Shown: positions 1 to 64,000 of the stretch, in pieces
Layout: each line of letters opens with the position of its first letter
Position numbering within the stretch: position 1 is the stretch's first letter
Source: Actinomycetota bacterium
GTDB lineage: Bacteria > Actinomycetota > Acidimicrobiia > Spongiisociales > UBA11373
Direction of reading: 5' to 3'
Assembly: GCA_020444505.1 (NCBI GenBank)
Contig: JAHLKU010000001.1
Span: 62,810 to 126,809 of the forward strand
Length of the DNA: 64,000 nt
Notes under the pieces: generated by a model
Told to the model about the DNA's origin: nothing
Databases searched by the model: none
The model's input: the letters and a program-made list of their open reading frames with translations, nothing else
Program-made: the position numbers and the translations under genes

Positions 1-220
1 TACTCTGGCGGGCCGAGGCGATGAGGCCCGCCTGCAACCGCCCGCCTTGGGACGATGGCTTCTGTGACCCCCAGCGTTCACCGATGACCGTCCCATCACC
101 CCCGGAGCCGCCGTTCTCTGTGCCGCCGTGCGCGGCGGGGCCCGTCCTCGCCGCCCGCAGATCACCCGATCCACGCCACAGAGGCCCGTGCCCGGATGCT
201 GCCGTGCCGTGGAGGACACC

Positions 221-1306
221 ATGACGTACATCAACACATCGAGCGAGGAACCGCCCCGTGGCCCCGGGATCGCATCCCGGCTCGGCACCGCGGTGCGGGG
301 GGTGCTCGTGGGCGTGGGGCTGAGGCGGCCTCGCGGCGAAGACGGCGAGCCCGGCCCTCGCGCCTGGGGACGGCTGCTGGGCATCGCCGGGGGCGCCTTG
401 GCGCTCTGGCTGCTCTCGACCTGCGTGGTCGTGGTCCCCGCCGGATCGGTCGGCGTCCCGGTGACGCTGGGGCACGCCGGCTCGCCGCTCGGCCAGGGGT
501 TCCACGTGACCCCGCCGCTGACGTCGGTCGCGAACCTCTCGGCGCGGACCACCGAGTACACGATGTCGGCCTCGGTCGGGGAGGGCACCAAGAAGAGCAC
601 CGACGACTCCGTGCTGGTGCTGGGCGCCGACGGCGCCTCCGGCTCCGTCGACTCCACCGTGCTGTTCCGGCTCGAGCCCGAGCGCGCCACCGACGTGTGG
701 AACAACCTCGGCAAGGACTACGTGCAGACGCTGATCCGTCCGTCCGCCCGCACCTGCATCCGCTCGGCGTTCACCGACTACTCGATGGTGGACGCGGCCA
801 CCACGGCGTGGCACGACGTCGAGGCCGACGTCGAGTCCTGCATGACGGAGAAGGTCGCCGGCCGCGGCATCGTGCTGGAGGACTTCCAGCTGCGAGAGGT
901 GCGGCTCGAGGCGACACTCCAGGCGGCGGTGACCGCGAAGACGGCGGCCGAGCAGGATGCCGAGCGCCAGCAGTTCGAGCTGCAGGTGGCCCGGCAGAAG
1001 GCCGAGATCACGAGGGTGGAGGCCAACGCCACCGCCGACGCGCAGCAGATCCTCGCCTGCGGGGGCGAGATCCAGCTGGTCGAGCAGCCGGACGGCACGA
1101 TCGACGAGGTCGTGGTCCCGCTGCCCATCGAGCGGTGCTCGCAGGCGCAGCTCACCCCGCAGTACCTGCAGTGGACCTACATCCAGGCGCTGCAGGGCCT
1201 CGTGGACTCGCCCAACAACAGCACCATCATCCTGCCGTTCGATCAGGCACTGACCCCGTTGCTGCAGATCCCGGGCGGCGAGGTGACCACGACGCCCGGC
1301 GAGTAG
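221..1306 (+). CDS. SPFH/Band 7 (prohibitin/stomatin-like) membrane protein
   Basis: Lies in tracked ORF 128..1306. ATG 221 is preceded by GGAGGA. An N-terminal TM helix (LLGIAGGALALWLLSTCVVVV) is followed by an SPFH-like core and a coiled-coil segment AAEQDAERQQFELQVARQKAEITRVEA. Confidence 0.75.
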   Translation: MTYINTSSEEPPRGPGIASRLGTAVRGVLVGVGLRRPRGEDGEPGPRAWGRLLGIAGGALALWLLSTCVVVVPAGSVGVPVTLGHAGSPLGQGFHVTPPLTSVANLSARTTEYTMSASVGEGTKKSTDDSVLVLGADGASGSVDSTVLFRLEPERATDVWNNLGKDYVQTLIRPSARTCIRSAFTDYSMVDAATTAWHDVEADVESCMTEKVAGRGIVLEDFQLREVRLEATLQAAVTAKTAAEQDAERQQFELQVARQKAEITRVEANATADAQQILACGGEIQLVEQPDGTIDEVVVPLPIERCSQAQLTPQYLQWTYIQALQGLVDSPNNSTIILPFDQALTPLLQIPGGEVTTTPGE

Positions 1307-1327
1307 CCGGCCGGCGGCCCGCTGCGC

Positions 1328-2497
1328 TCAGGCCGCGGTGGGCCTCCGGCGCGGCAGCAGCCAGATGAGCGGGGTGGCGGCCAGCATGGCGAACCCGCCG
1401 ACCACGATGGCGGTGGTGAGCCCGAACGCGTCGCCGAACGCACCGAAGGCGACCGCCGACACCGATTGGATCGCGAAGTTCAGCGACAGGTAGGTGCCGT
1501 TGGCGAGCGCCCTGCTCTCGGGGAACTCCTCCTGCACGATGGCCATCAGCACCGGGGTGATCGACAGCAGGGTGAGCCCCACCAGGGGAAGGATGAGGAT
1601 GCGCAGCCAGCCGTCGGCGGCGAGGAACCAGAACAGCGCGGCGGGGGCGGCGAGGTGGCTCACCAGCAGCATCCGGCGCCGCCCCACGTGGTCGCTCAGC
1701 CAACCGCCACCGAAGGCGCCGACCACGCCGGCCCCCTCGACGATGGACAGCGCCGCGGCCGCCAGCCACAGGCTGGTCCCCTCGTCGGTGAGGTACACCG
1801 GCAGGAACACGGTGACCGCGTTCTGCATCAGGCTGCGGAGCGCCATCATCGCCGTCAGCACCGCCATGAGCCGGCGCATCCGCCGGATCGCCGTCCGCCA
1901 CGGGACCGGGGCGGCGCCTGCGGGGGCCCGGAGCGGCACGTCCCGCAGCCGGACGTGGAGTGTCACCGAGGTCAGCACCCCTGCGATGGCGAAGAACGCC
2001 AGCTGGCGGAGGGACAGGTAGGCGAGGGCGGTGCCGACCACGATGGGGCCGAGGGTGCGGCCGGTCTCGCCCCCCACCATCCAGAAGCCCATGCCCTTGC
2101 CGAGGCGGGAGCCGGAGAGGCGGCCGATGGCCACCGGGGCCACGGCGTGGAACGCGGCGACGCTCACCCCGGTGCACAGCAGCATCACCGCCAGCACGCC
2201 GTAGGTGGGCGCCCACCCCAGCGACGCCATCAGCACCGATGTGACGCCGGGGGCGAGCACCACCAGCCACCGCAGCGTGGTGCGATCGGCGAGGTGGCCG
2301 ATGGCCCACTGCAGCAGGCCGGGCAGCCGCAGGAACGACGAGAGCGCGCCGGCGGCCGTGTTCGACAGCGACATCTGCTCGATGAACTTGGGCAGCAGCG
2401 TCGGCAGGAAGGCGGTGAAGGTGTCGTGGACGGCGTGGCCCGCAGCGACCGTCGCCACCCGGCCGGTCTGGAACGGCTCCTCCTGGGCTCCCCGCAC
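1328..2497 (-). CDS. MFS transporter
   Basis: C-terminal 389 codons of tracked ORF 1328..4108. About 12 hydrophobic helices and an MFS loop motif (GHLADRTTLRW). The GTG at 2495-2497 lies just downstream of the murJ stop at 2512-2514. The upstream part of the 926-aa ORF is an out-of-frame shadow of murJ. Confidence 0.8.
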   Translation of the reverse strand: MRGAQEEPFQTGRVATVAAGHAVHDTFTAFLPTLLPKFIEQMSLSNTAAGALSSFLRLPGLLQWAIGHLADRTTLRWLVVLAPGVTSVLMASLGWAPTYGVLAVMLLCTGVSVAAFHAVAPVAIGRLSGSRLGKGMGFWMVGGETGRTLGPIVVGTALAYLSLRQLAFFAIAGVLTSVTLHVRLRDVPLRAPAGAAPVPWRTAIRRMRRLMAVLTAMMALRSLMQNAVTVFLPVYLTDEGTSLWLAAAALSIVEGAGVVGAFGGGWLSDHVGRRRMLLVSHLAAPAALFWFLAADGWLRILILPLVGLTLLSITPVLMAIVQEEFPESRALANGTYLSLNFAIQSVSAVAFGAFGDAFGLTTAIVVGGFAMLAATPLIWLLPRRRPTAA

Positions 2498-2511
2498 CCC
2501 CGGCCGGCCGC

Positions 2512-4068
2512 TCACGAGTGCAGGTCCCTGCGGGTCCAGGGCGGGAGCGCGGCCACCCCCAGCAGCACGACGCCGCCCACCAGGGCGGCCAGCAGGCTCC
2601 GCCATTGCCCGGCGCCGCCGGCCGGCAGCACCCACGCGGCCGCCCCCCAGGCGGCGAACCCGGCGGCGGCCGCCACCGGCAGGCCGCGGGCCGCCGATGC
2701 GGCGACGGGGCGGGCCCATTCCCACCCCATGCGCCCGTACCAGACCACCGCCAACCCGATGGTGTACACCAGGATCGACAGCGTGCTGGCGAGCGCCAGT
2801 CCGTTGACGCCCATCGCCTCCTGCAGCCCCCAGTAGATCGGGACGGCGGCCACGGTCGCCAGCGTGCCGATCACGACGGGAGCCCACATCTGCTCCCGGG
2901 CGTAGAACGACCTGGCGAGGATCTGCTGGACGCCCCACAGCGGCACGCCCAGGGCGAAGAAGACGACGGTGCCTGCGGTGGCCAGCGTGTCGGCGCCGCC
3001 GAACTCGCCGCGTTCGTACAGCACCCGCACCACCGGCACCGAGAGCGCCATCAGCCCGGCGGCGGCGACGAGGCTGAGCAGCACCACCGGCTTGAGGGCG
3101 CGCACGATGGCCGCCGACAGATCCTTCAGTCTGCCCTCGGCGGCGAGCCTGGCGAGGAACGGGTAGGTCGCCACCCCGGCGGCCTGGGCGATCACCCCGA
3201 CCGGGACCAGCATCGTCAGCCGCCCGAAGGTGAGCCACGACACCGCACCCTCGCCGACGAGCGAGCCGAAGCTCCTGCCCAGCTGCTCGTCGAGCACCAC
3301 GAGCGACTGGCCCAGCATCAGCGGGATGGCCAGTGCGAAGTAGCGCCGGAACGCCGGGTGCTTGCGGATCGAGCCCACCGGGAACCGCAGCCCCGCCCGC
3401 CACGCCCCCCACGCCTGCAGGGCGAAGATCCCGAGGACGGCGCCGGCCAGCGCCCCCCACGCGAAGCCGTCCGCACCCGGGTCGTCGCGCCCGACGGCGC
3501 CGAGCACGCCTCCCACGATGATCGCCACGTTGTAGACCAGCGGTCCCAGCGTGGGGATGACGAATCGCTCCCGGGCGTACTGCACGGCGGTCAGCAACTG
3601 CCCGAGGATGAAGAAGATCTGGGCCGGCAGGACGATGCGGGTGAGCCGGGTGGCGTTCGCCACCTGGGCGTCGGTGAAGCCGGGCTCGATGGCCCGCAGG
3701 ATCGGCTCGACGAACGGCATGGCCACGACCACCAGCGCGGTGATCCCGATGGCGAGCGGCCTGGCGATCGCCCAGAAGGCCCGCCAGGCGTCCTCCTCGT
3801 CGCCGGTGGCGAACCGGCGGGTGAGGATGGGGATGAGGGTGATCGCCATGTAGGCGCCGGCCAGCAGGTAGTTGAGGACGTCGGGGATGAGGAAGGCGAC
3901 GAAGTAGGTGTCGCCCGTGGCCCCGGCGCCGAGCAGCCCGGCGAAGACGATCTGGCGGACCAGGCCCAGCACCCGGGAGAGCAGCACCCCGCCCGCCACG
4001 ATGGCGGCGGCGATCCCCATGCGCCGGTAGAGGCTGCGCGCCGGGGGAGCGGGGGCGGGGTCGGTCAT
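2512..4068 (-). CDS. murJ: lipid II flippase MurJ/MviN
   Basis: 518 aa. The N-terminus ...SRVLGLVRQIVFAGLLGAGATGDTYFVAFLIPDVLNYLLAG... is typical of MurJ, and the protein is polytopic. TAAGTT (revcomp of 4075-4080) lies 6 nt upstream of the ATG. Confidence 0.9.
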   Translation of the reverse strand: MTDPAPAPPARSLYRRMGIAAAIVAGGVLLSRVLGLVRQIVFAGLLGAGATGDTYFVAFLIPDVLNYLLAGAYMAITLIPILTRRFATGDEEDAWRAFWAIARPLAIGITALVVVAMPFVEPILRAIEPGFTDAQVANATRLTRIVLPAQIFFILGQLLTAVQYARERFVIPTLGPLVYNVAIIVGGVLGAVGRDDPGADGFAWGALAGAVLGIFALQAWGAWRAGLRFPVGSIRKHPAFRRYFALAIPLMLGQSLVVLDEQLGRSFGSLVGEGAVSWLTFGRLTMLVPVGVIAQAAGVATYPFLARLAAEGRLKDLSAAIVRALKPVVLLSLVAAAGLMALSVPVVRVLYERGEFGGADTLATAGTVVFFALGVPLWGVQQILARSFYAREQMWAPVVIGTLATVAAVPIYWGLQEAMGVNGLALASTLSILVYTIGLAVVWYGRMGWEWARPVAASAARGLPVAAAAGFAAWGAAAWVLPAGGAGQWRSLLAALVGGVVLLGVAALPPWTRRDLHS

Positions 4069-4143
4069 CGGGGCAACTTAGCGCAGGGGGAGGCGGCCGC
4101 TTCGCCACCGGCGGACGGGACCGGGCACGGTACGATCCGCGCC

Positions 4144-4518
4144 ATGCACGGCGGACCGGATCGGCGGCACCTGATCCTCTGGGACGGCGGCTGAGGCCTG
4201 TGACGCCGCAGCGCCGCCTGGGTCAGGCGGAAGGACCAGTCTCATCGCTTCGAGGCCCTGCCCTACCAGGACGCCCCGTCGCCGCCGATGACGCCCGGCC
4301 TGGCCGAGGCATGCGCCCGGGCCGTCCACGTGGTCACGGCCGACGGCGAGGTGCTGCGGGGAGGGGCGGCGTCGCTGTTCGTGCTCGACGGGGTGGGCTA
4401 CCGCAGGACGGCCCGGGTGCTGTCGCTTCCGGTCTTCCGCGCGTTCGTGGACCTGGCGTACCGCATCGTCGCCCGCAACCGGCGATTCTTCGGGAGGTTC
4501 CTGTTCCGCCGGGAGTGA
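4144..4518 (+). CDS. DCC-family (DUF393) thiol-disulfide oxidoreductase. Both CxxC Cys positions are in-frame TGA (4192-4194 and 4201-4203). Candidate UxxU selenoprotein, alternatively a pseudogene.
   Basis: Read-through from ATG 4144 gives MHGGPDRRHLILWDGG*GL*RRSAAWVRRKDQSHRFEALPYQDAPSPPM..., in frame with tracked ORF 4288..4518. This fits the DCC signature (h-h-[FYW]-D-G-x-C-x-x-C ... D....F.F..LQ). TACGAT at 4131-4136 lies 7 nt upstream of ATG 4144. Confidence 0.55.
4214..4230 (+). promoter_or_regulatory. candidate bacterial SECIS-like hairpin (7-bp stem, apical G-G-U-C)
   Basis: CCGCCUG-GGU-CAGGCGG is a perfect inverted repeat, alternatively a 6-bp stem with a GGGUC loop. It starts 10 nt after the second TGA and 19 nt after the first. 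Confidence 0.4.
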
Positions 4519-4551
4519 GCCCCGCCGGGATCGCCGCCCCCCGGGACGAGT

Positions 4552-4581
4552 GAAGGGCCCCCGCCGGAGCGGGGGCCCTTC
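4552..4581. terminator. bidirectional intrinsic-terminator-like hairpin between convergent genes
   Basis: GAAGGGCCCCCGC-CGGA-GCGGGGGCCCTTC forms a perfect 13-bp GC-rich stem. It lies between the DCC gene stop (4518) and the BON-LysM gene stop (4597). Confidence 0.7.
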
Positions 4582-4596
4582 GCAGCGTTCGTTCGG

Positions 4597-5193
4597 TCAG
4601 GCGTCCAGTGCGGGGATCCGCAGCACCTGGCCGGGGTAGATGAGATCGGCGCTCTTCAGCATCGGCTTGTTGGCCTCGAAGATGGCCGGGTACTTCGACC
4701 CGTCGCCGTAGAACTCCTTGGCGATCTTCGAGAGCGTGTCGCCCTTCTTGACCTCGTAGAACTTCGACTGCGCCAACTTCGCGGCTTCCTGTGCCTTGCG
4801 GCGGCGCTCGCGCAGGTCCAGCATGGCCTGCTTGCGAGTCTCGGCCTCGTCCTTGGCATCGGCCCTGGCGCGGGCCTTGGCGATGGCCTCCTCGCGGGCC
4901 TTGGCCCACTCGGCGCGTTCGCCCTCGGTGGTGCCGGCGACGAAGCCGTCGGCCTCGACCTCGCCGACCCCCTCCGTGTTGCCCACGATGAGGACGGCCT
5001 TCTCGATCGTCGCGTCGTCGGCGGCGACACCGCTGATGGTGGCCTTCCCGCCTGCGAACTCGATCTCGAGGTCGTCGATGTCGAGACCGCTGTCCTTCAC
5101 CTTGGCGGCGAGGGCCTCGGCCATGGCCGTGTCGTCCGCCGAAGCGGCCGCAGCGACCTTCTCACCGATGGTCTCGAGAAACTTCCAACCCAC
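4597..5193 (-). CDS. BON + LysM domain protein (Kbp/YgaU-like)
   Basis: BON-like segment LEIEFAGGKATISGVAADDATIEKAVLIVGNTEGV, a charged coiled linker, and a C-terminal LysM domain YEVKKGDTLSKIAKEFYGDGSKYPAIFEANKPML...GQVLRIP. GTG at 5191-5193 is preceded by a perfect AGGAGG 5 nt upstream, so the tracked ATG 5253 is probably too long. Confidence 0.85.
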   Translation of the reverse strand: MGWKFLETIGEKVAAAASADDTAMAEALAAKVKDSGLDIDDLEIEFAGGKATISGVAADDATIEKAVLIVGNTEGVGEVEADGFVAGTTEGERAEWAKAREEAIAKARARADAKDEAETRKQAMLDLRERRRKAQEAAKLAQSKFYEVKKGDTLSKIAKEFYGDGSKYPAIFEANKPMLKSADLIYPGQVLRIPALDA

Positions 5194-5292
5194 GTTTCCT
5201 CCTGTCGATCGTGGCGGGGCAAGCGTAGCCACCCGCCTGTTCGTACGGGGCATCCGTTCCGGGGAGGCTTCCGCTGCGAGGGCGACCGCGGC

Positions 5293-6035
5293 TCAGGTGA
5301 GGTCGCGGCGTCCCATCAGGAACGAGAGGCCGCCGACGGCCGCCGCCGACAACACCGCCACCTTGGCGAGGGCGCCCCACACCCCGGGGGTGAGGGCGGC
5401 GAGCGGCTCCCGCAGTGTCGAGGGGGCGCCGTCCACCATGGCGGCGAACGCCGTCAGCCCGATGCGGAACAGGGACACGTTGGCCAGGGCGTCCACCGCC
5501 GAGGCCAGCCCGGTCTCCCAGACGAACAGGAAGGCGGCGCCGATGATGACGGCCCACTTGGTCAGGTACCCCACCACCAGGAACACGGCGACGTAGGCGA
5601 GCGCCGACACCCCGGTGGCGACGATCACCGGGCCCACCATGCCCCATTCGCCGGAGGCCCCGCCGAGCACGACGGCGGCCAGCACCCCGCTCGCCCCGGT
5701 GAGCAGCCAGGCCGACAGCCACGCCGCCAGCAGCTTGGCGGCCACCACCACCTCGCGGCGGCGGGGGCGCAGCAGCAGGATCGGCAGCGTCCCCTCGCGA
5801 CGCTCCTCGCCGAGGGCGAGGCTCGCCACCAGGATGGAGGTGAGGGGGAGCACGATCAGGAAGAGCGTCATCATCGGCCCCTCCTGGAACGACGTGGCCA
5901 ACCGCGCCGACCCCTGCGTGCGGGTGAGGGCGAACATCACGATGGTGGGCAGCAGGCCCACCAGGCCGACCAGGATCACCCACTTCCGCCCCAGCAACTG
6001 GCCGACGGAGACCCGCACCATGGCGGTGAAGGCGG

Positions 6036-6039
<4 letters not shown>
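5293..6039 (-). CDS. ABC-2 type transporter permease
   Basis: 248 aa with about 6 TM helices. It overlaps the upstream ATPase gene by 4 nt. Confidence 0.75.
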
Positions 6040-6973
<934 letters not shown>

Positions 6974-6977
<4 letters not shown>

Positions 6978-7843
6978 AGCTCGCTCCGGTAGCGGCGCAG
7001 CACCACCCACGCCGCCAGGACGGTGAGGCCGGCCAGCAGGAGCAGCGAACCGTAGGCGGGGAGGCCGGCCGCCTCGGCCAGCCATTCCTGGGTGTCGGAC
7101 CCCATGATCCAGTCCTTCACGTACCCGGCGTGGTCGGGCAGCGAGATGAGCCCCGCCGCGGGGTACCCGGCCTCCGACACGGCGTGGGCGGTGGCGAACA
7201 CGGTGTAGAAGGCAACCAGGTACAGGAACATCGCCAGCGCCTGGCGGGTGCTGTACACGGCCACCACGAACGCCGGGGCGGCGTAGATCACCAGGTAGAC
7301 CACGGTGGCGGCCGCCGTCTGCCACACCAGGTCGAGGTGGCCGGTCAGGTACGAGCCGAAGCCGTCCGACGAGGTCCACGCCTTGCCCACCAGCAGCACC
7401 ACGTGGGGCAGCCACACGAAGCCGAACACCACCGCGGCCATGGCGGCGGCCCTCCCGCCGACGTAGTCGGCGGCCCGCAGGGGACGCGAGGCGTACACGG
7501 CGATGGTGCCGTAGCGGCGGTCGGGGATGAGCAACTCGCCGGCGGCGAGGGCGCAGAAGATGAGGATGAAGTTCCCCATGAAGTCGAAGTAGTCGGGGTG
7601 GTCGAAGAACGACGGGATCTCGCCGAAGTCGGAGATGAACACGTCGAGGGCCACCACGAAGAGGGCAGGGATCACCGAGATGCCGATCAGCAGGCCGGGG
7701 AGGATCTTGCGGCGCGCCTTGCGCCGGATCCCCAGCACGCGCCGCACGCCGTCGCGGTACAGGGCGCGGACCGCACCGGCGCGGCCGAGGCGCTCGCCCT
7801 CGTGGGGGCGGTAGCCGAGGTCGTAGACGACGCCCTCAGGCAT
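6974..7843 (-). CDS. ABC-2 type transporter permease
   Basis: 289 aa, polytopic. It overlaps both flanking ATPase genes. Confidence 0.7.
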
Positions 7844-8750
7844 GCCCGGCCCCCTCGCCCTCGGCCAGGTAGACGTCCTCCAGGGTGGTGCGCCTCGGCC
7901 CCATCCGCCGGATCCCCGCGCCGGTGTCGGCCAGCACGTCGCGGACCAGGGCGAACGGGTCGCCTCCCTCCAGGGCCACCAGTAGCCCGGCGCCGTCGGC
8001 GGTGACTTCGGCGCCTGCCGCGGCGAGGGCGGCCGCCACCCGGTCGTGATCGTCGAGCACCTCGAGGCGGACGTTCTCGGCGGACGACAGCTCGGTGAGC
8101 GGGCCCGACCGGAGCACCTTGCCCCCGTCCAGCATCACCACCCACGAGCAGGTCCGCTCGATGTCGGGCAGCACGTGGGAGGACACGATGGCGTTGATGC
8201 CGAAGTCGTCGAGCCGGGTGATGAGGTCCAGCATCTCCTCCCGGCCCTCCGGGTCGAGGCCGGCGGTCGGCTCGTCCAGCATCACGAGCCGCGGGTCGTG
8301 GACGATGGCCTGCGCCAGCTTCGCCCGCTGCTGCATGCCGGTGCTGAACCCGCCCATGGGGCGGAACCGTTCCTCGTGGAGCCCGACGATGGTGAGCACG
8401 TCGCTGGCGCGCTGGCGGGCGGCACGCAGCGGGAGCCCGCCGAGCTCGGCGGCGTAGATGAGGAAGTCGGAGGCCGTCTGGTCGGGCGGCAGGCACTGGC
8501 CCTCCGGCATGTACCCGACGAGGGAGCGGACCGCCAGGGTGCGCTCCGGCACCGGGTTGCCGAGCACCTCGACCCGCCCCTGGGCTGCGGGGAGGATGCC
8601 CAGCAGGATGCGGAGCAGGGTGGTCTTCCCGGCGCCGTTGGCGCCGACGAGGCCGATCCGCCCCTCCGGCACCTCGAGATCGACGCCGCTGAGGGCGACG
8701 ATGTCCCCGTAGGCGAAGTGCAGCCCCCGGGTGACGACGATTGGTGCCAT
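7836..8750 (-). CDS. ABC transporter ATP-binding protein (ABC-2 subfamily)
   Basis: The ATG at 8748-8750 opens MAPIVVTRGLHFAYG.... Walker A GANGAGKTT, signature FSTGMQQR and Walker B VMLDEP. The rest of tracked ORF 7836..9941 is an Arg/Gly-rich artefact. Confidence 0.9.
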   Translation of the reverse strand: MAPIVVTRGLHFAYGDIVALSGVDLEVPEGRIGLVGANGAGKTTLLRILLGILPAAQGRVEVLGNPVPERTLAVRSLVGYMPEGQCLPPDQTASDFLIYAAELGGLPLRAARQRASDVLTIVGLHEERFRPMGGFSTGMQQRAKLAQAIVHDPRLVMLDEPTAGLDPEGREEMLDLITRLDDFGINAIVSSHVLPDIERTCSWVVMLDGGKVLRSGPLTELSSAENVRLEVLDDHDRVAAALAAAGAEVTADGAGLLVALEGGDPFALVRDVLADTGAGIRRMGPRRTTLEDVYLAEGEGAGHA

Positions 8751-8798
8751 GCCGTCCGAGACGCTAGTCGCGGTGGCGCCGGCGCGTAGGCTTCGGCC

Positions 8799-9506
8799 AT
8801 GCGTCCAAAGGGGGGCGAGATGGCGAGACGGCTGCTGCCGTTGGCGATCGTGTGGGTGGTGCTCGTCGCCGGCTGCGGCGAAGACGAAGCCGGGACCACT
8901 GCCACGACCTCGGCCGCGACGACCACGACCGTGATCAGCACGACGGCCACGACGACCAGCACGACGACATCGACGACCACGACGACCAGCACCACGACCA
9001 CGACGGTCCCGGAACCGACGGTGGTCGAGGTCGACGTCGACACCTACGACGAGGCGGCGAGCATCTGGGACGAGTACGTGGGCTTCAGCGACATCGCCTC
9101 CCTGGAGGACAGCGCGTATCCGTTCAGCCACGTATGGGGGGCCAGGTCGGGTGAGTTCGTCTACGTCGTGGAGATCCCCGACCAGCCGGCCGGCGAGGCG
9201 ACCGTGTCCGCCAGGCTCTCGTCCGAACTGGGCGGCGGCACCGAGGACGACGTCGACGACGCCCTCTCCGACGTCGGCCTGCGGGTGAACGGCGTCGACT
9301 ACCCGGTGCGACCGGTGGTGTCGGACGACCGAGCGGGTGAGGTGGTCGAGTGGACCGTCGACGGGGCGGACTTCGCCGCCGGTGCCAACGAGATCGCGTT
9401 CACCGTGGCCGGCGACGCCGAGCACCGCTGGGGGCTGTGCATCTACCAGGATCCGGTCGACGGGGAGGGCCCGTCCTACCCGATCACCATCACCTACACG
9501 CCCTGA
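8799..9506 (+). CDS. secreted lipoprotein with a Thr-rich linker, unknown function
   Basis: Signal peptide plus lipobox LVAGC, followed by about 45 residues of T/S/A low complexity and a roughly 150-aa acidic domain. TAGGCT at 8787-8792 lies 6 nt upstream of ATG 8799. An alternative ATG at 8820 follows a G-rich SD. Confidence 0.6.
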   Translation: MRPKGGEMARRLLPLAIVWVVLVAGCGEDEAGTTATTSAATTTTVISTTATTTSTTTSTTTTTSTTTTTVPEPTVVEVDVDTYDEAASIWDEYVGFSDIASLEDSAYPFSHVWGARSGEFVYVVEIPDQPAGEATVSARLSSELGGGTEDDVDDALSDVGLRVNGVDYPVRPVVSDDRAGEVVEWTVDGADFAAGANEIAFTVAGDAEHRWGLCIYQDPVDGEGPSYPITITYTP

Positions 9507-10123
9507 TCGGCCGGCCCGTCGCCACCCCCGAACGCCCGGCGCACCCTGGCCCAGAAGCCGGGGGCGGCGCCGGCGGTGCCGGCGGCCCGGCCGTCCACCC
9601 TGCGCTGCCATGCGTCGCGCTCGCCCCGCATCTCCGACAGCCGCTCCCGCAGGAAGGCGGCCTCGGTCTCGGCCTTGGCGGCCCGCTCCCTCGCCTCGGC
9701 CAGCATCTGGCCGGCCTCGTGGAGGTTGCCCAACTGGTCCATCAGCTTGTCCCAGGCGTCGCGGGGGACCAGCATCGACGTCCCGTCGGCGGTGGGGCCG
9801 GGAGCGCCGTCGCGGCGGCCCTCCGGTGGCGCGGCGCGGCGGGGGGTGCGGCGCTCCGACAGGCGGGCCGCCACCGAGGGAGGGGTCACCATCCAGCGGC
9901 CGTCCTGCTTCACCGCGTCCACGGCCCCGGTGCGCGCCCACGAGGCCAGGGTGGACGGTGACACCCCGAACTGGTGGTGCGCCTCCCGCAGGGTCACCCG
10001 GCCGCCGGGAGGTTCGGCGGGTTCCGGGGCGCGTTCGGGGGTGGGCGGCGCCGCCGTGCGGCGCGGCAGGGGTGGGCGCCGGGGGCGGTCGTCCTGCCAG
10101 ATGAGTGCCGGGTCGTCGGCCAT
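9494..10123 (-). CDS. helix-turn-helix (MerR/excisionase-type) DNA-binding protein with a C-terminal coiled coil
   Basis: HTH segment VTLREAHHQFGVSPSTLASWARTGAVDAVKQDGRWMV and coiled coil LMDQLGNLHEAGQMLAEARERAAKAETEAAFLRERLSEM. It is divergent from the BMC operon. Confidence 0.65.
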   Translation of the reverse strand: MADDPALIWQDDRPRRPPLPRRTAAPPTPERAPEPAEPPGGRVTLREAHHQFGVSPSTLASWARTGAVDAVKQDGRWMVTPPSVAARLSERRTPRRAAPPEGRRDGAPGPTADGTSMLVPRDAWDKLMDQLGNLHEAGQMLAEARERAAKAETEAAFLRERLSEMRGERDAWQRRVDGRAAGTAGAAPGFWARVRRAFGGGDGPADQGV

Positions 10124-10199
10124 GTCCCTCGTTCCAGGTCGGTGATCAGCCTAGATCGCCCGTCCCGGCGACCGCCCTCCCCGGTCGGGGGCGGCGCCG

Positions 10200-10208
10200 T
10201 GGGATAAT
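10200..10208 (+). promoter_or_regulatory. extended -10 promoter element (TGgGATAAT) for the BMC operon, leaderless arrangement
   Basis: TGGGATAAT ends 6 nt before the GTG start at 10215. There is no SD in between. Confidence 0.4.
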
Positions 10209-10214
10209 CCCCGG

Positions 10215-10835
10215 GTGACGCCCCGCGCCCTGCCCACCGAAGAGGAGATCCGCGCCCTCGTGCGCAAGGTGGTGGCGTCGGTAGCCGCCGGTGCGCCGCC
10301 GGCGGAGGGCAGGGCCGCAGACGCTCCCGCCCCGGCGCCCGCCCCGCCCCCCGCTGCGGCGATGGGGACGATCGCCGTCGGCGCCGACCACGGCGGCTTC
10401 CGCCTCAAGGAGCGCCTGGCCTTCCGCCTCAAGGAGCAGGGCTGGGCGGTCGTGGACTGCGGCACCGACAGCACCGAGGCCGCCGACTACCCGGAGTTCG
10501 CCCGGGCCGTCGCCGAGCGCGTCGCCTCCGGCGAGGCCGACTGGGGCATCGTCGTGGACGGAGCCGGCATCGGGTCGTCGATGGCCGCCAACAAGGTGCC
10601 GGGGGTGCGGGCGGCGCTCTGCTACGACCTGTCGTCGGCGGCCAACAGCAGGGAGCACAACCATGCCAACGTGCTGACCCTCGGCGCAGGCCTGGTGGGG
10701 GAGGCCCTCGCCTGGCAGATCGTCCAGACCTGGCTGGGCACCCCGTGGGCCGAAGGGCGCCATGCCCGCCGGGTGGCGATGATCGACGACCTCGACCGGC
10801 GCTACCGTGACGGTTCCGCACGAGGACGGGAGTGA
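10215..10835 (+). CDS. RpiB/LacA/LacB-family sugar-phosphate isomerase with an N-terminal encapsulation-peptide-like extension (BMC cargo)
   Basis: Core IAVGADHGGF...GIVVDGAGIGSSMAANKVPGVRAAL...HNHANVLTLG matches RpiB. It is preceded by about 50 extra residues: the amphipathic helix EEEIRALVRKVVASV followed by an Ala/Pro linker. Confidence 0.85.
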   Translation: MTPRALPTEEEIRALVRKVVASVAAGAPPAEGRAADAPAPAPAPPPAAAMGTIAVGADHGGFRLKERLAFRLKEQGWAVVDCGTDSTEAADYPEFARAVAERVASGEADWGIVVDGAGIGSSMAANKVPGVRAALCYDLSSAANSREHNHANVLTLGAGLVGEALAWQIVQTWLGTPWAEGRHARRVAMIDDLDRRYRDGSARGRE

Positions 10836-11683
10836 TGGATCAGGACGCGATCGTCGAGGCGGTCACCCGCGAAGTGCTCGCGGCGCTGACCGGCGAGGCC
10901 TGGGACCACTACCTGGCGTGCATCGGCGACTGCGCCGCCCACTCCTCCGACCAGGTCCGCGACGTGGTCGCCGCCGGCGCCACCCGCATCTCGTTCAACG
11001 GGTCGGGCGCCGATGTGCCCACCGACCTGGCCGGGTACATCGACCACACCCTCCTCAAGGCCGATGCCTCCGCCAAGGACATCGACCGGATGTGCGATGA
11101 GGCCGTCACCTACAAGTTCGCATCGGTGTGCGTCAACCCGGCCTGGGTGCGCCGGGTGGCGGAGCACCTGCGCGGCAGCGACGTCATCGCCTGTTCCGTG
11201 GTGGGGTTCCCCCTCGGCGCCCACACCCCCGAGATCAAGGCCATGGAAGCGCGGCGCGCCCTGCGGGACGGCGCCAGGGAGATCGACATGGTGGTGAACA
11301 TCGGCGCCGTCAAGTCGGGCGACTGGGACACGGTCGAGCGCGACATCGCCGGGGTGGCCGACGCCTGCCGGGAGGCGGGTGCGGTGTGCAAGGTCATCAT
11401 CGAGGCGGCCATGCTGGACGACGACGAGAAGGTCGTCGTCAGCCGCCTCGCCCGCAAGGCCAAGGCGCACTACGTGAAGACGTCCACCGGGTTCGGGCCG
11501 GGCGGCGCCACGGTGTACGACGTGGCCCTGATGCGGGAGGCGGTCGGGCCCGACATGGGCGTGAAGGCGTCCGGCGGCATCAAGACCCGCAAGGACGCAC
11601 AGGACATGATCGCCGCCGGGGCCACCCGGATCGGGGCGTCGGCGGGCATCGAGATCGTCAGCGAAGCGGGAGGTACCGCGTGA
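10832..11683 (+). CDS. deoC: deoxyribose-phosphate aldolase (DERA) with an N-terminal extension (BMC cargo)
   Basis: IDHTLLK...[10 protein letters not shown]...GFPLGAH...EIDMVVNIG...CKVIIE...YVKTSTGF...GVKASGGI...RIGASAG. An N-terminal extension of about 65 aa begins with [19 protein letters not shown] 10832 (or ATG 10835) overlaps the previous stop. Confidence 0.9.
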
Positions 11684-12309
11684 GCAGCAACGTCGAACTG
11701 CGGGGCTATTCGTTCCTGGACAGCCTGCAGCCGCAGTACGCCGCCTACCTGGGCACGGTGGCGCGCGGGTTCCTGCCGCTGGCCGGCGAGGCCTCGCTGA
11801 TGGTGGAGATCTCCCCGGGCATCGAGATCAACCGCCTCACCGACGTGGCCCTGAAGAGCACCACGGTCAAGCCCGGCATGCAGATCGTCGAGCGCTACTT
11901 CGGCCTGCTCGAGGTGCACTCCCCGAGCCAGGCGGAGACCCGGGCGGCGGGGGCGGCGATCCTCGATGCGGTCGGCCTCTCCGAGGACGACCGCATCAGG
12001 CCCCGCATCGCCAGCAGCCAGATCATCCGGCGCATCGACGACCATCAGGCACAGCTGATCAACCGCATGCGCTACGGCCACATGCTCATCCCCGGCCAGA
12101 CCCTCTACGTGCTGGAGATGGAGCCGGCGTCCTACGCCGCGCTGGCGGCCAACGAGGCCGAGAAGGCCGCAGAGATCAACGTCCTCGAAGTCCGCTCCTT
12201 CGGCTCGCTGGGCCGGGTGTACCTCGGAGGTGAGGAGCGGGACATCGACGTGGGCTGGAGAGCGGCGGTCGCCGCGCTGGAGGGGCTCTCCGGCAGGGAG
12301 ATGAAGTAG
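11680..12309 (+). CDS. BMC shell protein, tandem-domain (BMC-T)
   Basis: 209 aa with two BMC-like repeats ([22 protein letters not shown]... and [29 protein letters not shown]...). GTG 11680 overlaps the deoC TGA and is preceded by GGGAGG. Confidence 0.75.
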
Positions 12310-12340
12310 GTTCCCCGAAAGGCAAGGAGACGAGGAGCAG

Positions 12341-12646
12341 ATGGCTGAAGCATTGGGCATGATCGAATGCCGAGGGTTCCCGGCGATGGTCGAGGCGGCC
12401 GACGCCATGGTGAAGGCCGCCAAGGTCGAGCTGGTGTCGATGGAGAAGACCGGCGGCGGGTACGTCACCGCCGTGGTCCGCGGTGACGTGGCCGCGGTGA
12501 AGGCAGCCGTCGACGCCGGCACCCGCGGTGCCGAGAAGGTCGGCGAGGTCATCGCGACCCACGTGATCGCGCGCCCGCACGTCAACATCGACCAGGTGCT
12601 GCCCCTCGGCAGGGCCGAGGAGGCCGCGGCCGAGCAGAGCGGGTAG
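12341..12646 (+). CDS. BMC shell protein, hexamer-forming (BMC-H, PduA/EutM/CcmK-like)
   Basis: [60 protein letters not shown] is a canonical Pfam00936-type sequence. Confidence 0.95.
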
Positions 12647-12652
12647 CCCGCC

Positions 12653-12940
12653 ATGCTGCTCGGCAGAGTCGCCGGCACGCTGGTGGCGAGCCGCAAGGAG
12701 GAGACCCTCGAGGGCCTCAAGTTCCTGGTGCTCAAGCAGGTCGACGTCGACGGCGGAGACACCGGCGGCTACGTGGTGGCCGCCGACGCCGTCGGCGCCG
12801 GCCTGGGCGAGGTGGTGCTCTACGCCACCGGTTCCAGCGCGAGGCAGACCCGCTACACGCACGAACGTCCCTGTGACGCGGTGGTGATGGCCATCGTGGA
12901 CACCTGGGAGGTCGGCGGCGAGGAGAAGTACCGGAAGTGA
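12653..12940 (+). CDS. BMC vertex protein (BMC-P, EutN/CcmL/PduN-like), copy 1
   Basis: [31 protein letters not shown]...[16 protein letters not shown]...AVVMAIVD. Confidence 0.9.
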
Positions 12941-12943
12941 GCG

Positions 12944-14398
12944 ATGGCTGAGCCGTTCTCCCCGGAGGAGGTCCACGAGATCATCGCCCGGGTCCGGCGC
13001 CGCCTCGGCGGCACCGACACCGAGGCCCCCGCCAAGCCGCGCGTCCCGGCGGAGATCCCCGAGACGCAGCTGGGGGAGGGCATCTACGCCACCATCGACG
13101 AGGCGGTTCGCGCCGCGGGTCGGGCGTTCGATGCGTACCAGGCGCTCGGCCCCGACGGCCGGGAGGCGGTGGTCGCCTCGATCCGCAGGACGATGCTGGA
13201 GCACGCCCCCCGGCTCGCCAAGATCGCGGTCGAGGAGACCGGCCTGGGCCGGGAGGAGGACAAGCTCCGCAAGATCCTCCTCGTCACCAACCGCACTCCC
13301 GGCCCCGAGGACCTCGACCCGATCATCGAGACGGGCGAGCACGGCATGATGCTCACCGAGATGGCCCCGATGGGGCTGGTGGCGGCGATCACCCCCACCA
13401 CCAACCCGGTGTCCACCATCGTCAACAACTCGATCGCCATCCTGTCGGGCGGCAACGCCGCCGTCCTCAACGTCCACCCCAACGCCAAGCGCGTGTCGGC
13501 GGAGAACGTCCGGCTCATCAACCGCGCCGTCATCGCAGGGGGAGGCCCCCCCGACCTGGTGACGGCCATCCCCGAGCCCACCATCGAGAGCGCCCAGGAA
13601 CTGATGCACCACCCGGCGATCCGGGTGCTGCTCGTCACCGGCGGCGGCGGGGTGGTGCGCGAGGCGCTGAAGACCGACAAACGGGCGGTGGCGGCGGGGC
13701 CGGGGAACCCTCCCGCCGTCGTCGACGAGACGGCCAACATCGAGGCGGCCGCCAGGGACATCGTGGCCGGGGCGTCGTTCGACAACAACATCATCTGCAT
13801 CGACGAGAAGACCGTCATCGCGGTCCGCGGCATCGCCGACGAGTTGATCCGCTCCATGGGGCGGCACGGCGCCCGGGTGCTCAAGGAGCACGAGTTGAAG
13901 AAGGTCGAGCGGGTGATCTTCTCGTCGATGGGCCCGCCGTCGAAGCCGGGCATCATCAACCCGGCGTGGATCGGCAAGGACGCCGCCGTGATCGCCCAGG
14001 CCGCCGGGGTCGAGGTGGACGGCGACCCCCGGGTGCTGCTGGCGGAGGTGCCGGCCGAGCACAACCTGGTGTGGACCGAGCAGATGATGCCGGTCCTCCC
14101 CCTGGTGCGGGTGCCGGATGTGGACGCCGCCATCGACCTGGCGGTGGAGAGCGAGCACCGCTTCCGCCACACCGCTTCGATCCACAGCACCAACGTGCAG
14201 ACGATCACCCGCATGGCCCGCACCATCAACGTGAGCATCTTCATCGCCAACGGTCCCAACTACGCCGGGCTGGGCGAGGGCGGCGAAGGCTTCACATCGT
14301 TCTCCATCGCCAGCCCCACCGGAGACGGCCTCACCCGGCCGCTCACCTTCACCCGGGAGCGGCGGATCGCCGTCGTCGGGGCCCTGAGGATCGTCTGA
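12944..14398 (+). CDS. CoA-acylating aldehyde dehydrogenase (PduP/EutE family) with an N-terminal encapsulation-peptide-like helix
   Basis: [15 protein letters not shown], the catalytic-Cys context [12 protein letters not shown], and a C-terminal [10 protein letters not shown]. The N-terminus [15 protein letters not shown] is followed by a Pro-rich linker. Confidence 0.9.
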
Positions 14399-14399
14399 G

Positions 14400-15005
14400 G
14401 TGGCCCGCCACCCCGCCATCGCCCTCCTGGAGTTCGGGTCGGTCACCGCCGGGATCGTCGCCGGCGACGCCATGGTGAAGCGGGCACCGGTGGCGCTCCA
14501 CAGCGGCACCGTCCAGCCCGGCCACTACCTGGTGCTGATCGCCGGTGAGGTCGGCGACGTCGAGGAGGCCGTGGACGCAGGCACCACGGCGTCCGGCGAC
14601 GTGCTGCTCGACCTGGTGCTGCTCTCCGACGTGCACCCCGACGTGGTGGCGGCGCTGCGCGGCGCCAGGCTGCCGGGGCCGGCGGAGGCGCTCGGCATCA
14701 TCGAGACCCAGACGGTGGCCTCCATCCTGGAGGCGGCCGACGCCGGGGTGAAGGGCGCCGCAGCCGATCTGCTGGAGGTGCACCTGGCCGACGGCCTCGG
14801 CGGGCGCGGCTACCTGCTGTTCGGGGGCACGGTGTCCGACGTGGAGGCGGCGGTGGACATCGGTTCGGCACGGGCCCACGAGGGGACGCTGGTGCGCCGC
14901 GCCGTCATCTCGCGACTGCACGACGAGATGCGCGCCGACCTCGACGCCCACCCCCGGTTCGGTCCGTCGGTCGGCAGGGGAGGGGGCGGCGATGCGGCTG
15001 GCTGA
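14400..15005 (+). CDS. BMC shell protein, tandem-domain (BMC-T, PduT-like fusion of two BMC domains)
   Basis: Two repeats: [25 protein letters not shown]... and [30 protein letters not shown].... GTG start lies 1 nt after the aldehyde dehydrogenase stop. Confidence 0.85.
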
Positions 15006-15261
15006 GGTCACCGGCACCGTGGTCGCCACGATCAAGTACGAGGGGCTGGAGGGGGTCAAGTTCCTGGTGGTCCAGCCGCTGGACCGCGACCTCAAGCCCA
15101 AGGGGCGCCAGGTGGTGGCCGCCGACGCGGTCGCCATGGCCGGCCCCGGCGAACTGGTGTACGTGGTGGAGTCCCGCGAGGCCGCGCTGGCGTGCCCGGT
15201 GCCGTTCGTGCCCGTGGACCACGCCATCGTCGGCATCGTGGACCAGGTGGAGCGGTCGTGA
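14992..15261 (+). CDS. BMC vertex protein (BMC-P), copy 2
   Basis: [31 protein letters not shown]...VVAADAVAMAGPGELV...AIVGIVD. A G-rich SD lies upstream and the gene overlaps the BMC-T 3' end by 14 nt. Confidence 0.9.
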   Translation: MRLAEVTGTVVATIKYEGLEGVKFLVVQPLDRDLKPKGRQVVAADAVAMAGPGELVYVVESREAALACPVPFVPVDHAIVGIVDQVERS

Positions 15262-15554
15262 AGTTCGGGCGCGTCTCCGGCACGGTGGTCAGCACGATCA
15301 ACCACCCGCTGTACGACCACCGGCGCCTGCTGATGTGCGACCTGTTGGATGCCGACGGCAACGACACCGGCGACTACCTCATCTGCGTCGACACCGTGCA
15401 GGCGGGGCCGGGAGAGGCGGTGCTGATCCTGGACGAGGGCAACGGGGCCAGGCAGGTGCTGGCCTGGAAGGACGGGCCCATCCGGTCGGTGATCGTGGGC
15501 ATCGTCGACGAGATGGTCGTGGACGGCGTCGTGCACGACGTCACGCCCGGGTAG
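15258..15554 (+). CDS. BMC vertex protein (BMC-P), copy 3
   Basis: VKFGRVSGTVVSTINHPLYDHRRLLMCDLLD...ICVDTVQAGPGEAVLI...SVIVGIVD. GTG 15258 overlaps the previous TGA (GTGA). Confidence 0.85.
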   Translation: MKFGRVSGTVVSTINHPLYDHRRLLMCDLLDADGNDTGDYLICVDTVQAGPGEAVLILDEGNGARQVLAWKDGPIRSVIVGIVDEMVVDGVVHDVTPG

Positions 15555-15575
15555 GGTCCGCGCCGGAGGTCACCC

Positions 15576-15938
15576 ATGCGCAGGAGGATCACCGCCGTGC
15601 TCGCCGCCGTGGCGCTCGCCGCCTGCGGCGGCGGCGCAGAGCAGGGCCGCCCCGACCCCGCCGGCCTCGGTTCCTGCGACGCGGTGGCCGAGGCGGTCGT
15701 TGCGGTCATCCAGGAGAACATCGTGCTCGTGGACGACGCCGCCGATGCGCTCACCGAGCCCGACCCGGCCGTCGTGGCCGACCTGGAGCAGGCAGGCGCG
15801 GCCCTGGAGGCCAGGGCCGCCGAACTGGGGTGCACCGACGACGAGATGACGGCGGCGATCGCCGCCAGGGCCGGCGGCCTCGAGGCTCGCAGCGTCTACG
15901 GGCAGCTGATCATCGAGGGCCTGCTGGGAGACGGCTGA
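15576..15938 (+). CDS. small lipoprotein, unknown function
   Basis: Signal peptide plus lipobox ALAAC, followed by an acidic helical domain with 2 Cys. It lies 21 nt after the last BMC-P gene. It resembles the ORF at 17301..17705. Confidence 0.55.
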   Translation: MRRRITAVLAAVALAACGGGAEQGRPDPAGLGSCDAVAEAVVAVIQENIVLVDDAADALTEPDPAVVADLEQAGAALEARAAELGCTDDEMTAAIAARAGGLEARSVYGQLIIEGLLGDG

Positions 15939-15952
15939 GGGCCCGCTCCCGC

Positions 15953-16336
15953 TCAGCCGCCCGGAGCCTCCCGCGGCCCCGCGCCGCGGTACACGTGGAC
16001 GGTCACCGGCTGCGTGGTGATGAGCCCGTCGCCGACCATCTCGTCGAGCACCGGGAGGATGGCCGCCACCTTGTCGGCACGCGAGACGCACTCGATGACG
16101 ATGGGGAGGTCCTCGGAGAGCCGCAGCACCGACGAGGTGTGCAGACGGCTGGACCGGCCGAACCCCTCGATGCCCTTCAGCACCGTGGCGCCCGACAGGT
16201 TGCTGGCCCGCAGCGTCTCGACGATGGCGTGGTGGAGCGGCCGCCCCTCGTGGCGGTCGTCCTCGCCGACGAAGATCCGCAGCAGCACGCCCTCCTCAGG
16301 GGCGCCTGCGGGGGAGGGACGGGGGTCGGGTTCCAT
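15953..16336 (-). CDS. DUF190 (PII-like) protein associated with CrcB
   Basis: LLRIFVGEDDRHEGRPLHHAIVETLRASNLSGATVLKGIEGFG...LPIVIECV. It is the last gene of the riboswitch-crcB-crcB operon. Confidence 0.8.
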   Translation of the reverse strand: MEPDPRPSPAGAPEEGVLLRIFVGEDDRHEGRPLHHAIVETLRASNLSGATVLKGIEGFGRSSRLHTSSVLRLSEDLPIVIECVSRADKVAAILPVLDEMVGDGLITTQPVTVHVYRGAGPREAPGG

Positions 16337-16357
16337 GGTGTGCCTCCTGCTCGGTCC

Positions 16358-16708
16358 TCAGTGTGCCAGGGCGTACCCGAGGGCGGCGAGGGCGATGCCG
16401 GCCGCCGGCATCCCGGCCAGGTTGAGTGCGGCCCGCAGCCACTCCCCCGACCGGGCCATCGCAAGGGTCTCGGCGCTCCAGGTGGAGAAGGTGGTGAACC
16501 CGGCGAGGAGGCCGACCAGCGCGGCGTTGACGGCCGTGCCTGGCTCCGTGGCGCCCAGGGCCACCCCGGCGGCGAGGCTGCCCGCCAGGTTGACGGCCAT
16601 CGTGCCGGTGGGGAAGTGCCCGCGGCCCGCCGCCTGGGCGAGGCCGGCCGCCCAGTAGCGGCCCGCCGCCCCGATGCTTCCGGCCACGATCGCCACCAGC
16701 GCCGTCAT
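16358..16708 (-). CDS. crcB: fluoride ion channel CrcB/FluC, subunit 2
   Basis: 116 aa with 4 TM helices and GFTTFSTWS. ATG 16706-16708 overlaps the upstream crcB stop. Confidence 0.9.
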   Translation of the reverse strand: MTALVAIVAGSIGAAGRYWAAGLAQAAGRGHFPTGTMAVNLAGSLAAGVALGATEPGTAVNAALVGLLAGFTTFSTWSAETLAMARSGEWLRAALNLAGMPAAGIALAALGYALAH

Positions 16709-17106
16709 GCCCCGGCCCCCACCCGGTGGCCGGCTCCCGCTGCGGCCACGCCGGCCACGGCCGACGCCACGGCGTAGGCGGCCGCCACCGCAGCCCTCCC
16801 CGCCTCCACCAGCGTCACCGTCTCCACGCTCAGCGCCGAGAAGGTGGTGAGCGACCCCAGCACGCCGATGGCCCAGAAGTCGAGCGACCACCACGGGGAG
16901 CCCGACCGGGCGTGGCGCGCCAGGAACCAGCCGATGGCGGCGGCTCCGGTCAGGTTGACCGCCAGCGACGACAGCGGCCAACCGCCCGGCTCCCAGCCGA
17001 GGGCGGCTGCGGCGCCGACGCGCGCCGCAGAGCCGGCGGCTCCTCCGGCGAGCACGACGAGCAGACGCTGCATGGGTGGTCGGCCGCCCTGAGCGGGTCG
17101 CGGCAC
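16705..17106 (-). CDS. crcB: fluoride ion channel CrcB/FluC, subunit 1
   Basis: GSLTTFSALS motif and 4 TM helices. GTG 17104-17106 follows AGGAGG. An alternative ATG lies at 17071-17073. The tracked start 17133 lies inside the riboswitch and is rejected. Confidence 0.85.
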   Translation of the reverse strand: MPRPAQGGRPPMQRLLVVLAGGAAGSAARVGAAAALGWEPGGWPLSSLAVNLTGAAAIGWFLARHARSGSPWWSLDFWAIGVLGSLTTFSALSVETVTLVEAGRAAVAAAYAVASAVAGVAAAGAGHRVGAGA

Positions 17107-17117
17107 GGCTCCTCCTC

Positions 17118-17172
17118 GTTCCGTAGGAGCCATCAGCCGGCGCGGCGGTTGCGGCGAGCCCCATCGCCGTGA
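17118..17172 (-). promoter_or_regulatory. fluoride riboswitch (crcB RNA motif)
   Basis: The reverse complement of 17121-17168 reads GGCGAUGGGGCUCGCCGCAACCGCCGCGCCGGCUGAUGGCUCCUACGG. It has the conserved GGCGAUG, GCC, AAC, CUGAUG and CUCCUAC blocks in the right order and lies directly upstream of crcB. Confidence 0.85.
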
Positions 17173-17300
17173 GGCGCCCGCACCTGCCCGCGAGGGGTGG
17201 GGCGGTGCCGGGCCGGGGACCGGCCGGGGCGCGCTCGGGCCGGATCGTACTGCGACGGGGCCGGCCGACCGCCATCCCGGGCGGCGCTAACCTCGCCGTG

Positions 17301-17705
17301 ATGAGGAGGACCGCCCTGTTCCTGGCGCTCGCGCTCGCTGCTTCGGCCTGCAGCGGGTCGGGAGACGCCACCACCACGTCGAGCGGCACCGGCCTCAGCA
17401 CCAGCACTTCCACGACCATCGACGTGCGCGTCTGCCAGGACCTGGCCGACGACACGATCCGCTGGGTGGAGGACCTGGCCGGGGCGCTCGAGGGCATCAG
17501 CTACGACGTCCTCACCGACCGGGCCCTGTGGCCCGAGGACCTGGTCCGCCTCGACGAGGAGGGCGGCGCCATCCAGGCCGAGTCCGACGCCGCCGGGTGC
17601 GACGAGTCGCTCATCCGGGGCGCGGTGGTGGAAGCGGTGTCCCGCATGGATCCGCAGGGCTCCACGGCCACGCTGCTGTTGGAACTGCTGGCGCCGGGCG
17701 GTTAG
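17301..17705 (+). CDS. small lipoprotein, unknown function (paralogue-like to 15576..15938)
   Basis: MRRTALFLALALAASAC lipobox, a Ser/Thr linker, and an acidic domain with 2 Cys. TAACCT at 17288-17293 lies 7 nt upstream of the ATG. Confidence 0.6.
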   Translation: MRRTALFLALALAASACSGSGDATTTSSGTGLSTSTSTTIDVRVCQDLADDTIRWVEDLAGALEGISYDVLTDRALWPEDLVRLDEEGGAIQAESDAAGCDESLIRGAVVEAVSRMDPQGSTATLLLELLAPGG

Positions 17706-17712
17706 CCGCCGG

Positions 17713-18405
17713 TCAGACGGAGAGCCGTGCGGCCGCGTCGCGGTCGATCAGCCACACCGGGTCCTTCGACGCGTCGCTCACCATCGCGGCGGGGAGGCCC
17801 GAGTCGCCTTCCAGCACCTCGGCGACGATCTCGGCCTTGGCCCGGCCCGTCACCAGGAACATGGTGCGGCGCGCCCTGCGCAGCAGCGGCAGGGTGGCGG
17901 TGAGCCGCCACGCCTCCTGCTGCGGCACCCAGTCGGCCACGTAGTCGCGGTCCCGGACCGTGATCGCATCGCCGCCGGGGAACAGCGAGGCGGTGTGGCC
18001 GTCCTCGCCCACGCCGAGCAGCACCAGGCCGGGCTTGGGGCCGGTGGTGGACGCGTCGAGGAGGCCGGCGAGCTCCTTGTCGTACCGGGCGGCGGCCGCC
18101 TGCGGGTCCTCCACCCACGGCACCGGGTGGAGCGTGGCGGGGACGTGGTCGAACAGGGTCTTCGCCGCCATGCCCGCGTTGCTGGCGGGGTCGTCGATCG
18201 GCACGAACCGCTCGTCCACCATCCAGCCGTGGACCTCGTCCCAGGGGAGCCGCGCCTCCCGCAGCCGCCGGTAGGTGGCGCGGGGCGTCTGCCCGCCGGC
18301 GAGGCCGATGGTGACGTTGGGTGCGGTCAAGCGCACCCAGGCTTCGATTTCCTGGGCGGCTGCCTCGGCGAGACGATCGGCGTCGTCGAAGATGCGGATG
18401 CGCAC
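17713..18405 (-). CDS. pgl: 6-phosphogluconolactonase
   Basis: IGLAGGQTP, WMVDERFVP, LLGVGEDGHTASLFPG and TATLPLL motifs. Confidence 0.9.
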   Translation of the reverse strand: MRIRIFDDADRLAEAAAQEIEAWVRLTAPNVTIGLAGGQTPRATYRRLREARLPWDEVHGWMVDERFVPIDDPASNAGMAAKTLFDHVPATLHPVPWVEDPQAAAARYDKELAGLLDASTTGPKPGLVLLGVGEDGHTASLFPGGDAITVRDRDYVADWVPQQEAWRLTATLPLLRRARRTMFLVTGRAKAEIVAEVLEGDSGLPAAMVSDASKDPVWLIDRDAAARLSV

Positions 18406-18465
18406 GGACGGTCGACTTTACTACCTTGCAGGGCCGTCGGACCGGCCGGCGAAGGGGTGCGATCG

Positions 18466-19125
18466 ATGGCGCGCAGGCTGCGTGTGGAGTGGTCGAAGGG
18501 GCGCAAGGTGACCGCCGATCTGGCGGTGCCCGGCGACCCGCGCGGCCCCGCCGTCCTGCTCGCCCACGGCGCAGGCGCGGGGCGGCGGCATCCGTTCATG
18601 GCCGGGCTGGTGGCGAGGCTCGTGGCGGCCGGGCATCCCACCATGGTGTTCGACTACCCGTACATGGAGGAGGGCCGCAGGGCCCCCGACCGGATGCCGG
18701 CGCTGCTGGCCTGCCACCGTGCCGCCCACGACCGCCTGGCCGCCTACGGGTGGCCGGTCGTGCTGGCCGGCAAGTCGATGGGCGGCCGGATGGCGTCGCA
18801 CCTGGCCGCCGGCCTCGCGGGCCCGGCCGGGCTGGCGGTCTACGGCTACCCCCTGGTGTCGCCGTCGAGCGGCGCGGTGCGGGACACCGCGCACCTGCGG
18901 GAGACCGGCGTCCCGATGCTGTTCCTGAGCGGCTCACGCGACCGCCTCGCCCCGATGGGCCTGCTCCGCCCGGTCGTGGAGTCCCTCCCCTCCGCCACCC
19001 TGGAGGTGGTGGAGGGCGCAGGGCACTCCTTCGAGGTGCCCGCCCGATCGGGTCTGACGTTCGACGGCGTGCTGGACCGCCTGGCCGCCGTGACGGCGGC
19101 ATGGCTCGGCGGGCTCAGGCGATGA
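18466..19125 (+). CDS. alpha/beta hydrolase (dienelactone-hydrolase/KANL3-like)
   Basis: ATG 18466. AHGAGAG, the nucleophile elbow GKSMGG, and GSRD...GAGHSF. Confidence 0.75.
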   Translation: MARRLRVEWSKGRKVTADLAVPGDPRGPAVLLAHGAGAGRRHPFMAGLVARLVAAGHPTMVFDYPYMEEGRRAPDRMPALLACHRAAHDRLAAYGWPVVLAGKSMGGRMASHLAAGLAGPAGLAVYGYPLVSPSSGAVRDTAHLRETGVPMLFLSGSRDRLAPMGLLRPVVESLPSATLEVVEGAGHSFEVPARSGLTFDGVLDRLAAVTAAWLGGLRR

Positions 19126-19579
19126 CGGGCGGAGGGTCGTAGGCGCCGCTGGCCACCCGGCCGCTCGCCCCCGGCTCGAGGTGCCAGACCGACCCCTTCT
19201 CCCACACCAGGCCGGCGTCGAGATCGGTGCCCCCGGCCGCGAGCCGCCCGAGGAGACCGGAGATGACGTCCCCGTGGCTGCACAGCACCGCCCCGGGGCC
19301 GACCCCGGCGAGGAGGGCGTCCACGAGGTGCCCGGGGGCCTCCTCGGCGAGGGCTCGCTCGACCTCCACCGGCACGCCCACGGCCCCGGCCAGGGGCTCC
19401 ACCGACTGCACGCACCGCAGGTAGGGGCTGGTCAGGATCCGCCGCACCCCGAGGGGGGCGAGACGGCCGGCGATGGCCTCGGCCTCGGCGCGGCCCCTGG
19501 CCGACAGCGGCCGGTCCACGTCGTCGCCGTCCCAGTCGGCCCTGCGGCCGGCATGGGCGTGGCGGAACACATGGATCAT
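19115..19579 (-). CDS. histidine phosphatase family protein (SixA/MutT1 C-terminal-domain-like)
   Basis: MIHVFRHAHAG (RHG-type motif), SPYLRCVQS, and CSHGDVI. Its ATG overlaps the ppk-nudix stop (ATGA). Confidence 0.8.
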   Translation of the reverse strand: MIHVFRHAHAGRRADWDGDDVDRPLSARGRAEAEAIAGRLAPLGVRRILTSPYLRCVQSVEPLAGAVGVPVEVERALAEEAPGHLVDALLAGVGPGAVLCSHGDVISGLLGRLAAGGTDLDAGLVWEKGSVWHLEPGASGRVASGAYDPPPVIA

Positions 19580-22080
19580 CGGCTCAGTGCCTCCTCGAGC
19601 GAGCGGACCAGGGCCCGGTCCCGATCGTAGGACAGCCGTACCGCGGCCTCGCCGACGGGGAGCCACTCGGTGGCATCCACCTCTTCGTTGGGCAGGAACT
19701 CTCCGCTCTCGAGGGTCATCGCCCAGTAGCGGACCACCTTGTGCAGCCCCTGGCCGTCCACGTACTCGATGGACCCCATCTCGGGGCCGAGCGCGCAGTC
19801 GAGCCCGGTCTCCTCGAACACCTCGCGCAGCGCAGCGTCGGCTTCGGTCTCGCCCGGCTCCAGCTTGCCCTTGGGGAGCGACCAGTCGTCGTAGCGGGGC
19901 CGGTGGACGACCAGCACCTCCCTGCCGCCGTCCGCCCCGCGGCGATGGACGACGCCCCCGGCGGCCATGACGGTGGTGGCGGTGGTGGCCCCGGCGGCCT
20001 CCGGGTCGGGCTCGGCGCCCTCCGACCTCGCCAGCGCCAGCTCTTCGAAGCGGAAGTGGGCGTTGATGCCCTCGATCGACGGCACCCTGGCCCAGGTGCC
20101 GTCGGCGTCGAGGGTGTAGGCCAGCAGGTCGTCGGCCAGGTTCACCCGCAGCACCTCCTCGAGGCGGGCCTGCAGGCCGGGGTCGGTGATGGGGATGACC
20201 GCCTCGACCCGCGAGTTCAGGTTGCGCTGCATCATGTCGGCGGAGCCGATGAGGTACTCGACGCCGTCGCCCTGCCCGAAGCGGAACACCCTGCTGTGCT
20301 CCAGGTACTTGCCGACGATGGAACGGACCCGGATGGTCTCCGAGAGGCCGGGGACGCCCGGCCGCAGGCAGCAGACCCCGCGGATCACCAGATCGATGGG
20401 CACCCCGGCGGCGGAGGCGGCGTAGAGGGCGTCGACGATGCCCGGGTCCACCAGGTGGTTGAGCTTCATCACGATGCGCCCTTCGGCGCCCAGGTCGGCC
20501 TGGGCCCGGATGCGGCGCACCAGCATGCGGCGCAGGCTGGTGGGGGCGACCAGCAGGCGCCGGTACTTCTTCTGGCGGCTGAACCCGGTGAGCACGTTGA
20601 ACAACTCGCTCAGGTCGGCGCCGATCTCCTCGTCGGCCGTCAGCAGGCCCAGGTCCTCGTAGAGGGTGGCGGTCTTGGGGTTGTAGTTGCCGGTGCCCAC
20701 GTGGCTGTAGCGGCGGAGGCCCGACGGCTCGCGCCGCACCACCAGGGCGATCTTGGAGTGGGTCTTGAGGCCGCTGACGCCGTAGACCACGTGGACGCCG
20801 GCTTCCTCCAGCATCCGGCCCCAGGCGATGTTGGCCTCCTCGTCGAAGCGCGCCTTCAACTCGATGAGGCAGACCACCTGCTTGCCGGCGCGGGCGGCCG
20901 CCATCAGCGAGCGGACGATCGACTGCTCGCCGCCGAGCGCCGGGTCGCCGGGGTCGGACGTGCGGTACAGGGTCTGCTTGATCGCCACGACGGCGGGGTC
21001 GGTGGCCGCGTGGGCGATGAACGCCTGCACCGACGTGACGAACGAGTCGTAGGGCAGGTGGATCAGCAGGTCGTTGGCGGCCACGGCCTCGAAGATGTTG
21101 TGGTCGTCCCTGGCGAGCGCCGGCTGGGTCACCGGCGCCCACGGGGCGTCTTTCAACTCGGGGCGGTCGATGCCGTACAGGCCCCACAGTCCGTCGAGGG
21201 CGAGCGGGGCCTGGGAGACGTACAGGGCGGCGGGGTCCAGCTTCAGCTTGGAGACGAGGAAGTCCCGCAGGTCGTCCGGCATCCCGGCGTCCACCTCGAG
21301 CCGGATGGCGCGCGAGAAGCGGTGGCGGGTGACGAGCAGCGACTCCATCGCCTCGACCAGGTCGTCGGCCTCCTCCTCCTCGAGGGCCTGGTCGGCGCTG
21401 CGGGTGACCTGGAACACGTGGTGCCCGGCGACGTCCATGCCGGGGAAGAGCCGGTCGATGTGGGCGCTGATCACCTGCTCGACGGGGACGTAGCGCTCCT
21501 GGTCGGGCAGGACGATGAACCGGGGGAGCGTCTGCGGCACCTTGATCCTGGCGAACTGCTCCTCGCCCGTCTTGGGGTTCGTCACCAGCACGGCCAGGTT
21601 CAGCGACAGGTTGCTGATGTAGGGGAACGGGTGGGACGGGTCCACCGCCAGCGGGGTGAGCACCGGGTACATCTCGGTCTCGAACAGGTGGTCGAGCTCC
21701 TTGCGGTCGGCCTTGGCGAGGTCGTCGTAGTCGGTGAGCCGGATGTCCTGCGCCTCGAGCTCGGGGATGATCTCGTTCAGGAACACCCGCTCCTTGCGGG
21801 CGACGAGGCGCTGGGTCTTCTCTGCGATCTCCTCCAGCTGCTGCGCCGGGGTGCGCCCGTCGGCGGTGGCCTTGCGGATGCCGGCGGCGCGCTGCTCCAT
21901 GAGGCCGGCCACGCGCACCTGGAAGAACTCGTTCAGGTTGCTGGTGACGATCGCCACGAACTTGACGCGCTCCAGCAGCGGGATGTTGGGGTTCTCGGCC
22001 AGCGCCAGCACCCGCTCCTGGAAGTCGAGGAGCGACAGCTCACGGTTGAAGTAGCGGGCCTGGGCCGTATCGGTTCGCAG
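19576..22080 (-). CDS. ppk: polyphosphate kinase 1 fused to a C-terminal NUDIX hydrolase domain
   Basis: PPK1 N-terminus RYFNRELSLLDFQERVLALAENPNIPLLERVKFVAIVTSNLNEFF, then the PLD-like HSK motifs. The C-terminal roughly 135 aa carry the Nudix box GKLEPGETEADAALREVFEETG. The start is uncertain: CTG 22078-22080 follows GGAGG, while the tracked GTG 22011 would truncate conserved N-terminal residues. Confidence 0.85.
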   Translation of the reverse strand: MRTDTAQARYFNRELSLLDFQERVLALAENPNIPLLERVKFVAIVTSNLNEFFQVRVAGLMEQRAAGIRKATADGRTPAQQLEEIAEKTQRLVARKERVFLNEIIPELEAQDIRLTDYDDLAKADRKELDHLFETEMYPVLTPLAVDPSHPFPYISNLSLNLAVLVTNPKTGEEQFARIKVPQTLPRFIVLPDQERYVPVEQVISAHIDRLFPGMDVAGHHVFQVTRSADQALEEEEADDLVEAMESLLVTRHRFSRAIRLEVDAGMPDDLRDFLVSKLKLDPAALYVSQAPLALDGLWGLYGIDRPELKDAPWAPVTQPALARDDHNIFEAVAANDLLIHLPYDSFVTSVQAFIAHAATDPAVVAIKQTLYRTSDPGDPALGGEQSIVRSLMAAARAGKQVVCLIELKARFDEEANIAWGRMLEEAGVHVVYGVSGLKTHSKIALVVRREPSGLRRYSHVGTGNYNPKTATLYEDLGLLTADEEIGADLSELFNVLTGFSRQKKYRRLLVAPTSLRRMLVRRIRAQADLGAEGRIVMKLNHLVDPGIVDALYAASAAGVPIDLVIRGVCCLRPGVPGLSETIRVRSIVGKYLEHSRVFRFGQGDGVEYLIGSADMMQRNLNSRVEAVIPITDPGLQARLEEVLRVNLADDLLAYTLDADGTWARVPSIEGINAHFRFEELALARSEGAEPDPEAAGATTATTVMAAGGVVHRRGADGGREVLVVHRPRYDDWSLPKGKLEPGETEADAALREVFEETGLDCALGPEMGSIEYVDGQGLHKVVRYWAMTLESGEFLPNEEVDATEWLPVGEAAVRLSYDRDRALVRSLEEALSR

Positions 22081-22135
22081 GGGGAGCGCCTCCGGTGCGG
22101 GGCGTCCAATGATAGATACGGCCCGCCGGGCCGGA

Positions 22136-22597
22136 TCAGGCGCCGCCGGCCCCGAAGCGGTCTTCGAGGGCGGCCACCTTGCCCACCCGGCGCACGTGCC
22201 GGTCGTCGCCGCTGAAGCGTGCGCCGAGGAAGGCGTCCACGACCTCGTCGGCCACGGCGGGCCCGATCACTCGGCTGCCGACGGCCAGGACGTTGGCGTC
22301 GTCGTGCTCCACCGACTGGTGGGCGCTGTAGGTGTCGTGGGCGAGCGCGCAGCGGACGCCCTTCACCTTGTTGGCGGCGATGGAGGCACCGGCGCCGGAC
22401 CCGCACACCACGATGCCGCGGTGCGCCCGCCCCTCGGCGACGGCGCGGCCCACGGCCTCGGCGTAGTCGGGGTAGTCCACCGGCTCCTCGCTGTGGGTGC
22501 CGAGGTCGAGCACCGAGTGCCCGGCGGCGGCGATGCGGGCCCCCAGCGCCTCCTTGAGGGCGTACCCGGCGTGGTCGGCTGCGATGGCGACTCTCAC
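22136..22597 (-). CDS. rpiB: ribose-5-phosphate isomerase B (housekeeping copy)
   Basis: [15 protein letters not shown]...[25 protein letters not shown]...[10 protein letters not shown]. No N-terminal extension. Confidence 0.9.
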
Positions 22598-22668
22598 GTC
22601 CCGGCAGCGTAGCCGCTGCGGGCGCCGCCCCCGGGAACGCTGCCGTCGGCCCGGCGTAGGATGGCCCG

Positions 22669-23931
22669 ATGGAGCAGATCGTCGTCACGGGCGGGCGCGC
22701 CCTCGGCGGCTCGGTGCAGGTGTGCGGGGCCAAGAACGCCGTCCTCAAGCACCTGGTGGCGATGCTGCTGGCGCCCGGCGAGCACCGCCTCGACAACGTG
22801 CCCGGCATCGCCGACGTGGACATCATGTGCCGGGTGCTGGAGCACATCGGCGCCAGCGCGCGCCGGGACGGCTCCAGGCTCACCGTCCACATCCCCGACG
22901 ACCTGCGGCCGGAGGCTCCCATCGAACTGGTCCGCAAGATGCGGGCGTCGATCCTGGTGCTCGGCGCGCTGCTGGCGAGGGCCGGGGAGGCCCGGGTGGC
23001 GCTGCCGGGCGGCGACGACTTCGGCTCGCGCCCCATCGACATGCACCTCGACGGGCTGGAGGCGCTGGGGGCCACCTTCGAGTTGCGCCACGGCGTCCTG
23101 CACGCCGCGGCGCCGGGCGGGCTGCGCGGCACCGAGGTGACCCTGGAGTTCCCCAGCGTCGGCGCCACCGAGAACGTGCTGTTCGGCGCCGTGATGGCGC
23201 AGGGCACCACGGTGATCTCCAACGCGGCCCGCGAGCCCGAGATCGCCGACCTGGCGGCCGCGCTGTCGTCGATGGGCGCCCGCATCGATGGAGCCGGCAC
23301 GTCCACGATGCAGATCCACGGCGTCGGCGAGATGGCCCCCATGGATCACCGCGTGGTCCCCGACCGCCTGGAGGCAGGCACCTACCTGATCGCCGGAGCG
23401 ATCACCGGCGGGGAGGTGACGGTGGAGCGGTGCGTGCCGTCGCATCTGCGCATGGAGTTGCGCAAACTGGAGGAGGCCGGCTGCGAGATCGAGACCGGCG
23501 ACGACTGGGTGCGCCTCGCCGGGCCGGAGCGGCCGCAGGCGGTGGGGTTCTCGACGCTGCCGTACCCGGGGTTCCACACCGACATGCACCCGCAGATGGT
23601 CGCCCTGCTGTCGGTGGCGGAGGGCACCTCCGTGATCACCGAGAACATCTACGAGGCCCGGTTCCGCTACGTCGGCGAGTTGAACCGCCTCGGCGCCGAC
23701 GTGACCCTGGAGGGCCAGCACGTGCTGATCCGCGGCGTCGAGGCGCTCAGCGGCTGCCCGGTGGACGCCTGCGACATCCGCGCCGGGGCGGCGATGGTGC
23801 TCGCCGGGCTGCGGGCGGAGGGGTACACCGAGGTGGCCAACGCCAACCACATCGACCGCGGCTACCAGCGCTTCGTCCCCAACCTGGAGGCCCTCGGCGC
23901 CGACATCCGCCGGGAGACGGTGGAGGCCTGA
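22669..23931 (+). CDS. murA: UDP-N-acetylglucosamine 1-carboxyvinyltransferase
   Basis: [22 protein letters not shown] and [16 protein letters not shown], full length at 420 aa. TAGGAT at 22657-22662 lies 6 nt upstream of the ATG. Confidence 0.95.
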
Positions 23932-24054
23932 CGCCCCGCCGCCCCGGGGTGGCGACTCCCGAGTACACACCCCCAGAGTGAGGTCAGGGGTCCCGAGGGG
24001 CTCGACGACTCGCCAACTCGGCGTGCCGATCCGGTGGTCGTAGAGTTGGGCGAC

Positions 24055-24627
24055 ATGGCCTTTTCGATCAAGCCGCTCGATGAGTCGACGTGGGATGCGT
24101 TCGCCGCGTTGGTGGAGGCGAACAACGGGATCTTCGGTGGTTGCTGGTGCATGGGGTTCCATCCCGAGGACGACCGTCATGCCGATGCCGACGAACCCAA
24201 CCGCCTCCGCAAGTTCGACCGTGTACGCAACGGGACGGCACATGCCGCACTCGTCTTCGAAGGTGAGGAATGCGTCGGCTGGTGCCAGTTCGGCGTTCCC
24301 GAGGAAGTGCCTCGCATCAAGAGCCTCAGGGAGTATCAGAAGGGGCTGGGTGCGTTGCCTGACTGGCGAATCGCCTGCTGCTACGTCGGCAAAGGTCACC
24401 GCCGCAAAGGCGTCGCCGCAGCTGCGCTCGCCGGGGCGCTCGACCTCATCGCCGGACTGGGCGGTGGTCGAGTGGAGGGGTATCCCGAATCTGCCGATGC
24501 CGTGCCGGCCGGGTTCCTCTACAACGGGGCCCTGTCGACCTACGAAGCCGCAGGGTTCACCAAGGACCGCAAGATAGGCAAGCACCGCTGGGTTGTCGTC
24601 AAGGATGTCGCGCCAACGGGCGCCTGA
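24055..24627 (+). CDS. GNAT-family N-acetyltransferase
   Basis: RRKGVAAAALAGALDLIAGLGGGRVEGYP is an acetyl-CoA-binding-type motif. TAGAGT at 24041-24046 lies 8 nt upstream of ATG 24055. Confidence 0.7.
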   Translation: MAFSIKPLDESTWDAFAALVEANNGIFGGCWCMGFHPEDDRHADADEPNRLRKFDRVRNGTAHAALVFEGEECVGWCQFGVPEEVPRIKSLREYQKGLGALPDWRIACCYVGKGHRRKGVAAAALAGALDLIAGLGGGRVEGYPESADAVPAGFLYNGALSTYEAAGFTKDRKIGKHRWVVVKDVAPTGA

Positions 24628-24829
24628 GCCGTCGGCTCCTGGGTGGTCGTAGCCCAACGACACCGAGCGAGCCGAGCCGACCCACAGCCTGGTGGTCGGG
24701 CCGCATCGAATCGCAGCGGGCTCCTGGTAGATCGGCCTGGACGCCGGGCTGGGCATGCTCCTTCGCGCAGGGGCGGCGCGCAGGTGGCCGGCAGGTAGCC
24801 GGACGGGCGCCGCCCAGGCGGCGGGGCCC

Positions 24830-25741
24830 TCAGGAGATCGGCTTCTCGTAGCCGTCGAGGACGTGCCAGGGCTCGAAGCCGGCGCTGCGGTACAGGGCGC
24901 CGGAGGCCGCGTTCGACTCGAAGTTGGCCACGATGGCGTACTCCATGCCTGCGGCGGCCATGTGGTGGGCGGCGTACTGCACCACGGCCCTGCCCAGGCC
25001 GCGGCGGCGGTGATCGGGATGGGTGCCGACGGCCTCGAGCAGCCCGGTCCGGTTGATCGGGTCGTACCAGGTGACGGCGAAGGCGCCGAACCCGCCGCCG
25101 GGCGCCACCGCCACCAGTTCCCGCGCCGGGTCGTAGCCGGGCGACTCCATGACCCGGCGGTACAGCGCCTCGGTCCACCCCGCGCCGGGGAAGGCGGCGC
25201 CGTGCACCGCCGCCACCGCCCCGGCCTCTTCGACACCGGTGACGGCGCGGATCGTGTAGCCGTCGGGGATCTCGGGCCCGGGCACGTCGGAGATCCGGGC
25301 GCGGTTGATCACGTACGGCGGGTCGCCGTCGGGCGCCCAGCCGAGGTCGGTGATGATCTCGATGCGGGCCGTGTCGCACCGGAAGGCATCGCCGGCCATG
25401 ACGGCCGATGCCACACCGTGGCGCCGCATCAACTCGGCGGTGCGGGCGTCGGCGTACTCGAGCACCTCCCGCTCGAACGCCCCGCCCCGCAGGTCGTGGC
25501 GCACCTGCGCGTCGTAGGAGCGATGCCGCGGCCCTACCAGCACCCAGGCCGCGACGCCGTCGCCGTCCTCCCAGACGGTCATCACCTCTGCGGGGTCGAA
25601 GTGCTTGTTGCCGTTGTAGAGGCGGTGGGGGATGTCGCCGGGGTGCACGTACCCGCAGCCGCCGGCGGCGGCACTGGAGACCGCGGTGAAGGCCTGCAGC
25701 AGTTCGAGGTCGGCTGCTCCCTCGTACGGTCGGCGTCGCAT
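24830..25741 (-). CDS. GNAT-family N-acetyltransferase (two-lobe, mycothiol-synthase-like architecture)
   Basis: ATG 25739-25741 follows GGGAGGG. The C-terminal lobe has HPDHRRRGLGRAVVQYAAHHMAAAG. The upstream part of the tracked ORF is an artefact. Confidence 0.75.
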   Translation of the reverse strand: MRRRPYEGAADLELLQAFTAVSSAAAGGCGYVHPGDIPHRLYNGNKHFDPAEVMTVWEDGDGVAAWVLVGPRHRSYDAQVRHDLRGGAFEREVLEYADARTAELMRRHGVASAVMAGDAFRCDTARIEIITDLGWAPDGDPPYVINRARISDVPGPEIPDGYTIRAVTGVEEAGAVAAVHGAAFPGAGWTEALYRRVMESPGYDPARELVAVAPGGGFGAFAVTWYDPINRTGLLEAVGTHPDHRRRGLGRAVVQYAAHHMAAAGMEYAIVANFESNAASGALYRSAGFEPWHVLDGYEKPIS

Positions 25742-25859
25742 CGGCCCTCCCGGCCGCACGGTGCGGCCGGGGCCGACCCTACGCGCCCCGGCGAGCACGG
25801 GAATGTCAGGCCCGCCTGACGGGTTGAGACGGCCAGTACGCCACCGGAGGTCGATCCCC

Positions 25860-26573
25860 GTGTCCCGCGCCCGCATCCTCGTGATCGCCGGCCTCGTCGC
25901 GCTGCTGCTGGCGGCCGGCGCGGTGTGGTGGTTCGTGTTCCGCGACACCTCGCCGCCCGCCCCGACGCTGGAGGGCGCCGTCGCCGAGCGGACCTCCACC
26001 ACGGAGGGCTCGGCGACCACTCCGCAGACCGACGGGGGCATCGAAGGGGAGTGGGTGCTGGCCGACGACGGCACCTCCTACGTCGGCTACCGGGTGCGGG
26101 AGGAACTGGCCTCCATCGGGGCGAAGACCGCCGTGGGCCGGACGCCGCTGGTGGAGGCGGCGCTGGTGGTCGAGGGGGGTGCGGTGACCACCGTGCAGGT
26201 GGACGCCGACCTCACCGGGCTGCAGAGCGACGACGACCGCCGCGACGGCGCCATCCGCCGCCAGGCCCTGGAGACCGCCACGTTCCCCGACGCCGCCTTC
26301 ACCCTGACGGCACCGATCACCCTGCCCGCCGGCGCCGCCGACGGCGAGCCGATCGAGGTGTCCGGCACCGGCGACCTGACCCTGCACGGCGTCACCCGCA
26401 CCGTCGAGGTGCCGCTGCAGGCGCAACTGGTGGACGGCCGGATCGTCGTGGTCGGCTCGGTGGAGATCGCCTTCGCGGACTACGACATCGACAAGCCCAC
26501 GTCGTTCGCCGTCCTCAGCGTCGAGGACGTCGGCGTCATGGAGTTGCTGCTCGTGTTCGAGCCGTCGGCATGA
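25860..26573 (+). CDS. YceI-like domain protein with an N-terminal membrane anchor
   Basis: GTG 25860 follows GGAGG. A TM helix ILVIAGLVALLLAAGAVWWFV is followed by a YceI-type core with SDDDRRDGAIR and GDLTLHGVTR. Confidence 0.75.
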   Translation: MSRARILVIAGLVALLLAAGAVWWFVFRDTSPPAPTLEGAVAERTSTTEGSATTPQTDGGIEGEWVLADDGTSYVGYRVREELASIGAKTAVGRTPLVEAALVVEGGAVTTVQVDADLTGLQSDDDRRDGAIRRQALETATFPDAAFTLTAPITLPAGAADGEPIEVSGTGDLTLHGVTRTVEVPLQAQLVDGRIVVVGSVEIAFADYDIDKPTSFAVLSVEDVGVMELLLVFEPSA

Positions 26574-26647
26574 CCCGCGGGAGGCGACCCCTGGGGTAGG
26601 GTGCCCGGCGGCCGTAGAATGCCCGGCCTGAGACCACCGAGGATCTG

Positions 26648-26935
26648 ATGAGCGACACCACCGACACCACGGCCGACACGGCCCAGGACGCCGCCGAGGA
26701 GACGCCGTTCTCGATCGACATCGACGTCCTGCAAGAGACGCTCGAGTACATCCGTCCTGCGCTGCAGGCCGACGGCGGCGACATGATCCTGCTCGGCGTG
26801 AACGAGGGGAAGGTGTCGTTGCAGTTGGTCGGGGCGTGCGGAGGGTGCCCGCTCTCGACGATGACGCTCACCGCCGGCATCGAGCGGATCCTGCGCGACC
26901 GGGTCCCCGGCGTCACCGAGGTCGTCGCGGTCTGA
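26648..26935 (+). CDS. NifU-like (Nfu-type) Fe-S cluster assembly domain protein
   Basis: [45 protein letters not shown] (CxxC). Confidence 0.85.
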
Positions 26936-28223
26936 GGCGCCACGCCACGATCACGTCACCCACGTTGGTCCCCGTCGGCCCCGTGACCAGCCTCCCCCCG
27001 ACCGCCTCCAGGTAGGTCCCGCTGTCGTTGGCGGCCAGGGCGGCTTCGGCGTCGAGGCCCGCCTCCCTGCCCCGCCGCACCGTCTCCCCGTCGACCACCC
27101 CGCCGGCCGCCGCCGTCGGGCCGTCCACGCCGTCGGTGCCGAGCGAGGCCACGATCACGTCCCGGTGGCCGTCCAGGATCATCGCCGCCGCCACGGCCAC
27201 CTCCTGGTTGCGGCCCCCCGACCCGCCGCCTCGCACCACGACCGTGGTCTCGCCCGCCGAGACCCACATGCCGGCGCCGTCCTCCGCCAGCAGCGTCCCG
27301 GCGATGCGGGCCCCGACGGCCGCCGCGTCGCCGGTCACGCCGGTGTCTCCCAGGCGGGCGGGGATGCCGAGCCGCTCGGCGGCGCGCACCGCCCCCACGG
27401 CGGCGGCCCTGCCGTCGGCGACCACCACCACCGGGCCTCCCGCCGGCGCCGGCCCGCCCCGCGGCGCCCGCAGCGCCCGCTCCACGCCCGGGCCGGCGGC
27501 TCCCAGGAGCCCGCGGCGCTCGAGCACGGCGATCGCCGCGGCGGGGTCGGACGGATCGGGGACGGTGGGCCCGCCGGCGATGGTCGCCAGATCGCCGCCC
27601 ACGACGTCGGAGAGCACCAGCGTGGCCATGCGGGCCGGGGCGACGGCCCCGGCGAGGCCGCCGCCGTGCAGGCGGGAGAGCCTGCGGCGGACCGTGTTGA
27701 CCTCGCCGATCGGCGCTCCCGACGCCAGGAGGGCGGCCGTCACGGCCGGGAGGTCGCCGGGGCCGAGGCCGGGCACGGGCGTGGCGGCGCAGGCCGAGCC
27801 CCCGCCGGAGACCAGCACCAGGACGAGGTCGTCGGGCCCTGCGGCGCCCGCTGCGGCCATCAGGGCGTCGCCCGCCTGCCTGCTGCGCTCGTCGGGGACC
27901 GGGTGGGATCCCTCGACGACCTCGATGCCCGCAGGTGCCGGGCCGGCCACCGGCGTCGCCGCCACCCCCGCCGGGCGCAGCCCGCCCAGCACGTCGTGGG
28001 CCCCCCACGCCATGGGGATGGCCGCCTTGCCCAGGGCCAGCACGACGAGCCGGCCCCGGGGGAGCGGCACCCGGTGCTCGCCGACCCACACGGCGCCGCC
28101 GCCGAGGCGGAGCGCACCGGCCACGGCCCGCCTCGGGTCGGCGGCCTCCAGGGCGGCGGCCAGCACGTCGAGGAGACGGGCACGGGCCGTCGCATCGGGT
28201 CCGACCACCACCGGTTCGAACAT
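26913..28223 (-). CDS. glycerate kinase, MOFRL/DUF4147 family (TtuD-like)
   Basis: 436 aa with [16 protein letters not shown] and [18 protein letters not shown], plus a C-terminal MOFRL-like region with [15 protein letters not shown] (revcomp of 28230-28235) lies 6 nt upstream of the ATG. Confidence 0.8.
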
Positions 28224-28380
28224 GGCCGCAATGTACCCGAGCCCCGCAGCGGGGCCGCGGGGCGGCCGGAGGAGGCCGCCGATCGGCCGGTTTGCAGGCG
28301 TGTGATGGGCGAACGCGGCCCGTTTGGAGTACCCTCACTCATTCCAGCGGGCTGTGCCCGCGCATGGATGGGAGATATAT

Positions 28381-30111
28381 ATGAAGCGATTTCGGTACCT
28401 AGTCGCCGTGCTACTGGCGTTCGCCCTCGTGGTGGCCGCCTGTGGCGACGACGACGCTGACACCACCGAAGCCCCGACGACGACCGAGGCTGCGACGACG
28501 ACCGAGGCCGCGACGACGACCGAGGCCGCGACGACGACCGAGGCGCCGACGACGACCGAGGCGATGGAAGAGACGACGATCATCATCGGCACGACCGATA
28601 CGATCTCGAGCCTCGACTCCGCCGATGCCTACGCGACGGCGGACTGGGAGCTGATCAAGGCGTTCAACGAGCCGATCCTTCGGTTCACGCCCGGCAGCAA
28701 CTCGGTCCTCGAGCCCGGCATCGCCAGCCTTCCGGTCGCCAGCGAGGACGGGATGAGCTGGACCGTGACGCTCCGCGACGACCTCGTCTTCGGTGACGGC
28801 ACGCCGCTCACCCTGGACACGGCCGTTGCGCAGCTCAACCGGCTCATGAACGCGGAGTTGCAGGACAGCTCGCCGAACCAGGTGGGCAACACCCTCGCGA
28901 TCCCGTACGTCGAGAGCATCGAGGCGGTCGGTGACAATCAGATCCGGTTCAACCTCATCGGGCCCGCGGGCTTCTTCCCGCAGATCCTGGCCGGTGCGCC
29001 GTACACGATCGCGCACCCGGACATCTTCGCCCTCGACGAGATGAACCTGCTGCCCGAGGCGCCGATCTACGGCCTCGGCCCCTGGATGATCACCGATGTG
29101 GTCCCCAACGAGCAGACCGTGCTCGAGCCGAATCCGTACTACAACGGCACCTACCCGGCGCAGGTCGACCGGATCATCGTGCAGCGCTTCTCGACCCCGG
29201 CCGCGATGGCTGACGCCGTCCGCGCCGGTGAGATCGACGTCGCGTGGCGCATCCTCGGCTCCGAGGCCGCCGACGAACTGAAGTCCGTCGAAGGCCTGAC
29301 CGTCGAGACGATCCCTCAGGCGCCGATCCGGTACCTGATCGTCAACCACGCCGACGGCTTCGCGACCGCCGACAAGAACGTGGCGCAGGCCCTGGCCGCG
29401 CTGATCGATCGTGACGAGCTGTCCGACGTCGTGTTCGGCGGCGCCGTGACGCCGTTGCTGTCGCCGGTTCCCCCGGGGTTCCTCGGCGCGACGGAGGCGT
29501 TCGAGACCGCCTTCCAGGCTCCGAACCAGACCCTGGCAGAGAACCTGTTGGCGGCTTCCGGCTTCTCGGCGGACAACCCGGTCGAGGTGACCCTGGGCTA
29601 CCCGCCCGAGCACTACGGCGTGACCACTGCCGACGGCGTCCTGCTGGTCGCCCAGCAGTGGGAGGACTCCGGCCTGATCGACGTGAACATCGTCGAGCAG
29701 GAGTGGAGCACCTACGTCGCGAACTGCACCAACGGTGACACGTACGACGTGTGCGTGCTCGGCTGGTTCTTCGACTTCCCGGATGCCGAGAACTACCTGC
29801 AGCCCTTCATCGAGGGCGACGGGCTCGGCACGATGGTCCTCACGGACCAGGCCACCGGCATCGACCCGCAGCTCGAGCAGCTGCTGCTCGAGCAGCGCGC
29901 TGAGAGCGATCTGGACACTCGTGCCCAGCTGATCGCCGATCTGCAGGACGTGTATGCCGACGAGGTCGTGACCATCCCGCTGTGGTTGGAGCCCGAGTTC
30001 ATCATCTACTGGGAGTACATCTCCGGTAGGGCGGATCTGCCGAACCCGCAGACCCTGAACATCGGTCCCGACTTCGAGTTCATCTACTCCGTCCTGGAGT
30101 ACATGAGCTAG
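28381..30111 (+). CDS. ABC transporter substrate-binding lipoprotein, family 5 (peptide/nickel/opine type)
   Basis: MKRFRYLVAVLLAFALVVAAC lipobox, a (T-T-T-E-A-x)5 linker, and a roughly 520-aa SBP_bac_5-like body. G+C is visibly lower than in neighbouring genes. Confidence 0.85.
   Translation: MKRFRYLVAVLLAFALVVAACGDDDADTTEAPTTTEAATTTEAATTTEAATTTEAPTTTEAMEETTIIIGTTDTISSLDSADAYATADWELIKAFNEPILRFTPGSNSVLEPGIASLPVASEDGMSWTVTLRDDLVFGDGTPLTLDTAVAQLNRLMNAELQDSSPNQVGNTLAIPYVESIEAVGDNQIRFNLIGPAGFFPQILAGAPYTIAHPDIFALDEMNLLPEAPIYGLGPWMITDVVPNEQTVLEPNPYYNGTYPAQVDRIIVQRFSTPAAMADAVRAGEIDVAWRILGSEAADELKSVEGLTVETIPQAPIRYLIVNHADGFATADKNVAQALAALIDRDELSDVVFGGAVTPLLSPVPPGFLGATEAFETAFQAPNQTLAENLLAASGFSADNPVEVTLGYPPEHYGVTTADGVLLVAQQWEDSGLIDVNIVEQEWSTYVANCTNGDTYDVCVLGWFFDFPDAENYLQPFIEGDGLGTMVLTDQATGIDPQLEQLLLEQRAESDLDTRAQLIADLQDVYADEVVTIPLWLEPEFIIYWEYISGRADLPNPQTLNIGPDFEFIYSVLEYMS
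28471..28560 (+). repeat. 5 x 18-bp in-frame tandem repeat (gcNNcgacgacgaccgag) encoding the [AP]TTTEA linker
   Basis: Direct reading of five consecutive 18-mers that differ only at positions 3-4. Confidence 0.9.
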
Positions 30112-30132
30112 TCGCAGCGACCCAAGCGAGAC

Positions 30133-30173
30133 AGAACCGGGAGCGGGCTTGCCCGCTCCCGGTTCTCTTTTTC
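30133..30173 (+). terminator. rho-independent terminator/attenuator between the SBP and permease genes
   Basis: AGAACCGGGAGCGGG-CTTG-CCCGCTCCCGGTTCT forms a perfect 15-bp stem, followed by CTTTTTC. Confidence 0.85.
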
Positions 30174-30203
30174 GGCATCTTCCGTTAGCCTCGCTTCCCT
30201 ACC

Positions 30204-31301
30204 GTGCATCCACTCCTACTCGTCTTCATGGTGTTCGGCGTCCCCGCGGCGCTGGCCCTGTTGTGGGTGTTCATCCGCGGCAGCGAGGCGCTCCGGCGCT
30301 ACATCCTGACCCGCATCGCCCTCACGCTGCCGATGGTGCTGATCCTGGTGTCGGTGGTGTTCTTCGTGCTCCGGGTGATGCCGGGCGACGTGGTGTCCTC
30401 CACGCTGGGCCCCAAGGCGAGCGAAGAGGTCCGCGAGAACATCATCGAGTCGCTCGGCCTCGACGACCCGCTCATCGTTCAGTACTTCAAGTTCCTCGGC
30501 GACGTGGTCACCCTGGATCTCGGCGACTCGTTCATCGGGGCTCGCCGGCCCATCGTGGACGAGCTCGGCGAGCGGCTGCCGGCGACCCTCGAGCTCATCA
30601 TCCCCGCCGCCATCGTCGCGCTGGGGACCGGGCTCTTATTCGGCACGTTTGCGGCCGTGCGCCGCAAACGGACCGCCGACTACGGGCTCCGTCTGTACAG
30701 CGTGATCGTCTACTCCATGCCCATCTTCTGGCTGGGCCTGCTGTTGAGGCTGGTGTTCAGCGTTTGGCTGGGTTGGACCCCGATCGCGGGGCGCATCGAC
30801 GTGGTGGCCAACACCACCCTGGAGCGAACGACCAACCTGCTGACGGTGGACTCGATCATCTCGGGGAACTGGTCGGCACTGCTGAGCGTCCTGCACCACA
30901 TGATCCTTCCCACCCTCACGCTCGGCCTCGTGCTGTCCGGCGTGTTCATCCGCCTGACCCGGATCAACGTGATCGAGACGCTGCAGGAGGACTACGTGAT
31001 CTCCGCCAGGGCTCGCGGCATCCGCGAGCGGGTGGTCACCTACTCCTATGCGCTCAAGAACGCCATGATCCCGGTGGTCACCGTGATCGGCCTCCAGGTG
31101 GCCATCCTGCTCGCCGGCGCCGTGCTGACCGAGACCGTGTTCAACTGGCCGGGCATGGGCAGGTACCTGATCCAGCGGATCAGCGCGCGTGACTTCCAGG
31201 CGGTGCAGTCCACCGTCGCGGTGTTTGCGATGTTCGTCGCCCTGATCAGCCTGGCGGTGGATGTGATCTACTCCGTCTTGGACCCGCGGGTGAAGTACTG
31301 A
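30204..31301 (+). CDS. ABC transporter permease, DppB/OppB-like
   Basis: GTG start. RYILTRIALTLPMVLILVSVVFFVLRVMPGD and an EAA-type loop YVISARARGIRERVVTYSYALKNAMIP. Confidence 0.85.
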   Translation: MHPLLLVFMVFGVPAALALLWVFIRGSEALRRYILTRIALTLPMVLILVSVVFFVLRVMPGDVVSSTLGPKASEEVRENIIESLGLDDPLIVQYFKFLGDVVTLDLGDSFIGARRPIVDELGERLPATLELIIPAAIVALGTGLLFGTFAAVRRKRTADYGLRLYSVIVYSMPIFWLGLLLRLVFSVWLGWTPIAGRIDVVANTTLERTTNLLTVDSIISGNWSALLSVLHHMILPTLTLGLVLSGVFIRLTRINVIETLQEDYVISARARGIRERVVTYSYALKNAMIPVVTVIGLQVAILLAGAVLTETVFNWPGMGRYLIQRISARDFQAVQSTVAVFAMFVALISLAVDVIYSVLDPRVKY

Positions 31302-32575
31302 TGACCGACCACGAGAACCTCGAGACCCCGGCCCCCGCCCAGGTGGCGGACTGGGAGCTGGAACTCCAGAAGGTGGGGTTCGTCCGGCGCGTGCTGCGCG
31401 CCCGGAAGTGGTACCGGGCCGACTGGTGGTTCGTGGTCATCTCGAGCCTGATGGTGGTCGGGTTCCTGATCATCGCCATCTGGCCCCAGTGGTTCGCTCC
31501 CCACGACCCCCTGGAGCAGGTCGGTCCCCGGCTGCTGTCGCCGGGCGAGCTGCCGGAGAGCGAGGTCCTCATCCTGCCCGAGGACTCCCCGTTCGGAGGG
31601 ATCGCCGACTTCACACGCGACGAACGCATCCCGGTGGCCGTGATGCTCGACACGCCGTCCAGCGAAGCCGCCCGCGACGAGGCGGAGCGCGTCACCGACG
31701 AGATCGCTGCATCCGGGGGCGAGGGCCGGATCCGCCTGCAGATCATGCGGTTCGAGTCCATCGAGGAGACCCTCGACGCGGTGGTGTCCGGCGAGGCGAC
31801 GGCCGCCGTCGCATCCTCCAAGACGTTCGCCGCCGCCGCCGCCGGCTACCCGACGCTCCGCAACGCGGGCGGGGTGTCCAGCGAGGCCCAGGACACCACG
31901 AGCTTCATCCTCGGCACCAACCAGGTGGGGCAGGACGTCCTGAGCCGCCTCATCTGGGGCGCCCGCATCGCCATCATCATCGGGTTCTCGGCGGCGATCG
32001 CCTCCTTCGTGCTCGGGGTGCCGCTGGGCCTCATCGCCGGCTTCGCCGGAGGCAAGCTGGACCGGCTGATGACGCTGGTCATGGACAGCATCTACGCCTT
32101 CCCCGGCCTGATCCTGGCGATCGCCATCACCGCGGTGCTGGGGCCCAGCATCGTCAACATCATCGTGGCGATCGCGGTGCTGTACATCCCGACGTACTAC
32201 CGGATCGTGCGCGGCCAGACCCTCTCGGCCAAGGAGGAGCTGTACGTGGAGGCCGCCAAGAGCCTCGGCGCCCGGTCCCGGGTCATCCTCGGCCGCTACA
32301 TCTTCCCCAACGTCATCCCGTCGGTGGCCGTGATCTTCTCGGTCAACGTGGCCGACGCCATCCTCACCGGCGCCGGCCTCTCGTTCCTCGGCCTGGGCCT
32401 GCCGCTCGACACGCCCGACTGGGGCATCGACCTCGCACGGGGGCAGGAGTTCATCCGCTCGGCGTGGTGGCTCATCACGTTCCCCGGCCTGGCCGTCATG
32501 CTCATCGTGCTGGCCTTCACCATGATGGGCGAGGGCCTGGTGGAGATCTTCAACCCGAAGCTGAGGGACCGGTAG
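31301..32575 (+). CDS. ABC transporter permease, DppC/OppC-like, with an extracytoplasmic insertion of about 120 aa
   Basis: [23 protein letters not shown] and [21 protein letters not shown]. There are extra residues between TM1 and the LGT motif (nt about 31544-31900). Confidence 0.85.
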
Positions 32576-32578
32576 ACC

Positions 32579-33607
32579 ATGACGCAGGACGCCATCGCCG
32601 CCGATCGCAGCTCGGTCGCCACCGGCGACGTGCTGTACTCGATCCGCGACCTCTCGGTGGAGTACGGGACCAGGGCGGGCGAGGTCGCCGCCGTCGACCG
32701 GGTCTCGCTAGACATCCGCAAGGGCGAGATCCTCGGCCTCGTCGGAGAGTCCGGCTGCGGCAAGTCCACCCTCGGCAAGGCGATGATGAGGATGATCTCG
32801 CCGCCCGGCAGGATCACACAGGGGGAGCTGTGGTTCGCCGGTGAGGACCTGATGACGGTGTCCGAGGCCCAGATGCGTGAGATCCGCGGCGCCCGGCTCG
32901 GCATGGTGTTCCAGGACCCGATGACCTCGCTGAACCCGTTGTCGAAGATCGTGGACCACCTCACCGAGACGATCACCACGCACGAGCCGTCGGTGTCGGA
33001 GGCGGCGGCCCGTGATCGGGCGGAGCAACTGATCGGCAGGCTCGGGCTGCGGGTCGAGCGCATCGACGACTACCCCCACCAGTTCTCGGGAGGCATGCGG
33101 CAGCGCATCATGATCGCCCTGGCCCTCGCCCTGCGGGCGGACCTGGTGATCGCCGACGAGCCGACGACGGCCCTCGACGTGATCGTCGAGGCGCAGTTCC
33201 TCGACCTGCTGCGGGAGCTGCGGGCCGAGTTCGACCTCACGATCATCATGATCACCCACAACATCGGCGTGGTGGCCGAGGTCGCCGACCGGGTGGCGGT
33301 CATGTACGCCGGCCGGATGGCCGAACTGGGGTCGGTGGACGAGGTGTTCCTCGACACCAAGCACCCCTACGGCCAGGGCCTCCTCCGGGCGGTCCCCAAC
33401 ATCGAACTCGACGGCTCGGACCTGTACCAGATGGAGGGGGCGCCTCCGAACCTGCTGCACACGCCCTCGGGCTGCCCCTTCCATCCCCGGTGCCCGCATG
33501 TGATGCCGATCTGCTCCGAGCGCGAGCCGGCGTTCGCCGAGGTGACACCGGGGCACCGCGCCTCGTGCTGGCTGTTCCAGGAACACGACGGGGAGGGGGA
33601 GCGGTGA
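32579..33607 (+). CDS. ABC transporter ATP-binding protein, DppD/OppD-like
   Basis: [28 protein letters not shown], and a C-terminal oligopeptide-type Cys motif [15 protein letters not shown]. Confidence 0.9.
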
Positions 33608-34845
33608 GCCGTATCGGCATCCTCCTCATCGTCCTCGGGGGCCTGGCCGTCCTGGCGGCGATCGGCGTGGGCACCGCGTGGCTGGCCGTCAGGAGGCGGC
33701 GCAGCCGGTACGCGTGGTTCTTCCTCGGCATGCTCATCCTCCCGCTCGCCGTCCTCGCCCTGCTCCCGGCGCGCGACCCCGTCCCGGTGGGGGCGGGCGG
33801 CGAGGTCCTGGTGGAGGTGAGGGGCCTTCGCAAGTGGTTCCCGGTGCAGAAGGGCTTCATCGCCAACCTCCTGTCGCGCGGCCACACCGACTACGTCAAG
33901 GCCGTGGACGACGTCAGCTTCACCATCAAGCGCGGAGAGGTGCTGGGCCTGGCCGGGGAGAGCGGGTCGGGGAAGTCGACGGTCGGCCGCCTCGTGCTCC
34001 GCCTCCTCGACCCCACCGAGGGCGAGGTCGTCGTGGACGGCGTCGACCTGGCGCGCCTCGACAAGGAGAACCTCCGCGTCTACCGCCACAAGATGCAGGT
34101 GGTGTTCCAGGACCCGCTGGCATCGCTCAACCCGCGCATGACGGTGGGCCAGGCGATCGAGCACCCCGCCCAGATCCACCTCCCGGACACGACCCCCGAG
34201 GAGCGCAAGCGCCTGGTCTTCGAGTTGCTCGACGCGGTCGGCATGAGCCCGCCCGACTTCTTCTACTCCAAGTACCCCCATCAGGTGTCGGGCGGCCAGC
34301 GGCAGCGGATCGTGCTGGCCCGGGCCCTCATCACCCAGCCGGACCTGATCGTGGCCGACGAGCCCATCGCTTCGGCGGACGTGTCCGTGCAGGCGTTGCT
34401 GCTGGAGCTGATGATCAAGCTGAAGGACGAGTTCGACCTCACCTACCTGTTCATCACCCACGACCTGGCCACGACCAAGTACATCTGCGACCGGATCGGG
34501 ATCATGTACCTCGGCAAGATCGTCGAGATCGGGCCCCTGCAGGAGGTCTTCGAGAACCCGCAGCACCCCTACACCAGGGCCCTGCTGTCGGCGGTGCCCG
34601 TGCCCGACCCCCGCCACCGCCGCACCGAGCCGCTGCCCACCGGCGAGATCCCGAACCCGATCAACCCGCCGCCGGGCTGCAACTTCCACCCGCGGTGCCC
34701 GATCGCCGCGGCGGGGGTCTGCGACGGTGAGCTCCCCTCGCTTCGCCCCGTCCCCGGGTCGGAGGACCACCTGGTGTCCTGCCACCTCCGCACCGGCGAC
34801 CACACCCATCTCGACCCGGCCCGCACCGGGGGCCCGTCCGCCTAG
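33604..34845 (+). CDS. ABC transporter ATP-binding protein, DppF/OppF-like, with an apparent N-terminal two-helix membrane extension
   Basis: GTG 33604 overlaps the previous TGA. About 66 hydrophobic N-terminal residues are followed by GESGSGKST, VSGGQRQR, IVADEPIASAD and GCNFHPRCP. An alternative internal GTG at 33787 would give a canonical length. Confidence 0.8.
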   Translation: MSRIGILLIVLGGLAVLAAIGVGTAWLAVRRRRSRYAWFFLGMLILPLAVLALLPARDPVPVGAGGEVLVEVRGLRKWFPVQKGFIANLLSRGHTDYVKAVDDVSFTIKRGEVLGLAGESGSGKSTVGRLVLRLLDPTEGEVVVDGVDLARLDKENLRVYRHKMQVVFQDPLASLNPRMTVGQAIEHPAQIHLPDTTPEERKRLVFELLDAVGMSPPDFFYSKYPHQVSGGQRQRIVLARALITQPDLIVADEPIASADVSVQALLLELMIKLKDEFDLTYLFITHDLATTKYICDRIGIMYLGKIVEIGPLQEVFENPQHPYTRALLSAVPVPDPRHRRTEPLPTGEIPNPINPPPGCNFHPRCPIAAAGVCDGELPSLRPVPGSEDHLVSCHLRTGDHTHLDPARTGGPSA

Positions 34846-34887
34846 GGCAGCCGTGCCGGCGCGGCCGTGCCGGTAGCCTCGCGATCG

Positions 34888-35985
34888 GTGCATCCGCTGC
34901 TGCTGTCCGTCCTGATCTTCGGCGTCCCGGCGGCGATCGCGTTGGGATGGGTGTTCCTGCGCGGCGGCGGCGCCCTGCGGCGCTACATCGCGACGCGGGT
35001 GGCACTCACCCTGCCGATGGTCTTCGTCCTGGTGTCGGTGGTGTTCCTGGTGCTCCGCGTCATGCCGGGCGACGTGGCCTCGGCCACGCTCGGCCCGAAG
35101 GCGAACGCAGAGGTCCGCCAGAACATCGAGGAGACCCTGGGCCTCGACGACCCGCTGGTCGTGCAGTACGCGCGGTTCCTGGGCCAGGTCGCCACCTTCG
35201 ACCTCGGGGACTCCTTCGTCGGGGCGCGGCGCCCCGTGGTGGACGAACTGGGGGAGCGCCTCCCCGCCACCCTGGAGCTGGTGCTCCCGGCGGCCGGCGT
35301 CGCCATCGCGCTCGGCCTGGTCCTCGGGGCGTCGGCCGCCGGCCATCGCAGGCGCCTCCGGGACTACGCCGTGCGCATGTTCGGTGTCGTGGTGTACTCG
35401 ATGCCGGTCTTCTGGCTCGGCATGCTGGCCAAGGGTGTCTTCAGCATCTGGCTGGGGTGGACGCCGGTGGCCGGCCGCATCGACGTGCTGGCCAACGCCA
35501 CGCTGGAACGCACCACCAACCTCCTGGTCGTGGATTCGATCCTCTCGGGGAACTGGGAGGCGCTGCGCAGTGCGCTCCACCACATGGTGCTCCCGGTGCT
35601 GACGCTGGGCGTGAGCATCTCCGGCCTGTTCGCCCGCCTCGTCCGCATCAACGTCATCGAGACGCTGCAGCAGGACTACGTCGCGGCCGCCAGGGCACGG
35701 GGCCTGCGGGAGCGGACCGTGGTCGGTGCCTACGCGGTGCGGAACGCCATGATCCCGGTGGTCACGGTGATCGGCCTGCAGGTGGCCATCCTGCTGGCGG
35801 GCACGGTGCTCACCGAGGCCGTCTTCAACTGGCCGGGGATGGGCCTCTACCTGGTGGAGAGGATCAAGGTGCGGGACTTCCAGGCGGTGCAGTCGGCGGT
35901 GGCGATGTTCGCCCTGCTGGTCGCCGCCATCGGGCTGGCCGTGGACGTGGTGTACGGCGTCCTCGATCCGCGGGTGGAGTACTGA
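34888..35985 (+). CDS. second DppB/OppB-like permease (paralogue of 30204..31301)
   Basis: Colinear, gap-free similarity to the first permease over the whole length, starting VHPLLL... in both. Its G+C is higher than that of the first copy. TAGCCT at 34874-34879 lies 8 nt upstream of the GTG. Confidence 0.85.
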   Translation: MHPLLLSVLIFGVPAAIALGWVFLRGGGALRRYIATRVALTLPMVFVLVSVVFLVLRVMPGDVASATLGPKANAEVRQNIEETLGLDDPLVVQYARFLGQVATFDLGDSFVGARRPVVDELGERLPATLELVLPAAGVAIALGLVLGASAAGHRRRLRDYAVRMFGVVVYSMPVFWLGMLAKGVFSIWLGWTPVAGRIDVLANATLERTTNLLVVDSILSGNWEALRSALHHMVLPVLTLGVSISGLFARLVRINVIETLQQDYVAAARARGLRERTVVGAYAVRNAMIPVVTVIGLQVAILLAGTVLTEAVFNWPGMGLYLVERIKVRDFQAVQSAVAMFALLVAAIGLAVDVVYGVLDPRVEY

Positions 35986-36024
35986 GGGGCGGGGCCCCCA
36001 CCCCTCCGGCGGTATCCTGCCCCG

Positions 36025-36987
36025 GTGGCGCTGCCCTCCGACCCCTCCGCGCTCGTCGCCGCCGCCCTCGACGGCGACCGCCGCGCCCTGGCGCGGCTGG
36101 TCTCGATCGTCGAGGACGGCCGCCCCGACGCCGGCCCGATGCTCGCCGCCGCCTACCCGGCAGCGGGCGGCGCCTACCGGGTGGGGATCACCGGCGCGCC
36201 GGGGGCGGGCAAGAGCACCCTCACCGACGGGCTGATCGGCGCGCTGCGCGCCGCAGGCGACGCCGTCGCCGTGCTGGCCGTGGACCCGACCAGCCCCTTC
36301 AGCGGCGGTGCCGTGCTCGGAGACCGGGTGCGCATGCAGGACCACGTCTCCGACGACGGCGTCTACATCCGCTCCATGGCCAGCCGCGGCCACCTGGGCG
36401 GCCTGTCGGCGGCGGCGCCGAAGGCGCTGGCGCTGCTGGACGCCGCGGGCTTCCCCTGGCTGCTCATCGAGACGGTCGGGGTGGGCCAGGACGAGGTGGA
36501 GATCACCGAGGCCGCGGACACCACGATCGTGGTGGTGACCCCGGGGTGGGGTGACGGCATCCAGGCCGCCAAGGCCGGCATCCTGGAGATCGGCGACGTG
36601 TTCGTGGTCAACAAGGCCGACCGGCCCGGGCTGCGGGACACGGTGTCCGACCTGAAGACGATGCTGCAACTGGGCGGCGAGCGGCCGTGGAAGCCGCCGA
36701 TCGTCGAGACCGTGGCTGCGGAGGGCGCGGGCATCGAGGACGTGCGCGAGGCCATCGCCACCCACCGCCGCCACCTGGAGGAGACCGGCGGACTGGCCGA
36801 CGGCAGGCGCCGCCGCCGCATCGGCGAACTGGAGGGCGCCCTCGCCGCCGAGTACCGGCGGCGGGCCGGGATCGCGGTCGCGGCGGCGTCCGGCGGAGGG
36901 CTCGTGGAGGCGGTGGCCCGCGGCGAGGCCGACCCGTGGAGCGCGGCGCTGCGAATGCTGGACGCCGGGGGCCCGCCGGCTCGGTAG
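36025..36987 (+). CDS. meaB: methylmalonyl-CoA mutase-associated G-protein chaperone (MeaB/ArgK)
   Basis: GITGAPGAGKSTL, AVDPTSPFSGGAVLGDRVRM, ETVGVGQ and VVNKADR. Confidence 0.9.
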   Translation: MALPSDPSALVAAALDGDRRALARLVSIVEDGRPDAGPMLAAAYPAAGGAYRVGITGAPGAGKSTLTDGLIGALRAAGDAVAVLAVDPTSPFSGGAVLGDRVRMQDHVSDDGVYIRSMASRGHLGGLSAAAPKALALLDAAGFPWLLIETVGVGQDEVEITEAADTTIVVVTPGWGDGIQAAKAGILEIGDVFVVNKADRPGLRDTVSDLKTMLQLGGERPWKPPIVETVAAEGAGIEDVREAIATHRRHLEETGGLADGRRRRRIGELEGALAAEYRRRAGIAVAAASGGGLVEAVARGEADPWSAALRMLDAGGPPAR

Positions 36988-37015
36988 CCTCGGGACGAGT
37001 CGTCCAGGAGGATCC

Positions 37016-37783
37016 GTGAGCCTCGTCAGATTCGAGATGCAGGGCGACGTCGCCCTGGTCACCCTCGACCGCCCGCCCGTCAACGCCCTGTCGGCCGCCC
37101 TGACGGCCGACCTGGACGAGGCGGTCGCCAAGGCGGAGGACCCGGCGGTGCGCGCCGTGGTGCTCACCGGGAGCCCGCACTTCGCCGCGGGCGCCGACAT
37201 CTCCGAGTTCAAGGCGGCGATGGACGGCGGGGGCGAGGACGCGCTCGCCAATCGGCTGTCCGAGGTGGTCCGCCGCCTGGAGACGCTCCCCAAGCCGGTG
37301 ATCGCTGCGGTGCGCGGCTACGCCCTCGGCGGCGGCCTGGAGGTGGCGATGGGCTGCGACTTCCGCTTCCTCGCCGAGGACGCCACGGTCGGCCAGCCCG
37401 AGATCAAGCTGGGCATCATCCCCGGCGCCGGCGGCACGATCCGCCTCACCCGGCTCATCGGCCCGGCCAAGGCCAAGGACCTCATCTACACCGGCCGCTT
37501 CGTCGGTGCCGCCGAGGCGCTGGACCTGGGCATCGCCGACCGGGTGGTGCCGGCCGACGGCCTCGACGAGGCCGCCATGGAGTACGCCGCCGCGCTGGCC
37601 GCCGGGCCGACCGTCGCCCTGGGCGCCGCCCGGCGCGCCGTCACCGACGGCCTCGGCCTGCCGGTGCCCGAGGCGCTGGCGCTGGAGACCGCCGGGTTCG
37701 ACGCCTCCTTCGCCACCGACGACGCCCGCGAGGGCGTGGCGGCATTCCTGGAGAAGCGCGAGCCGGGGTTCAGCGGGAGGTGA
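37016..37783 (+). CDS. enoyl-CoA hydratase/isomerase (crotonase family)
   Basis: LDRPPVNAL, FAAGADI, GYALGGGLEVAMGCDFR and QPEIKLGIIPGAGGT. GTG 37016 follows AGGAGGA. Confidence 0.9.
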   Translation: MSLVRFEMQGDVALVTLDRPPVNALSAALTADLDEAVAKAEDPAVRAVVLTGSPHFAAGADISEFKAAMDGGGEDALANRLSEVVRRLETLPKPVIAAVRGYALGGGLEVAMGCDFRFLAEDATVGQPEIKLGIIPGAGGTIRLTRLIGPAKAKDLIYTGRFVGAAEALDLGIADRVVPADGLDEAAMEYAAALAAGPTVALGAARRAVTDGLGLPVPEALALETAGFDASFATDDAREGVAAFLEKREPGFSGR

Positions 37784-38207
37784 AACGGGCGGCGAGTCGC
37801 CGCAAGTTGCGCCGCCACACCCACCGCAGCACGGGCCGGGCCGCCCACGCCCCGGCGGGCCCGCCCAGGAACCAGGGGAAGGCGATGTGCTCGCTCCAGG
37901 TGAAGCGCGTCCCGCCGCCCTCCGGCTCCAGGGTGAACGCCCCGCGCCCGGTGAACAGGCCGCGGTGCTCGACCGCGATGCGTCGCGGTGGCTCCCAGGA
38001 GGTCACCTCCATCAGGTCGGTGGTGCGGAACGGTCCGATGCGGGTCTCCACCGCCATCGTCGTGCCCTCCCCCTCCGACCTGTCGCCGGTGAACTCGATG
38101 GTGCGGGCGTCGGCCATCCACTCGACGTGCCGATCGAGGCGCGCCACGTCGTCCCACACCTCGGCAGGCGGGGCGGTGAGGTGGACCGAGACCGTGACGC
38201 CGCTCAT
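37770..38207 (-). CDS. SRPBCC (START/polyketide-cyclase-like) domain protein
   Basis: 145 aa, with APPAEVWDDVARLDRHVEWM. TACCGT (revcomp of 38216-38221) lies 8 nt upstream of the ATG. Confidence 0.7.
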   Translation of the reverse strand: MSGVTVSVHLTAPPAEVWDDVARLDRHVEWMADARTIEFTGDRSEGEGTTMAVETRIGPFRTTDLMEVTSWEPPRRIAVEHRGLFTGRGAFTLEPEGGGTRFTWSEHIAFPWFLGGPAGAWAARPVLRWVWRRNLRRLAARFTSR

Positions 38208-38261
38208 GGCCGGCCACGGTAGGCGCCGGGCCGCCCCTACCCGGCCTCCCGTGCCGGTACG

Positions 38262-39245
38262 ATGCGCGCGCTCATGGTGACCAGACGCGCCCGCCGCTGG
38301 GTGCAGCGAGGCATCGCAGCGGCGCTCATCGCCGCCGCGGTCGTCGCCGCCCTCGCTTCCTGGTTCACGTCGGAGATGATCGAGCAGGAGTTCCTCTCCA
38401 TGACCGCCGGCGAGGCCGAGGCCGACCCGTCGGCGATCGGACTGGCCTTCGAGCAGGTGGACGTGCCGGGCCCGCTCGGCAACTACCCGGCCTGGTTCCT
38501 CGAGGGCGATCCGGAGGAGGACACCTGGGCCGTGGTGGTGCACGATCGGACCGCCAACCGGGCCGAGGCGCTCGACCTGCTCCCCGTGCTGGTGGAGCAC
38601 GGCGTGCCGGTGCTGGTGGTCACCCACCGCAACGACGCCGCCGCCCCGCCTGCGGACGGGGGCCGTCACGCACTGGGCGCCGACGAATGGGAGGACGTGG
38701 ACGCCGCCGTGGCCTTCGCCCTGGACTCCGGGGCGCGCGACGTGGTGCTGGCCGGGTACGGGACCGGCGGCGCCGCCGCCCTCGTCCTCGCCAGGGAGTC
38801 GGACTGGGCGGACCGGGTTGCCGGGATCGTCCTGGACTCCCCGTACCTGGACCCCGGCGCGATGGTGGACGTCCGCGCCTCGGCCGACAACGTCCCGGGC
38901 TTCGTGTCGGGGTGGGGCAAGGCGGTGGCGGCGTTCCGCTTCGGCGTGGACTGGTCGATGCTGGACCAGGTGGCCGGCGCCGACGACCTGGCGGCGCCGG
39001 TGCTGCTGATCAGGGGAGGCGACGACGCCGTCGCCCCGGCGTGGGTCGCGGAGGCGTTTGCGGCGGCGCGGCCCGGCCTGATCCGGGACCTGGTGGTGCC
39101 CGGCGCGGGCCACCTGGGCGGGTTCGCCGCCGACCCGGCACGCTACGAGGGCGCCGTCGGCCACTTCCTCCGGCGGGTGGCGGTGGGGCCCAGCGGCCTG
39201 CCGGAGGCCGAGGTCGAGGGGAGCCCCGGCTCGGGCGTCGAGTAG
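38262..39245 (+). CDS. membrane-anchored alpha/beta-hydrolase-fold protein with Gly at the nucleophile position
   Basis: N-terminal TM helix. The nucleophile-elbow context LAGYGTGGAAAL reads GxGxGG instead of GxSxGG. Asp (GGDD) and His (GAGH) contexts are retained. The start is ambiguous (ATG 38262 or 38274). Confidence 0.65.
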   Translation: MRALMVTRRARRWVQRGIAAALIAAAVVAALASWFTSEMIEQEFLSMTAGEAEADPSAIGLAFEQVDVPGPLGNYPAWFLEGDPEEDTWAVVVHDRTANRAEALDLLPVLVEHGVPVLVVTHRNDAAAPPADGGRHALGADEWEDVDAAVAFALDSGARDVVLAGYGTGGAAALVLARESDWADRVAGIVLDSPYLDPGAMVDVRASADNVPGFVSGWGKAVAAFRFGVDWSMLDQVAGADDLAAPVLLIRGGDDAVAPAWVAEAFAAARPGLIRDLVVPGAGHLGGFAADPARYEGAVGHFLRRVAVGPSGLPEAEVEGSPGSGVE

Positions 39246-39286
39246 GCCCGGCCGCACGCCCGGCGACCCGGTACCCTCCGGCGTCG

Positions 39287-40417
39287 ATGCTGTACCTGGA
39301 CCACGCCGCCACCACGCCGCTGCGCCCCGGCGCCCTCGTCGCCATGGAGCCGTGGCTGGGGGACGGCTTCGGCAACCCGTCGGGCGTGCACTCCGTGTCG
39401 CGCCGCGCCAAGCAGGCCATGGAGGACGCCCGTGAGCGGGCGGCGGCCCTGCTGGGCGCCGCCCATCCCCTCGACATCGTGTTCACCGGTGGCGGGACCG
39501 GGTCGGACAACCTGGGCGTCGCCGGGCCCGCGCTGGCCGATGGGCGGCGCGGCGGTGTGGTGACGACGGCCGTCGAGCACGAGGCGGTGCTGGAGACGGC
39601 GCGGTTCCTCGAGCGGCTCGGGTGCCCGCTGCGGGTGGTCCCGGTGGACGGCGACGGCATCGCGGGCCCGGCGGAGGTGGCCGCCGCCGTGGGGGAGGGC
39701 ACGGCGGTGGTGTCGGTGATGGCGGCCAACAACGAGACGGGAGCCCGTCAGCCGCTGAGCGAGATCGCCGACGCGGTGCGGGCGGCGGGCCCGGCGGTGG
39801 TGCACACGGACGCCGTCCAGGCGTTCGTGTCCGAGGAGGTGACGGCCGCCTCCACCGGCGCCGACCTGATCACGCTCGCCTCGCACAAGTTCGGCGGCCC
39901 CAAGGGCGTCGGCCTGCTGCTGGCCCCCCGCGCCGTGGCACTGGAGCCGGTGCTCCACGGCGGCGGGCAGGAGTTGGGCCGCCGCAGCGGCACCCACAAC
40001 GTGGCGGGGATCGTCGGGATGGTGGCCGCCATGGAGGCGGCCGCCGCCGACCGGGAGCGCTTCCGGCGCGACGTCGGCGAGGCACGCCGCCGCTTCGAGA
40101 GCGCCCTCGCCGCCGCCGTGGACGGCCTCGTGGTGTCGTCGCGGCGCGACCGCCTGGTCCAGCACAGCCACCTGCGCTTCCCCGGCGTGTCCGCCGAGAG
40201 CCTGCTGATCGTCCTCGACGGCATGGGCCTCGCCGCCTCGGCCGGCTCGGCCTGCCACAGCGGGGCGACGTCGGCGAGCCACGTCATGGCGGCGATGGGG
40301 GTGGGAGCCGATGAGGCGGCCGGTGCGGTCCGGTTCTCCTTCGGGTGGACCACCCGACCGGGCGACGGCGACGAGGCCGCCACGATGGTCCTGGAGGCCC
40401 TGGAGGGGCTGCAGTGA
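39287..40417 (+). CDS. cysteine desulfurase (IscS/NifS class V aminotransferase)
   Basis: LDHAATTP, FTGGGTGSDN, the PLP-Lys context SHKFGGPKG, RSGTHNV, and the active-site SAGSACHSG. Confidence 0.9.
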   Translation: MLYLDHAATTPLRPGALVAMEPWLGDGFGNPSGVHSVSRRAKQAMEDARERAAALLGAAHPLDIVFTGGGTGSDNLGVAGPALADGRRGGVVTTAVEHEAVLETARFLERLGCPLRVVPVDGDGIAGPAEVAAAVGEGTAVVSVMAANNETGARQPLSEIADAVRAAGPAVVHTDAVQAFVSEEVTAASTGADLITLASHKFGGPKGVGLLLAPRAVALEPVLHGGGQELGRRSGTHNVAGIVGMVAAMEAAAADRERFRRDVGEARRRFESALAAAVDGLVVSSRRDRLVQHSHLRFPGVSAESLLIVLDGMGLAASAGSACHSGATSASHVMAAMGVGADEAAGAVRFSFGWTTRPGDGDEAATMVLEALEGLQ

Positions 40418-41478
40418 GGGCCCTGGTCGCCATGTCGGGCGGTGTGGACTCCAGCGTGGCGGCGGCGCTGATGATGGACGAGGGCCACGAGGTCGTCGGC
40501 GCCACCCTGAAGCAGTGGGAGGGCCCCGATGGATCGCTGCCGCTGCACGGGTGCTGCACCGTCGCCGACGCCGAGGACGCCCGCAGCGTCGCCGGGCGCC
40601 TCGGCATCCGCCACTACGTGCTGGACTACGTGGAGGCGTTCGAGGAACGGGTGGTGGCGCCGTTCGCCGCCGCGTACCTGGCCGGGAGGACCCCCAACCC
40701 GTGCATCGAGTGCAACCGGCGGGTCCGGTTCCGGGCGCTGCTGGACCGGGCGGCCGAGCTGGGCTGCGACCTGCTGGTCACGGGCCACCACGCCCGCATC
40801 CGGGAGGACGCCGCCGGGTTCCACCTGCTGCGCGCCGCCGACCCCCGAAAGGACCAGACCTACGTCCTCCACATGCTCGGCCAGGACGACCTGGCGCGGA
40901 TCCGCTTCCCGGTGGGGGAGATGACCAAGGACGAGGTGCGGGCCGAGGCCGCCCGCCGGGGCCTGCGGACCGCCGCGAAGCCCGACAGCCAGGACCTGTG
41001 CTTCATCGCCACCGACCATCGGGCGTTCCTGCGGGACCGCTTCGCTCAGGTGGACGCCCCCGGGCCCATCGTGGACCGGGACGGCACCGAGGTGGGCCGC
41101 CACCGGGGGGCGGTCGGCTTCACGGTGGGCCAGCGCCGCGGCCTCGACCTGGCGCTCGGCGAGCCCCGCTACGTCCTGGACGTCCGGCCGGCCGATGCGA
41201 CGGTGGTGGTGGGGCGGCGGGAGGACCTGCTGGTGGACGGGTGCCGGGTGGAGGCCGTGTCCTGGGTGTCCGGCCGCCCCCCCGAAGGCGGCGGGGTGGA
41301 GGTGAAGGTCCGGTACCGGTCGGAGCCCGTCCCCGCCCGGCTCGTCCCTGCCGGGCACGGGTGGGAGGTGTGGTTCGACGCGCCGCTGGAGGCGCCGGCC
41401 TCCGGGCAGGCGGCGGTGTTCTCCCGGGGCGACGAGGTGCTCGGCGGGGGCACGATCGAGGGGGTGCTGCGGCGCTGA
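40414..41478 (+). CDS. mnmA: tRNA-specific 2-thiouridylase
   Basis: The PP-loop VAMSGGVDSSVAA, TPNPCIECN and DQTYVL. GTG 40414 overlaps the desulfurase TGA. Confidence 0.9.
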   Translation: MRALVAMSGGVDSSVAAALMMDEGHEVVGATLKQWEGPDGSLPLHGCCTVADAEDARSVAGRLGIRHYVLDYVEAFEERVVAPFAAAYLAGRTPNPCIECNRRVRFRALLDRAAELGCDLLVTGHHARIREDAAGFHLLRAADPRKDQTYVLHMLGQDDLARIRFPVGEMTKDEVRAEAARRGLRTAAKPDSQDLCFIATDHRAFLRDRFAQVDAPGPIVDRDGTEVGRHRGAVGFTVGQRRGLDLALGEPRYVLDVRPADATVVVGRREDLLVDGCRVEAVSWVSGRPPEGGGVEVKVRYRSEPVPARLVPAGHGWEVWFDAPLEAPASGQAAVFSRGDEVLGGGTIEGVLRR

Positions 41479-41501
41479 CGCGTCGGCGCCGCGCCGTATG
41501 A

Positions 41502-43571
<2,070 letters not shown>

Positions 43572-43590
43572 GCGAAGGCCCGACGCGAGA

Positions 43591-43616
43591 GGCCCGGCGG
43601 CCGGAGCCGCCGGGCC
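43591..43616. terminator. bidirectional terminator-like hairpin between convergent ligA and the nuclease gene
   Basis: GGCCCGGCGGC-CGGA-GCCGCCGGGCC forms a perfect 11-bp stem. Confidence 0.6.
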
Positions 43617-43634
43617 TCGTCGTGGTCGTCGGGA

Positions 43635-46600
43635 CTAGAACACCTCGTTGGTGGCCTTGATCCACGCCTTCATGTAGAGCGCGACGGCCCGGAAGTAGTC
43701 GCCTTCGGCAGCAGCCTTGTCGCCGCACCTGATCCACTTCTCGGCCCTCGACTGGTCCCACGCCGAGGCGTTGGACTCCTCGAGTGCGATGGTGGCGAGC
43801 AGCCGATCGGCTTCGAGCAGCTTCTCGATCACGGCGGTCACCTCGGCGTCGATCGCCGGCGAGGTCCAGAGCAGGCGTCGGACCGCCCGCCGCTCGGCCG
43901 CGAACACGCGCTTGCCGGTGTCCTTGTCGAGCGTCCGCTCCGACGTCCACAGCTCGGGCGCCAGGCTCGCCTCGATGTCGGCGATGGCCCTGGTGATCCG
44001 CCGGTCGTCGACCACACCCCCGAGCCCGAGGATGTCGGTGAGATCGGCCTGGGCGTCTCGCTTCAGATCGGCCGGCGTGGTCCGCAGGTCGAGGCCGACC
44101 AGGACCGGGTCGTGGTCGCTGGAGCGGAACTCGTCGTCGGAGTAGTTGGCCGCCGGGTTGTAGTCGTTGTAGTCGAGCGCCGGGGGCTCCACCGAGTTGA
44201 TGTGCCACGCGGCGGCACCGGTGACGGCACCGGATGCCTCGTCGTTGGCCAGCCCGTAGTCGAGCGTCCCGTGCTCGCCGTCGTACACGTAGGAGTAGCC
44301 GCCCTCGGCGAACGAGTTCCCGACGTACGCCTCGATGAGGTCGGTCCACCCCAGCCCCTCCAGGGCCGTGATCGGGTCCTCGTTGGCGTACGAGTTCAGG
44401 TCGCCGAGGATGAGCGCCGCGTCGGCGCCGGTGCCGGTCGGGTCGTCGTCCATCCACTGCCCCAGCACCTGGGCCGCTGCGGTCCTGGTGAGGTTGCAGT
44501 TCCCGGCATACCCGCCGGTGTCCGGGTCCTCGGCGTAGGGTGCCACGCCGTAGGCCGGGTCGCCGGGGTTGGCCGTGTCGTCGCAATCGCTGCCCTTCGA
44601 CTTCAGGTGGTTGATGGCCACCGTCACCGAGCCGCCGGTGGCGGTCTCCTGGAACGTCTGGGCCAGCGCCGGGCGGTTCTTCTCGTCGAGGAACGCCGGG
44701 CTCACCGTCGAGTCGAGCAGCGCGAACGCGCCGTCGGGGGTGGTGGTGAGCGTGTCGTAGATGAAGCCCACCGCGATCTCGTCGGAGCCGATGACCCCGG
44801 TGTCGATGTAGTCGTACACCCGGGTGGCTCCGGCGGCGGCGTTGAGCCGCCCGACGAGATCGGCGATGGCGGTGCCGTTGTTCTCGATCTCGATCAACCC
44901 GACCACGTCGGCGTCGAGTTCGACGATGGCCGACACGATCTTGTCGGCCTGGCGCTCGAACTCGTCCGCCGTCTCCGCTCCCCGGCTGCCCAGGGTGGTG
45001 AAGTAGTTGAGCACGTTGAACGAGGCGACGGTGAAGCCGCTCCCCACGTCCGGCAGCGCCGGGCGGGTGGTGAAACCGGTGAAGGTGATCGCGTCCGCCG
45101 GGTGCAGCGGATCGGCCACGTTCACCGGCTGGATCTCGTACTGGTCGAACGCGTAGTGGAGCACGCCGGCGAGCCCGGTGATGGCGTCACCGCTGCGCAG
45201 CGTCCCGCCGTTCTGCAGGTACGGGGTGGTCGCCGGGTTCCAGGTCTCGTTGGGGTACGACTCGTTCTCTTCCTCGCCGTCGTCGAGGACGATCCGGCTG
45301 GCCGTGTTCAGGGCCCGCACCTCGTCGGCGGCGGCCGAGTCGGCGGCCGCCACCTGGTTCGGCTGGTCCTGCGGCCCGATGGCCGACAGCACCACCTCGC
45401 CGAACGAGCCGAGGCGGTAGGTCTCGGTGACGTGGAGGGTCTGGGCGATCGCCACCCGCATGCCCTCCATCGACTCCCAATCGACCTCCTCGTCGGCCGG
45501 GTCGGTGGGCAGCACCGGGGCGGCGGCGGTCGGCAGTGCGTTGCCGGAGGAGCAGACGGCGATGGCGTCCACGGAGCCGACCTCGGTGAGGTCGTAGTAC
45601 TCCGACACCGTGCCCTGCACCCGCACCAGGTCGCCCACCGACACGTCGGTGCCGCCCGGGGCGTAGACGAAGACGCCCTCGGACGTGGCGGCGTCGGCGT
45701 CGGCGTCGGCGTCCTCCTCCTGCAGCATGAACCCGTCGAGGGGCTCGTCGTCGGGCCCGCCGTCGAAGGCCTGGAAGTCGCCGACGACGATGCCCTCGAT
45801 CTCGACGACGTCGCCGACCAGTGGGCTGGCATCACCGTCGCCCTGCACGTCGTGGATGGCCGTGGCGGGGTCGCCACAGGTGATCTCCACCGCGAGTTCG
45901 GTGTTCAGGTCGCCGGGGCTGGCGAGCCCCGGGCCCACCCAGGTGCCGTCGTACAACTGCAGCGACTCGTCGGGCTGTGTGGACGAGCCCTCGGCGACGC
46001 CGACGTCGGTGCTGGTGACGCCGGAGGCTGCGCCGTCGGTGGCTTCGAACGTGCCCTCGTAGGACAGGAACTCGATCAGTTCGTTCGAGTCGTTGACGAG
46101 CGCGAACCCGTCCGGGGCGCCGTTCTGGATCCCGGACCTGAGGAACGACAGTGCGCCCATGCCGCCGGACTCGTCGTCGATGGTGCCGGACAGGGCGATG
46201 GTGTCGTACACGGCGCCGCCGCTGCCGTTGTACAGCAGGACGCTCCACCCGGTCAGGTCGGTGCCGGCGTCGCCGGTCACCTCGACGAACTCGTTGGCGT
46301 CGGTGCCGTCGTTGTCGTAGTGGATCTCGCTCAGGTAGACGGTGGGCGGTTCTTCGACGGTGGCGGTCTCGTCGATGAGCACGTTCTGGAAGGCGAAGCC
46401 CTCTTCCCCGCCGTCGGTGGCCGCCGTGAACGTCAGCGTGAGTGCGCTGCCGGTGCCGTCGATGTTGGTCTTGAACGTCGTGAGTACGTTGGTGACGATC
46501 GTGCCGTTCATCGACAGCGGGTCGTCGAGGGTGGTTTCGGTGCCGCTCGCCAGCGTGTAGGTGAGCGAGCCTGCCTCGTCCACCGAGGACTCGAACGCGG

Positions 46601-47765
46601 TGAACTCGGACCCGCCGTCGAACTGATAGGTGAACGTGAAGGAGTCGTCGGCTTCGAAGTCGCCCATCGCCCCCATGTCGATGGACAGCTCCAGGTTGCT
46701 GCCGGCTCCCGAGGTGTCGAACACCCAGGTGGCGACGACCGGTCCGCTGTTGTCGTTGTTCTCTGTGTCGGACACCCCGAAGAACTCGTCGTGGTTGTTG
46801 TCGTCGACGATCCCGGCGGTGTCGCCCGGGTAGGAGACGAGGCTGTCGTCGAGCAGCGCGTAGGGGATGTCGCCGTCGACGTCGCGGTCCAGCTTCTCGA
46901 ACTTGTCGTACGCGGAGCTGGGGAATCCCAACTCCCACGCGTTGGTGTACGACGTGAGGTTCTGGCTGGCGGAGCCCACCATGTCGTACGCCGACACGAA
47001 CGGCGGCGTCGCATCGGAGACGATGATGTTCTGGAAGGCGAACGCCTCGTCCCCGCCGTTGGTGGTCGCCGTCAGCGTGAGCGTCAACTCGTCACCGCCC
47101 CCGGTCAGCGCGGCCGTCCGGGTGGTGAGGACGTTGGTGAGGTTCTCGCCGTCCACCTGCATCGGGTCGTCGAGGGTGGTCTCGGTGCCGCTCGCCAGCG
47201 TGTAGGTGAGCGAGCCTGCCTCGTCCACCGAGGACTCGAACGCGGTGAACTCGGACCCGCCGTCGAACTGATAGGTGAACGTGAAGGAGTCGTCGGCTTC
47301 GAAGTCGCCCATCGCCCCCATGTCGATGGACAGCTCCAGGTTGCTGCCGGCTCCCGAGGTGTCGAACACCCAGGTGGCGACGACCGGTCCGCTGTTGTCG
47401 TTGTTCTCTGTGTCGGACACCCCGAAGAACTCGTCGTGGTTGTTGTCGTCGACGATCCCGGCGGTGTCGCCCGGGTAGGAGACGAGGCTGTCGTCGAGCA
47501 GCGCGTAGGGGATGTCGCCGTCGACGTCGCGGTCCAGCTTCTCGAACTTGTCGTACGCGGAGCTGGGGAATCCCAACTCCCACGCGTTGGTGTACGACGT
47601 CAGGTTGCTCGACGCCGAGCCCACCATGTCGTAGGCCACGGCGTCGATGCCGTTGGCCAGGGCCGGCGCCGCACCGGCGAAGGGGAGCAAGGCGGCGACC
47701 ATCACCCCCACCACTCCCATGCTGATGGCCCTGCGCCGGGCGCTGCGCGTCGAAACGTCTCCCAC
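43635..47765 (-). CDS. large secreted ExeM/NucH-type extracellular nuclease (duplicated N-terminal domains + lamin-tail domain + endonuclease/exonuclease/phosphatase domain)
   Basis: GTG start follows AGGAGGA, then a signal peptide ...AAPALANG. Two roughly 215-aa repeats come first. The LTD is SEIHYDNDGTDANEFVEVTG...WSVLLYNG. The EEP domain is VASFNVLNYF...VVGLIEIENN...SSDHDPVLVGL. Confidence 0.85.
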   Translation of the reverse strand: MGDVSTRSARRRAISMGVVGVMVAALLPFAGAAPALANGIDAVAYDMVGSASSNLTSYTNAWELGFPSSAYDKFEKLDRDVDGDIPYALLDDSLVSYPGDTAGIVDDNNHDEFFGVSDTENNDNSGPVVATWVFDTSGAGSNLELSIDMGAMGDFEADDSFTFTYQFDGGSEFTAFESSVDEAGSLTYTLASGTETTLDDPMQVDGENLTNVLTTRTAALTGGGDELTLTLTATTNGGDEAFAFQNIIVSDATPPFVSAYDMVGSASQNLTSYTNAWELGFPSSAYDKFEKLDRDVDGDIPYALLDDSLVSYPGDTAGIVDDNNHDEFFGVSDTENNDNSGPVVATWVFDTSGAGSNLELSIDMGAMGDFEADDSFTFTYQFDGGSEFTAFESSVDEAGSLTYTLASGTETTLDDPLSMNGTIVTNVLTTFKTNIDGTGSALTLTFTAATDGGEEGFAFQNVLIDETATVEEPPTVYLSEIHYDNDGTDANEFVEVTGDAGTDLTGWSVLLYNGSGGAVYDTIALSGTIDDESGGMGALSFLRSGIQNGAPDGFALVNDSNELIEFLSYEGTFEATDGAASGVTSTDVGVAEGSSTQPDESLQLYDGTWVGPGLASPGDLNTELAVEITCGDPATAIHDVQGDGDASPLVGDVVEIEGIVVGDFQAFDGGPDDEPLDGFMLQEEDADADADAATSEGVFVYAPGGTDVSVGDLVRVQGTVSEYYDLTEVGSVDAIAVCSSGNALPTAAAPVLPTDPADEEVDWESMEGMRVAIAQTLHVTETYRLGSFGEVVLSAIGPQDQPNQVAAADSAAADEVRALNTASRIVLDDGEEENESYPNETWNPATTPYLQNGGTLRSGDAITGLAGVLHYAFDQYEIQPVNVADPLHPADAITFTGFTTRPALPDVGSGFTVASFNVLNYFTTLGSRGAETADEFERQADKIVSAIVELDADVVGLIEIENNGTAIADLVGRLNAAAGATRVYDYIDTGVIGSDEIAVGFIYDTLTTTPDGAFALLDSTVSPAFLDEKNRPALAQTFQETATGGSVTVAINHLKSKGSDCDDTANPGDPAYGVAPYAEDPDTGGYAGNCNLTRTAAAQVLGQWMDDDPTGTGADAALILGDLNSYANEDPITALEGLGWTDLIEAYVGNSFAEGGYSYVYDGEHGTLDYGLANDEASGAVTGAAAWHINSVEPPALDYNDYNPAANYSDDEFRSSDHDPVLVGLDLRTTPADLKRDAQADLTDILGLGGVVDDRRITRAIADIEASLAPELWTSERTLDKDTGKRVFAAERRAVRRLLWTSPAIDAEVTAVIEKLLEADRLLATIALEESNASAWDQSRAEKWIRCGDKAAAEGDYFRAVALYMKAWIKATNEVF
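46518..47600 (-). repeat. intragenic tandem duplication with a 645-bp period. The core 46518-46955 is almost identical to 47163-47600.
   Basis: Tracked shadow ORFs 46630..46833 and 47275..47478 translate identically. Direct comparison found a single T/C difference (46536 vs 47181) in the stretches I compared by eye. Confidence 0.9.
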
Positions 47766-47904
47766 GATGTCCTCCTGTGCTCAGCCCAGGCCCGCGCACG
47801 ACCGCGGGCCCGTGTCCGCCGTCCATCGTGGCGCTCGCGGGAGCGGGCCGGTAGGGCCGTCCGGCCTTTCTGGATCGGTGCGCCGCCGGGGCGCGGGGAC
47901 GGCG

Positions 47905-48315
47905 CTACCGGACGCGGAAGGACCACTCGTACTCGCCGGGATCGGGCCGCCCGCCCTCGGTGCGGTCCCACTCCACCCGCACCGTGTGCTCCCCGGCGGC
48001 CCAGACCTCCATCGAACCGCCGGGCGCCGGCTGCCAGACGAACACGCCGGTGGACGGGGTGGCCCCGATCTCGTCGGGCGGCACCCGGCGGCCGTCGACG
48101 AACAGTGCGATCTCGTACCCGACCGGGAGGTCCACCTCGACGACGGTCTGACGGACCACCTGATCGCCCGGCGCGGGGAACACCTCCTCCAGCGGTGCCG
48201 GCGGGCCGGCCGGGTCACCGGACGGGGAGAGGAGCACGGCGGCGGCGACGACCGCGACGAGCGCGGCCGTCAGCCACAGGTAGGCGAGGCGATGGCGTGG
48301 CACGGGCGGGATCAT
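47905..48315 (-). CDS. membrane-anchored hypothetical protein
   Basis: N-terminal TM helix LAYLWLTAALVAVVAAAVLL followed by a roughly 95-aa beta-rich domain. No family recognised. Confidence 0.5.
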   Translation of the reverse strand: MIPPVPRHRLAYLWLTAALVAVVAAAVLLSPSGDPAGPPAPLEEVFPAPGDQVVRQTVVEVDLPVGYEIALFVDGRRVPPDEIGATPSTGVFVWQPAPGGSMEVWAAGEHTVRVEWDRTEGGRPDPGEYEWSFRVR

Positions 48316-48362
48316 ACGGCGATGTCGGGGCCTGCCTCCGGTGCGCGGCTACCGTTTCCCGC

Positions 48363-49511
48363 ATGCGCAGGAACCCCGTGCTCGACGAGTTGGGTGCGTA
48401 CGTCATCGCCGATCTGCAGGCCCTCGCCAGGGACATGCGGGAGCGCGGCGAGCGGGTCATCGACTTCTCGATCGGCGACCCCCGGGAGCCGACGCCCCCG
48501 TTCATCCCCGCCGCGATGAAGGCGGCGGTGCCTGCGGTGTCGCAGTACCCCACGGTGTCCGGCATCGCCGCCGTGCGCGAGGCCTTCGCCGGGTACCTGC
48601 TGCGCCGCTTCGGGGTGGTGGCCGACCCGGCGACGCAGATGTTCCCCACCTCGGGGTCGAAGGAGGCCATCTTCACCACGCCGTTCGCCCTCGTGGACGG
48701 CCGCGGCGGCGACGCGGTGGCGTTCGGCACGCCCGGCTACCCGGTGTACGAGCGGGGGACCCGGTTCGCAGGCGCCGAGGCGCTCGGCATCCCGTTGTCC
48801 GGAGACTTCGTGCTCCGCGCCGCCGACGTGCCCGACGGCGCATGGGAGCGGCTCCGGCTGCTGTGGATCTGCACCCCGCACAACCCCACCGGGTCGGTGA
48901 CCGGCCGCGACGACCTGGACGCCCTGGTGGAGGCGTGCCGGCGCCACGACGTGGTCCTGGCCAGCGACGAGTGCTACGCCGACCTCTACGACGGCGCCCC
49001 CCCGCCGTCGGTGCTGCAGGCGGCGGAGCCGGGCTTCGAGGGGACGCTCGCCTACTACAGCCTGTCGAAGCGCTCCGGCATGACCGGGTACCGCAGCGGC
49101 ATGGTGGTGGGCGACGCGTCGCTGGTGGCGGCGCTGAAGCAGTTGCGCAACTCGGTGGGGGTGGCCCCCGCCGAGTACGTCCAGGCCGCCGCCGCGGCGG
49201 CCTGGGCCGACGACGAGCACGCCGGGGAGCGGCGGCGGGTGTTTGCGGCCAAGCGGGCGGCGCTGCGGGCGCCGTTCGACGAGGCCGGGTTCGAGGTGGT
49301 GGGGTCGGAGGCCGGCCTGTACCTGTGGGTGCGGGTGCCGGGTGATGAGCACGCCGCCGCCAAGCGGTTGCTGGCCGACGGGGTGGTCGCCTCGCCCGGG
49401 TCGGCGTTCGGCGCCGGAGGGGAGGGGTACCTGCGGTTCGCCCTGGTGCCCACGCTGGAGGAGTGCGGCGAGGCCGCGGAGGTGTTGCGAGCGTGTTTGA
49501 CCGAGATGTGA
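48363..49511 (+). CDS. dapC: succinyldiaminopimelate aminotransferase (class I PLP aminotransferase)
   Basis: The PLP-Lys context YSLSKRSGMTGYRSG and NPTG. It lies immediately upstream of dapD and dapE. TACCGT at 48350-48355 lies 7 nt upstream of the ATG. Confidence 0.8.
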   Translation: MRRNPVLDELGAYVIADLQALARDMRERGERVIDFSIGDPREPTPPFIPAAMKAAVPAVSQYPTVSGIAAVREAFAGYLLRRFGVVADPATQMFPTSGSKEAIFTTPFALVDGRGGDAVAFGTPGYPVYERGTRFAGAEALGIPLSGDFVLRAADVPDGAWERLRLLWICTPHNPTGSVTGRDDLDALVEACRRHDVVLASDECYADLYDGAPPPSVLQAAEPGFEGTLAYYSLSKRSGMTGYRSGMVVGDASLVAALKQLRNSVGVAPAEYVQAAAAAAWADDEHAGERRRVFAAKRAALRAPFDEAGFEVVGSEAGLYLWVRVPGDEHAAAKRLLADGVVASPGSAFGAGGEGYLRFALVPTLEECGEAAEVLRACLTEM

Positions 49512-50299
49512 TCGACCGGGCCTACGACGACCTCTCGCTGCTCCCCGGGGCCGCAGCGGAGGTGGAGGCGGCCATCGCCGCCCTCGATCGCGGCGAGGTG
49601 CGGGTCGCGGCCAGGGGCGAGGGCGGGTGGGTGGTGGACCAGACCGTGCAGCGGGCCATCATGCTCTACTTCCGGCTGCGCGGCCTCGACACGATGACGG
49701 CCGGGCCCTTCGAGTACCACGACAAGATCCCGACCAAGCGCGGCCTGGCCGCCCAGGGCATCCGGGTGGTGCCCCCCGGCACGATCCGCTACGGCGCCTT
49801 CTGCGAGCCGGGCGTGGTGGTGATGCCCGGGTACGTCAACATCGGCGCCTGGGTGGGGGAGGGGACCATGGTGGACACGTGGGCCACCGTCGGCTCGTGC
49901 GCCCAGATCGGGCGGCACGTCCACCTGTCGGGCGGGGTCGGCATCGGCGGGGTGCTCGAACCGCCCGGCGCCGCACCGGTGATCGTGGAGGACGGGGCGT
50001 TCATCGGGAGCCGCTGCATCCTGGTGGAGGGCGTGATCGTGGAAGAGGGCGCAGTGCTGGGCGCCAACACCGTCATCACCTCGTCCACCAAGATCATCGA
50101 CGTCACCGGCCCCGAGCCGGTCGAGCACCGCGGGCGCATCCCGGCCCGCTCGGTGGTCATCCCCGGCACCCGGCCCCGGGAGTTCCCGGCCGGCACCTAC
50201 CACATCCCCGCCGCCCTCATCATCGGCCGCCGCTCGGCGTCCACCGACGAGAAGACCTCGCTCAACGACGCGCTGCGCACCTTCGAGGTGCCGGTGTGA
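49463..50299 (+). CDS. dapD: 2,3,4,5-tetrahydropyridine-2,6-dicarboxylate N-succinyltransferase
   Basis: Strong similarity to E. coli-type DapD: MPGYVNIGAWVGEGTMVDTWATVGSCAQIGRHVHLSGGVGIGGVLEP. The start is uncertain, with in-frame GTGs at 49463, 49484 and 49493. Confidence 0.9.
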   Translation: MRRGRGGVASVFDRDVIDRAYDDLSLLPGAAAEVEAAIAALDRGEVRVAARGEGGWVVDQTVQRAIMLYFRLRGLDTMTAGPFEYHDKIPTKRGLAAQGIRVVPPGTIRYGAFCEPGVVVMPGYVNIGAWVGEGTMVDTWATVGSCAQIGRHVHLSGGVGIGGVLEPPGAAPVIVEDGAFIGSRCILVEGVIVEEGAVLGANTVITSSTKIIDVTGPEPVEHRGRIPARSVVIPGTRPREFPAGTYHIPAALIIGRRSASTDEKTSLNDALRTFEVPV

Positions 50300-51345
50300 C
50301 CCTCGTCGACGACCTGGTCTGGCTCATCGACACGCCTTCGGTGACGGGCGAGGAGGAGGCGCTCTGCAACGCCGTCGCCCGCCGCCTCTCGCCGCGATTC
50401 GGCGCCGACGGCATCGCCAGGGTCGGCAACTCGCTGGTGGTCGGGCGCCCGACCGGCAAGCCCCAGATCACGCTGTACGGGCACCTCGACACCGTGCCGC
50501 CGCAGGGCAACCAGCGCGGCACCGTCGAGGGCGGCCGGGTCCGCGGGCTGGGCGCCTCCGACATGAAGTCCGGCCTGGCGGTGATGCTCGGCCTGCTCGA
50601 GGACGACGCCGTCGCCGCGGGCCCCTACGACGTGATCGCCGTGTTCTACGACAAGGAGGAGGGCCCCTCGCACGACAACGGCCTCGAGGACGTCCTCGAC
50701 GCGGTGCCGTGGCTGGCCGACGCCGAGTTCGCCGTGGTCCTGGAGCCCACCGACCTGCAGCTGGAGCTCGGGTGCCAGGGGGCGCTGAACGCCACCGTCA
50801 CCTTCCTGGGCAAGGCGGCCCACAGCGCCCGCCCCTGGCTGGGCGAGAACGCCGTGTCCAGGGCGGTGCCGTGGCTGGCGGAGATGGCGGCCCGCCGGCC
50901 CGAGGAGGTGGATCTCGACGGCCTGCGCTTCCTGGAGACCTTCAACGTGACCATGGCCGCGGCCGGGGTGGCGCGCAACGTGATCCCGCCCCGGATGGAC
51001 CTCAACGTGAACTACCGGTTCCCGCCCGACCGCACCATGGCCCAGGCCGAGGCCAGGCTGCGGGAGGTGTGCGCCGCCGCCGATGCCGTCGAGATCGTCG
51101 ACCGGGCGCAGCCGGCGCCGATCCCGCAGGGGAACCCCCACCTCGACCGCCTGGTGGCCGTCAGCGGCGCCCGCCGCAACGGCAAGCAGGCCTGGACCGA
51201 CGTGGCCAGGCTCTCGGCGCGGGGGATCGCGGCCGTCAACTACGGGCCGGGGGAGACCGCGCAGGCCCACACCGAGGGGGAGTCGGTGGACGCCGTCTCG
51301 CTGGGCGTGGCGTTCGAGGCGCTGCGCCGGTTCCTGACCTCCTGA
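50296..51345 (+). CDS. dapE: succinyl-diaminopimelate desuccinylase (M20 peptidase)
   Basis: [22 protein letters not shown] and [12 protein letters not shown] 50296 overlaps the dapD TGA. Confidence 0.85.
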
Positions 51346-51386
51346 GCCCGGGACGCCCCGGAGGCGCCCGGGGCTACCATCGCCCC

Positions 51387-51674
51387 GTGCCCATCGACAT
51401 CGACCTCGCCTACGTGGCCCGTCTCGCCCGCCTCGACCTCACCGACGAGGAACTGGCCTCCTACGAGGGGCAGCTGCAGGACATCCTGGACTACGCGGCG
51501 CGGGTGCAGGCGCTGCCCACCGAGGGCGTCCCGCCCACATCGCACCCGCTGCCGATGCGCAACGCCCACCGCGCCGACGAGGTGGAGCCCACCCTGGACC
51601 GCGAAGAGGTGCTCGCCCAGGCGCCCGACCGGGACGGCCCGTTCTTCCGGGTCCCGCCGTTCCTGGAGCAGTGA
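51387..51674 (+). CDS. gatC: Asp/Glu-tRNA(Asn/Gln) amidotransferase subunit C
   Basis: [37 protein letters not shown] at 51375-51380 lies 6 nt upstream of the GTG. Confidence 0.9.
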
Positions 51675-53152
51675 TGGGCGATCCCGCCGACCTGACGATC
51701 GCCGAAGCGGGGAGGCAGCTGCGCGACGGCGGCCTCACCGCCGCCGGCCTGCTCGACGCGGTGCGCCGCCGGGCCTCCATGACCGAGGCGCAGTTGCACG
51801 CCTTCCTGACGATCGACGCCGAGGGGGCGGCCGCCGCGGCCGAACGGGCCGATGCGGCGCTGGCCAGGGGCGAGGACCTCGGGCCCCTGCACGGCATCCC
51901 GGTGGCGCTCAAGGACAACATGGTCACCCGGGGCGTCGAGACCACCGCCGGGTCGCGGATCCTGGCGGGCTGGGTGCCGCCCTACGACGCGACCGTGGTG
52001 GAGCGGCTGGCGAGGGGCGGGGCGGTGATCGTCGGCAAGACCAACATGGACGAGTTCGCGATGGGCTCGTCCACCGAGAACTCGGCGTACGGGCCCACCC
52101 GCAACCCGTGGGACCCCGGCCGGGTCCCGGGGGGCAGCAGCGGCGGCTCGGCCTCGTCGGTGGCGGTCGGCTCTGCGCTGGGGGCGCTCGGGTCGGACAC
52201 CGGCGGTTCGATCCGCCAGCCGGCGGCGCTGACCGGCATCGTCGGCATGAAGCCCACCTACGGCCTGGTGAGCCGCTACGGGCTGATCGCCTTCGCCTCG
52301 TCGCTGGACCAGATCGGCCCCTTCGCCCGCACGGTGGAGGACGCCGTGGGGATCTTCGAGGTGATCGCCGGGCACGACCCGTCGGACGCCACCTCGTACC
52401 GGGGCCCGGTCCCCGACGCCAGGGCCGGCCTCGCCGAGGGGCCCGAAGGCCTGCGGGTCGGAGTGCTGAGGGAGCTGTCCGGGGAGGGCAACGACCCCGA
52501 TGTGCTCGAGGCGTTCGAGCGGACCGTCGACGCCCTGGCCGGGGCGGGCGCCACGGTGACGCCCATGTCGCTCCCCTCGTGCGCCGACGCGCTGAACGCC
52601 TACTACCTGATCGCCCCCGCCGAGTGCTCGGCCAACCTGGCCCGCTTCGACGGCGTCCGCTACGGGCCCCGGATCGGCGGCGACACGGTGGAGCAGATGA
52701 TGGGGGCCACCCGCCGCGACGGGTTCGGGCCCGAGGTGACCCGCCGCATCCTGGTGGGCACCTATGCCCTGTCGGCCGGCTACTACGACGCCTTCTACGG
52801 CCAGGCGCAGAAGGTCCGCACGCTGGTCGTGGAGGACTTCCGCAGGGCCTACGCCGACGTGGACGTGCTGGTGTGCCCCACCAGCCCCACCACCGCCTTC
52901 CGGGTGGGGGAGCGGGCCGACGACCCGCTGCAGATGTACCTGAGCGACGTGGCGACGGTGCCGGTGAACCTGTCGGGCGACCCCGGCATCTCGGTGCCGG
53001 TGGGCGTGGATCGCGACGGGCTGCCGATCGGCTTCCAGGTGATCGCCCCGGCGCTCGGTGAGGCGGCCCTGGTGCGAGCGGCGGCCGCCGTCGAGCGCCT
53101 CGCCGCCTTCGATGCCCGCCCGGCCCTGGCCACCTCGGAGGGGGCGGCATGA
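51671..53152 (+). CDS. gatA: Asp/Glu-tRNA(Asn/Gln) amidotransferase subunit A
   Basis: Amidase signature [12 protein letters not shown] and KDNM. It overlaps the gatC stop. Confidence 0.95.
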
Positions 53153-54597
53153 GCGCCTGGGAGGCCGTCATCGGGGTGGAGACCCACGTGGAGTTGGGCA
53201 CCGCCAGCAAGATGTTCTGCGGCTGCCCGGCCGACACCACGGCCGAGCCCAACACCAACGTGTGCCCGGTGTGCCTGGGGCTGCCCGGGGCGCTGCCGGT
53301 TCCCAACGAGCGGGCGATCGAGATGACCGTCGCCGTCGGGCTGGCGCTGGGCTGCCGCATCGCCGCCGACAGCGAGTTCAGCCGGAAGAACTACTTCTAC
53401 GCCGACCTGCCGAAGAACTACCAGATCTCCCAGTTCGACCTGCCGTTGTGCCTGGAGGGGAGCCTCGACGTCGAGGTGGGGGAGCAGACCGTGGCGGTGG
53501 GCATCACCAGGGTGCACCTGGAGGAGGACACCGGCAAGAGCACCCACCTGGGGGAGACGGGGCGCATCCACGAGGCCGATGCCGCCCTCATCGACTTCAA
53601 CCGCTGCGGGGTGCCGTTGATGGAGGTGGTGACGGAGCCCGACATGCGGACGCCCGAGCAGGCGCGGGCCTACGCCGACGAGCTGCGGGCGATCGTCCTC
53701 GCCCTCGGCGTCTCCGACGCCCGCCTCGAGGAGGGCAGCCTCCGCTTCGACGCCAACGTCTCCGTCCGTCCCGCCGGGGCGGAGGGGCTGGGCGTGAAGG
53801 TGGAGGTGAAGAACATGAACAGCCTCCGGTCGCTGCAGCGGGCGCTCGCCCACGAGATCGAACGGCAGACCGCCCTCGCCGAGGCCGGCGAGCCGATCGC
53901 CCAGGAGACCCGCCACTGGGACGAGGCGGCCGGTGTCACCAAGCCGGGCCGCAGCAAGGAGCAGTCGTCCGACTACCGGTACTTCCCGGAGCCCGACCTG
54001 GTGCCGCTGCACGTCGGCGACGAGCAACGGGACCGCATCGCCGCGTCGCTGCCCGAACTGCCCGCGGCCCGGCGCGCCCGGTACCGCGGCATGGGCCTGG
54101 ACGCCGGGACGGCGCGGCTGGTCGCCGAGGGCGACGGGCTGGACGAGGTGTTCGAGGAGGCGGCCGCCGCCGGGGCCGATCCGCAGGCGGCGGCCACCTG
54201 GCTCACCGGCGAGGTGGTGGCCCACCTGCGCCGCACCGATGCCCGCCTCGGCGCCACGCCGCTCGACGGCGCCGCGCTGGCGGCGCTGCTGGCGATGATC
54301 GACGGGGGAGAGGTGTCGGCGACGGCCGCCAAGGCCGTGCTGGCGGGCGTCCTCGACGGCGAGGGTTCTCCCCGGGAGGTGGCCGAGGCCCGCGACCTGA
54401 TGCAGATCGGGGACGCCGGCGCCCTGGAGGCGGCGGTGGACGAGGCCCTGGCGGCGCACCCCGACGAGGCCGGCAGGCTCCGCGACGGCGACATGAAGCT
54501 GATCGGGTTCTTCGTGGGGCGGGTGATGCAGGCCACCGGCGGCAAGGCCGACCCCCGCATGGTGTCCGACCTGATCCGCGGCAAGGCCACCGGTTGA
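53149..54597 (+). CDS. gatB: Asp/Glu-tRNA(Asn/Gln) amidotransferase subunit B
   Basis: [33 protein letters not shown], and a C-terminal GatB/YqeY domain. Confidence 0.95.
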
Positions 54598-55247
54598 GGG
54601 CGGTCGTCTGGGACTGTGACGGCGTCCTGGTGGACTCCGAGCCCCACTCGGTCGCCTCGTGGGTGGCGGTGCTGGGCCGATTCGGCAGCGAGGCGTCGGC
54701 ATCCGACGTCGAAGCATGCATGGGCTTCGGCTACCCCGACACCTACGCCCACCTGGCGGCGTTCCCCTCCACGGAGCCGATCCCCGGCGCCGAGGCGCTG
54801 TGGCCGATGCTGCTGGAGGCGCTCGGCGACTCGTTCGGGCCGTCGCTCGCGCCGTTCGCCGACGCGGTGTCGTGCATCGACGCGCTCGCCGCCGCCGGGG
54901 CGCCGCAGGGGGTGGCGTCGTCGAGCAGGCGGTCCCGGGTGGACCTGACCCTGGCCAGGGCCGGGCTGGACGGCCGGTTCGCCGCCGTGGTGGCCGGCGA
55001 CGAGGTGCCCCGCTCCAAGCCGCATCCCGACGTCTACCTGCGCGCCGCCGCCCTGCTGGGCGTGCCACCGGGGTCCTGCGTCGCCGTGGAGGACACCTTC
55101 CACGGCTGCAGGTCGGCGCGCGCCGCCGGCATGGCCGTGGTCGGGGTGGTCCGACTCGAAGAGCAGCGTGCGGCGATGGGCGGGGCCGGTGCCGTGGTGG
55201 TGGACGCCCTCGAACCGGAGCACCTGCTGCGCATGGCCGGCGCCTGA
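54594..55247 (+). CDS. HAD-superfamily hydrolase (beta-phosphoglucomutase-like subfamily IA)
   Basis: TTG 54594 overlaps the gatB TGA. DxD motif VWDCDGVLVDSE, KPHPDVYL and VEDTFHG. Confidence 0.8.
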   Translation: MRAVVWDCDGVLVDSEPHSVASWVAVLGRFGSEASASDVEACMGFGYPDTYAHLAAFPSTEPIPGAEALWPMLLEALGDSFGPSLAPFADAVSCIDALAAAGAPQGVASSSRRSRVDLTLARAGLDGRFAAVVAGDEVPRSKPHPDVYLRAAALLGVPPGSCVAVEDTFHGCRSARAAGMAVVGVVRLEEQRAAMGGAGAVVVDALEPEHLLRMAGA

Positions 55248-55267
55248 GCAGCGGTACGGTGGACGGC

Positions 55268-55462
55268 GTGAGCGGCGAGATCGTCCGGGTGCGGGACCAC
55301 ACCAGGCCGTGCGAGCACGGCTCGCTGTGGCAGCACTGGTTCGAGGTGTCCACGGCGCGGTGGTGGCAGGAGCCCGACTGCCCCGGCGGCCGCGAGATGG
55401 TGCTGCGGCGCCGTCCCGACGGCGCCTGGGAGGAGATCGACGACGGCGGCGCCGGGGAGTGA
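55268..55462 (+). CDS. small hypothetical protein (64 aa, Trp/Cys-containing)
   Basis: Only ORF-level support: a GTG start 20 nt after the HAD gene, and non-artefactual composition (WQHWFEVSTARWWQEPDCPGG). Confidence 0.3.
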   Translation: MSGEIVRVRDHTRPCEHGSLWQHWFEVSTARWWQEPDCPGGREMVLRRRPDGAWEEIDDGGAGE

Positions 55463-55522
55463 CGGGCCCGGCGGGCGTCGGAGGAGGGGCGTTGCGCTCG
55501 CTCCGGCCGGCGGGCCGTCGGG

Positions 55523-56419
55523 TCAGTCCCGGGGAGCGGCGGCGGCGGCGTGCCGTGTGTCCCGCTCGGACCGCAGTCTCGCGACCGTGAGCGCGACCGA
55601 CGCCCCCCACAGGCCGGCGATGACCGCGTAGGCCGCGGCGCGGGCCGCGCCGTGGATCCCGGCGGCGCCGAGGATGGTCCGGGCGTTCGTCAGCACGATC
55701 AGGCCGCCGACCATGCAGCCGAGCAGGCGGGGCCTGACCATGCGCACCAGCCAGGCGGCCAGGGGAGCGGCCAGCAGGCCGCCGGCGAGCAGCGCGCCCA
55801 CCACGGCGGGGTCGATGTCGGCCATGCCCATGCCGGTGAGGAAGCCGGCGCTGGCGGCGAGGGCCACCACGAACTCGGAGGTGTCCACCGACCCGATGAC
55901 CCGGCGCGGCTCCATCTTCCCGGTGGCGATCAGGGTGGGCGTGGCGACCGGACCCCACCCGCCGCCCCCGGTGGCGTCGATGAACCCGGCCACCAGGCCG
56001 AGGGCGGCGAGGTAGCGGTGGCGGACCCATGGGCGGCCTCGCGGACGCGGAGCGGCGCCGAACGTGAAGCGGACCACCAGGTACAGGCCCAGGGCGAGCA
56101 GGATCCCCGACGTCCAGGGCTTGGCCGCCTCGGTGCTGACGCTGCTCAGGAGCACGGCGCCGGTGAACGCTCCGACGGCGCCGGGCACTGCCATGCGGCG
56201 CACCGTCCGCCAGTCCACGTTGCCGAAGCGCCAGTGGGCGGCGCCGGAGGCGAGCGTGGTCCCCAGTTCTGCCAGGTGCACCGATGCGGAGGCGGCCGCC
56301 GGGGCGAGCCCTGCAGAGAGCAGCAAGGTGGTGCTGGTGACGCCGTACGCCATGCCGAGCGAGCCGTCGACCAGTTGGGCGGCCCACCCGATGACGAGGA
56401 GAACGATGAGGCCGGGCAT
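55523..56419 (-). CDS. TauE/SafE-family (sulfite exporter-like) membrane protein
   Basis: ATG 56417-56419 follows AAAGGA. 298 aa with about 8 TM helices, and QLVDGSLGMAYGV is typical of the family. The upstream part of the tracked ORF is an artefact. Confidence 0.8.
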   Translation of the reverse strand: MPGLIVLLVIGWAAQLVDGSLGMAYGVTSTTLLLSAGLAPAAASASVHLAELGTTLASGAAHWRFGNVDWRTVRRMAVPGAVGAFTGAVLLSSVSTEAAKPWTSGILLALGLYLVVRFTFGAAPRPRGRPWVRHRYLAALGLVAGFIDATGGGGWGPVATPTLIATGKMEPRRVIGSVDTSEFVVALAASAGFLTGMGMADIDPAVVGALLAGGLLAAPLAAWLVRMVRPRLLGCMVGGLIVLTNARTILGAAGIHGAARAAAYAVIAGLWGASVALTVARLRSERDTRHAAAAAPRD

Positions 56420-56435
56420 CCGTAGAATCCTTTCA

Positions 56436-56451
56436 ATTCCAATCGGATTTA
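56436..56451. promoter_or_regulatory. imperfect palindrome AATTCCAATCGGATTT in an AT-rich divergent promoter region (candidate Rrf2 operator)
   Basis: 12 of 16 positions are self-complementary. It is flanked by AATCC (56426-56430) and GGATT (56445-56449) arms. TAGAAT and TAGTAT -10-like boxes lie in the same 87-bp spacer. Confidence 0.3.
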
Positions 56452-56506
56452 TGTAGTATTCCTCTGGATCAGCATACTCCTCGCGGCAGAGGATGGGAGC
56501 GCAGCC

Positions 56507-56959
56507 ATGTGGATCACCAACAAGACCGACTACGCGACGAGAGCAGTGCTGGCCCTGGCGCTCGCCGGCGACCGGGCGGGCTACCTGAGCGTGGCCGAGA
56601 TCGCAGACCGGGTGGACGTGCCGCAAGGGTTCCTGGAGCAGATCATGTCCCAGTTGCGCGGGGCGGGGATCGTCCGGTCCGCCCGGGGCCGGACCGGCGG
56701 GTACCGGCTCAACCACCCTCCCGGAGAGATCAGCCTGGAGCGCATCGTCCGGCTGTTCCAGGGCCCGCTCTCGCCGATCGCCTGCGCCACCAGGGCGAAC
56801 CCGGAGCCGTGCACGATGAGCGTGGGGTGCTCCCTGCAGCGGGTATGGGCCGGGATCCGGGACCACACGATCGAGGTGCTGGAGCAAACCGACTTCGGGA
56901 CGCTGGCCGCCGCAGCGGGCGGCGCATGGTCGCCCCCCGGCGCTGCGATCAGCCGCTGA
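56507..56959 (+). CDS. Rrf2-family transcriptional regulator with a C-x8-C-x5-C cluster-ligand motif
   Basis: MWITNKTDYATRAVLALA...LSVAEIADRVDVPQGFLEQIMSQLRGAGIVRSARGRTGGYRL and CATRANPEPCTMSVGC. Confidence 0.9.
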   Translation: MWITNKTDYATRAVLALALAGDRAGYLSVAEIADRVDVPQGFLEQIMSQLRGAGIVRSARGRTGGYRLNHPPGEISLERIVRLFQGPLSPIACATRANPEPCTMSVGCSLQRVWAGIRDHTIEVLEQTDFGTLAAAAGGAWSPPGAAISR

Positions 56960-57872
56960 CCGCTCCCGCGATCACCATCGCCCCCAGGAAGCAGGCCGCC
57001 GCCCCCAGTGCCGCCCGGATCGTCGCCGGGCGCAGCAGCCGGACCGTCCACACCCCGGCGGGCACGGCGGCCACACCTCCGGCGAGCATCGCCGTGAGCA
57101 GGCCCGGGTCCGGCCACCCTTCGACCGCCACCAGCACCGCGGCCCCCGCTGCCGCCGCCAGGCCCTCTGCCGCCGTGGTCACGCCCACCGCGTTGCGCTC
57201 CGGGATCCCGATCATCACCTGGCCGGTGGTGGCCAGGGGCCCGAACCCGGCGCCGCTGAGGCCCTTGGCCGCTGCGGCGGCGATGCCGATGCCGACGGCT
57301 CCGGCCGTGGAGTAGCGGCTGCGGAGCCGCTTGCCGGCCAGGGCCACCGCGCCGCCTGCCAGCGCCGTCGCCCCGATCACCACCTGCGCCGGCCCGATCT
57401 CCAGCGTGGCCGCCACCGCCGCCGTGGCTGCCGCAGCGACGACGGCCGGCGCCGCGATGGCAGCGAGCACCCCGATGTCGCGCGAGCCGCGATGGAAGTC
57501 CACGTTGGCGGCGCGCTGGTGGAGGCCGGCGGCCAGCAGGCCGGTCGCAGCTTCGGAGATGAGCACGACGGCGACGGCCGTCTCGGGAGGGGTGCCGGTC
57601 ATGAGCAGCACCGGCCCGACGACGGTCCCGTAGCCCATGCCGACGGAGGTGTCCACGTACTCGGCGGCCATCGACAGGACGGCGAGTGCAACCAGCGCCC
57701 AGACCCCCGACGGAGGGCCTTCCGTCCCGGCACCGTCGGCGCCCCACGCCAGGCCCGCCGTGACCGCGGCGGCGGCGAGGGCGGCGAACAGCGTGATGCG
57801 GGAGACGGCGGCGAACCGCCATCGCCAGACCCGGCCCCCGCGGATGCGGGGGGAGCGGGAACCGTCGCTCAC
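56949..57872 (-). CDS. TauE/SafE-family membrane protein (second copy)
   Basis: 307 aa, polytopic, with AEYVDTSVGMGYGTVVGPVL. Convergent with the Rrf2 gene and overlapping it by 11 nt. Confidence 0.75.
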   Translation of the reverse strand: MSDGSRSPRIRGGRVWRWRFAAVSRITLFAALAAAAVTAGLAWGADGAGTEGPPSGVWALVALAVLSMAAEYVDTSVGMGYGTVVGPVLLMTGTPPETAVAVVLISEAATGLLAAGLHQRAANVDFHRGSRDIGVLAAIAAPAVVAAAATAAVAATLEIGPAQVVIGATALAGGAVALAGKRLRSRYSTAGAVGIGIAAAAAKGLSGAGFGPLATTGQVMIGIPERNAVGVTTAAEGLAAAAGAAVLVAVEGWPDPGLLTAMLAGGVAAVPAGVWTVRLLRPATIRAALGAAACFLGAMVIAGAVSG

Positions 57873-57938
57873 GGACGCGCCCCCAGGGTTCGGATGCCTC
57901 TGTGCAGCGTACTCCCGGCGGCACTGCGGGCCCGGCGG

Positions 57939-60698
57939 TCAGCCGGTGTTGCGGAGGCCGGTGGCGATGCCGTTGACGGTGAGCAGCAGCGCTCGCTCGA
58001 GGGCGGGGTCGCGTTCGGGCGACGACCGGGCCCGTGCCAGCAGCGCCACCTGCAGCAGGTGGAGCGGGTCGAGGTAGGTGTCGCGCACCTCCAGGGTGCG
58101 GCGCAGCGTGGGGTTGTCGGCGAGCAGGCGGTCGTTGCCGGTGACGAACAGCACCTCGTCCACGCTGCGCCGGTACTCGGCCAGGATCGCGTCGAACACC
58201 GGGTGGAGCGCAGGGTCGACGAGGCGGTCCACGTACCGGCGGGCGATGCCGGGGTCGGTCTTGAACAGGGTCATCTCCGCGTTGGAGACCACCGAGGAGA
58301 AGAACCTCCACTCGGCGTGCATCTCGTGGAGCAGGTCGCCGAGGCCGGCCGCCCTGGCGGCGGCGATCCCGGTGCCGAGCCCGAACCAGCCCGGCACCGT
58401 CTGGCGGGTCTGGGTCCACCCGAACACCCACGGGATCGCCCGCATCGACGCCAGGCCGGACCCGCCTTCGGGACGGCGGGCAGGGCGGGACCCGATGTTC
58501 AACGCCGTCAGCTCCTCCACCGGGGTGGCGGTGAGGAAGAACTCGGTGAGGCCGGGATGCTCCACGAACTCGCGGTACGAGCGGTAGGCGGCGTCGGCGA
58601 CCACCTGCATCGCCCCGAACCACCGGTCGAGGGTCCCGGGTGCCTGGCGGGGCTCGCGGTGCAGCAGCGAGGCCTCGAGGACCGCCGCCAGCGTCAGCTC
58701 CAGGTTGCGCCGGGCGTGGCCCGGGAGCCCGTACTTGTCCGAGATCACCTCGCCCTGCTCGGTCACCTTGATGGCGGCGTCCACCGTGCCGTACGGCTCG
58801 GCCAGGATCGCCTCCCCCGACGGGCCGCCGCCCCGGCCCACCGTCCCGCCCCTGCCGTGGAAGAAGCGGACCCGGACCCCGTGGCGGGCTGCGGTGTCGA
58901 ACAGGCCGCGGGCCGCCCGGTACAGCTCCCACTGGGAGGTGGTCATGCCGCCGTGCTTGCTGCTGTCGCTGTACCCGAGCATCACCTCCTGCAGGTCGCC
59001 GCGGAGGGCGACCATGCGCCGGTACCCCGGTGCCGAGAGCAGCCGGTCGAGGGTGGCGGCGGCGCCCCGCACCTCCTCGATGGTCTCGAACAACGGGACG
59101 ATCCCGATGCGGGCGATGCCGGCCCGCAGGTCCACCAGCCCGGCGTCGCGGGCCAGGACGGCGGCGGCCAGCACGTCGTCGGGCCCGCGGGTCTCGCTGA
59201 CGATGTAGCTCTCGATGGCATCGTCCCCGTAGGTGTCGAGGGCGGTGCGGATGGTCGCGAACACGCGGGCCACCTCGCGGGCGCCGTCCCCCGGGTCGAC
59301 GGTGGCCGGCGCCAGCGGGCGGGGGCTCTCCAGTTCGGCGGCCAGCAGGACGGTCCGCTCGGCGGGGGACAGGTCCGCGTACGGGCGCCCCAGCTCTCCG
59401 GTCCGCTCGTAGAGGGCGGAGAGCAGGAGGTGGTGCCGGGATGCGTGCTCGCGGATGTCGAGCGAGGCGAGCCCGAACCCGAACGTCGCCACCCGGCTGA
59501 TGATGCGGCCCAGCATCCCGTCGGCCACGAGTTGGCCGCGGTTGGCCCCGAGCGACCGGTGGAGCACCCCCAGGTCGGCGATCAGCGCCGAGGCGGTCTC
59601 GTAGTCCCGGCCCGGGTGGTGGGAGCCTCCCTCCTCCAGGCGCTGCCGCGTGCCGAGCAGCCGCTGGTGCACGTAGGCGCAGGCGAGGCGGTAGGGCTCC
59701 TCGGCGTTCAGCACCCCGAAGCGGGCGTACACGTCGGGCAGGTCGTCCCGGCACTGCGCCAGGAAGGCCTCCATCTCCCTGCTGATGCCCACGACCTGCT
59801 CGGAGGGCGACAGCGAGAACGCCAGCTCCTCCACGGTCGCGATCAGCATCCGCAGGCCGTGGTCGTGCTGGGCCGCCAGCGTGTCGAGCGTCACCCGGGA
59901 GGTGACGCTCGGGTTGCCGTCGCGATCCCCGCCCGCCCAGGTGCCGAAGCGGAGCACGGCGCGCTCCGGCGGGACGTCGGCTCCGAGCCTGCCGAGGCAC
60001 CGCCGCACGGTGTCGGCCAACTGCCCGGCCACCTCGTCGGAGGCGAGCGCCTCGAGGTAGTAGATGAGGGTGCGGGCCTCGTCGGCCGGGGTCGGGCGCT
60101 CCCGGCGCAACTCGTCGGTCTGCCAGAGCACCTCGACCGTCTCGGCGATGCGGCGGTCGATGGCCTCCCGCTCCTGCGCGGTGGCGCGGGGGTCGCCGCG
60201 TCGCTCCAGCAGGGTGGCGATCGTGGTGAGCTTGGTGAGGATCGATCGACGGGCGGCCTCGGTCGGGTGGGCGGTGAGCACCGGGCGCACCTCGAGGCGA
60301 CCGACGACGTCGCGGATCGTCGCCGCCGGGAGGCCGGCGCCGGCGATGCGGGCGATCGCGTCGGCGAGATGGCCGGGCGAGCCCCCCGACAACGTGCTGG
60401 CGGGGTCGAGGCGGTGCGTCTGCTCGGCGACGTTGGCGAGGTGGAAGTAGGTGGTGAACGCCCGCACCAGGCGGGTGGCGGTGTCCACGTCGAGGCCGTC
60501 GATGAGGGCCTCCAGCCTCCCGGAGCCGGCCCCCGGCGAGTCCCGCACCTCCTTGGCCAGCCTGCGCACGTCCTCGACGAGCGCCAGCAGCTCCGGGCCC
60601 TCCTGGCGGACCAGGGTCTCGCCGAGCATGTCGCCGAGGCGCCGGATGTCGGCCCGCAGGGCGCGGTCGGCGGGGGACGAGGTGAGGTCGGTGTGCAC
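57939..60698 (-). CDS. ppc: phosphoenolpyruvate carboxylase
   Basis: VLTAHPTE, GYSDSSKHGG, FHGRGGTVGRGGGP, and the C-terminal NGIATGLRNTG. GTG 60696-60698 has TACCCT 8 nt upstream. Confidence 0.95.
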   Translation of the reverse strand: MHTDLTSSPADRALRADIRRLGDMLGETLVRQEGPELLALVEDVRRLAKEVRDSPGAGSGRLEALIDGLDVDTATRLVRAFTTYFHLANVAEQTHRLDPASTLSGGSPGHLADAIARIAGAGLPAATIRDVVGRLEVRPVLTAHPTEAARRSILTKLTTIATLLERRGDPRATAQEREAIDRRIAETVEVLWQTDELRRERPTPADEARTLIYYLEALASDEVAGQLADTVRRCLGRLGADVPPERAVLRFGTWAGGDRDGNPSVTSRVTLDTLAAQHDHGLRMLIATVEELAFSLSPSEQVVGISREMEAFLAQCRDDLPDVYARFGVLNAEEPYRLACAYVHQRLLGTRQRLEEGGSHHPGRDYETASALIADLGVLHRSLGANRGQLVADGMLGRIISRVATFGFGLASLDIREHASRHHLLLSALYERTGELGRPYADLSPAERTVLLAAELESPRPLAPATVDPGDGAREVARVFATIRTALDTYGDDAIESYIVSETRGPDDVLAAAVLARDAGLVDLRAGIARIGIVPLFETIEEVRGAAATLDRLLSAPGYRRMVALRGDLQEVMLGYSDSSKHGGMTTSQWELYRAARGLFDTAARHGVRVRFFHGRGGTVGRGGGPSGEAILAEPYGTVDAAIKVTEQGEVISDKYGLPGHARRNLELTLAAVLEASLLHREPRQAPGTLDRWFGAMQVVADAAYRSYREFVEHPGLTEFFLTATPVEELTALNIGSRPARRPEGGSGLASMRAIPWVFGWTQTRQTVPGWFGLGTGIAAARAAGLGDLLHEMHAEWRFFSSVVSNAEMTLFKTDPGIARRYVDRLVDPALHPVFDAILAEYRRSVDEVLFVTGNDRLLADNPTLRRTLEVRDTYLDPLHLLQVALLARARSSPERDPALERALLLTVNGIATGLRNTG

Positions 60699-60743
60699 GG
60701 GAGGGCAGGGTACTGCGGGCCCCGTCGTCCGTAGGATGCCCGG

Positions 60744-61727
60744 GTGCACTACTTCGTCACCGGGGCGACCGGGCTGGTGGGGCGGTACCTGACCTCGCTG
60801 CTGCTGGCCGAGGGCCACTCGGTCACCGCGCTCGTGCGGTCGCGTGACCAGGCTGCGGCGCTGGCCGACTACGGGGTCAGGCCGCACATGGGCGACGTCC
60901 GTGACAAGGAGTCGATGCGGCGGGGGCTGCGCGGGGCCGAGGGGCTCTTCCACACCGACACGTGGGCCCGGATCGGCTCGCGCGACCGGGCCACCGCCAC
61001 CGCGGTCAACGTCGGCGGCACCCGCAACGTCCTGGAACTGGTGAGCGAGATGCAGGTGCCCAAGGCGGTCCTGACCGGGACGATCGAGGTGTTCGGCGAC
61101 ACCGCCGGCCGGCGCCTCCCCCCGGGCCACCGCCACGGGGGGCCGCACCTGTGCCTGGCCGACCGGACCCGTTGGGAGGCGTACCACGAGGTGGCCGTCC
61201 CGGCCATGCGGAGCGGGGCGCCGGTGGTGGCCGTCCAGTGCGGGCTGCTGTACGGGCCGGGCGACGCGTCGGAGACGGCTCGCTTGCTCCGCCGCTACCT
61301 GCGGGGAAGGGTGCCGGTGGTGCCCACCCGCACCGCCGCGTCGTGGGTGCACGTCGAGGACGCCGCCCGCGGCCACCTGCTGGCGATGGAGGAGGGCGTC
61401 CCCGGCCGCACGTACGTGCTGGGCGGCGAGGATCGGCCGCTGCTCGGGGTGGTGCGCGCCGCCGGGCGCCTGGTCGGCAAGCGCCGGGGTCCGATCCCGG
61501 TGCCGGGCGGCGCGCTGCGGGCGCCGGCGGCGGTGCTGGGGGCGCTCGGCGCCGTGGTCCCGCCGCTGCGGGCCCCGGCGGCGCGGCTGCGGAGGCGGGC
61601 CGGCGTCACCTTCCTCGGCGACGACACGGCATCGCGCGAGGAACTGGGCTACGAGCCGCGCGGGCTGGCGGAAGGGCTGCCCGACACGGTGCGGTCGCTG
61701 CTCGAGGACCTGTTCGAGACCGGCTGA
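60744..61727 (+). CDS. NAD-dependent epimerase/dehydratase family (extended SDR) protein
   Basis: The Rossmann motif VTGATGLVG. TAGGAT at 60732-60737 lies 6 nt upstream of the GTG. Confidence 0.8.
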   Translation: MHYFVTGATGLVGRYLTSLLLAEGHSVTALVRSRDQAAALADYGVRPHMGDVRDKESMRRGLRGAEGLFHTDTWARIGSRDRATATAVNVGGTRNVLELVSEMQVPKAVLTGTIEVFGDTAGRRLPPGHRHGGPHLCLADRTRWEAYHEVAVPAMRSGAPVVAVQCGLLYGPGDASETARLLRRYLRGRVPVVPTRTAASWVHVEDAARGHLLAMEEGVPGRTYVLGGEDRPLLGVVRAAGRLVGKRRGPIPVPGGALRAPAAVLGALGAVVPPLRAPAARLRRRAGVTFLGDDTASREELGYEPRGLAEGLPDTVRSLLEDLFETG

Positions 61728-62153
61728 TCAGCCGGTGGCGGAGTCCGGGTAGTCGCCCGGGTGGTACTCGCCGCCGTCCTCGGTGCGGTACTGCTCGTCG
61801 TGCTTCACCATCATCTCGTCGGAGTGGAACATGGTCCCGTCCCACGTCCCCGTGATGACGACGCCGATGCCCTCCTGGAACAACTGCTGGGGTGCGCCGG
61901 TGTGGATGACGGCGATGGTGGTGGTGCCGTCGCTGACGTCGAAGGCGACGCCGTCGGTGGTCTCGTCGATCGTGCCGGCCACCACCTGGCCGCCGAGCCG
62001 CATCCGGTCGCCGTCTCCGGCCTGGGCCTCCTGCACCACCTCGGTGGGCGTGCGGAAGAACACCAGGCTGTCCTTCAGGTTGAACAGCAGGAACCCCAGC
62101 AGCACGGCCACCAGGCCGAGCGCGGGGATGACGAAGCGGGCGTAGCGTCTCAT
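61728..62153 (-). CDS. ccmE: cytochrome c-type biogenesis heme chaperone CcmE
   Basis: N-terminal TM anchor, RLGGQVVAGT, and the heme-binding context VKHDEQY. Confidence 0.9.
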   Translation of the reverse strand: MRRYARFVIPALGLVAVLLGFLLFNLKDSLVFFRTPTEVVQEAQAGDGDRMRLGGQVVAGTIDETTDGVAFDVSDGTTTIAVIHTGAPQQLFQEGIGVVITGTWDGTMFHSDEMMVKHDEQYRTEDGGEYHPGDYPDSATG

Positions 62154-63109
62154 GAGACCTCCTCAACACGCCGGCGGGTGACCGTGATCCGCCAGGCGAG
62201 CCATGCGACGTAGGTGAGCATCGCCACGTAGGCGACCGTGTAGGCGTAGGCGACCCACCCCCAGCGGCTGAGGGAGGTGGCCTGGGAACTGACGACGGCG
62301 ACGGCGGCGACCAGGAAGGCGGCGATCGCCAGCGCGAGCACCACGGCACGGCGGCTCCGGGCCGGCGGCGGCGTCTCCTCGATCTCGAGTTCGGTGGAGC
62401 CCTCGTAGCGGGGCGCGGTGACGGCCTCGCCGGCCACCTCGCGCTCTTCGGCGGCGACCAGGTCCTCGAAGCGGTCCTCGAGCCGCGCCAGCTCGATGCG
62501 GCGGCGCATCAGCACCACGTACACCAGGGTGTAGGCGGCGAGGCCGGCGAACAGCGCGCTGCGGAACGGCCAGTCCATCTGCATGCCCTCGGTGTTGAAG
62601 ATGGTGGCCTGCTGGTGGAGCGTCCGCCACCACACCACCGAGAAGTGCACCAGCGGGATCTGGACGATGCCGAGGATGCCGAGCCACGCCGACCGGCGGG
62701 CCCTGGCGAGACGGTCGGGGATGGACCGGCGCAACGCCAGGTAGCCGAGGTACACGAACAGCATGACGGCGGTGAGCACCAGGCGGGCGTCCCACGTCCA
62801 CCACACGCCCCAGGTGCTGCGGCCCCAGATCATGCCGAGGGCGATGGCGAGGGTCGTGAAGAACACGCCCACCTCCGCCGACGAGGCGGCGAAGCGGTCC
62901 CAGCGGAGGTCCTTGGTGCGCAGGTACAGGCCGCTGCCGACCAGCGTGACGACGAACGAGAGGTAGGCGAGCCAGGCGCTGGGCACGTGCACGAAGAGCA
63001 CCCTGGCCAGGTTGCCCATGGTCCGCTCCTCGCCGATGCCGAGTGCGACGGCGAGCGCCGCCGCGACGGCGGCGACGGCCGCGAACTCGAAGAACCTGGA
63101 ACGTGTCAC
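62150..63109 (-). CDS. ccmC: heme exporter protein CcmC with a C-terminal CcmD-like extension (apparent CcmC-CcmD fusion)
   Basis: The WWD motif WGVWWTWDARL. After the roughly 225-aa CcmC core come an acidic linker and two extra TM helices ending WVAYAYTVAYVAMLTYVAWLAWRITVTRRRV (CcmD-like). Confidence 0.8.
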   Translation of the reverse strand: MTRSRFFEFAAVAAVAAALAVALGIGEERTMGNLARVLFVHVPSAWLAYLSFVVTLVGSGLYLRTKDLRWDRFAASSAEVGVFFTTLAIALGMIWGRSTWGVWWTWDARLVLTAVMLFVYLGYLALRRSIPDRLARARRSAWLGILGIVQIPLVHFSVVWWRTLHQQATIFNTEGMQMDWPFRSALFAGLAAYTLVYVVLMRRRIELARLEDRFEDLVAAEEREVAGEAVTAPRYEGSTELEIEETPPPARSRRAVVLALAIAAFLVAAVAVVSSQATSLSRWGWVAYAYTVAYVAMLTYVAWLAWRITVTRRRVEEVS

Positions 63110-63774
63110 CGGGAAGCCTCCTGCAGCGGTCTGGCGCTGAGCACGCCTGCCACCGCGAGGAGCAAATCCATCGTCACCAGCAGCAGGACCCAGCCGAGAA
63201 TAGTGTTGCCGAACCGCAAACCGTCCATGGTCTGGCTGGCCGCCAGCAGGATCGGCACCGACAGCGGCGCCACCAGCAGCGGCACCAGGGCCGACGAGGC
63301 GATGCTGCCGGCGATGGTGGCCGCCAGCGTGCCCAGCAGGCCGAGGCCGATGGCCACCAGCACCACCAGGGCGGCGATCCAGGGCCAGCCGCGCGGCTGC
63401 GGGTCGTAGAGCGCCATCGCCACCGGGCCCAGGATGACCTCGAAGGCCAGCAGCAGCGCGGTGGTGGCCCCTGCCCGGCCGGTGAACTGGGCACCCGGGT
63501 CGATGCCCAGCAGCGACAGCAGGTCCTGCTGGGGGCCGGCCTCCACCGCGCTCTGGCGGAGGGCCACCATCACCCCGAACAGCAGCACCACCACCCAGTA
63601 CATGCCGGGGCCGATGGAGCGCAGCAGGGGGGTGTCCGTGCCCACCGCCAGGGGGATCAGCATCAGCGCCACCGCCCCGAACGGGATGGTGATGAGGAAG
63701 ACCTCACCGGTGCGCATCTCGGTGCGCAGGTCCTTGCGGGCCACCTCGATCGCCTGTGTCCAGAACCCCGTCAT
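63106..63774 (-). CDS. ccmB: heme exporter protein CcmB
   Basis: 222 aa with 6 TM helices. ATG 63772-63774 overlaps the ccmA TGA. Confidence 0.8.
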   Translation of the reverse strand: MTGFWTQAIEVARKDLRTEMRTGEVFLITIPFGAVALMLIPLAVGTDTPLLRSIGPGMYWVVVLLFGVMVALRQSAVEAGPQQDLLSLLGIDPGAQFTGRAGATTALLLAFEVILGPVAMALYDPQPRGWPWIAALVVLVAIGLGLLGTLAATIAGSIASSALVPLLVAPLSVPILLAASQTMDGLRFGNTILGWVLLLVTMDLLLAVAGVLSARPLQEASR

Positions 63775-64000
63775 GCGCCGTCCTCCCATGCCCGGACGGC
63801 CCCGTTGCGGAGCTCCACCACCCGGTCGACGAGCGGCTCCATCCGGTTGTGCTCGTGGGACACGAGCATCGCCCCGCCGTCGCGGCTGCGGACGTCCTGG
63901 AGGATGAAGGCCACCAGGTCGGCGGCGTGGCGGTCGAGGCCGGCGTGGGCCTCGTCGAGCAGCACCAGGTCGGGCCTGGTGATGAGGAGGCGGGCGAACT
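63771..64000 (-). CDS. ccmA: heme exporter ATP-binding protein CcmA (3' part only; the gene runs off the window)
   Basis: The Walker B/D-loop region ...ITRPDLVLLDEAHAGLD..., then the H-loop LVSHE. The frame stays open to position 64000. Confidence 0.75.
   Translation of the reverse strand, partial: FARLLITRPDLVLLDEAHAGLDRHAADLVAFILQDVRSRDGGAMLVSHEHNRMEPLVDRVVELRNGAVRAWEDGA

Follow-up and report, generated by a model that had tools for sequence, protein, structure and literature searches.

Gene organization and reading frame

The window (the whole stretch of 64,000 nucleotides analysed here) carries on its forward strand a gene for a DCC1-like (PF04134) protein, whose frame contains two TGA codons precisely where the family has its two redox cysteines. 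The features of the locus are listed below.

4131–4136, + strand: TACGAT, a −10-like TAnnnT box 7 nt upstream of ATG 4144, in a leaderless-mRNA layout
4144–4518, + strand: complete coding sequence for the DCC1-like (PF04134) protein, with 124 codons and a stop, two in-frame UGAs included
4192–4194, + strand: UGA-1, codon 17, first Cys column of CxxC, predicted Sec17, with the hairpin loop 26 nt downstream
4201–4203, + strand: UGA-2, codon 20, second Cys column of CxxC, predicted Sec20, with the hairpin loop 17 nt downstream
4214–4230, + strand: SECIS-type hairpin within the coding sequence, stem 4214–4220 (CCGCCUG) and 4224–4230 (CAGGCGG), loop GGU at 4221–4223
4516–4518, + strand: terminal TGA, the true stop of the gene, with no SECIS nearby
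4550–4583, no strand assigned: GC-rich hairpin of 15 bp, between the convergently oriented genes for DCC and BON/LysM, minimum free energy (MFE) −35.2 kcal/mol, z = −6.3

The translation of 4144–4518 (+) reads MHGGPDRRHLILWDGG*GL*RRSAAW...FRRE* (asterisks denote TGA), in which the first two TGAs are the only interruptions of the 124-codon frame, in agreement with the initial annotation. The gene-caller product at 4288–4518 (P0016, 76 aa) had been described there as the C-terminal part only of the DCC gene, and this description holds. When C was substituted for U, the translation of the full frame from ATG 4144 scored 63.6 bits against PF04134 (cut-off 27.8, E = 5e-17) and covered profile positions 1–109 of 113, with both TGAs at Cys columns. 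No NCBIfam model matched it. The conserved aspartate of the DxxCxxC motif (D14) is present, UGAs occupy both Cys columns, and the motif register aligns with the invariant D10/C13/C16 of alignment A3. Since 74 Cys-form relatives share the same register, h-h-[WFY]-D-G-x-C-x-x-C, the two window TGAs can be assigned to the two Cys columns, as had been claimed from the sequence of this locus. Together they form a UxxU layout, TGA-GGC-CTG-TGA at 4192–4203, with two sense codons between them in place of CxxC. With a GC3 of 0.88 before Met49 and 0.95 after it, the DCC frame is evidently coding along its whole length. Assembly error as the source of the TGAs was rejected because four independent Logan assemblies from different runs (SRR14069905, SRR14069906, SRR14069923, and SRR14069912) agree: the same 76-aa truncated gene was called in each, and the TGA...TGA stretch was identical in the three compared at the base level.

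A leaderless start upstream of the TGAs, as initially proposed, is supported by the frequency of TAnnnT boxes 5–9 nt before candidate starts, which were found for 11 of the 42 window ORFs compared to approximately 0.4 expected from background frequency. The TACGAT box at 4131–4136 is a putative promoter, and a generic sigma-70 scan detected no promoter at this position. Generic promoter and terminator scans of 3950–4700 likewise returned nothing; the 15-bp hairpin at 4550–4583 is missed by a consensus terminator scan because it has no T run, and we infer that it is probably a bidirectional terminator without a U-tract.

Putative selenocysteine and cysteine forms among relatives

The codons at the two motif columns were counted in 110 related loci together with the copies of the window itself. 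TGA occupied both columns in 34 loci (27 distinct sequences), whereas 74 loci had Cys at both; mixed forms comprised TGA/TGC (UxxC) in two loci, or three with L004, which was read by hand, and TGC/TGA (CxxU) in two. Neither TAA nor TAG was ever found at these two columns among the loci, and no other interruptions were seen. In all, approximately 35 distinct relatives have TGA at one or both motif columns, and they belong to at least six phyla (Chloroflexota, Armatimonadota, Planctomycetota, Myxococcota, Acidobacteriota, and the present Actinomycetota), with pairwise identities among the Sec forms of 38–100% (median 56%).

In these forms, synonymous codons are used at the positions preceding and separating the TGAs: D is GAC in 27 and GAT in 5, one G is GGC in 25, GGT in 4, and GGG in 3, another G is GGC in 17, GGT in 6, GGA in 3, and GGG in 1, and F is TTC in 18 and TTT in 6. 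Because the codons vary in this way while the amino acids are kept, the stretch before and between the TGAs appears to be translated, and the pattern indicates that it is under purifying selection.

Truncated fragments of approximately 76–116 aa made up about a third of the 120 database matches listed, and in all seven of the N-terminally truncated proteins whose DNA was inspected, TGA occupies a Cys column. Inside the clade, Sec and Cys forms have probably switched into one another repeatedly; the neighbour-joining tree that interleaves them is built on approximately 90 residues and poorly resolved. Conserved neighbours of the Sec-form DCC genes were looked for and none were found; therefore, gene context provides no operon-based functional clue.

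A conserved hairpin downstream of the UGA codons

The initial annotation had suggested that conservation of a downstream hairpin be tabulated across orthologues, and such an element was located at 4214–4230, where it codes for the A-W-V-R-R part of the peptide SAAWVRRKD. Its MFE is −12.5 kcal/mol (z = −3.05). The hairpin became evident from comparative data only: nothing stood out when 4185–4270 was folded as a single sequence (z = 0.19), longer stretches of the window have an MFE fold that partly competes with it, and Rfam at gathering thresholds reported no element in the DCC gene. RNAalifold predicted the same stem unprompted. Compensatory double changes were observed in five of the seven stem pairs, 90.4% of stem cells were paired at the true register compared to at most 48% in slid registers, and the covariation score was reached by none of 500 shuffles.

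The distribution of this element follows that of TGA. A GGU-loop hairpin of 6–10 bp in a single fixed register was present in 29 of the 32 scored TGA forms and in none of the 67 Cys forms (stem of at least 6 bp, Fisher p = 6e-22), and the mean stem at this register was 6.8 bp in TGA forms versus 0.55 bp in Cys forms. The codons at the hairpin site differ accordingly between the two groups: Val is encoded by GTC in 28/28 Sec forms versus 10/33 Cys forms (p ~2e-9), and Arg by the rare codon AGG in 22/25 Sec forms versus 0/18 Cys forms (p ~2e-9), a choice that appears to be imposed on the Sec forms by the RNA hairpin. Variants were also found. In line with expectation for UxxC forms, two loci with UGA at the first column only (L043 and L126) retain the standard hairpin at a distance of 26 nt, and the UxxC locus L004 has a different 10-bp hairpin with a GGU-initiated loop 17 nt after its single UGA. 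Locus L109 has a hairpin with a mismatch, and no convincing hairpin could be detected in the UxxC locus L078.

In the published bSECIS model, the loop has 3–9 nt with a G in its first two positions, the stem has 4–16 bp, the distance from the UGA is 16–37 nt, and the MFE is −7.5 kcal/mol or lower (PMC13188914). The window hairpin agrees with the model in all four respects for both UGAs, with its GGU loop, 7-bp stem, spacings of 26 and 17 nt, and MFE of −12.5 kcal/mol.

Search for the Sec-decoding machinery

The sequence of the present genome covered here comprised the 64-kb window and approximately 10 kb beyond its start, out of a 146-kb contig. Searches by tblastn with E. coli SelA, SelB, and SelD over the window and the fetched loci (530 kb) found nothing relevant, and ARAGORN detected no tRNA-Sec in the same sequences; the absence of sel genes from the covered sequence is expected by chance. 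Two weak SelA matches lay in Cys-form loci and were set aside as what looks like generic similarity. No sel genes were found in the Logan contigs (up to 26.5 kb) that extend past the window. A scan of the 64 kb for in-frame TGAs inside strongly coding frames yielded no other selenoprotein candidate: its only match, the TGA at 12938, is an ordinary stop followed by the start of the next gene, and hence the window offers no second selenoprotein to show Sec decoding. The Sec-decoding trait is known to be present in some Actinobacteria, Chloroflexi, Acidobacteria, and Deltaproteobacteria (PMC1794560, PMC5029168, PMC13449736).

Fold and predicted function

A PDB sequence search for the protein found no match and no solved structure. 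The AlphaFold model of a Cys homologue (P0009, pLDDT 84) shows a thioredoxin-like topology in which helix 1 carries the CxxC at its N-terminus, and its Foldseek neighbours in the PDB were mycoredoxin (Mrx1), PDI, SelW, Grx, and Trx, all of them weak matches (best E = 8e-3). On the basis of this model, the DCC protein is presumably a thiol/selenol-disulfide oxidoreductase like the characterised DCC1, and the position of the CxxC at the start of helix 1 suggests a geometry in which a UxxU centre could form a diselenide.

A candidate UxxU selenoprotein and its proposed decoding

The gene very probably encodes a redox protein in which both active-site Cys residues are replaced by Sec. We further consider it highly probable that the product is a UxxU selenoprotein with a thioredoxin-like fold, both of whose UGAs are decoded via SelB and a single SECIS. 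The initial reading of the gene as a DCC-family UxxU selenoprotein, and not a pseudogene or the product of a reassigned code, is strongly supported by the recurrence of TGA at the two columns, by a covarying hairpin exclusive to the TGA forms, and by the purifying selection on the codons around the TGAs.

Decoding could proceed as follows. The leaderless mRNA would begin at or near AUG 4144, and the ribosome would reach UGA-17 and then, three codons on, UGA-20. The single hairpin at 4214–4230 with its GGU loop would serve as a bacterial SECIS, a role suggested by its geometry, by its covariation, and by its occurrence in TGA forms alone, and would recruit the SelB·GTP·Sec-tRNA(Sec) complex, so that Sec would be inserted at both UGAs in place of RF2 termination. 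For UGA-20, the 17 nt to the loop corresponds to an fdhF-like spacing, and for UGA-17, the 26 nt falls within the 16–37 nt range of natural bacterial SECIS elements. The third TGA (4516), which has no SECIS, would end translation. The predicted product is a DCC-family protein of approximately 13.5 kDa in which the redox Cys residues of DxxCxxC would be Sec and form a UxxU centre.

Three other explanations were weighed against this one. The UGAs might be recoded, but not as Sec, through a near-cognate tRNA (Trp or Cys), Cys carried on tRNA-Sec, or a lineage-specific code. We consider this very unlikely. TGA ends 30 of the 42 window ORFs, the DCC gene itself included, which bears out the earlier statement that it is an ordinary stop here and led us to reject code reassignment; TGA forms also occur in phyla of different backgrounds, with the standard code in all flanks examined. 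In addition, the recoded UGAs align with Cys only, a Sec/Cys pair being the signature used to define selenoproteins (PMC13188914), and the hairpin fits both the SelB-type bSECIS model and the fdhF geometry with its GGU loop.

Alternatively, only one UGA (most plausibly UGA-20) may be efficiently decoded as Sec, with UGA-17 mostly terminating, which would make the gene largely silent or a selenium-responsive attenuator instead of a source of a UxxU enzyme. The 26 nt between UGA-17 and the loop is 8–9 nt longer than the fdhF spacing, and double insertion within three codons would need two SelB deliveries from one hairpin. However, among the Sec forms UxxU is much the most frequent (27 distinct sequences versus 3–4 UxxC and two CxxU), a predominance that would be hard to maintain if translation mostly ended at the first UGA. 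In L043 and L126, the sole UGA is at the first column and the hairpin at the same 26 nt, a distance inside the natural bSECIS range, and other bacterial UxxU families are known; for these reasons we regard the one-UGA explanation as very unlikely.

Finally, the annotation by gene callers of only the 76-aa ORF would suit a pseudogene, in which two nonsense mutations have struck a CxxC DCC gene and at most a fragment from Met49 (4288) is made, but this is extremely improbable and effectively refuted, because approximately 35 divergent sequences, spread over at least six phyla, have TGA and never TAA or TAG at the same two columns, the covarying hairpin occurs in TGA forms only, and the codons upstream of and between the TGAs show synonymous change with the amino acids kept; moreover, the N-terminal GC3 of 0.88 is typical of coding sequence, and the extra stops or frameshifts in relatives that the initial annotation had named as signs of decay were absent from the TGA relatives.

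Comparison with known systems

No report of a DCC-family selenoprotein was found in the literature and selenoprotein catalogues searched. The initial suggestion that no bacterial UxxU pair is known proved incorrect, since three such families have been catalogued: Prx-like thiol:disulfide oxidoreductase (PF00578, UxxC/UxxU), a metal-binding/putative mercuric reductase (MerA-like) protein (NF041115), and an FmdB-family putative regulatory protein (TIGR02605) (PMC13188914, PMC9312934, PMC2398784). Like the predicted product of the window gene, these have two Sec residues with two residues between them in place of CxxC, encoded by UGAs 9 nt apart, although they belong to other protein families and fold contexts. 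UxxU predominates in the DCC clade (27 distinct sequences versus 5–6 with a single Sec), whereas in the Prx-like family UxxC is reviewed alongside UxxU.

The window protein resembles the DCC1-like family (PF04134, formerly DUF393; bacterial YuxK and Arabidopsis DCC1) in its full-length Pfam match, its conserved Asp and two redox positions in register with the 74 Cys forms at 50–70% identity, and its predicted thioredoxin-like fold, in which helix 1 starts with the motif. It differs in having UGA for both motif Cys residues and an intragenic SECIS-type hairpin. Arabidopsis DCC1 is reported to reduce the complex I subunit CA2, which is its protein partner (PMC7598583).

As in the E. coli fdhF SECIS, the stem-loop lies inside the coding sequence just downstream of a UGA and its loop starts with GGU; the measured distance from the UGA to the GGUC loop is 18 nt in fdhF and 17 nt for window UGA-20. 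UGA–SECIS spacing is reported to be tight in E. coli (fdhF), and the fdhF stem carries a bulged U. In contrast, the single window hairpin is placed for two UGAs (17 and 26 nt), and its stem, a GC-rich helix of 7 bp, is perfectly paired and lacks a bulged U. Animal selenoprotein L (SelL) shares the UxxU motif and a thioredoxin-like fold, and a diselenide bond has been reported for it (Shchedrina et al. 2007, as cited in PMC2398784); it is, however, a eukaryotic protein of the Prx-like family with a 3′-UTR SECIS, and any homology to DCC is at the level of fold class at most.

Implications

With slightly better than even confidence, we propose that this is the first recognised DCC/DUF393 selenoprotein and the first bacterial family with UxxU as the dominant Sec form, that it occurs widely among soil and freshwater bacteria from at least six phyla, an Acidimicrobiia-like actinomycete included, and that one compact 7-bp SECIS directs the insertion of Sec at both UGAs, which lie only 9 nt apart. 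If this is true, the gene would provide a natural system for studying SelB reloading on a single SECIS within three codons, and the CxxC of DCC proteins would be marked as a genuine catalytic redox centre. With regard to mechanism, two UGAs 9 nt apart and one short, highly conserved hairpin make a compact natural test of SelB turnover and of how far SECIS spacing is tolerated, for which the natural UxxC, CxxU, and shifted-hairpin variants are built-in controls. With regard to function, the Sec/Cys pairs point to catalytic redox residues and favour an oxidoreductase role for the poorly understood bacterial DCC/YuxK proteins, and a UxxU centre would mean a redox couple unlike that of CxxC.

The truncated calls, together with the TGA at a Cys column in each of the inspected examples, indicate that the DCC Sec family is systematically misannotated: gene callers, those used for NCBI, ENA, and JGI records included, cut such genes to approximately 76–116 aa, and a curated model would mend many records. 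Metagenomes of soil, peat, and sediment supplied most of the Sec forms. The selenoprotein catalogues consulted that name an environment use marine data (e.g., the GOS analysis).

Reading frame and protein family

Read through its internal stops, window 4144-4518 (+) translates as MHGGPDRRHLILWDGG-stop-GL-stop-RRSAAWVRRKDQSHRFEALPYQDAPSPPMTPGL...FRRE-stop, in which the internal stops are the TGAs at 4192-4194 (codon 17, UGA-17) and 4201-4203 (codon 20, UGA-20), and the end stop (4516-4518) is TGA too. This 124-codon DCC frame contains no further interruption and, with both TGAs taken as Cys, matches PF04134 (DCC1-like thiol-disulfide oxidoreductase) at 63.6 bits over profile positions 1-109 of 113 (Pfam cut-off 27.8 bits), which confirms the observation in the initial annotation that the two TGAs fall on the CxxC columns. 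GC3 is 0.88 upstream and 0.95 downstream of Met49, indicating that the same frame codes both before and after the TGAs. Since TGA is the stop of 30 of the 42 well-supported window ORFs, the genetic code is standard, as had been proposed. The 76-aa truncated gene is called identically in four Logan assemblies from separate sequencing runs, and an assembly artefact is ruled out because the TGA...TGA sequence is identical in all three Logan assemblies read at base level. A TACGAT box (4131-4136) lies 7 nt upstream of ATG 4144, a layout that fits leaderless transcription of the gene. The claim that this layout is common here was borne out, a TAnnnT box being found 5-9 nt before the candidate start of 11 of 42 window ORFs (about 0.4 expected).

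Distribution of UGA at the two Cys columns

A search for homologues gave 139 proteins, among them full-length CxxC forms with 55-70% identity. Approximately one-third of the 120 matches listed (of 139) are N-terminally truncated gene calls, which begin at the Met of 'MTP...', at 'PYQ...', or right after the CxxC position. DNA was fetched for 48 genome loci and 62 metagenome loci (L-numbers denote fetched loci), and the codons at both Cys columns were tabulated.

Codons at the two Cys columns of DCC genes
Cys/Cys: 74 loci
TGA/TGA: 34 loci (27 distinct sequences, the window's copies included)
TGA/TGC: 2 loci, plus L004
TGC/TGA: 2 loci

No TAA, TAG or other interruption was found at these 48 genome and 62 metagenome loci. 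Five more truncated calls were checked singly (L122, L123, L124 and L127 are UxxU, L126 is UxxC), and TGA occupies a Cys column in all seven truncated calls inspected at the DNA level. The Sec (TGA) forms are 38-100% identical among themselves over the C-terminal part (median 56%), and come from the following named genomes.

Named genomes with Sec forms
Chthonomonadaceae
Anaerolineae, Anaerolineaceae, Caldilineaceae and other Chloroflexota
Planctomycetota
Myxococcales, Polyangium and 'delta proteobacterium'
Thermoanaerobaculia

Codons that precede or separate the TGAs vary synonymously, whereas their amino acids remain constant (Asp GAC/GAT; Gly GGC/GGT/GGG, also GGA; Phe TTC/TTT), which shows that translation takes in the part upstream of Met49 and that purifying selection acts on it. 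The pattern rules out both a C-terminal-only product starting from Met49 and gene decay. Taken together, it is very likely, as judged from sequence comparison, that the DCC gene is a real selenoprotein gene with two Sec residues.

A conserved hairpin downstream of the UGA codons

In Sec forms, the sequence coding for A-W-V-R-R is nearly always GCC-UGG-GUC-AGG-CGG, and a stem CCGCCUG/CAGGCGG encloses a GGU loop. The initial annotation had mentioned a downstream hairpin but gave no position for it.

Window hairpin: stem 4214-4220/4224-4230, loop 4221-4223 (+), -12.5 kcal/mol alone, z = -3.05

At this fixed register, pairing runs on average over 6.8 consecutive pairs among 32 distinct TGA forms and over 0.55 among 67 distinct Cys forms, and a stem of at least 6 bp is present in 29 of the former and none of the latter (p = 6e-22). 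RNAalifold, applied to 30 distinct Sec-form sequences, returned exactly the same 7-bp stem, with compensatory double changes in five of the seven pairs. When the stem was specified by hand, 90.4% of cells pair, compared with at most 48% for slid registers, and its covariation score was reached by none of 500 shuffles. The Val codon is GTC in 28/28 Sec forms vs 10/33 Cys forms (p ~2e-9) and the Arg codon is AGG in 22/25 vs 0/18 (p ~2e-9), although across the window just ~10% of Arg codons are AGG; this codon choice is imposed by the RNA stem. Amino-acid conservation does not explain the stem, because Cys forms with a similar peptide, L014 (AAWVRR) and L015 (AAWVKQ), have not kept it.

The bacterial SECIS consensus comprises a 3-9 nt loop with G in its first two positions, a 4-16 bp upper stem, a UGA-to-loop distance of 16-37 nt and an MFE of at most -7.5 kcal/mol (PMC13188914). 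The DCC hairpin agrees with all four criteria for both UGAs (26 and 17 nt to the loop). In E. coli fdhF, the UGA at codon 140 was measured to lie 18 nt before the GGUC loop, compared with 17 nt for UGA-20, which therefore has an fdhF-like geometry.

Single-Sec variants serve as internal controls. Among them, the standard hairpin is present in the UxxC loci L043 and L126, which argues that a first-column UGA can be served from 26 nt, and in the CxxU loci L036 and L054. L004 (UxxC; ENA ERZ25039549 contig_7436, 1.94 Mb; locus positions ~2950-3010), which reads WDGG-stop-GFCC with an extra Cys after the motif, is without the standard hairpin and instead has a 10-bp stem whose GGU-initiated loop lies 17 nt after the sole UGA. 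This SECIS-like hairpin is unlike those of other Sec forms in sequence and has moved 9 nt towards the UGA, restoring the 17-nt spacing; it seems either to have arisen independently or to have been remodelled once the second Sec was lost. No convincing SECIS-type hairpin was found in L078 (UxxC; Ga0114950_10033020, locus positions ~1501-1600), the best candidate having -6.6 kcal/mol at 13 nt from the UGA, and this locus may be defective, a true pseudogene, or equipped with a non-canonical element.

Sec machinery

No tRNA gene of any kind was found in the 64-kb window, no tRNA-Sec in the flanks of related loci, and no relevant match to E. coli SelA, SelB or SelD in 530 kb, which comprises the window, ~10 kb beyond its start on a 146-kb contig, and the fetched loci. 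Published accounts (PMC1794560 Table 2; PMC5029168 Table 2; PMC13449736) document the Sec trait for some Actinobacteria, Chloroflexi, Acidobacteria and Deltaproteobacteria, so it is plausible for the Sec-form lineages, though not thereby proven for the window's genome.

Predicted structure and function

No solved structure matched the DCC protein by sequence in a PDB search. The AlphaFold model of a Cys-form homologue, P0009 (67% identical; pLDDT 84, pTM 0.74), has a beta-alpha-beta-alpha-beta-beta-alpha core followed by C-terminal helices, with CxxC at the N-terminal end of helix 1, where the active site of thioredoxin-fold proteins canonically lies. Foldseek searches against PDB gave weak matches, all to thioredoxin-fold redox proteins: mycoredoxin-1 (probability 0.98), then PDI domains, SelW, glutaredoxins and thioredoxins. 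The sole functional characterisation of the family that we found concerns plant DCC1, reported to reduce CA2, a subunit of complex I (PMC7598583). A third Cys, C57 (window 4312-4314, motif A-C-x-x-A-V-H), is nearly invariant (at least 90%) in Sec and Cys forms and could be a resolving or structural residue.

Relation to known selenoproteins

The initial proposal of a DCC-family UxxU selenoprotein is supported by the relatives, the hairpin and the selection pattern; its suggestion that bacteria have no UxxU pair was wrong, as Prx-like, metal-binding/MerA-like and FmdB-family UxxU selenoproteins are catalogued. Its other suggestion, that a bacterial DCC-family selenoprotein is not known, agrees with our searches: DCC, DUF393, PF04134 and YuxK have no entry among the 119 prokaryotic selenoprotein families and subfamilies of a 2026 review, DCC and DUF393 are likewise absent from a 2022 selenoprotein review, no NCBIfam model covers the protein, and within the literature library searched no paper connects any of the family's names to selenocysteine or selenoprotein. 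Public annotations truncate Sec-form DCC genes. Thus, recoding of this kind and UxxU motifs were already known, while their occurrence in the DCC family is probably unreported. On the sequences compared, it is unusual that UxxU rather than UxxC predominates among the Sec forms of the clade, and that a single hairpin, very short and highly conserved (the predicted SECIS), is positioned for both UGAs. The DCC Sec forms would represent a solid selenoprotein family with a mechanistic twist inside the established paradigm.

Genomic setting

Among GatB homologues, the best match with a name ('Actinomycetota bacterium') shows 85% identity, followed by Acidimicrobiia as the next named group (~71%), indicating that the source organism belongs to uncultured Actinomycetota.

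Neighbours of the DCC gene
2512-4068 (-): murJ, upstream, divergent
4597-5253 (-): BON/LysM gene, downstream, convergent

The gap that separates the convergent DCC and BON/LysM genes holds a GC-rich hairpin with a perfect 15-bp stem (4550-4583; -35.2 kcal/mol, z = -6.3). It is probably a bidirectional terminator without a U-tract, and was missed by consensus terminator scans for lack of that tract. The DCC gene appears free-standing, since no conserved neighbour was found across Sec-form loci. In the UxxU locus L124 (GC 74%), a rhodanese-domain gene (612-1460) lies ~550 nt upstream on the same strand; it is not a neighbour in other loci and may be a coincidence. L118, which extends past the start of the window, has a gene for nickel superoxide dismutase (Sod_Ni) beside an S26-type peptidase, presumably its maturation protease (14241-15126, ~3-4 kb beyond the window start); this pair adds to the redox-defence genes close to the DCC gene and is consistent with an actinobacterial origin.

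Other features of the window

A strong fluoride riboswitch match (RF01734, 51.9 bits) at 17117-17177 (-) lies upstream, on the minus strand, of ORFs at ~16358-17133 and a DUF190/COG1993 gene (15953-16336). A second one at 8-71 (+), which barely passes (34.5 vs a gathering score of 34), precedes a Band_7/SPFH gene (128-1306). This actinomycete also has a bacterial microcompartment locus at ~10215-15005 (+), which by gene content looks like the sugar-phosphate-utilisation type.

Microcompartment locus
within ~10215-15005 (+): RpiB-like gene, DeoC aldolase gene, CsoS1D-like shell protein
12341-12646 (+): BMC-H
12653-12940 (+): EutN/CcmL
12944-14398 (+): aldehyde dehydrogenase
14400-15005 (+): tandem-BMC protein

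Long high-GC3 ORFs overlap on opposite strands at 24830-26074 (-)/25632-26573 (+), 43635-47765 (-)/46867-47205 (+) and 57939-61376 (-)/60744-61727 (+); these pairs probably represent shadow ORFs, as is typical for a genome with 73% GC.

Follow-up and report, generated by a model that had tools for sequence, protein, structure and literature searches.

Two UGA codons, six nucleotides apart, lie within a short gene in a 64-kb stretch of DNA from an Actinomycetota bacterium (the whole stretch analysed, hereafter the window), and a single small hairpin follows them. A preliminary description of this locus suggested that the hairpin is positioned as a SECIS for both codons. The locus therefore raises the question of whether the hairpin is a SECIS at all, whether one such element may serve two UGA codons, and what would be inserted at each of them.

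The two TGA triplets are in the same frame as the start codon ATG 4144 and the stop codon at 4516-4518 (Table 1). With Cys entered at both UGAs, the translated protein matches the Pfam family PF04134 (E 5e-17; score 63.6 bits, cut-off 27.8), and the match extends over residues 11-115 of the protein and over positions 1-109 of the 113 in the profile. The motif W-D-G-G-U-G-L-U of the window protein is the DGxCxxC motif of this family with UGA in place of both cysteines (UxxU). Both codons align with invariant Cys columns of PF04134 and of 21 close CxxC orthologues, which is where the functional definition of a SECIS places its UGA. In the first column, Cys is invariant in the 21 CxxC orthologues and TGA is found in UxxU and UxxC orthologues; in the second, Cys is found in the CxxC orthologues, and this is the only TGA position in a CxxU orthologue (L002). 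The GC3 on the 3' side of both UGAs is 0.93, and GC3 and protein conservation are unbroken on either side of them.

Table 1. Coordinates of the gene, its two in-frame UGA codons and the candidate SECIS hairpin in the window
Feature	Position	Strand	Remark
DCC1-like (YuxK/DUF393) thiol-disulfide oxidoreductase gene	4144..4518	+	124 sense codons including two UGA; stop codon 4516-4518
First in-frame UGA, codon 17	4192..4194	+	First Cys of DGxCxxC; predicted site of Sec (or of Cys delivered by SelB)
Second in-frame UGA, codon 20	4201..4203	+	Second Cys of DGxCxxC
Candidate SECIS hairpin, 5' arm CCGCCUG	4214..4220	+	Encodes part of Ala-Ala-Trp
Apical loop GGU	4221..4223	+	GGGUC with the closing G-C pair; predicted SelB contact
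Candidate SECIS hairpin, 3' arm CAGGCGG	4224..4230	+	Encodes part of Val-Arg-Arg, with the rare Arg codon AGG

Since contigs from the assemblies of three separate sequencing runs (SRR14069905, SRR14069906, and SRR14069923; five contigs) carry this region at 100% identity, including both TGAs, a sequencing error is rejected as the origin of the two codons. A genome-wide reassignment of UGA is also unlikely, as TGA terminates most of the 44 high-GC3 open reading frames listed for the window. A search of the window for other selenoprotein candidates with an in-frame TGA and high GC3 on both sides returned only gene junctions and antisense frames. In public assemblies, the annotated product of this gene is a 76-residue open reading frame from ATG 4288 (Met48). 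Judged by its GatB protein, the source organism belongs to an uncultured Actinomycetota lineage, with the best match (72%) in an Actinomycetota MAG and the next ones (61-66%) in Acidimicrobiia MAGs.

Direct reading of the sequence confirms the hairpin CCGCCUG-GGU-CAGGCGG at 4214-4230, with seven perfect Watson-Crick pairs, as well as the alternative form of a 6-bp stem with a GGGUC loop, which arises when the G4220-C4224 pair opens. The distances given in the preliminary description are also correct: the stem begins 19 nt past the first UGA and 10 nt past the second, and the loop begins 26 nt and 17 nt past them, respectively. When folded in isolation, the 17-nt hairpin has a minimum free energy (MFE) of -11.2 kcal/mol, and its five inner pairs have a probability of at least 0.9. 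The two outer pairs have a probability of about 0.45 in naked RNA, owing to competition from an upstream helix, which in translation would already have been melted by the ribosome. Fold z-scores of 49-86 nt around the hairpin show no significance, the surrounding DNA being 72.7% G+C. The plus strand of the 64 kb holds 13 perfect hairpins of at least 7 bp with a loop of 3-5 nt starting with G[G/U], and about 0.0045 hairpins of this class are expected in the 22-nt interval permitted after a given UGA. Judged by the window sequence alone, the evidence that the hairpin is non-random is only moderate, and it is the comparative evidence that decides. A role of the hairpin as an attenuator or terminator was considered and rejected, as it has no T-run and sits within a conserved open reading frame; a promoter and terminator scan of 3950-4700 found nothing.

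According to the model of the bacterial SECIS by Zhang and Gladyshev, as given in PMC13188914, the apical loop has 3-9 nt and the upper stem 4-16 bp, a G is present at loop position 1 or 2 and is usually followed by G or U, the distance from UGA to loop is 16-37 nt, and the MFE is at most -7.5 kcal/mol. The window hairpin has a loop of 3 nt (GGU) or 5 nt (GGGUC) on a stem of 7 bp, its loop reads G-G-U, and its MFE lies below the threshold. The range of 16-37 nt, which the preliminary description had given, is that of the published model (PMC13188914), and both UGAs fall inside it. A comparison with the Rfam SECIS models returned no match in the window at the gathering threshold, and none on 4130-4330 at E <= 10.

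To examine the hairpin in other organisms, orthologues were gathered through the protein, independently of the hairpin, from a genome collection, a metagenome collection, and the contigs of truncated protein matches. Twenty genes carry TGA at one or both of the Cys positions: seventeen UxxU forms (the window included), two UxxC forms (L009 and L016), and one CxxU form (L002). Twenty-one close CxxC orthologues served for comparison. A second scan of the genome collection, with the protein alignment as query, gave no loci beyond those already found. The Sec forms come from Chloroflexota, Myxococcota, other Proteobacteria, Planctomycetota, Eisenbacteria, and Actinomycetota, and they are scattered among the Cys forms in a rough neighbour-joining tree, which is indicative only. 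Since the interval between the motif and the hairpin has no insertions or deletions, the genes can be compared codon by codon, and a pair score was defined as the number of uninterrupted base pairs flanking a triloop whose centre lies 30 nt past the first Cys/Sec codon.

A hairpin presenting G[G/A/U]U is found in 19 of the 20 Sec-type orthologues, in 18 of them in the same register as in the window and in one (L131) in a shifted register. The pair scores of the first thirteen Sec forms are 10, 8, 8, 6, 7, 9, 9, 8, 8, 7, 10, 1, and 9, whereas the 20 CxxC genes scored with them reach only 0-3 in that register (Mann-Whitney p = 1.8e-6); the twenty-first CxxC gene (L129) scores 4. Seven Sec forms were added later, of which six score 7-8 pairs and the exception is L131, which has a register-shifted 8-bp stem whose loop still exposes CUGGGU. 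The loop of the protein-retrieved Sec forms is otherwise GGU, with GAU in one gene (L004) and GUU in another (L128). The UxxC form L016 is without the standard hairpin but has a different one, of 10 bp, located 9 nt further upstream, with a loop that begins with GGU 17 nt past its single UGA. Among the CxxC forms, L048 has a hairpin nearby, GGCCUG-GGCG-CAGGCC.

The preliminary description had held that two outcomes would speak against a SECIS: a hairpin that is not conserved, or one that is equally present in Cys-containing orthologues simply as coding sequence. Neither occurred, given the 19 of 20 Sec-type orthologues with the hairpin and none of the 21 CxxC genes with it in that register. 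Moreover, three CxxC genes (L001, L044, and L046) encode the same W-V-R-R peptide and form no hairpin; therefore, the structure is hardly a by-product of the coding sequence.

Covariation of the stem among orthologues, which had been proposed as a check, is found as well. On twelve Sec forms, 85% of the helix cells are paired, as against 25-48% when the partner is slid, and double-sided changes occur at six stem pairs. The covariation score is 0.329 versus 0.175 in shuffles, and it was reached by none of 500 shuffles. RNAalifold predicts the hairpin helix as the sole structure in the 90 nt around the motif. The choice of codons follows the stem: the codon for the Arg that follows Trp-Val is AGG or AGA in each of the 17 Sec forms in which Arg occurs there, and it is CGC in all three of the Cys forms with W-V-R; in the genes of the window, AGG accounts for 8.4% of the Arg codons. 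In two Sec forms (L007 and L124), a synonymous change from AGG to AGA is paired with a change from Ala (GCC) to Val (GUC) in the opposite arm. To judge from these alignments, selection is acting at the nucleotide (RNA) level, with the codon choice bent to build the stem. The structure thus shows compensatory changes in the Sec-type orthologues and is dispensable in the Cys-type ones, as the functional definition of a SECIS expects.

A wider survey was made with the exact DNA pattern GAYGG-N4-TGAGG-N4-TGA-N14-CTGGGTCAG, which was searched for in a collection of species-representative genomes. Since the pattern specifies about 20 bases, few chance matches are expected in the approximately 1.2e12 positions scanned. 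It was found in 66 species-level genomes from many phyla, and all 66 matches translate to a DCC1-like UxxU protein when judged by eye (31 of the 66 by a strict motif regular expression). According to the record titles, the carriers include Myxococcota, Chloroflexota (Caldilineaceae and Anaerolineae), Pyrinomonadaceae, Thermoanaerobaculia, Chthonomonadaceae, Armatimonadota, Planctomycetota including a Brocadia MAG, Rubrobacteraceae, and Proteobacteria. Two complete chromosomes, OZ245034.1 and OZ241372.1, are among the 66. The three apical pairs cannot be used as evidence in this set because the search pattern fixes them. The four free pairs are paired in 95%, 100%, 95%, and 77% of the genomes, with exchanges from C-G to U-A, G-C, and A-U, and the stem covaries in this set too. 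Past the seventh pair, pairing drops to 35-48%; therefore, the conserved element is the 7-bp, 17-nt hairpin as it is seen in the window.

Taken together, these comparisons indicate that the hairpin at 4214-4230 is very probably a bacterial SECIS, located within the open reading frame of a DCC1-like oxidoreductase in which both active-site Cys codons have turned to UGA. The orthologues with a single UGA bear on how many codons it serves. L009, in which only the first position is UGA, and L002, in which only the second is, both have this hairpin, with an unchanged codon offset. Since UxxC and CxxU relatives keep the hairpin in place, one element plausibly serves either codon, and the simplest reading of the alignment is that the single hairpin would serve whichever position is UGA, and both in the UxxU forms. 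The proposal of one SECIS for two UGAs therefore gains computational support, from the conservation of the hairpin, its absence in the Cys forms, and its covariation.

A possible mechanism can be described as follows. SelB-GTP-Sec-tRNASec would bind the G-G-U apex of the hairpin. With the first UGA in the A site, the hairpin would still be intact 19 nt downstream, and the tethered complex would deliver Sec. The ribosome would then advance by three codons, which would bring the second UGA into the A site, now 10 nt upstream of the hairpin, a geometry like that of fdhF (11 nt), and a second SelB ternary complex on the same hairpin would deliver the second Sec. Finally, the ribosome would melt the hairpin and translate it into Ala-Ala-Trp-Val-Arg-Arg. 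This would yield a protein of the thioredoxin fold whose redox centre is a Sec-x-x-Sec pair (diselenide/diselenol).

Three other explanations may be set against this scheme. The hairpin may serve the second UGA only, the first being decoded by near-cognate read-through, by a second unrecognised element, or with the help of another mRNA conformation. In E. coli fdhF, little deviation from the 11-nt spacing is tolerated. The first UGA, 19 nt from the stem, is disfavoured if the tolerance is as narrow as this, and it is only the spacing of the second UGA that resembles the one in fdhF. The UxxC form L016 points the same way: its hairpin, moved upstream so that the distance of 17 nt to its only UGA, the first, is restored, hints that the shorter distance is preferred. 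Yet the other UxxC form, L009, keeps the standard hairpin in the standard place with the first UGA alone, RNAalifold shows no further conserved helix within the 90 nt that surround the motif, and a distance of 26 nt falls within the published range of 16-37 nt (PMC13188914). Overall, service to the second codon alone appears very unlikely. Less probable still, to the point of being hardly credible, is that the gene is a pseudogene with true stops, in which the hairpin is a by-product of coding Ala-Ala-Trp-Val-Arg-Arg in G+C-rich DNA. It is true that gene callers take the UGAs as stops and return the 76-residue fragment, that the folding z-scores are without significance, and that the peptide W-V-R-R is conserved in Cys forms too. 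However, 17 protein-retrieved relatives and 66 species-level genomes share two independent nonsense changes exactly at the catalytic Cys codons, GC3 and protein conservation run continuously across the UGAs, Cys forms with the same peptide use other codons and form no hairpin, and the stem has compensatory changes.

The remaining explanation accepts the hairpin as a functional SECIS and concerns the residue that is inserted. A SelB-dependent tRNA, tRNA-ReC, can insert Cys at SECIS-dependent UGAs and is enriched in UXXU genomes (PMC13582414). One or both UGAs may thus be decoded as Cys through a tRNA-ReC (a selC*-type tRNACys), which would leave the protein with CxxU, UxxC, or CxxC, either constantly or depending on the selenium supply; both the decoding as Cys and this composition of the protein are considered unlikely here. 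According to PMC13582414, Cys may in that case be inserted at one of the UGAs or at both, and the comparative signal speaks to the dependence on a SECIS while it is silent on the inserted amino acid. On the other hand, a tRNA was found neither in the window nor in the scanned flanks of 79 Sec-type loci. In addition, UxxU is the commonest arrangement, with 17 of the 20 protein-retrieved Sec forms, and its predominance makes better sense if each of the two UGAs confers a property that Cys cannot provide. The preferred reading thus remains the insertion of Sec at both positions.

The genes of the Sec machinery were searched for in the same regions. ARAGORN detected neither tRNA-Sec nor any other tRNA in the 64-kb window, and Pfam detected no selA, selB, or selD among its 38 open reading frames. 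Likewise, neither tRNAs (ARAGORN) nor sel genes were found in the flanks of the 79 Sec-type loci. A tblastn search of the collected loci with approximate E. coli SelD and SelA queries gave one match, a selD, which adjoins a distant CxxC DCC gene (L072).

The fold of the protein can be considered from a CxxC homologue that is 68% identical to it, for which an AlphaFold model is available with a mean pLDDT of 77.7. The modelled order of elements is strand 1, CxxC, helix 1, strand 2, helix, strand 3, strand 4, and helix, so that the CxxC is located between strand 1 and helix 1. Foldseek matches of this model are weak (E >= 0.047) and mostly of the thioredoxin/glutaredoxin fold, including mycoredoxin, the C-terminal domain of DsbD, glutaredoxins, and thioredoxins. 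Among the solved structures of the PDB, none was related by sequence. A UxxU pair at the CxxC site would form a diselenide/diselenol redox couple; such natural couples are rare, and one in a thioredoxin fold would be a further example.

In the sources that were checked, the DCC1-like proteins do not appear to have been described as a selenoprotein family. PF04134, DUF393, and DCC have no entry in the catalogue of May 2026, which comprises 119 families and subfamilies of prokaryotic selenoproteins (PMC13188914). The NCBIfam models gave no match to the window protein, and the homologues are named in databases only as 'DCC family thiol-disulfide oxidoreductase', none of them being called a selenoprotein. 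A literature search, covering the main text of openly accessible papers, found nothing that links YuxK/DCC oxidoreductases with selenocysteine. All of the gene callers sampled shorten the DCC1-like Sec genes to 76-106 residues, with loss of the active site. Therefore, a Sec-using branch of the DCC1-like/YuxK family would be invisible in databases. On balance, it is slightly more likely than not that the DCC1-like UxxU proteins form a widespread, uncatalogued selenoprotein family, present in at least 66 genomes, in which one 17-nt hairpin would direct two successive SelB-dependent insertions of Sec to give a diselenide centre.

In the literature consulted, the idea that one bacterial SECIS can feed a pair of UGAs with six nucleotides between them has the status of a proposal (PMC13582414). 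If it is true of the present family, the geometry of SelB and SECIS, and the turnover of SelB on one SECIS, would be much more elastic than is expected from the paradigm of fdhF in E. coli. The natural series of UxxU, UxxC, CxxU, and CxxC forms is a ready-made system for measuring this elasticity. Since the gene is very small, the element has only 17 nt, and there are variants that use the first, the second, both, or neither UGA, the spacing tolerance of SelB delivery is directly testable.

Among the closest known systems is the fdhF SECIS of E. coli. The features of fdhF given in the preliminary description, a spacing of 11 nt from UGA to stem and a GGUC loop, are those of the actual sequence, which reads UGA, 11 nt, and then GGUUGCA-GGUC-UGCACC. 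Both elements are 17-nt hairpins inside an open reading frame with an apex that contains G-G-U-C, and the spacer of 10 nt from the second UGA of the window is close to the 11 nt of fdhF. Unlike fdhF, the window hairpin has no bulged U in its 5' arm, its perfect stem of 7 bp is far more stable (-11.2 versus -4.2 kcal/mol), its loop, a GGU triloop or GGGUC, differs from the GGUC of fdhF, and there is an extra UGA 19 nt upstream of the stem. Of the features that define the fdhF type (GGUC loop, bulged U, and 11-nt spacer), the bulge is thus absent and the spacers are 10 and 19 nt. Therefore, the window hairpin would resemble the fdhF type in its working and is not a copy of the fdhF element.

The closest relatives of the protein itself are the Cys-containing DCC1-like/YuxK proteins (DUF393, COG3011). 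They share the Pfam family, the position of DGxCxxC, and the predicted fold, and they are 50-70% identical to the window protein over the whole length. The difference is that the window gene has UGA for both cysteines together with an mRNA hairpin, whereas the Cys genes are without the hairpin.

For a UxxU motif served by one element there is precedent in other families. Shchedrina et al. (2007) are said to have described, for bacterial SelL, a single SECIS whose position allows it to support one of the insertions or both. UxxU is already catalogued for three bacterial families, a Prx-like thiol:disulfide oxidoreductase (SelL-like), a metal-binding 'putative mercuric reductase', and FmdB (PMC13188914). 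In these families, as in the present one, a CxxC is replaced by two UGAs two codons apart, and the SECIS lies in the open reading frame just downstream. However, the window protein belongs to PF04134, and not to PF00578, NF041115, or TIGR02605, and the proposal for the DCC1-like proteins differs in being underlain by a natural UxxU/UxxC/CxxU/CxxC series with measured covariation.

The group 4 [NiFeSe] hydrogenases with UXXU, CXXU, and UXXC motifs offer a close parallel, as a single downstream SECIS was proposed in silico to control both of their UGAs (PMC13582414). The earlier view of such an arrangement as mechanistically unusual is fair with respect to the E. coli paradigm, but it overlooks these hydrogenases and the three UxxU families. 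Because UxxU families are catalogued and a one-SECIS arrangement has already been proposed, a single-SECIS UxxU mechanism is not new in kind. The hydrogenases and the DCC1-like genes are alike in forming a mosaic of UxxU, single-Sec, and Cys forms, in the conservation of a SECIS core across motif types, and in the caveat of tRNA-ReC (PMC13582414). They are unlike in that the Sec residues of the hydrogenases are Ni ligands in a large enzyme, while those predicted for the window protein would be a redox pair in a thioredoxin-fold protein of 124 residues, and in that the window hairpin has a different sequence and is a very compact element of 17 nt.

Among the Sec-type orthologues of the DCC gene, which encodes a DCC1-like thiol-disulfide oxidoreductase, the predicted SECIS hairpin of the family varies in both sequence and position. 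It is missing from L016 3028-3090, a UxxC orthologue (UGA at the first active-site position, Cys at the second) from an Eisenbacteria MAG. This locus has an alternative hairpin, GCUGCCGGGC-[GGUGACCUGG]-GCCCGGCGGC, which is positioned 9 nt more upstream than the family hairpin and has a loop starting with GGU, 17 nt past its sole UGA. In the Sec form L131 (305-370), the 3' arm is altered (Val-Gln) and the stem has moved to GCUGCUGC/GCAGCGGC, leaving a 6-nt loop, CUGGGU. The loop of another Sec form, L128 (347-412), is GUU, with Trp-Phe replacing Trp-Val.

Hairpin-like sequences are also found close to the SECIS position in two CxxC orthologues, which have Cys at both active-site positions: L048 (1376-1441), where the sequence is GGCCUG-GGCG-CAGGCC, and L129 (380-445). 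They may be relics of a recent Sec-to-Cys reversion, or they may have arisen by chance.

Of the 120 top-ranking protein-database homologues, about one in four (among P0016 and P0072-P0120) is a fragment of 76-106 residues that begins downstream of the CxxC position. Where the contigs were fetched, seven of eight fragments proved to be UxxU genes, with UGA at both positions, shortened by the gene caller.

At the 3' end of the DCC gene, direct reading of the sequence located a palindrome that starts 34 nt past the stop and separates the gene from a convergent LysM/BON gene (4597-5253, -). The palindrome was not called by the consensus terminator scan; it is probably a bidirectional terminator lacking a T-run. 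Elsewhere in the window, an in-frame TGA at 9504-9506 (+) terminates an ORF (8790-9506) for which Pfam gave no match, and the frame continues for 212 codons with a GC3 of 0.97. The ORF and its continuation are probably just two neighbouring genes sharing one frame.

Coordinates of features in the window and in L072, a metagenome contig
Feature	Location	Position	Strand	Details
Palindrome	window	4552-4581		GAAGGGCCCCCG-CCGGAG-CGGGGGCCCTTC; perfect 12 bp, G+C-rich
Fluoride riboswitch	window	8-71	+	Rfam, 34.5 bits, above gathering score
Fluoride riboswitch	window	17117-17177	-	Rfam, 51.9 bits, above gathering score
Bacterial microcompartment locus	window	10155-15005	+	Pfam matches
Distant CxxC DCC-family member and selD-like gene	L072	3-698 and 793-1134	- and +	Divergent neighbours

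The first fluoride riboswitch precedes a Band_7/SPFH gene (68-1306); downstream of the second is a DUF190 gene (15953-16357, -). Gene order in the microcompartment locus is RpiB, DeoC-type aldolase, BMC-H shell protein, EutN/CcmL vertex protein, aldehyde dehydrogenase, and tandem-BMC shell protein.

A DCC-family gene adjoins a selD-like gene in one case, L072. The active-site position of this selD-like gene is Cys, and the gene shows 48% identity (E 1e-56) to the E. coli SelD query sequence.

Follow-up and report, generated by a model that had tools for sequence, protein, structure and literature searches.

A probable SPU3-type bacterial microcompartment operon in an uncultured Acidimicrobiia-like actinobacterium

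Organization of the locus

In a 64,000-nt stretch of DNA from an Actinomycetota bacterium, referred to here as the window, nine genes are packed on the plus strand at 10215-15554. They encode, in order, an RpiB-like protein (RPI), a DeoC-type aldolase (DERA), a BMC-T protein (BMC-Tdp), a BMC-H protein, a BMC-P protein (P1), a CoA-acylating aldehyde dehydrogenase (AldDh), a second BMC-T protein (BMC-Ts), and two further BMC-P proteins (P2 and P3). An earlier interpretation made from the sequence alone (the sequence-only reading) had proposed a nine-gene bacterial microcompartment (BMC) operon here. All nine open reading frames (ORFs) were recovered in place with strong profile matches, and the shell ORFs match BMC models in Pfam and NCBIfam searches. 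Independent gene calls in public assemblies of the same organism yield the identical nine genes. Intergenic spacing ranges from a 14-nt overlap (Ts/P2) to a 31-nt gap, with overlaps of 4 nt at RPI/DERA, DERA/Tdp, and P2/P3. As expected of a BMC locus, a span of 3.9 kb contains three genes of the PF00936 type and three of PF03319, interleaved with enzyme genes. The possibility that the grouping is a decayed remnant or a chance cluster of ORFs is effectively refuted by the conservation of the gene block: its order and chromosomal site are kept in several Acidimicrobiia genomes at ~65-80% identity, each of the nine ORFs is uninterrupted and spans the full length of its homologues, and the ORFs measured show coding-type codon bias (third-position GC of 0.89-0.97).

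The operon is preceded by a conserved -10-like element, GTGGGATAATC (10199..10209, plus strand), which includes GATAAT at 10203-10208. This sequence is unique within the window, with 0 matches expected by shuffling, and the motif occupies the same position before the RPI gene in four related loci (L001, L002, L003, and L086). A generic two-hexamer promoter scan found nothing. GATAAT ends only 6 nt ahead of the GTG with which the first gene begins, so transcripts of the operon probably lack a leader, with GTGGGATAATC as the putative promoter. Divergently transcribed from the operon is a gene for a small helix-turn-helix (HTH) protein (9494..10123, minus strand), which has a weak match to HTH_17; its orthologue in L085 matches PF12728. 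An HTH gene stands at the matching position in L001, L003, L005, and L085-L087, and its product is a candidate regulator. The gene was not found at the Acidobacteriota and Marinimicrobia loci examined, so its placement could be mere lineage synteny.

Shell proteins

The shell inventory of one BMC-H, two BMC-T, and three BMC-P proteins had been read correctly from the sequence, but the two BMC-T proteins belong to separate classes. BMC-H (12341-12646; PF00936, 102 bits) is 79% identical to HO-5815 of Haliangium ochraceum (5DJB, 5V74), with which it shares the KTGGGY pore loop and the KAAK and RPH edge motifs. It is the single hexamer of the locus and presumably the main facet protein.

BMC-Tdp (11680-12309) scores 330 bits against the NCBIfam CcmP model (E 5e-99) and only 21 bits against PF00936, because its domain is permuted; precomputed Pfam annotation assigns the gene to PF27545 (CsoS1D_N). 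The protein is 66% identical to CcmP (4HT5/5LSR) and 59% identical to Haliangium BMC-T3 (5V76), and its match to CcmP exceeds that to CsoS1D (181 bits), which by score comparison places it in the CcmP-like clade. Residues E71-R72 align with the E69-R70 pair of CcmP, to which the literature assigns a gating role. These features point to a CcmP/CsoS1D-type tandem permuted protein, predicted to form a double-stacked gated trimer. BMC-Ts (14400-15005) contains two PF00936 domains (106 bits), and its best PDB matches are PduT structures (3N79, 3VCD). It has no cysteine at all, and the PduT pore loop carries Gln39 (TVQPGH vs TISPGK), indicating that the pore holds no Fe-S cluster.

The three BMC-P proteins share a mutual identity of ~37-44%. 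P1 (12653-12940; PF03319, 95 bits) is a vertex pentamer nearest that of the solved H. ochraceum shell (best PDB match 5V74 chain A1, 118 bits). P2 (14992-15261; PF03319, 89 bits) and P3 (15258-15554; PF03319, 75 bits) are adjacent, overlapping, divergent paralogues that together span 14992-15554. P2 reaches only 42-47 bits against solved pentamers, and P3 matches EutN best (2HD3, 58 bits). For P3, the GTG at 15258 is the most likely start, in place of 15192, in line with the 98-aa protein called in the public assemblies.

Enzymes and predicted encapsulation peptides

AldDh (12944-14398, 484 aa) is of the PduP/EutE type (NF011927, 587 bits). In the PDB it is best matched by 5JFL (E 1e-120), a BMC aldehyde dehydrogenase from Rhodopseudomonas palustris whose active-site motif FDNNLPC aligns with FDNNIIC and places the catalytic cysteine at Cys285. 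Ahead of a linker, residues 6-21 make up a conserved, amphipathic stretch that is kept in relatives and is predicted to be an encapsulation peptide (EP). The C-terminus ends as that of the 5JFL enzyme does, with no extension, which argues for an EP at the N-terminus and not at the C-terminus. In all three enzymes, N-terminal segments missing from non-BMC homologues are amphipathic and conserved in relatives; that of RPI is followed by a variable linker. This peptide pattern suggests that the three proteins would be encapsulated through N-terminal EPs.

DERA (10832-11683, with 10835 (ATG) as a possible alternative start) scores 268 bits against the TIGR00126 deoC model, for which the cut-off is 117. 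The shell locus thus encodes an aldolase of the DeoC type (PF01791), which only sugar phosphate utilization (SPU) compartments have as their signature enzyme. The motifs containing the three E. coli catalytic residues are retained as D152 (EIDMV), K187 (KVIIE), and K216 (VKTSTGF). Alignment to solved DERAs (8QPS, 5DBU; E 1e-70) begins only at residue 65, leaving 64 residues ahead of it as an N-terminal extension. This extension (~65 aa) comprises a predicted amphipathic helix, a degenerate Cys cluster made up of C30, C34, and H37, and a strand that is conserved, and it is homologous with that of Chloroflexi SPU6-type DERAs. Extensions of BMC-type DERAs may widely carry a 4-Cys module, possibly metal-binding, which would be degenerating in this lineage, where two Cys and a His remain. 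No description of this module was found in the publications examined. Purified SPU6 DERA is active on 2-deoxyribose-5-phosphate (dR5P) (Dwyer, Sutter and Kerfeld 2024, PMC11585597).

The RpiB-like protein

The first gene (10215-10835) encodes a 206-aa protein of the RpiB family (PF02502, 178 bits), consisting of an N-terminal EP (residues ~7-23, LPTEEEIRALVRKVVASV), a Pro/Ala-rich linker, and the RpiB fold. By hydrophobic moment, residues 10-23 come 2nd of 192 sequence windows. The catalytic base of canonical RpiB is Cys66, or Glu75 in the mycobacterial type, acting together with Thr68/Ser. When the protein is aligned to E. coli RpiB (1NN4), Asp115 falls at the position of Cys66 and Ala at that of Thr68, so that ICGTG becomes VDGAG, and no Glu occupies the mycobacterial position. 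The HN and GRHxxR motifs are retained, as is the equivalent of His99 (His148). The substituted motif DGAGxGS occurs in 17/17 BMC-linked homologues and in 120/120 of the closest database homologues, 116 of which also carry the N-terminal extension. Replacement of Cys66 by Asp with retention of His99 is a trait of SPU RpiB-family proteins (Dwyer 2024, PMC11585597).

Among the 17 BMC-linked homologues, which come from several phyla and are 47-93% identical pairwise, the positions that we take to form the active and phosphate sites, a list based in part on general background on RpiB structures, are invariant at 13/13, compared with 39/138 columns overall (hypergeometric p ~1e-8). An active-site pocket held invariant across phyla is a poor fit to a purely structural role.

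The sequence-only reading had named this protein an RpiB-like isomerase. The family assignment stands, while the SPU-specific Cys66-to-Asp and Thr68-to-Ala replacements suggest that it is probably not a ribose-5-phosphate (R5P) isomerase. SPU6 RPI was shown to be nearly devoid of R5P isomerase activity and to form a complex with DERA (Dwyer, Sutter and Kerfeld 2024, PMC11585597). The operon protein is most likely a DERA binder as well, which would assist the assembly or the feeding of the enzyme core.

The same organelle might instead contain the RpiB-like protein as an active enzyme or substrate-handling subunit and not as a dead scaffold, a possibility that we regard as doubtful. Asp115 could act as a base isomerizing another sugar phosphate that feeds DERA, or the retained His, together with the phosphate site, could capture dR5P, open its ring, and deliver it to DERA. 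The invariance of the 13 positions and of the substituted motif itself favors such activity, as do the common RPI-DERA gene fusions. A second RpiB in the window (22136-22600, minus strand), 7 kb off, is canonical and keeps Cys66, which implies that the operon copy is a specialized paralogue and is likewise consistent with a working protein. These points are countered by the negligible R5P isomerase activity of SPU6 RPI and by DERA kinetics that are not improved in vitro by the complex (PMC11585597), as well as by the absence of RPI altogether from SPU5 loci (Sutter et al. 2021). Moreover, dR5P has no 2-OH, making aldose-ketose isomerization of it impossible. A combined proposal, in which the RpiB-like pocket has been re-tooled for a catalytic or substrate-delivery step alongside a BMC-type DERA extension with a possibly metal-binding 4-Cys module, is offered only tentatively.

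Probable assignment to the SPU3 subtype

The locus is interpreted, with a probability of roughly 80%, as a complete, self-contained SPU3 BMC operon for dR5P splitting in an uncultured, high-GC, Acidimicrobiia-like actinobacterium. The earlier proposal of an SPU metabolosome thus holds and can be sharpened to a subtype by a feature-by-feature match with the published description (Sutter et al. 2021, Nat Commun, Supplementary Data 2), combined with the profile and PDB matches. As in SPU3, AldDh, PF01791, and PF02502 are the only enzymes of the nine-gene block, PF02502 stands upstream of PF01791, phosphotransacylase (PTAC) is lacking, and AldDh and DERA carry predicted EPs at their N-termini. The shell genes also agree with SPU3, with a single BMC-H, three BMC-P of which two are neighbors, a Tdp of the CcmP-like kind, and a Ts that has neither an accompanying PduS nor a cysteine in its pore. 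A PduS-type gene was not found among the scanned ORFs of the 64-kb window, and PTAC (PF06130) and Fe-ADH had no match in these ORFs or in the Pfam-annotated flanks of four related loci (L081, L085-L087).

The catalogue lists 31 SPU3 loci, including Actinobacteria, Acidobacteria, and Marinimicrobia (Sutter et al. 2021). Fifteen or more loci, drawn from four phyla, keep the nine-gene order. It recurs in MAGs of Acidimicrobiia, other Actinomycetota, Acidobacteriota, and Marinimicrobia, and no further gene family is conserved beside the block across phyla in these loci. There is no substantive difference from the catalogued SPU3 subtype. Here RPI and DERA are encoded by two genes and have one EP each; in the relatives from Acidobacteriota and Marinimicrobia that were examined, and in 12/31 catalogued SPU3 loci, they are fused.

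SPU6, studied in Chloroflexi bacterium GWB2_54_36 (Dwyer 2024, Commun Biol), has in common with the operon a DERA whose catalytic residues are conserved and whose N-terminal extension measures ~65-70 aa, an RPI bearing the Cys66-to-Asp change and an EP at its N-terminus, one BMC-H, a single Tdp, three BMC-P, and the lack of PTAC. With the SPU6-type DERAs recovered from Chloroflexi, the operon DERA shares ~55% identity. SPU6 differs in the C-terminal EP of its AldDh, which belongs to another branch of the AldDh tree, in the absence of BMC-Ts, and in a Tdp of another clade; the SPU6-type gene order in Chloroflexi (L007, L010) is RPI, DERA, P, AldDh, H, Tdp, P, P. The H. ochraceum shell (5V74) resembles that of the operon in its BMC-H (79%), its BMC-T3 (59% to Tdp), the pentamer closest to P1, and a BMC-P triplet, but it has two Tdp and one Ts, and its main locus lacks RPI and DERA; the operon Ts is closer to PduT than to H. 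ochraceum BMC-T1. The 66% identity to beta-carboxysome CcmP (4HT5, 5LSR) extends over the full length, including the permuted tandem BMC domains and the Glu-Arg gating pair. CcmP is part of an anabolic CO2-fixing organelle, whereas the operon Tdp would belong to a catabolic aldehyde-handling compartment. The PDU and EUT systems (PduP/EutE, PduT) share the combination of an aldehyde-generating signature enzyme, an EP-tagged acylating AldDh, and an H/T/P shell. Unlike them, the operon has a class I aldolase as its signature enzyme and lacks a B12-dependent enzyme, PduL/Pta, an alcohol dehydrogenase, and the Fe-S PduT/PduS pair.

Predicted pathway and its direction

The shell would be assembled from the BMC-H hexamer, the PduT-like structural trimer, the gated CcmP-like double trimer, and the pentamers, with the three cargo proteins drawn inside by their amphipathic N-terminal EPs. 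dR5P would pass into the shell, where DERA is predicted to cleave it into acetaldehyde and glyceraldehyde-3-phosphate, the latter exiting to glycolysis, and AldDh would turn acetaldehyde into acetyl-CoA ahead of its escape. This chemistry, which the sequence-only reading had also claimed, is the same as that published for the SPU class. Since the locus lacks phosphotransacylase, alcohol dehydrogenase, and PduS, CoA/acetyl-CoA and NAD+/NADH must traverse the shell, and the large gated pore of the CcmP-like trimer is their most plausible route. SPU types without PTAC typically have a Tdp (Dwyer 2024, PMC11585597). The lack of an internal NAD+ or CoA recycling enzyme in the locus is a departure from the classical metabolosome model.

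The DERA reaction is reversible. The compartment could accordingly serve mainly as an aldehyde sink or run in reverse, joining acetaldehyde, whether from fermentation or derived from acetyl-CoA, with glyceraldehyde-3-phosphate into a sugar phosphate, and no cofactor-recycling enzymes in the locus fix the direction. This would be in the spirit of the proposal for subseafloor Atribacteria, in which BMC genes co-expressed with DERA and AldDh were interpreted as aldehyde recycling. It is nevertheless very improbable here: the catalogue and the 2024 enzyme work favor the catabolic direction, a shell is easier to rationalize for an aldehyde generated inside it, and the window contains no sign of fermentative aldehyde production.

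The origin of dR5P was previously linked, as pure inference, to a secreted ExeM/NucH-type nuclease in the window. The nuclease is confirmed at 43635-47720 (minus strand; NF033681, 546 bits, cut-off 300), and published SPU work suggests that dR5P ultimately derives from DNA detritus. The link itself found no support, and it is improbable that the two form halves of an extracellular-DNA feeding system. They lie 28 kb apart on opposite strands, with ~20 housekeeping genes between them (including ppk, rpiB, aroA, an Opp-type transporter, meaB, mnmA, and ligA), and no nuclease homologue occurs within 10 kb of the operon at any related locus examined. The scanned ORFs of the window include no deoA, deoB, deoD, or other deo gene, phosphorylase, deoxyribokinase, or nucleoside uptake transporter.

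Significance

The sequence-only reading held that no SPU compartment had been characterized. SPU6 enzymes were studied in 2024 (PMC11585597), which makes that view outdated for the enzymes; it still stands for an intact SPU organelle and an in vivo role. SPU3 is an already catalogued type, common in metagenomes, and its class is partly studied biochemically, making this operon an ordinary but solid find. If the RpiB-like protein is active, the true entry metabolite of the compartment could be other than dR5P.

Gene content of the operon

Nine tightly packed ORFs occupy the forward strand at 10215-15554, in DNA whose GC content is 70-76% all along the window; the ORFs measured have a coding-type third-position GC of 0.89-0.97. 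Families were assigned by profile searches against Pfam and NCBIfam. The first gene encodes an RpiB-like protein (RPI) of the RpiB/LacAB family (PF02502, 178 bits), and the second, at 10832-11683 (+), deoxyribose-5-phosphate aldolase (DERA; TIGR00126 equivalog, 268 bits against a cut-off of 117). The third product, Tdp, is a CcmP-like tandem BMC protein (NF053796, 330 bits, E 5e-99), which scores just 21 bits with PF00936 because its domains are permuted; the precomputed Pfam family of this gene is PF27545 CsoS1D_N. These are followed by BMC-H (PF00936, 102 bits), the BMC-P protein P1 (PF03319, 95 bits), a PduP/EutE-type CoA-acylating aldehyde dehydrogenase (AldDh; NF011927, 587 bits), the PduT-like tandem BMC-T protein Ts, with two PF00936 domains, and two further BMC-P proteins, P2 and P3 (89 and 75 bits). 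No overlap between adjoining genes exceeds 14 nt and no gap exceeds 31 nt, and the same nine genes are called independently on public assemblies of this organism, with the ninth (P3) starting at 15258. Because profile matches, gene calls and spacing concur, the nine genes, their order and the shell inventory of 1 H : 2 T : 3 P are as the sequence-only reading had described them; the HMM search proposed with that reading identified every shell and enzyme ORF through Pfam or NCBIfam. No second shell locus is found in the window, and the window ORFs scanned include no phosphotransacylase (PTAC, PF06130), alcohol dehydrogenase, PduS, deo gene or nucleoside transporter.

Assignment to the SPU3 subtype

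The sugar-phosphate-utilising (SPU) type was defined in 2014, and by 2021 its seven subtypes took in more than 280 loci from 26 phyla (Sutter 2021). Hosts of subtype SPU3 include Actinobacteria, Acidobacteria and Marinimicrobia. Its only enzymes are AldDh, PF01791 and PF02502, the last two sometimes fused with PF02502 first, and N-terminal encapsulation peptides (EPs) are carried by AldDh and DERA. The SPU3 shell consists of one standard BMC-H, a BMC-P triplet, a CcmP-like Tdp and a Ts without a pore cysteine, occurring without PduS (Sutter 2021). Every point of this description was checked on the present locus and found there, which supports the SPU interpretation proposed from sequence and makes the locus a further member of a catalogued, partly characterised type.

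Other assignments agree less well with the gene content. SPU1, SPU4 and SPU7 fit worse, having PTAC and lacking Tdp; SPU5 fits worse as well, lacking RPI. SPU6 was rejected since it is confined to Chloroflexi, bears a C-terminal EP on AldDh, has no Ts and follows another gene order, and SPU2 since it usually has a Ts with a cysteine pore plus an extra (fourth) BMC-P (green clade). An assignment to the type of the Haliangium ochraceum (HO) shell was also rejected, as the main HO locus contains neither RPI nor DERA. Within SPU3, RPI and DERA form one polypeptide in the acidobacteriotal and marinimicrobial relatives, whereas the window and its relatives in Acidimicrobiia encode two proteins, each with its own N-terminal helix. 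Acidimicrobiia names gave no match in the supplements of Sutter 2021; the lineage may still sit among the Actinobacteria SPU3 loci catalogued there.

Related loci and conservation

Related loci were found by scanning a genome collection with DERA as the query. All nine genes occur in identical order in MAGs labelled Acidimicrobiia or Actinomycetota (L002, L003, L005), in a MAG contig with 86-96% identity (L006), in Acidobacteriota (L011-L013, L018, L020, L026, L027) and in a Marinimicrobia MAG (L009). Three Chloroflexi loci (L007, L008, L010) contain the same parts in a different gene order. The operon is vertically stable in this Acidimicrobiia-like lineage, because its chromosomal site (murJ, ABC transporter, HTH gene, operon, pgl, ppk) is common to the window, L001, L003 and L085-L087. 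It also belongs to an operon lineage common in metagenomes: proteins homologous to RPI, at 62-100% identity to that of the window, are present in at least 120 database clusters.

Accessory genes were sought by all-against-all BLASTP clustering of all ORFs in 12 related loci, down to a length of 90 aa. Besides the nine-gene block, these loci share no flanking gene conserved across phyla, their synteny being lineage-specific, and the neighbouring genes gave no hint on function. The nine-gene block behaves as a self-contained module.

L001 (CAXMOL010000106.1) is labelled Kiloniellaceae, but on either side of the operon it shares synteny with the window and the Acidimicrobiia MAG L003; L004 (DATHRO010000023.1) is labelled Deferrimicrobiaceae, has 70% GC and encodes operon proteins 64-85% identical. 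Both are probably mis-binned contigs, or else reflect recent transfer.

Shell proteins

BMC-H is 79% identical to Haliangium HO-5815, with which it shares the KTGGGY pore loop, and P1 is matched best by the pentamer of HO in the solved shell 5V74; its paralogues P2 and P3 have diverged. Tdp shares 66% identity with CcmP and 59% with HO BMC-T3; it retains the Glu-Arg pair that, according to the literature, acts as the gate of the ~14 Å pore of both CcmP and CsoS1D. Ts resembles PduT, yet contains no cysteine and is therefore unable to hold the PduT 4Fe-4S cluster; its role is presumably structural.

Enzymes and encapsulation peptides

Each of the three enzymes, RPI, DERA and AldDh, starts with a short conserved amphipathic segment, its putative EP. 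In RPI this segment is EEIRALVRKVVASV, and a poorly conserved Pro/Ala-rich linker comes after it. A public gene call of an identical RPI (P0005, 157 aa, on a 146-kb contig) begins at an internal Met and lacks the EP, an example of automated annotation hiding EPs; this problem was pointed out by Dwyer 2024 (PMC11585597). Among solved structures, AldDh is closest to 5JFL, a BMC acylating aldehyde dehydrogenase (E 1e-120), with whose active-site Cys its Cys285 lines up.

The alignment of DERA to solved DERAs begins only at residue 65, and the Asp, Lys and Schiff-base Lys motifs are kept (D152, K187, K216). Within the N-terminal extension, residues ~28-40 form a Cys cluster directly ahead of a conserved 'VRxVVxAGAxRhS' strand. 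This region was compared in the window DERA, loci L007, L008, L010, L023, L034 and L009, and the database homologues P0124-P0195. Among 50%-cluster representatives that bear the extension, 39 of 97 have four Cys, often as CxxCGxC, as do Chloroflexi SPU6-type DERAs; many Acidimicrobiia have three Cys plus His, and the window protein has C30, C34 and H37 only. The cluster may hold a metal ion or an Fe-S centre, and goes unmentioned in the main text of Dwyer 2024 (PMC11585597). Many DERA relatives of 450-530 aa (P0130, P0135, P0157) are not RPI-DERA fusions. Their layout, an EP helix, a ~180-aa Rossmann/flavoprotein-like domain, the 4-Cys motif and then DERA, hints at a redox module joined to DERA in other SPU-like compartments.

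In E. coli RpiB numbering, RPI carries Asp in place of Cys66 and Ala in place of Thr68, and keeps Asp9, His10, His99, Asn100, Arg133, His134 and Arg137. Its DGAGxGS motif is invariant in 17/17 locus-derived sequences and in the 120/120 best database homologues. Invariance extends to all 13 positions taken, partly on the basis of the RpiB literature, to form the active site, against 39 of 138 columns overall. This pattern can be read as selection on a functional pocket, and a pocket so conserved sits uneasily with a purely structural role. The Cys66/Thr68 change has been reported for all SPU RPIs, and the sole SPU RPI tested had almost no R5P isomerase activity and formed a ~1:1 complex with DERA (Dwyer 2024, PMC11585597). 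In a search for the Asp variant outside BMC loci, the best 120 database matches were all close BMC-type relatives. At 22136-22600 (-), 7 kb away from the operon, a second RpiB shares 47% identity with the BMC copy and keeps the catalytic Cys66 (CGSG); this canonical protein is presumably the housekeeping isomerase.

A working model draws on what was observed directly here, namely the inventory of parts and their families, the catalytic motifs, the pattern of EPs, the classes of shell protein and the conservation of the locus, and on published work with homologues for DERA activity on 2-deoxyribose-5-phosphate (dR5P), the DERA-RPI complex and the inactivity of RPI on R5P. In this model, dR5P would enter the shell, G3P would exit, and acetaldehyde would be trapped as acetyl-CoA. 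Given that PTAC, alcohol dehydrogenase and PduS are missing, CoA/acetyl-CoA and NAD+/NADH would be exchanged via Tdp, an idea also put forward for PTAC-less SPU types (Dwyer 2024, PMC11585597).

Operon surroundings and expression signals

Upstream of the operon lies a divergent gene for a small HTH protein (9494-10123, -), a candidate regulator by its position alone, followed further upstream by an ABC transporter and murJ. An Rfam scan found no riboswitch ahead of the operon, and a generic promoter/terminator scan of 9400-16400 gave no result, as expected at 73% GC. Solely through alignment of upstream regions, a -10-like element surfaced at 10199-10209 (GTGGGATAATC; consensus GTGGRATAATC), about 5-6 nt upstream of the first operon start codon. 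It is single in the window and holds the same position in four relatives (L001, L002, L003, L086). The conservation of this element so close to the start codon suggests a leaderless operon mRNA.

Past P3, after 21 nt, begins a small lipoprotein-like ORF preceded by GGAGG (15576-15938, +; 120 aa, no family match), possibly part of the operon transcript. L001 has an ORF of 45% identity at the corresponding position; none was detected in L003. Downstream there follows a DUF190-crcB-crcB unit on the opposite strand, and beyond this unit pgl, a hydrolase and ppk. The crcB-crcB-DUF190 unit, which abuts the BMC operon, is headed by a fluoride riboswitch (RF01734, 17117-17177, -, 51.9 bits), and another (RF01734, 8-71, +, 34.5 bits) heads an SPFH/Band 7 gene (68-1306). 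At 19115-22011 (-), a polyphosphate kinase 1 has a fused C-terminal NUDIX domain and is followed by a histidine-phosphatase (PF00300) ORF, an arrangement also found in L085 and L087.

The sequence-only reading had also noted a large secreted nuclease as compatible with a route from extracellular DNA to deoxyribose, a link that it called pure inference. Its identity as an ExeM/NucH extracellular endonuclease (43635-47720, -) holds by NCBIfam match, which resolved the family of this 1381-aa ORF after Pfam gave no match whatever. The connection to the operon found no support: 28 kb of housekeeping genes lie between the two, the strands are opposite, and tblastn found no nuclease homologue within 10 kb of the related loci, a reach shorter than the 28 kb in the window. 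Although authors on SPU compartments favour DNA detritus as the origin of the substrate, the operon-nuclease link is speculation. The nuclease contains an internal direct duplication (46477-46776 and 47122-47421, spacing 645 nt or 215 aa), whose 300-nt core is 96% identical between copies; the duplicated part falls within the N-terminal region, for which Pfam has no matching family.

Implications

The operon is real and was rightly interpreted, and it leaves current understanding unchanged; the residual novelty consists of two side observations, the strictly conserved, re-tooled RPI pocket and the cluster of Cys residues in the extension of DERA. Few bacterial organelles are as widespread as SPU compartments, yet none of these is known to have been isolated or linked to a role in physiology. 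The present locus is one more clean, minimal example, with nine genes and no accessory enzymes, and it shows the vertical stability of the module in an abundant Acidimicrobiia lineage. In practical terms, it is a compact candidate for heterologous reconstitution, with shell proteins near those of the solved Haliangium shell. It also supplies comparative data on the function of the Asp-variant RpiB and on cofactor recycling without PTAC or alcohol dehydrogenase.
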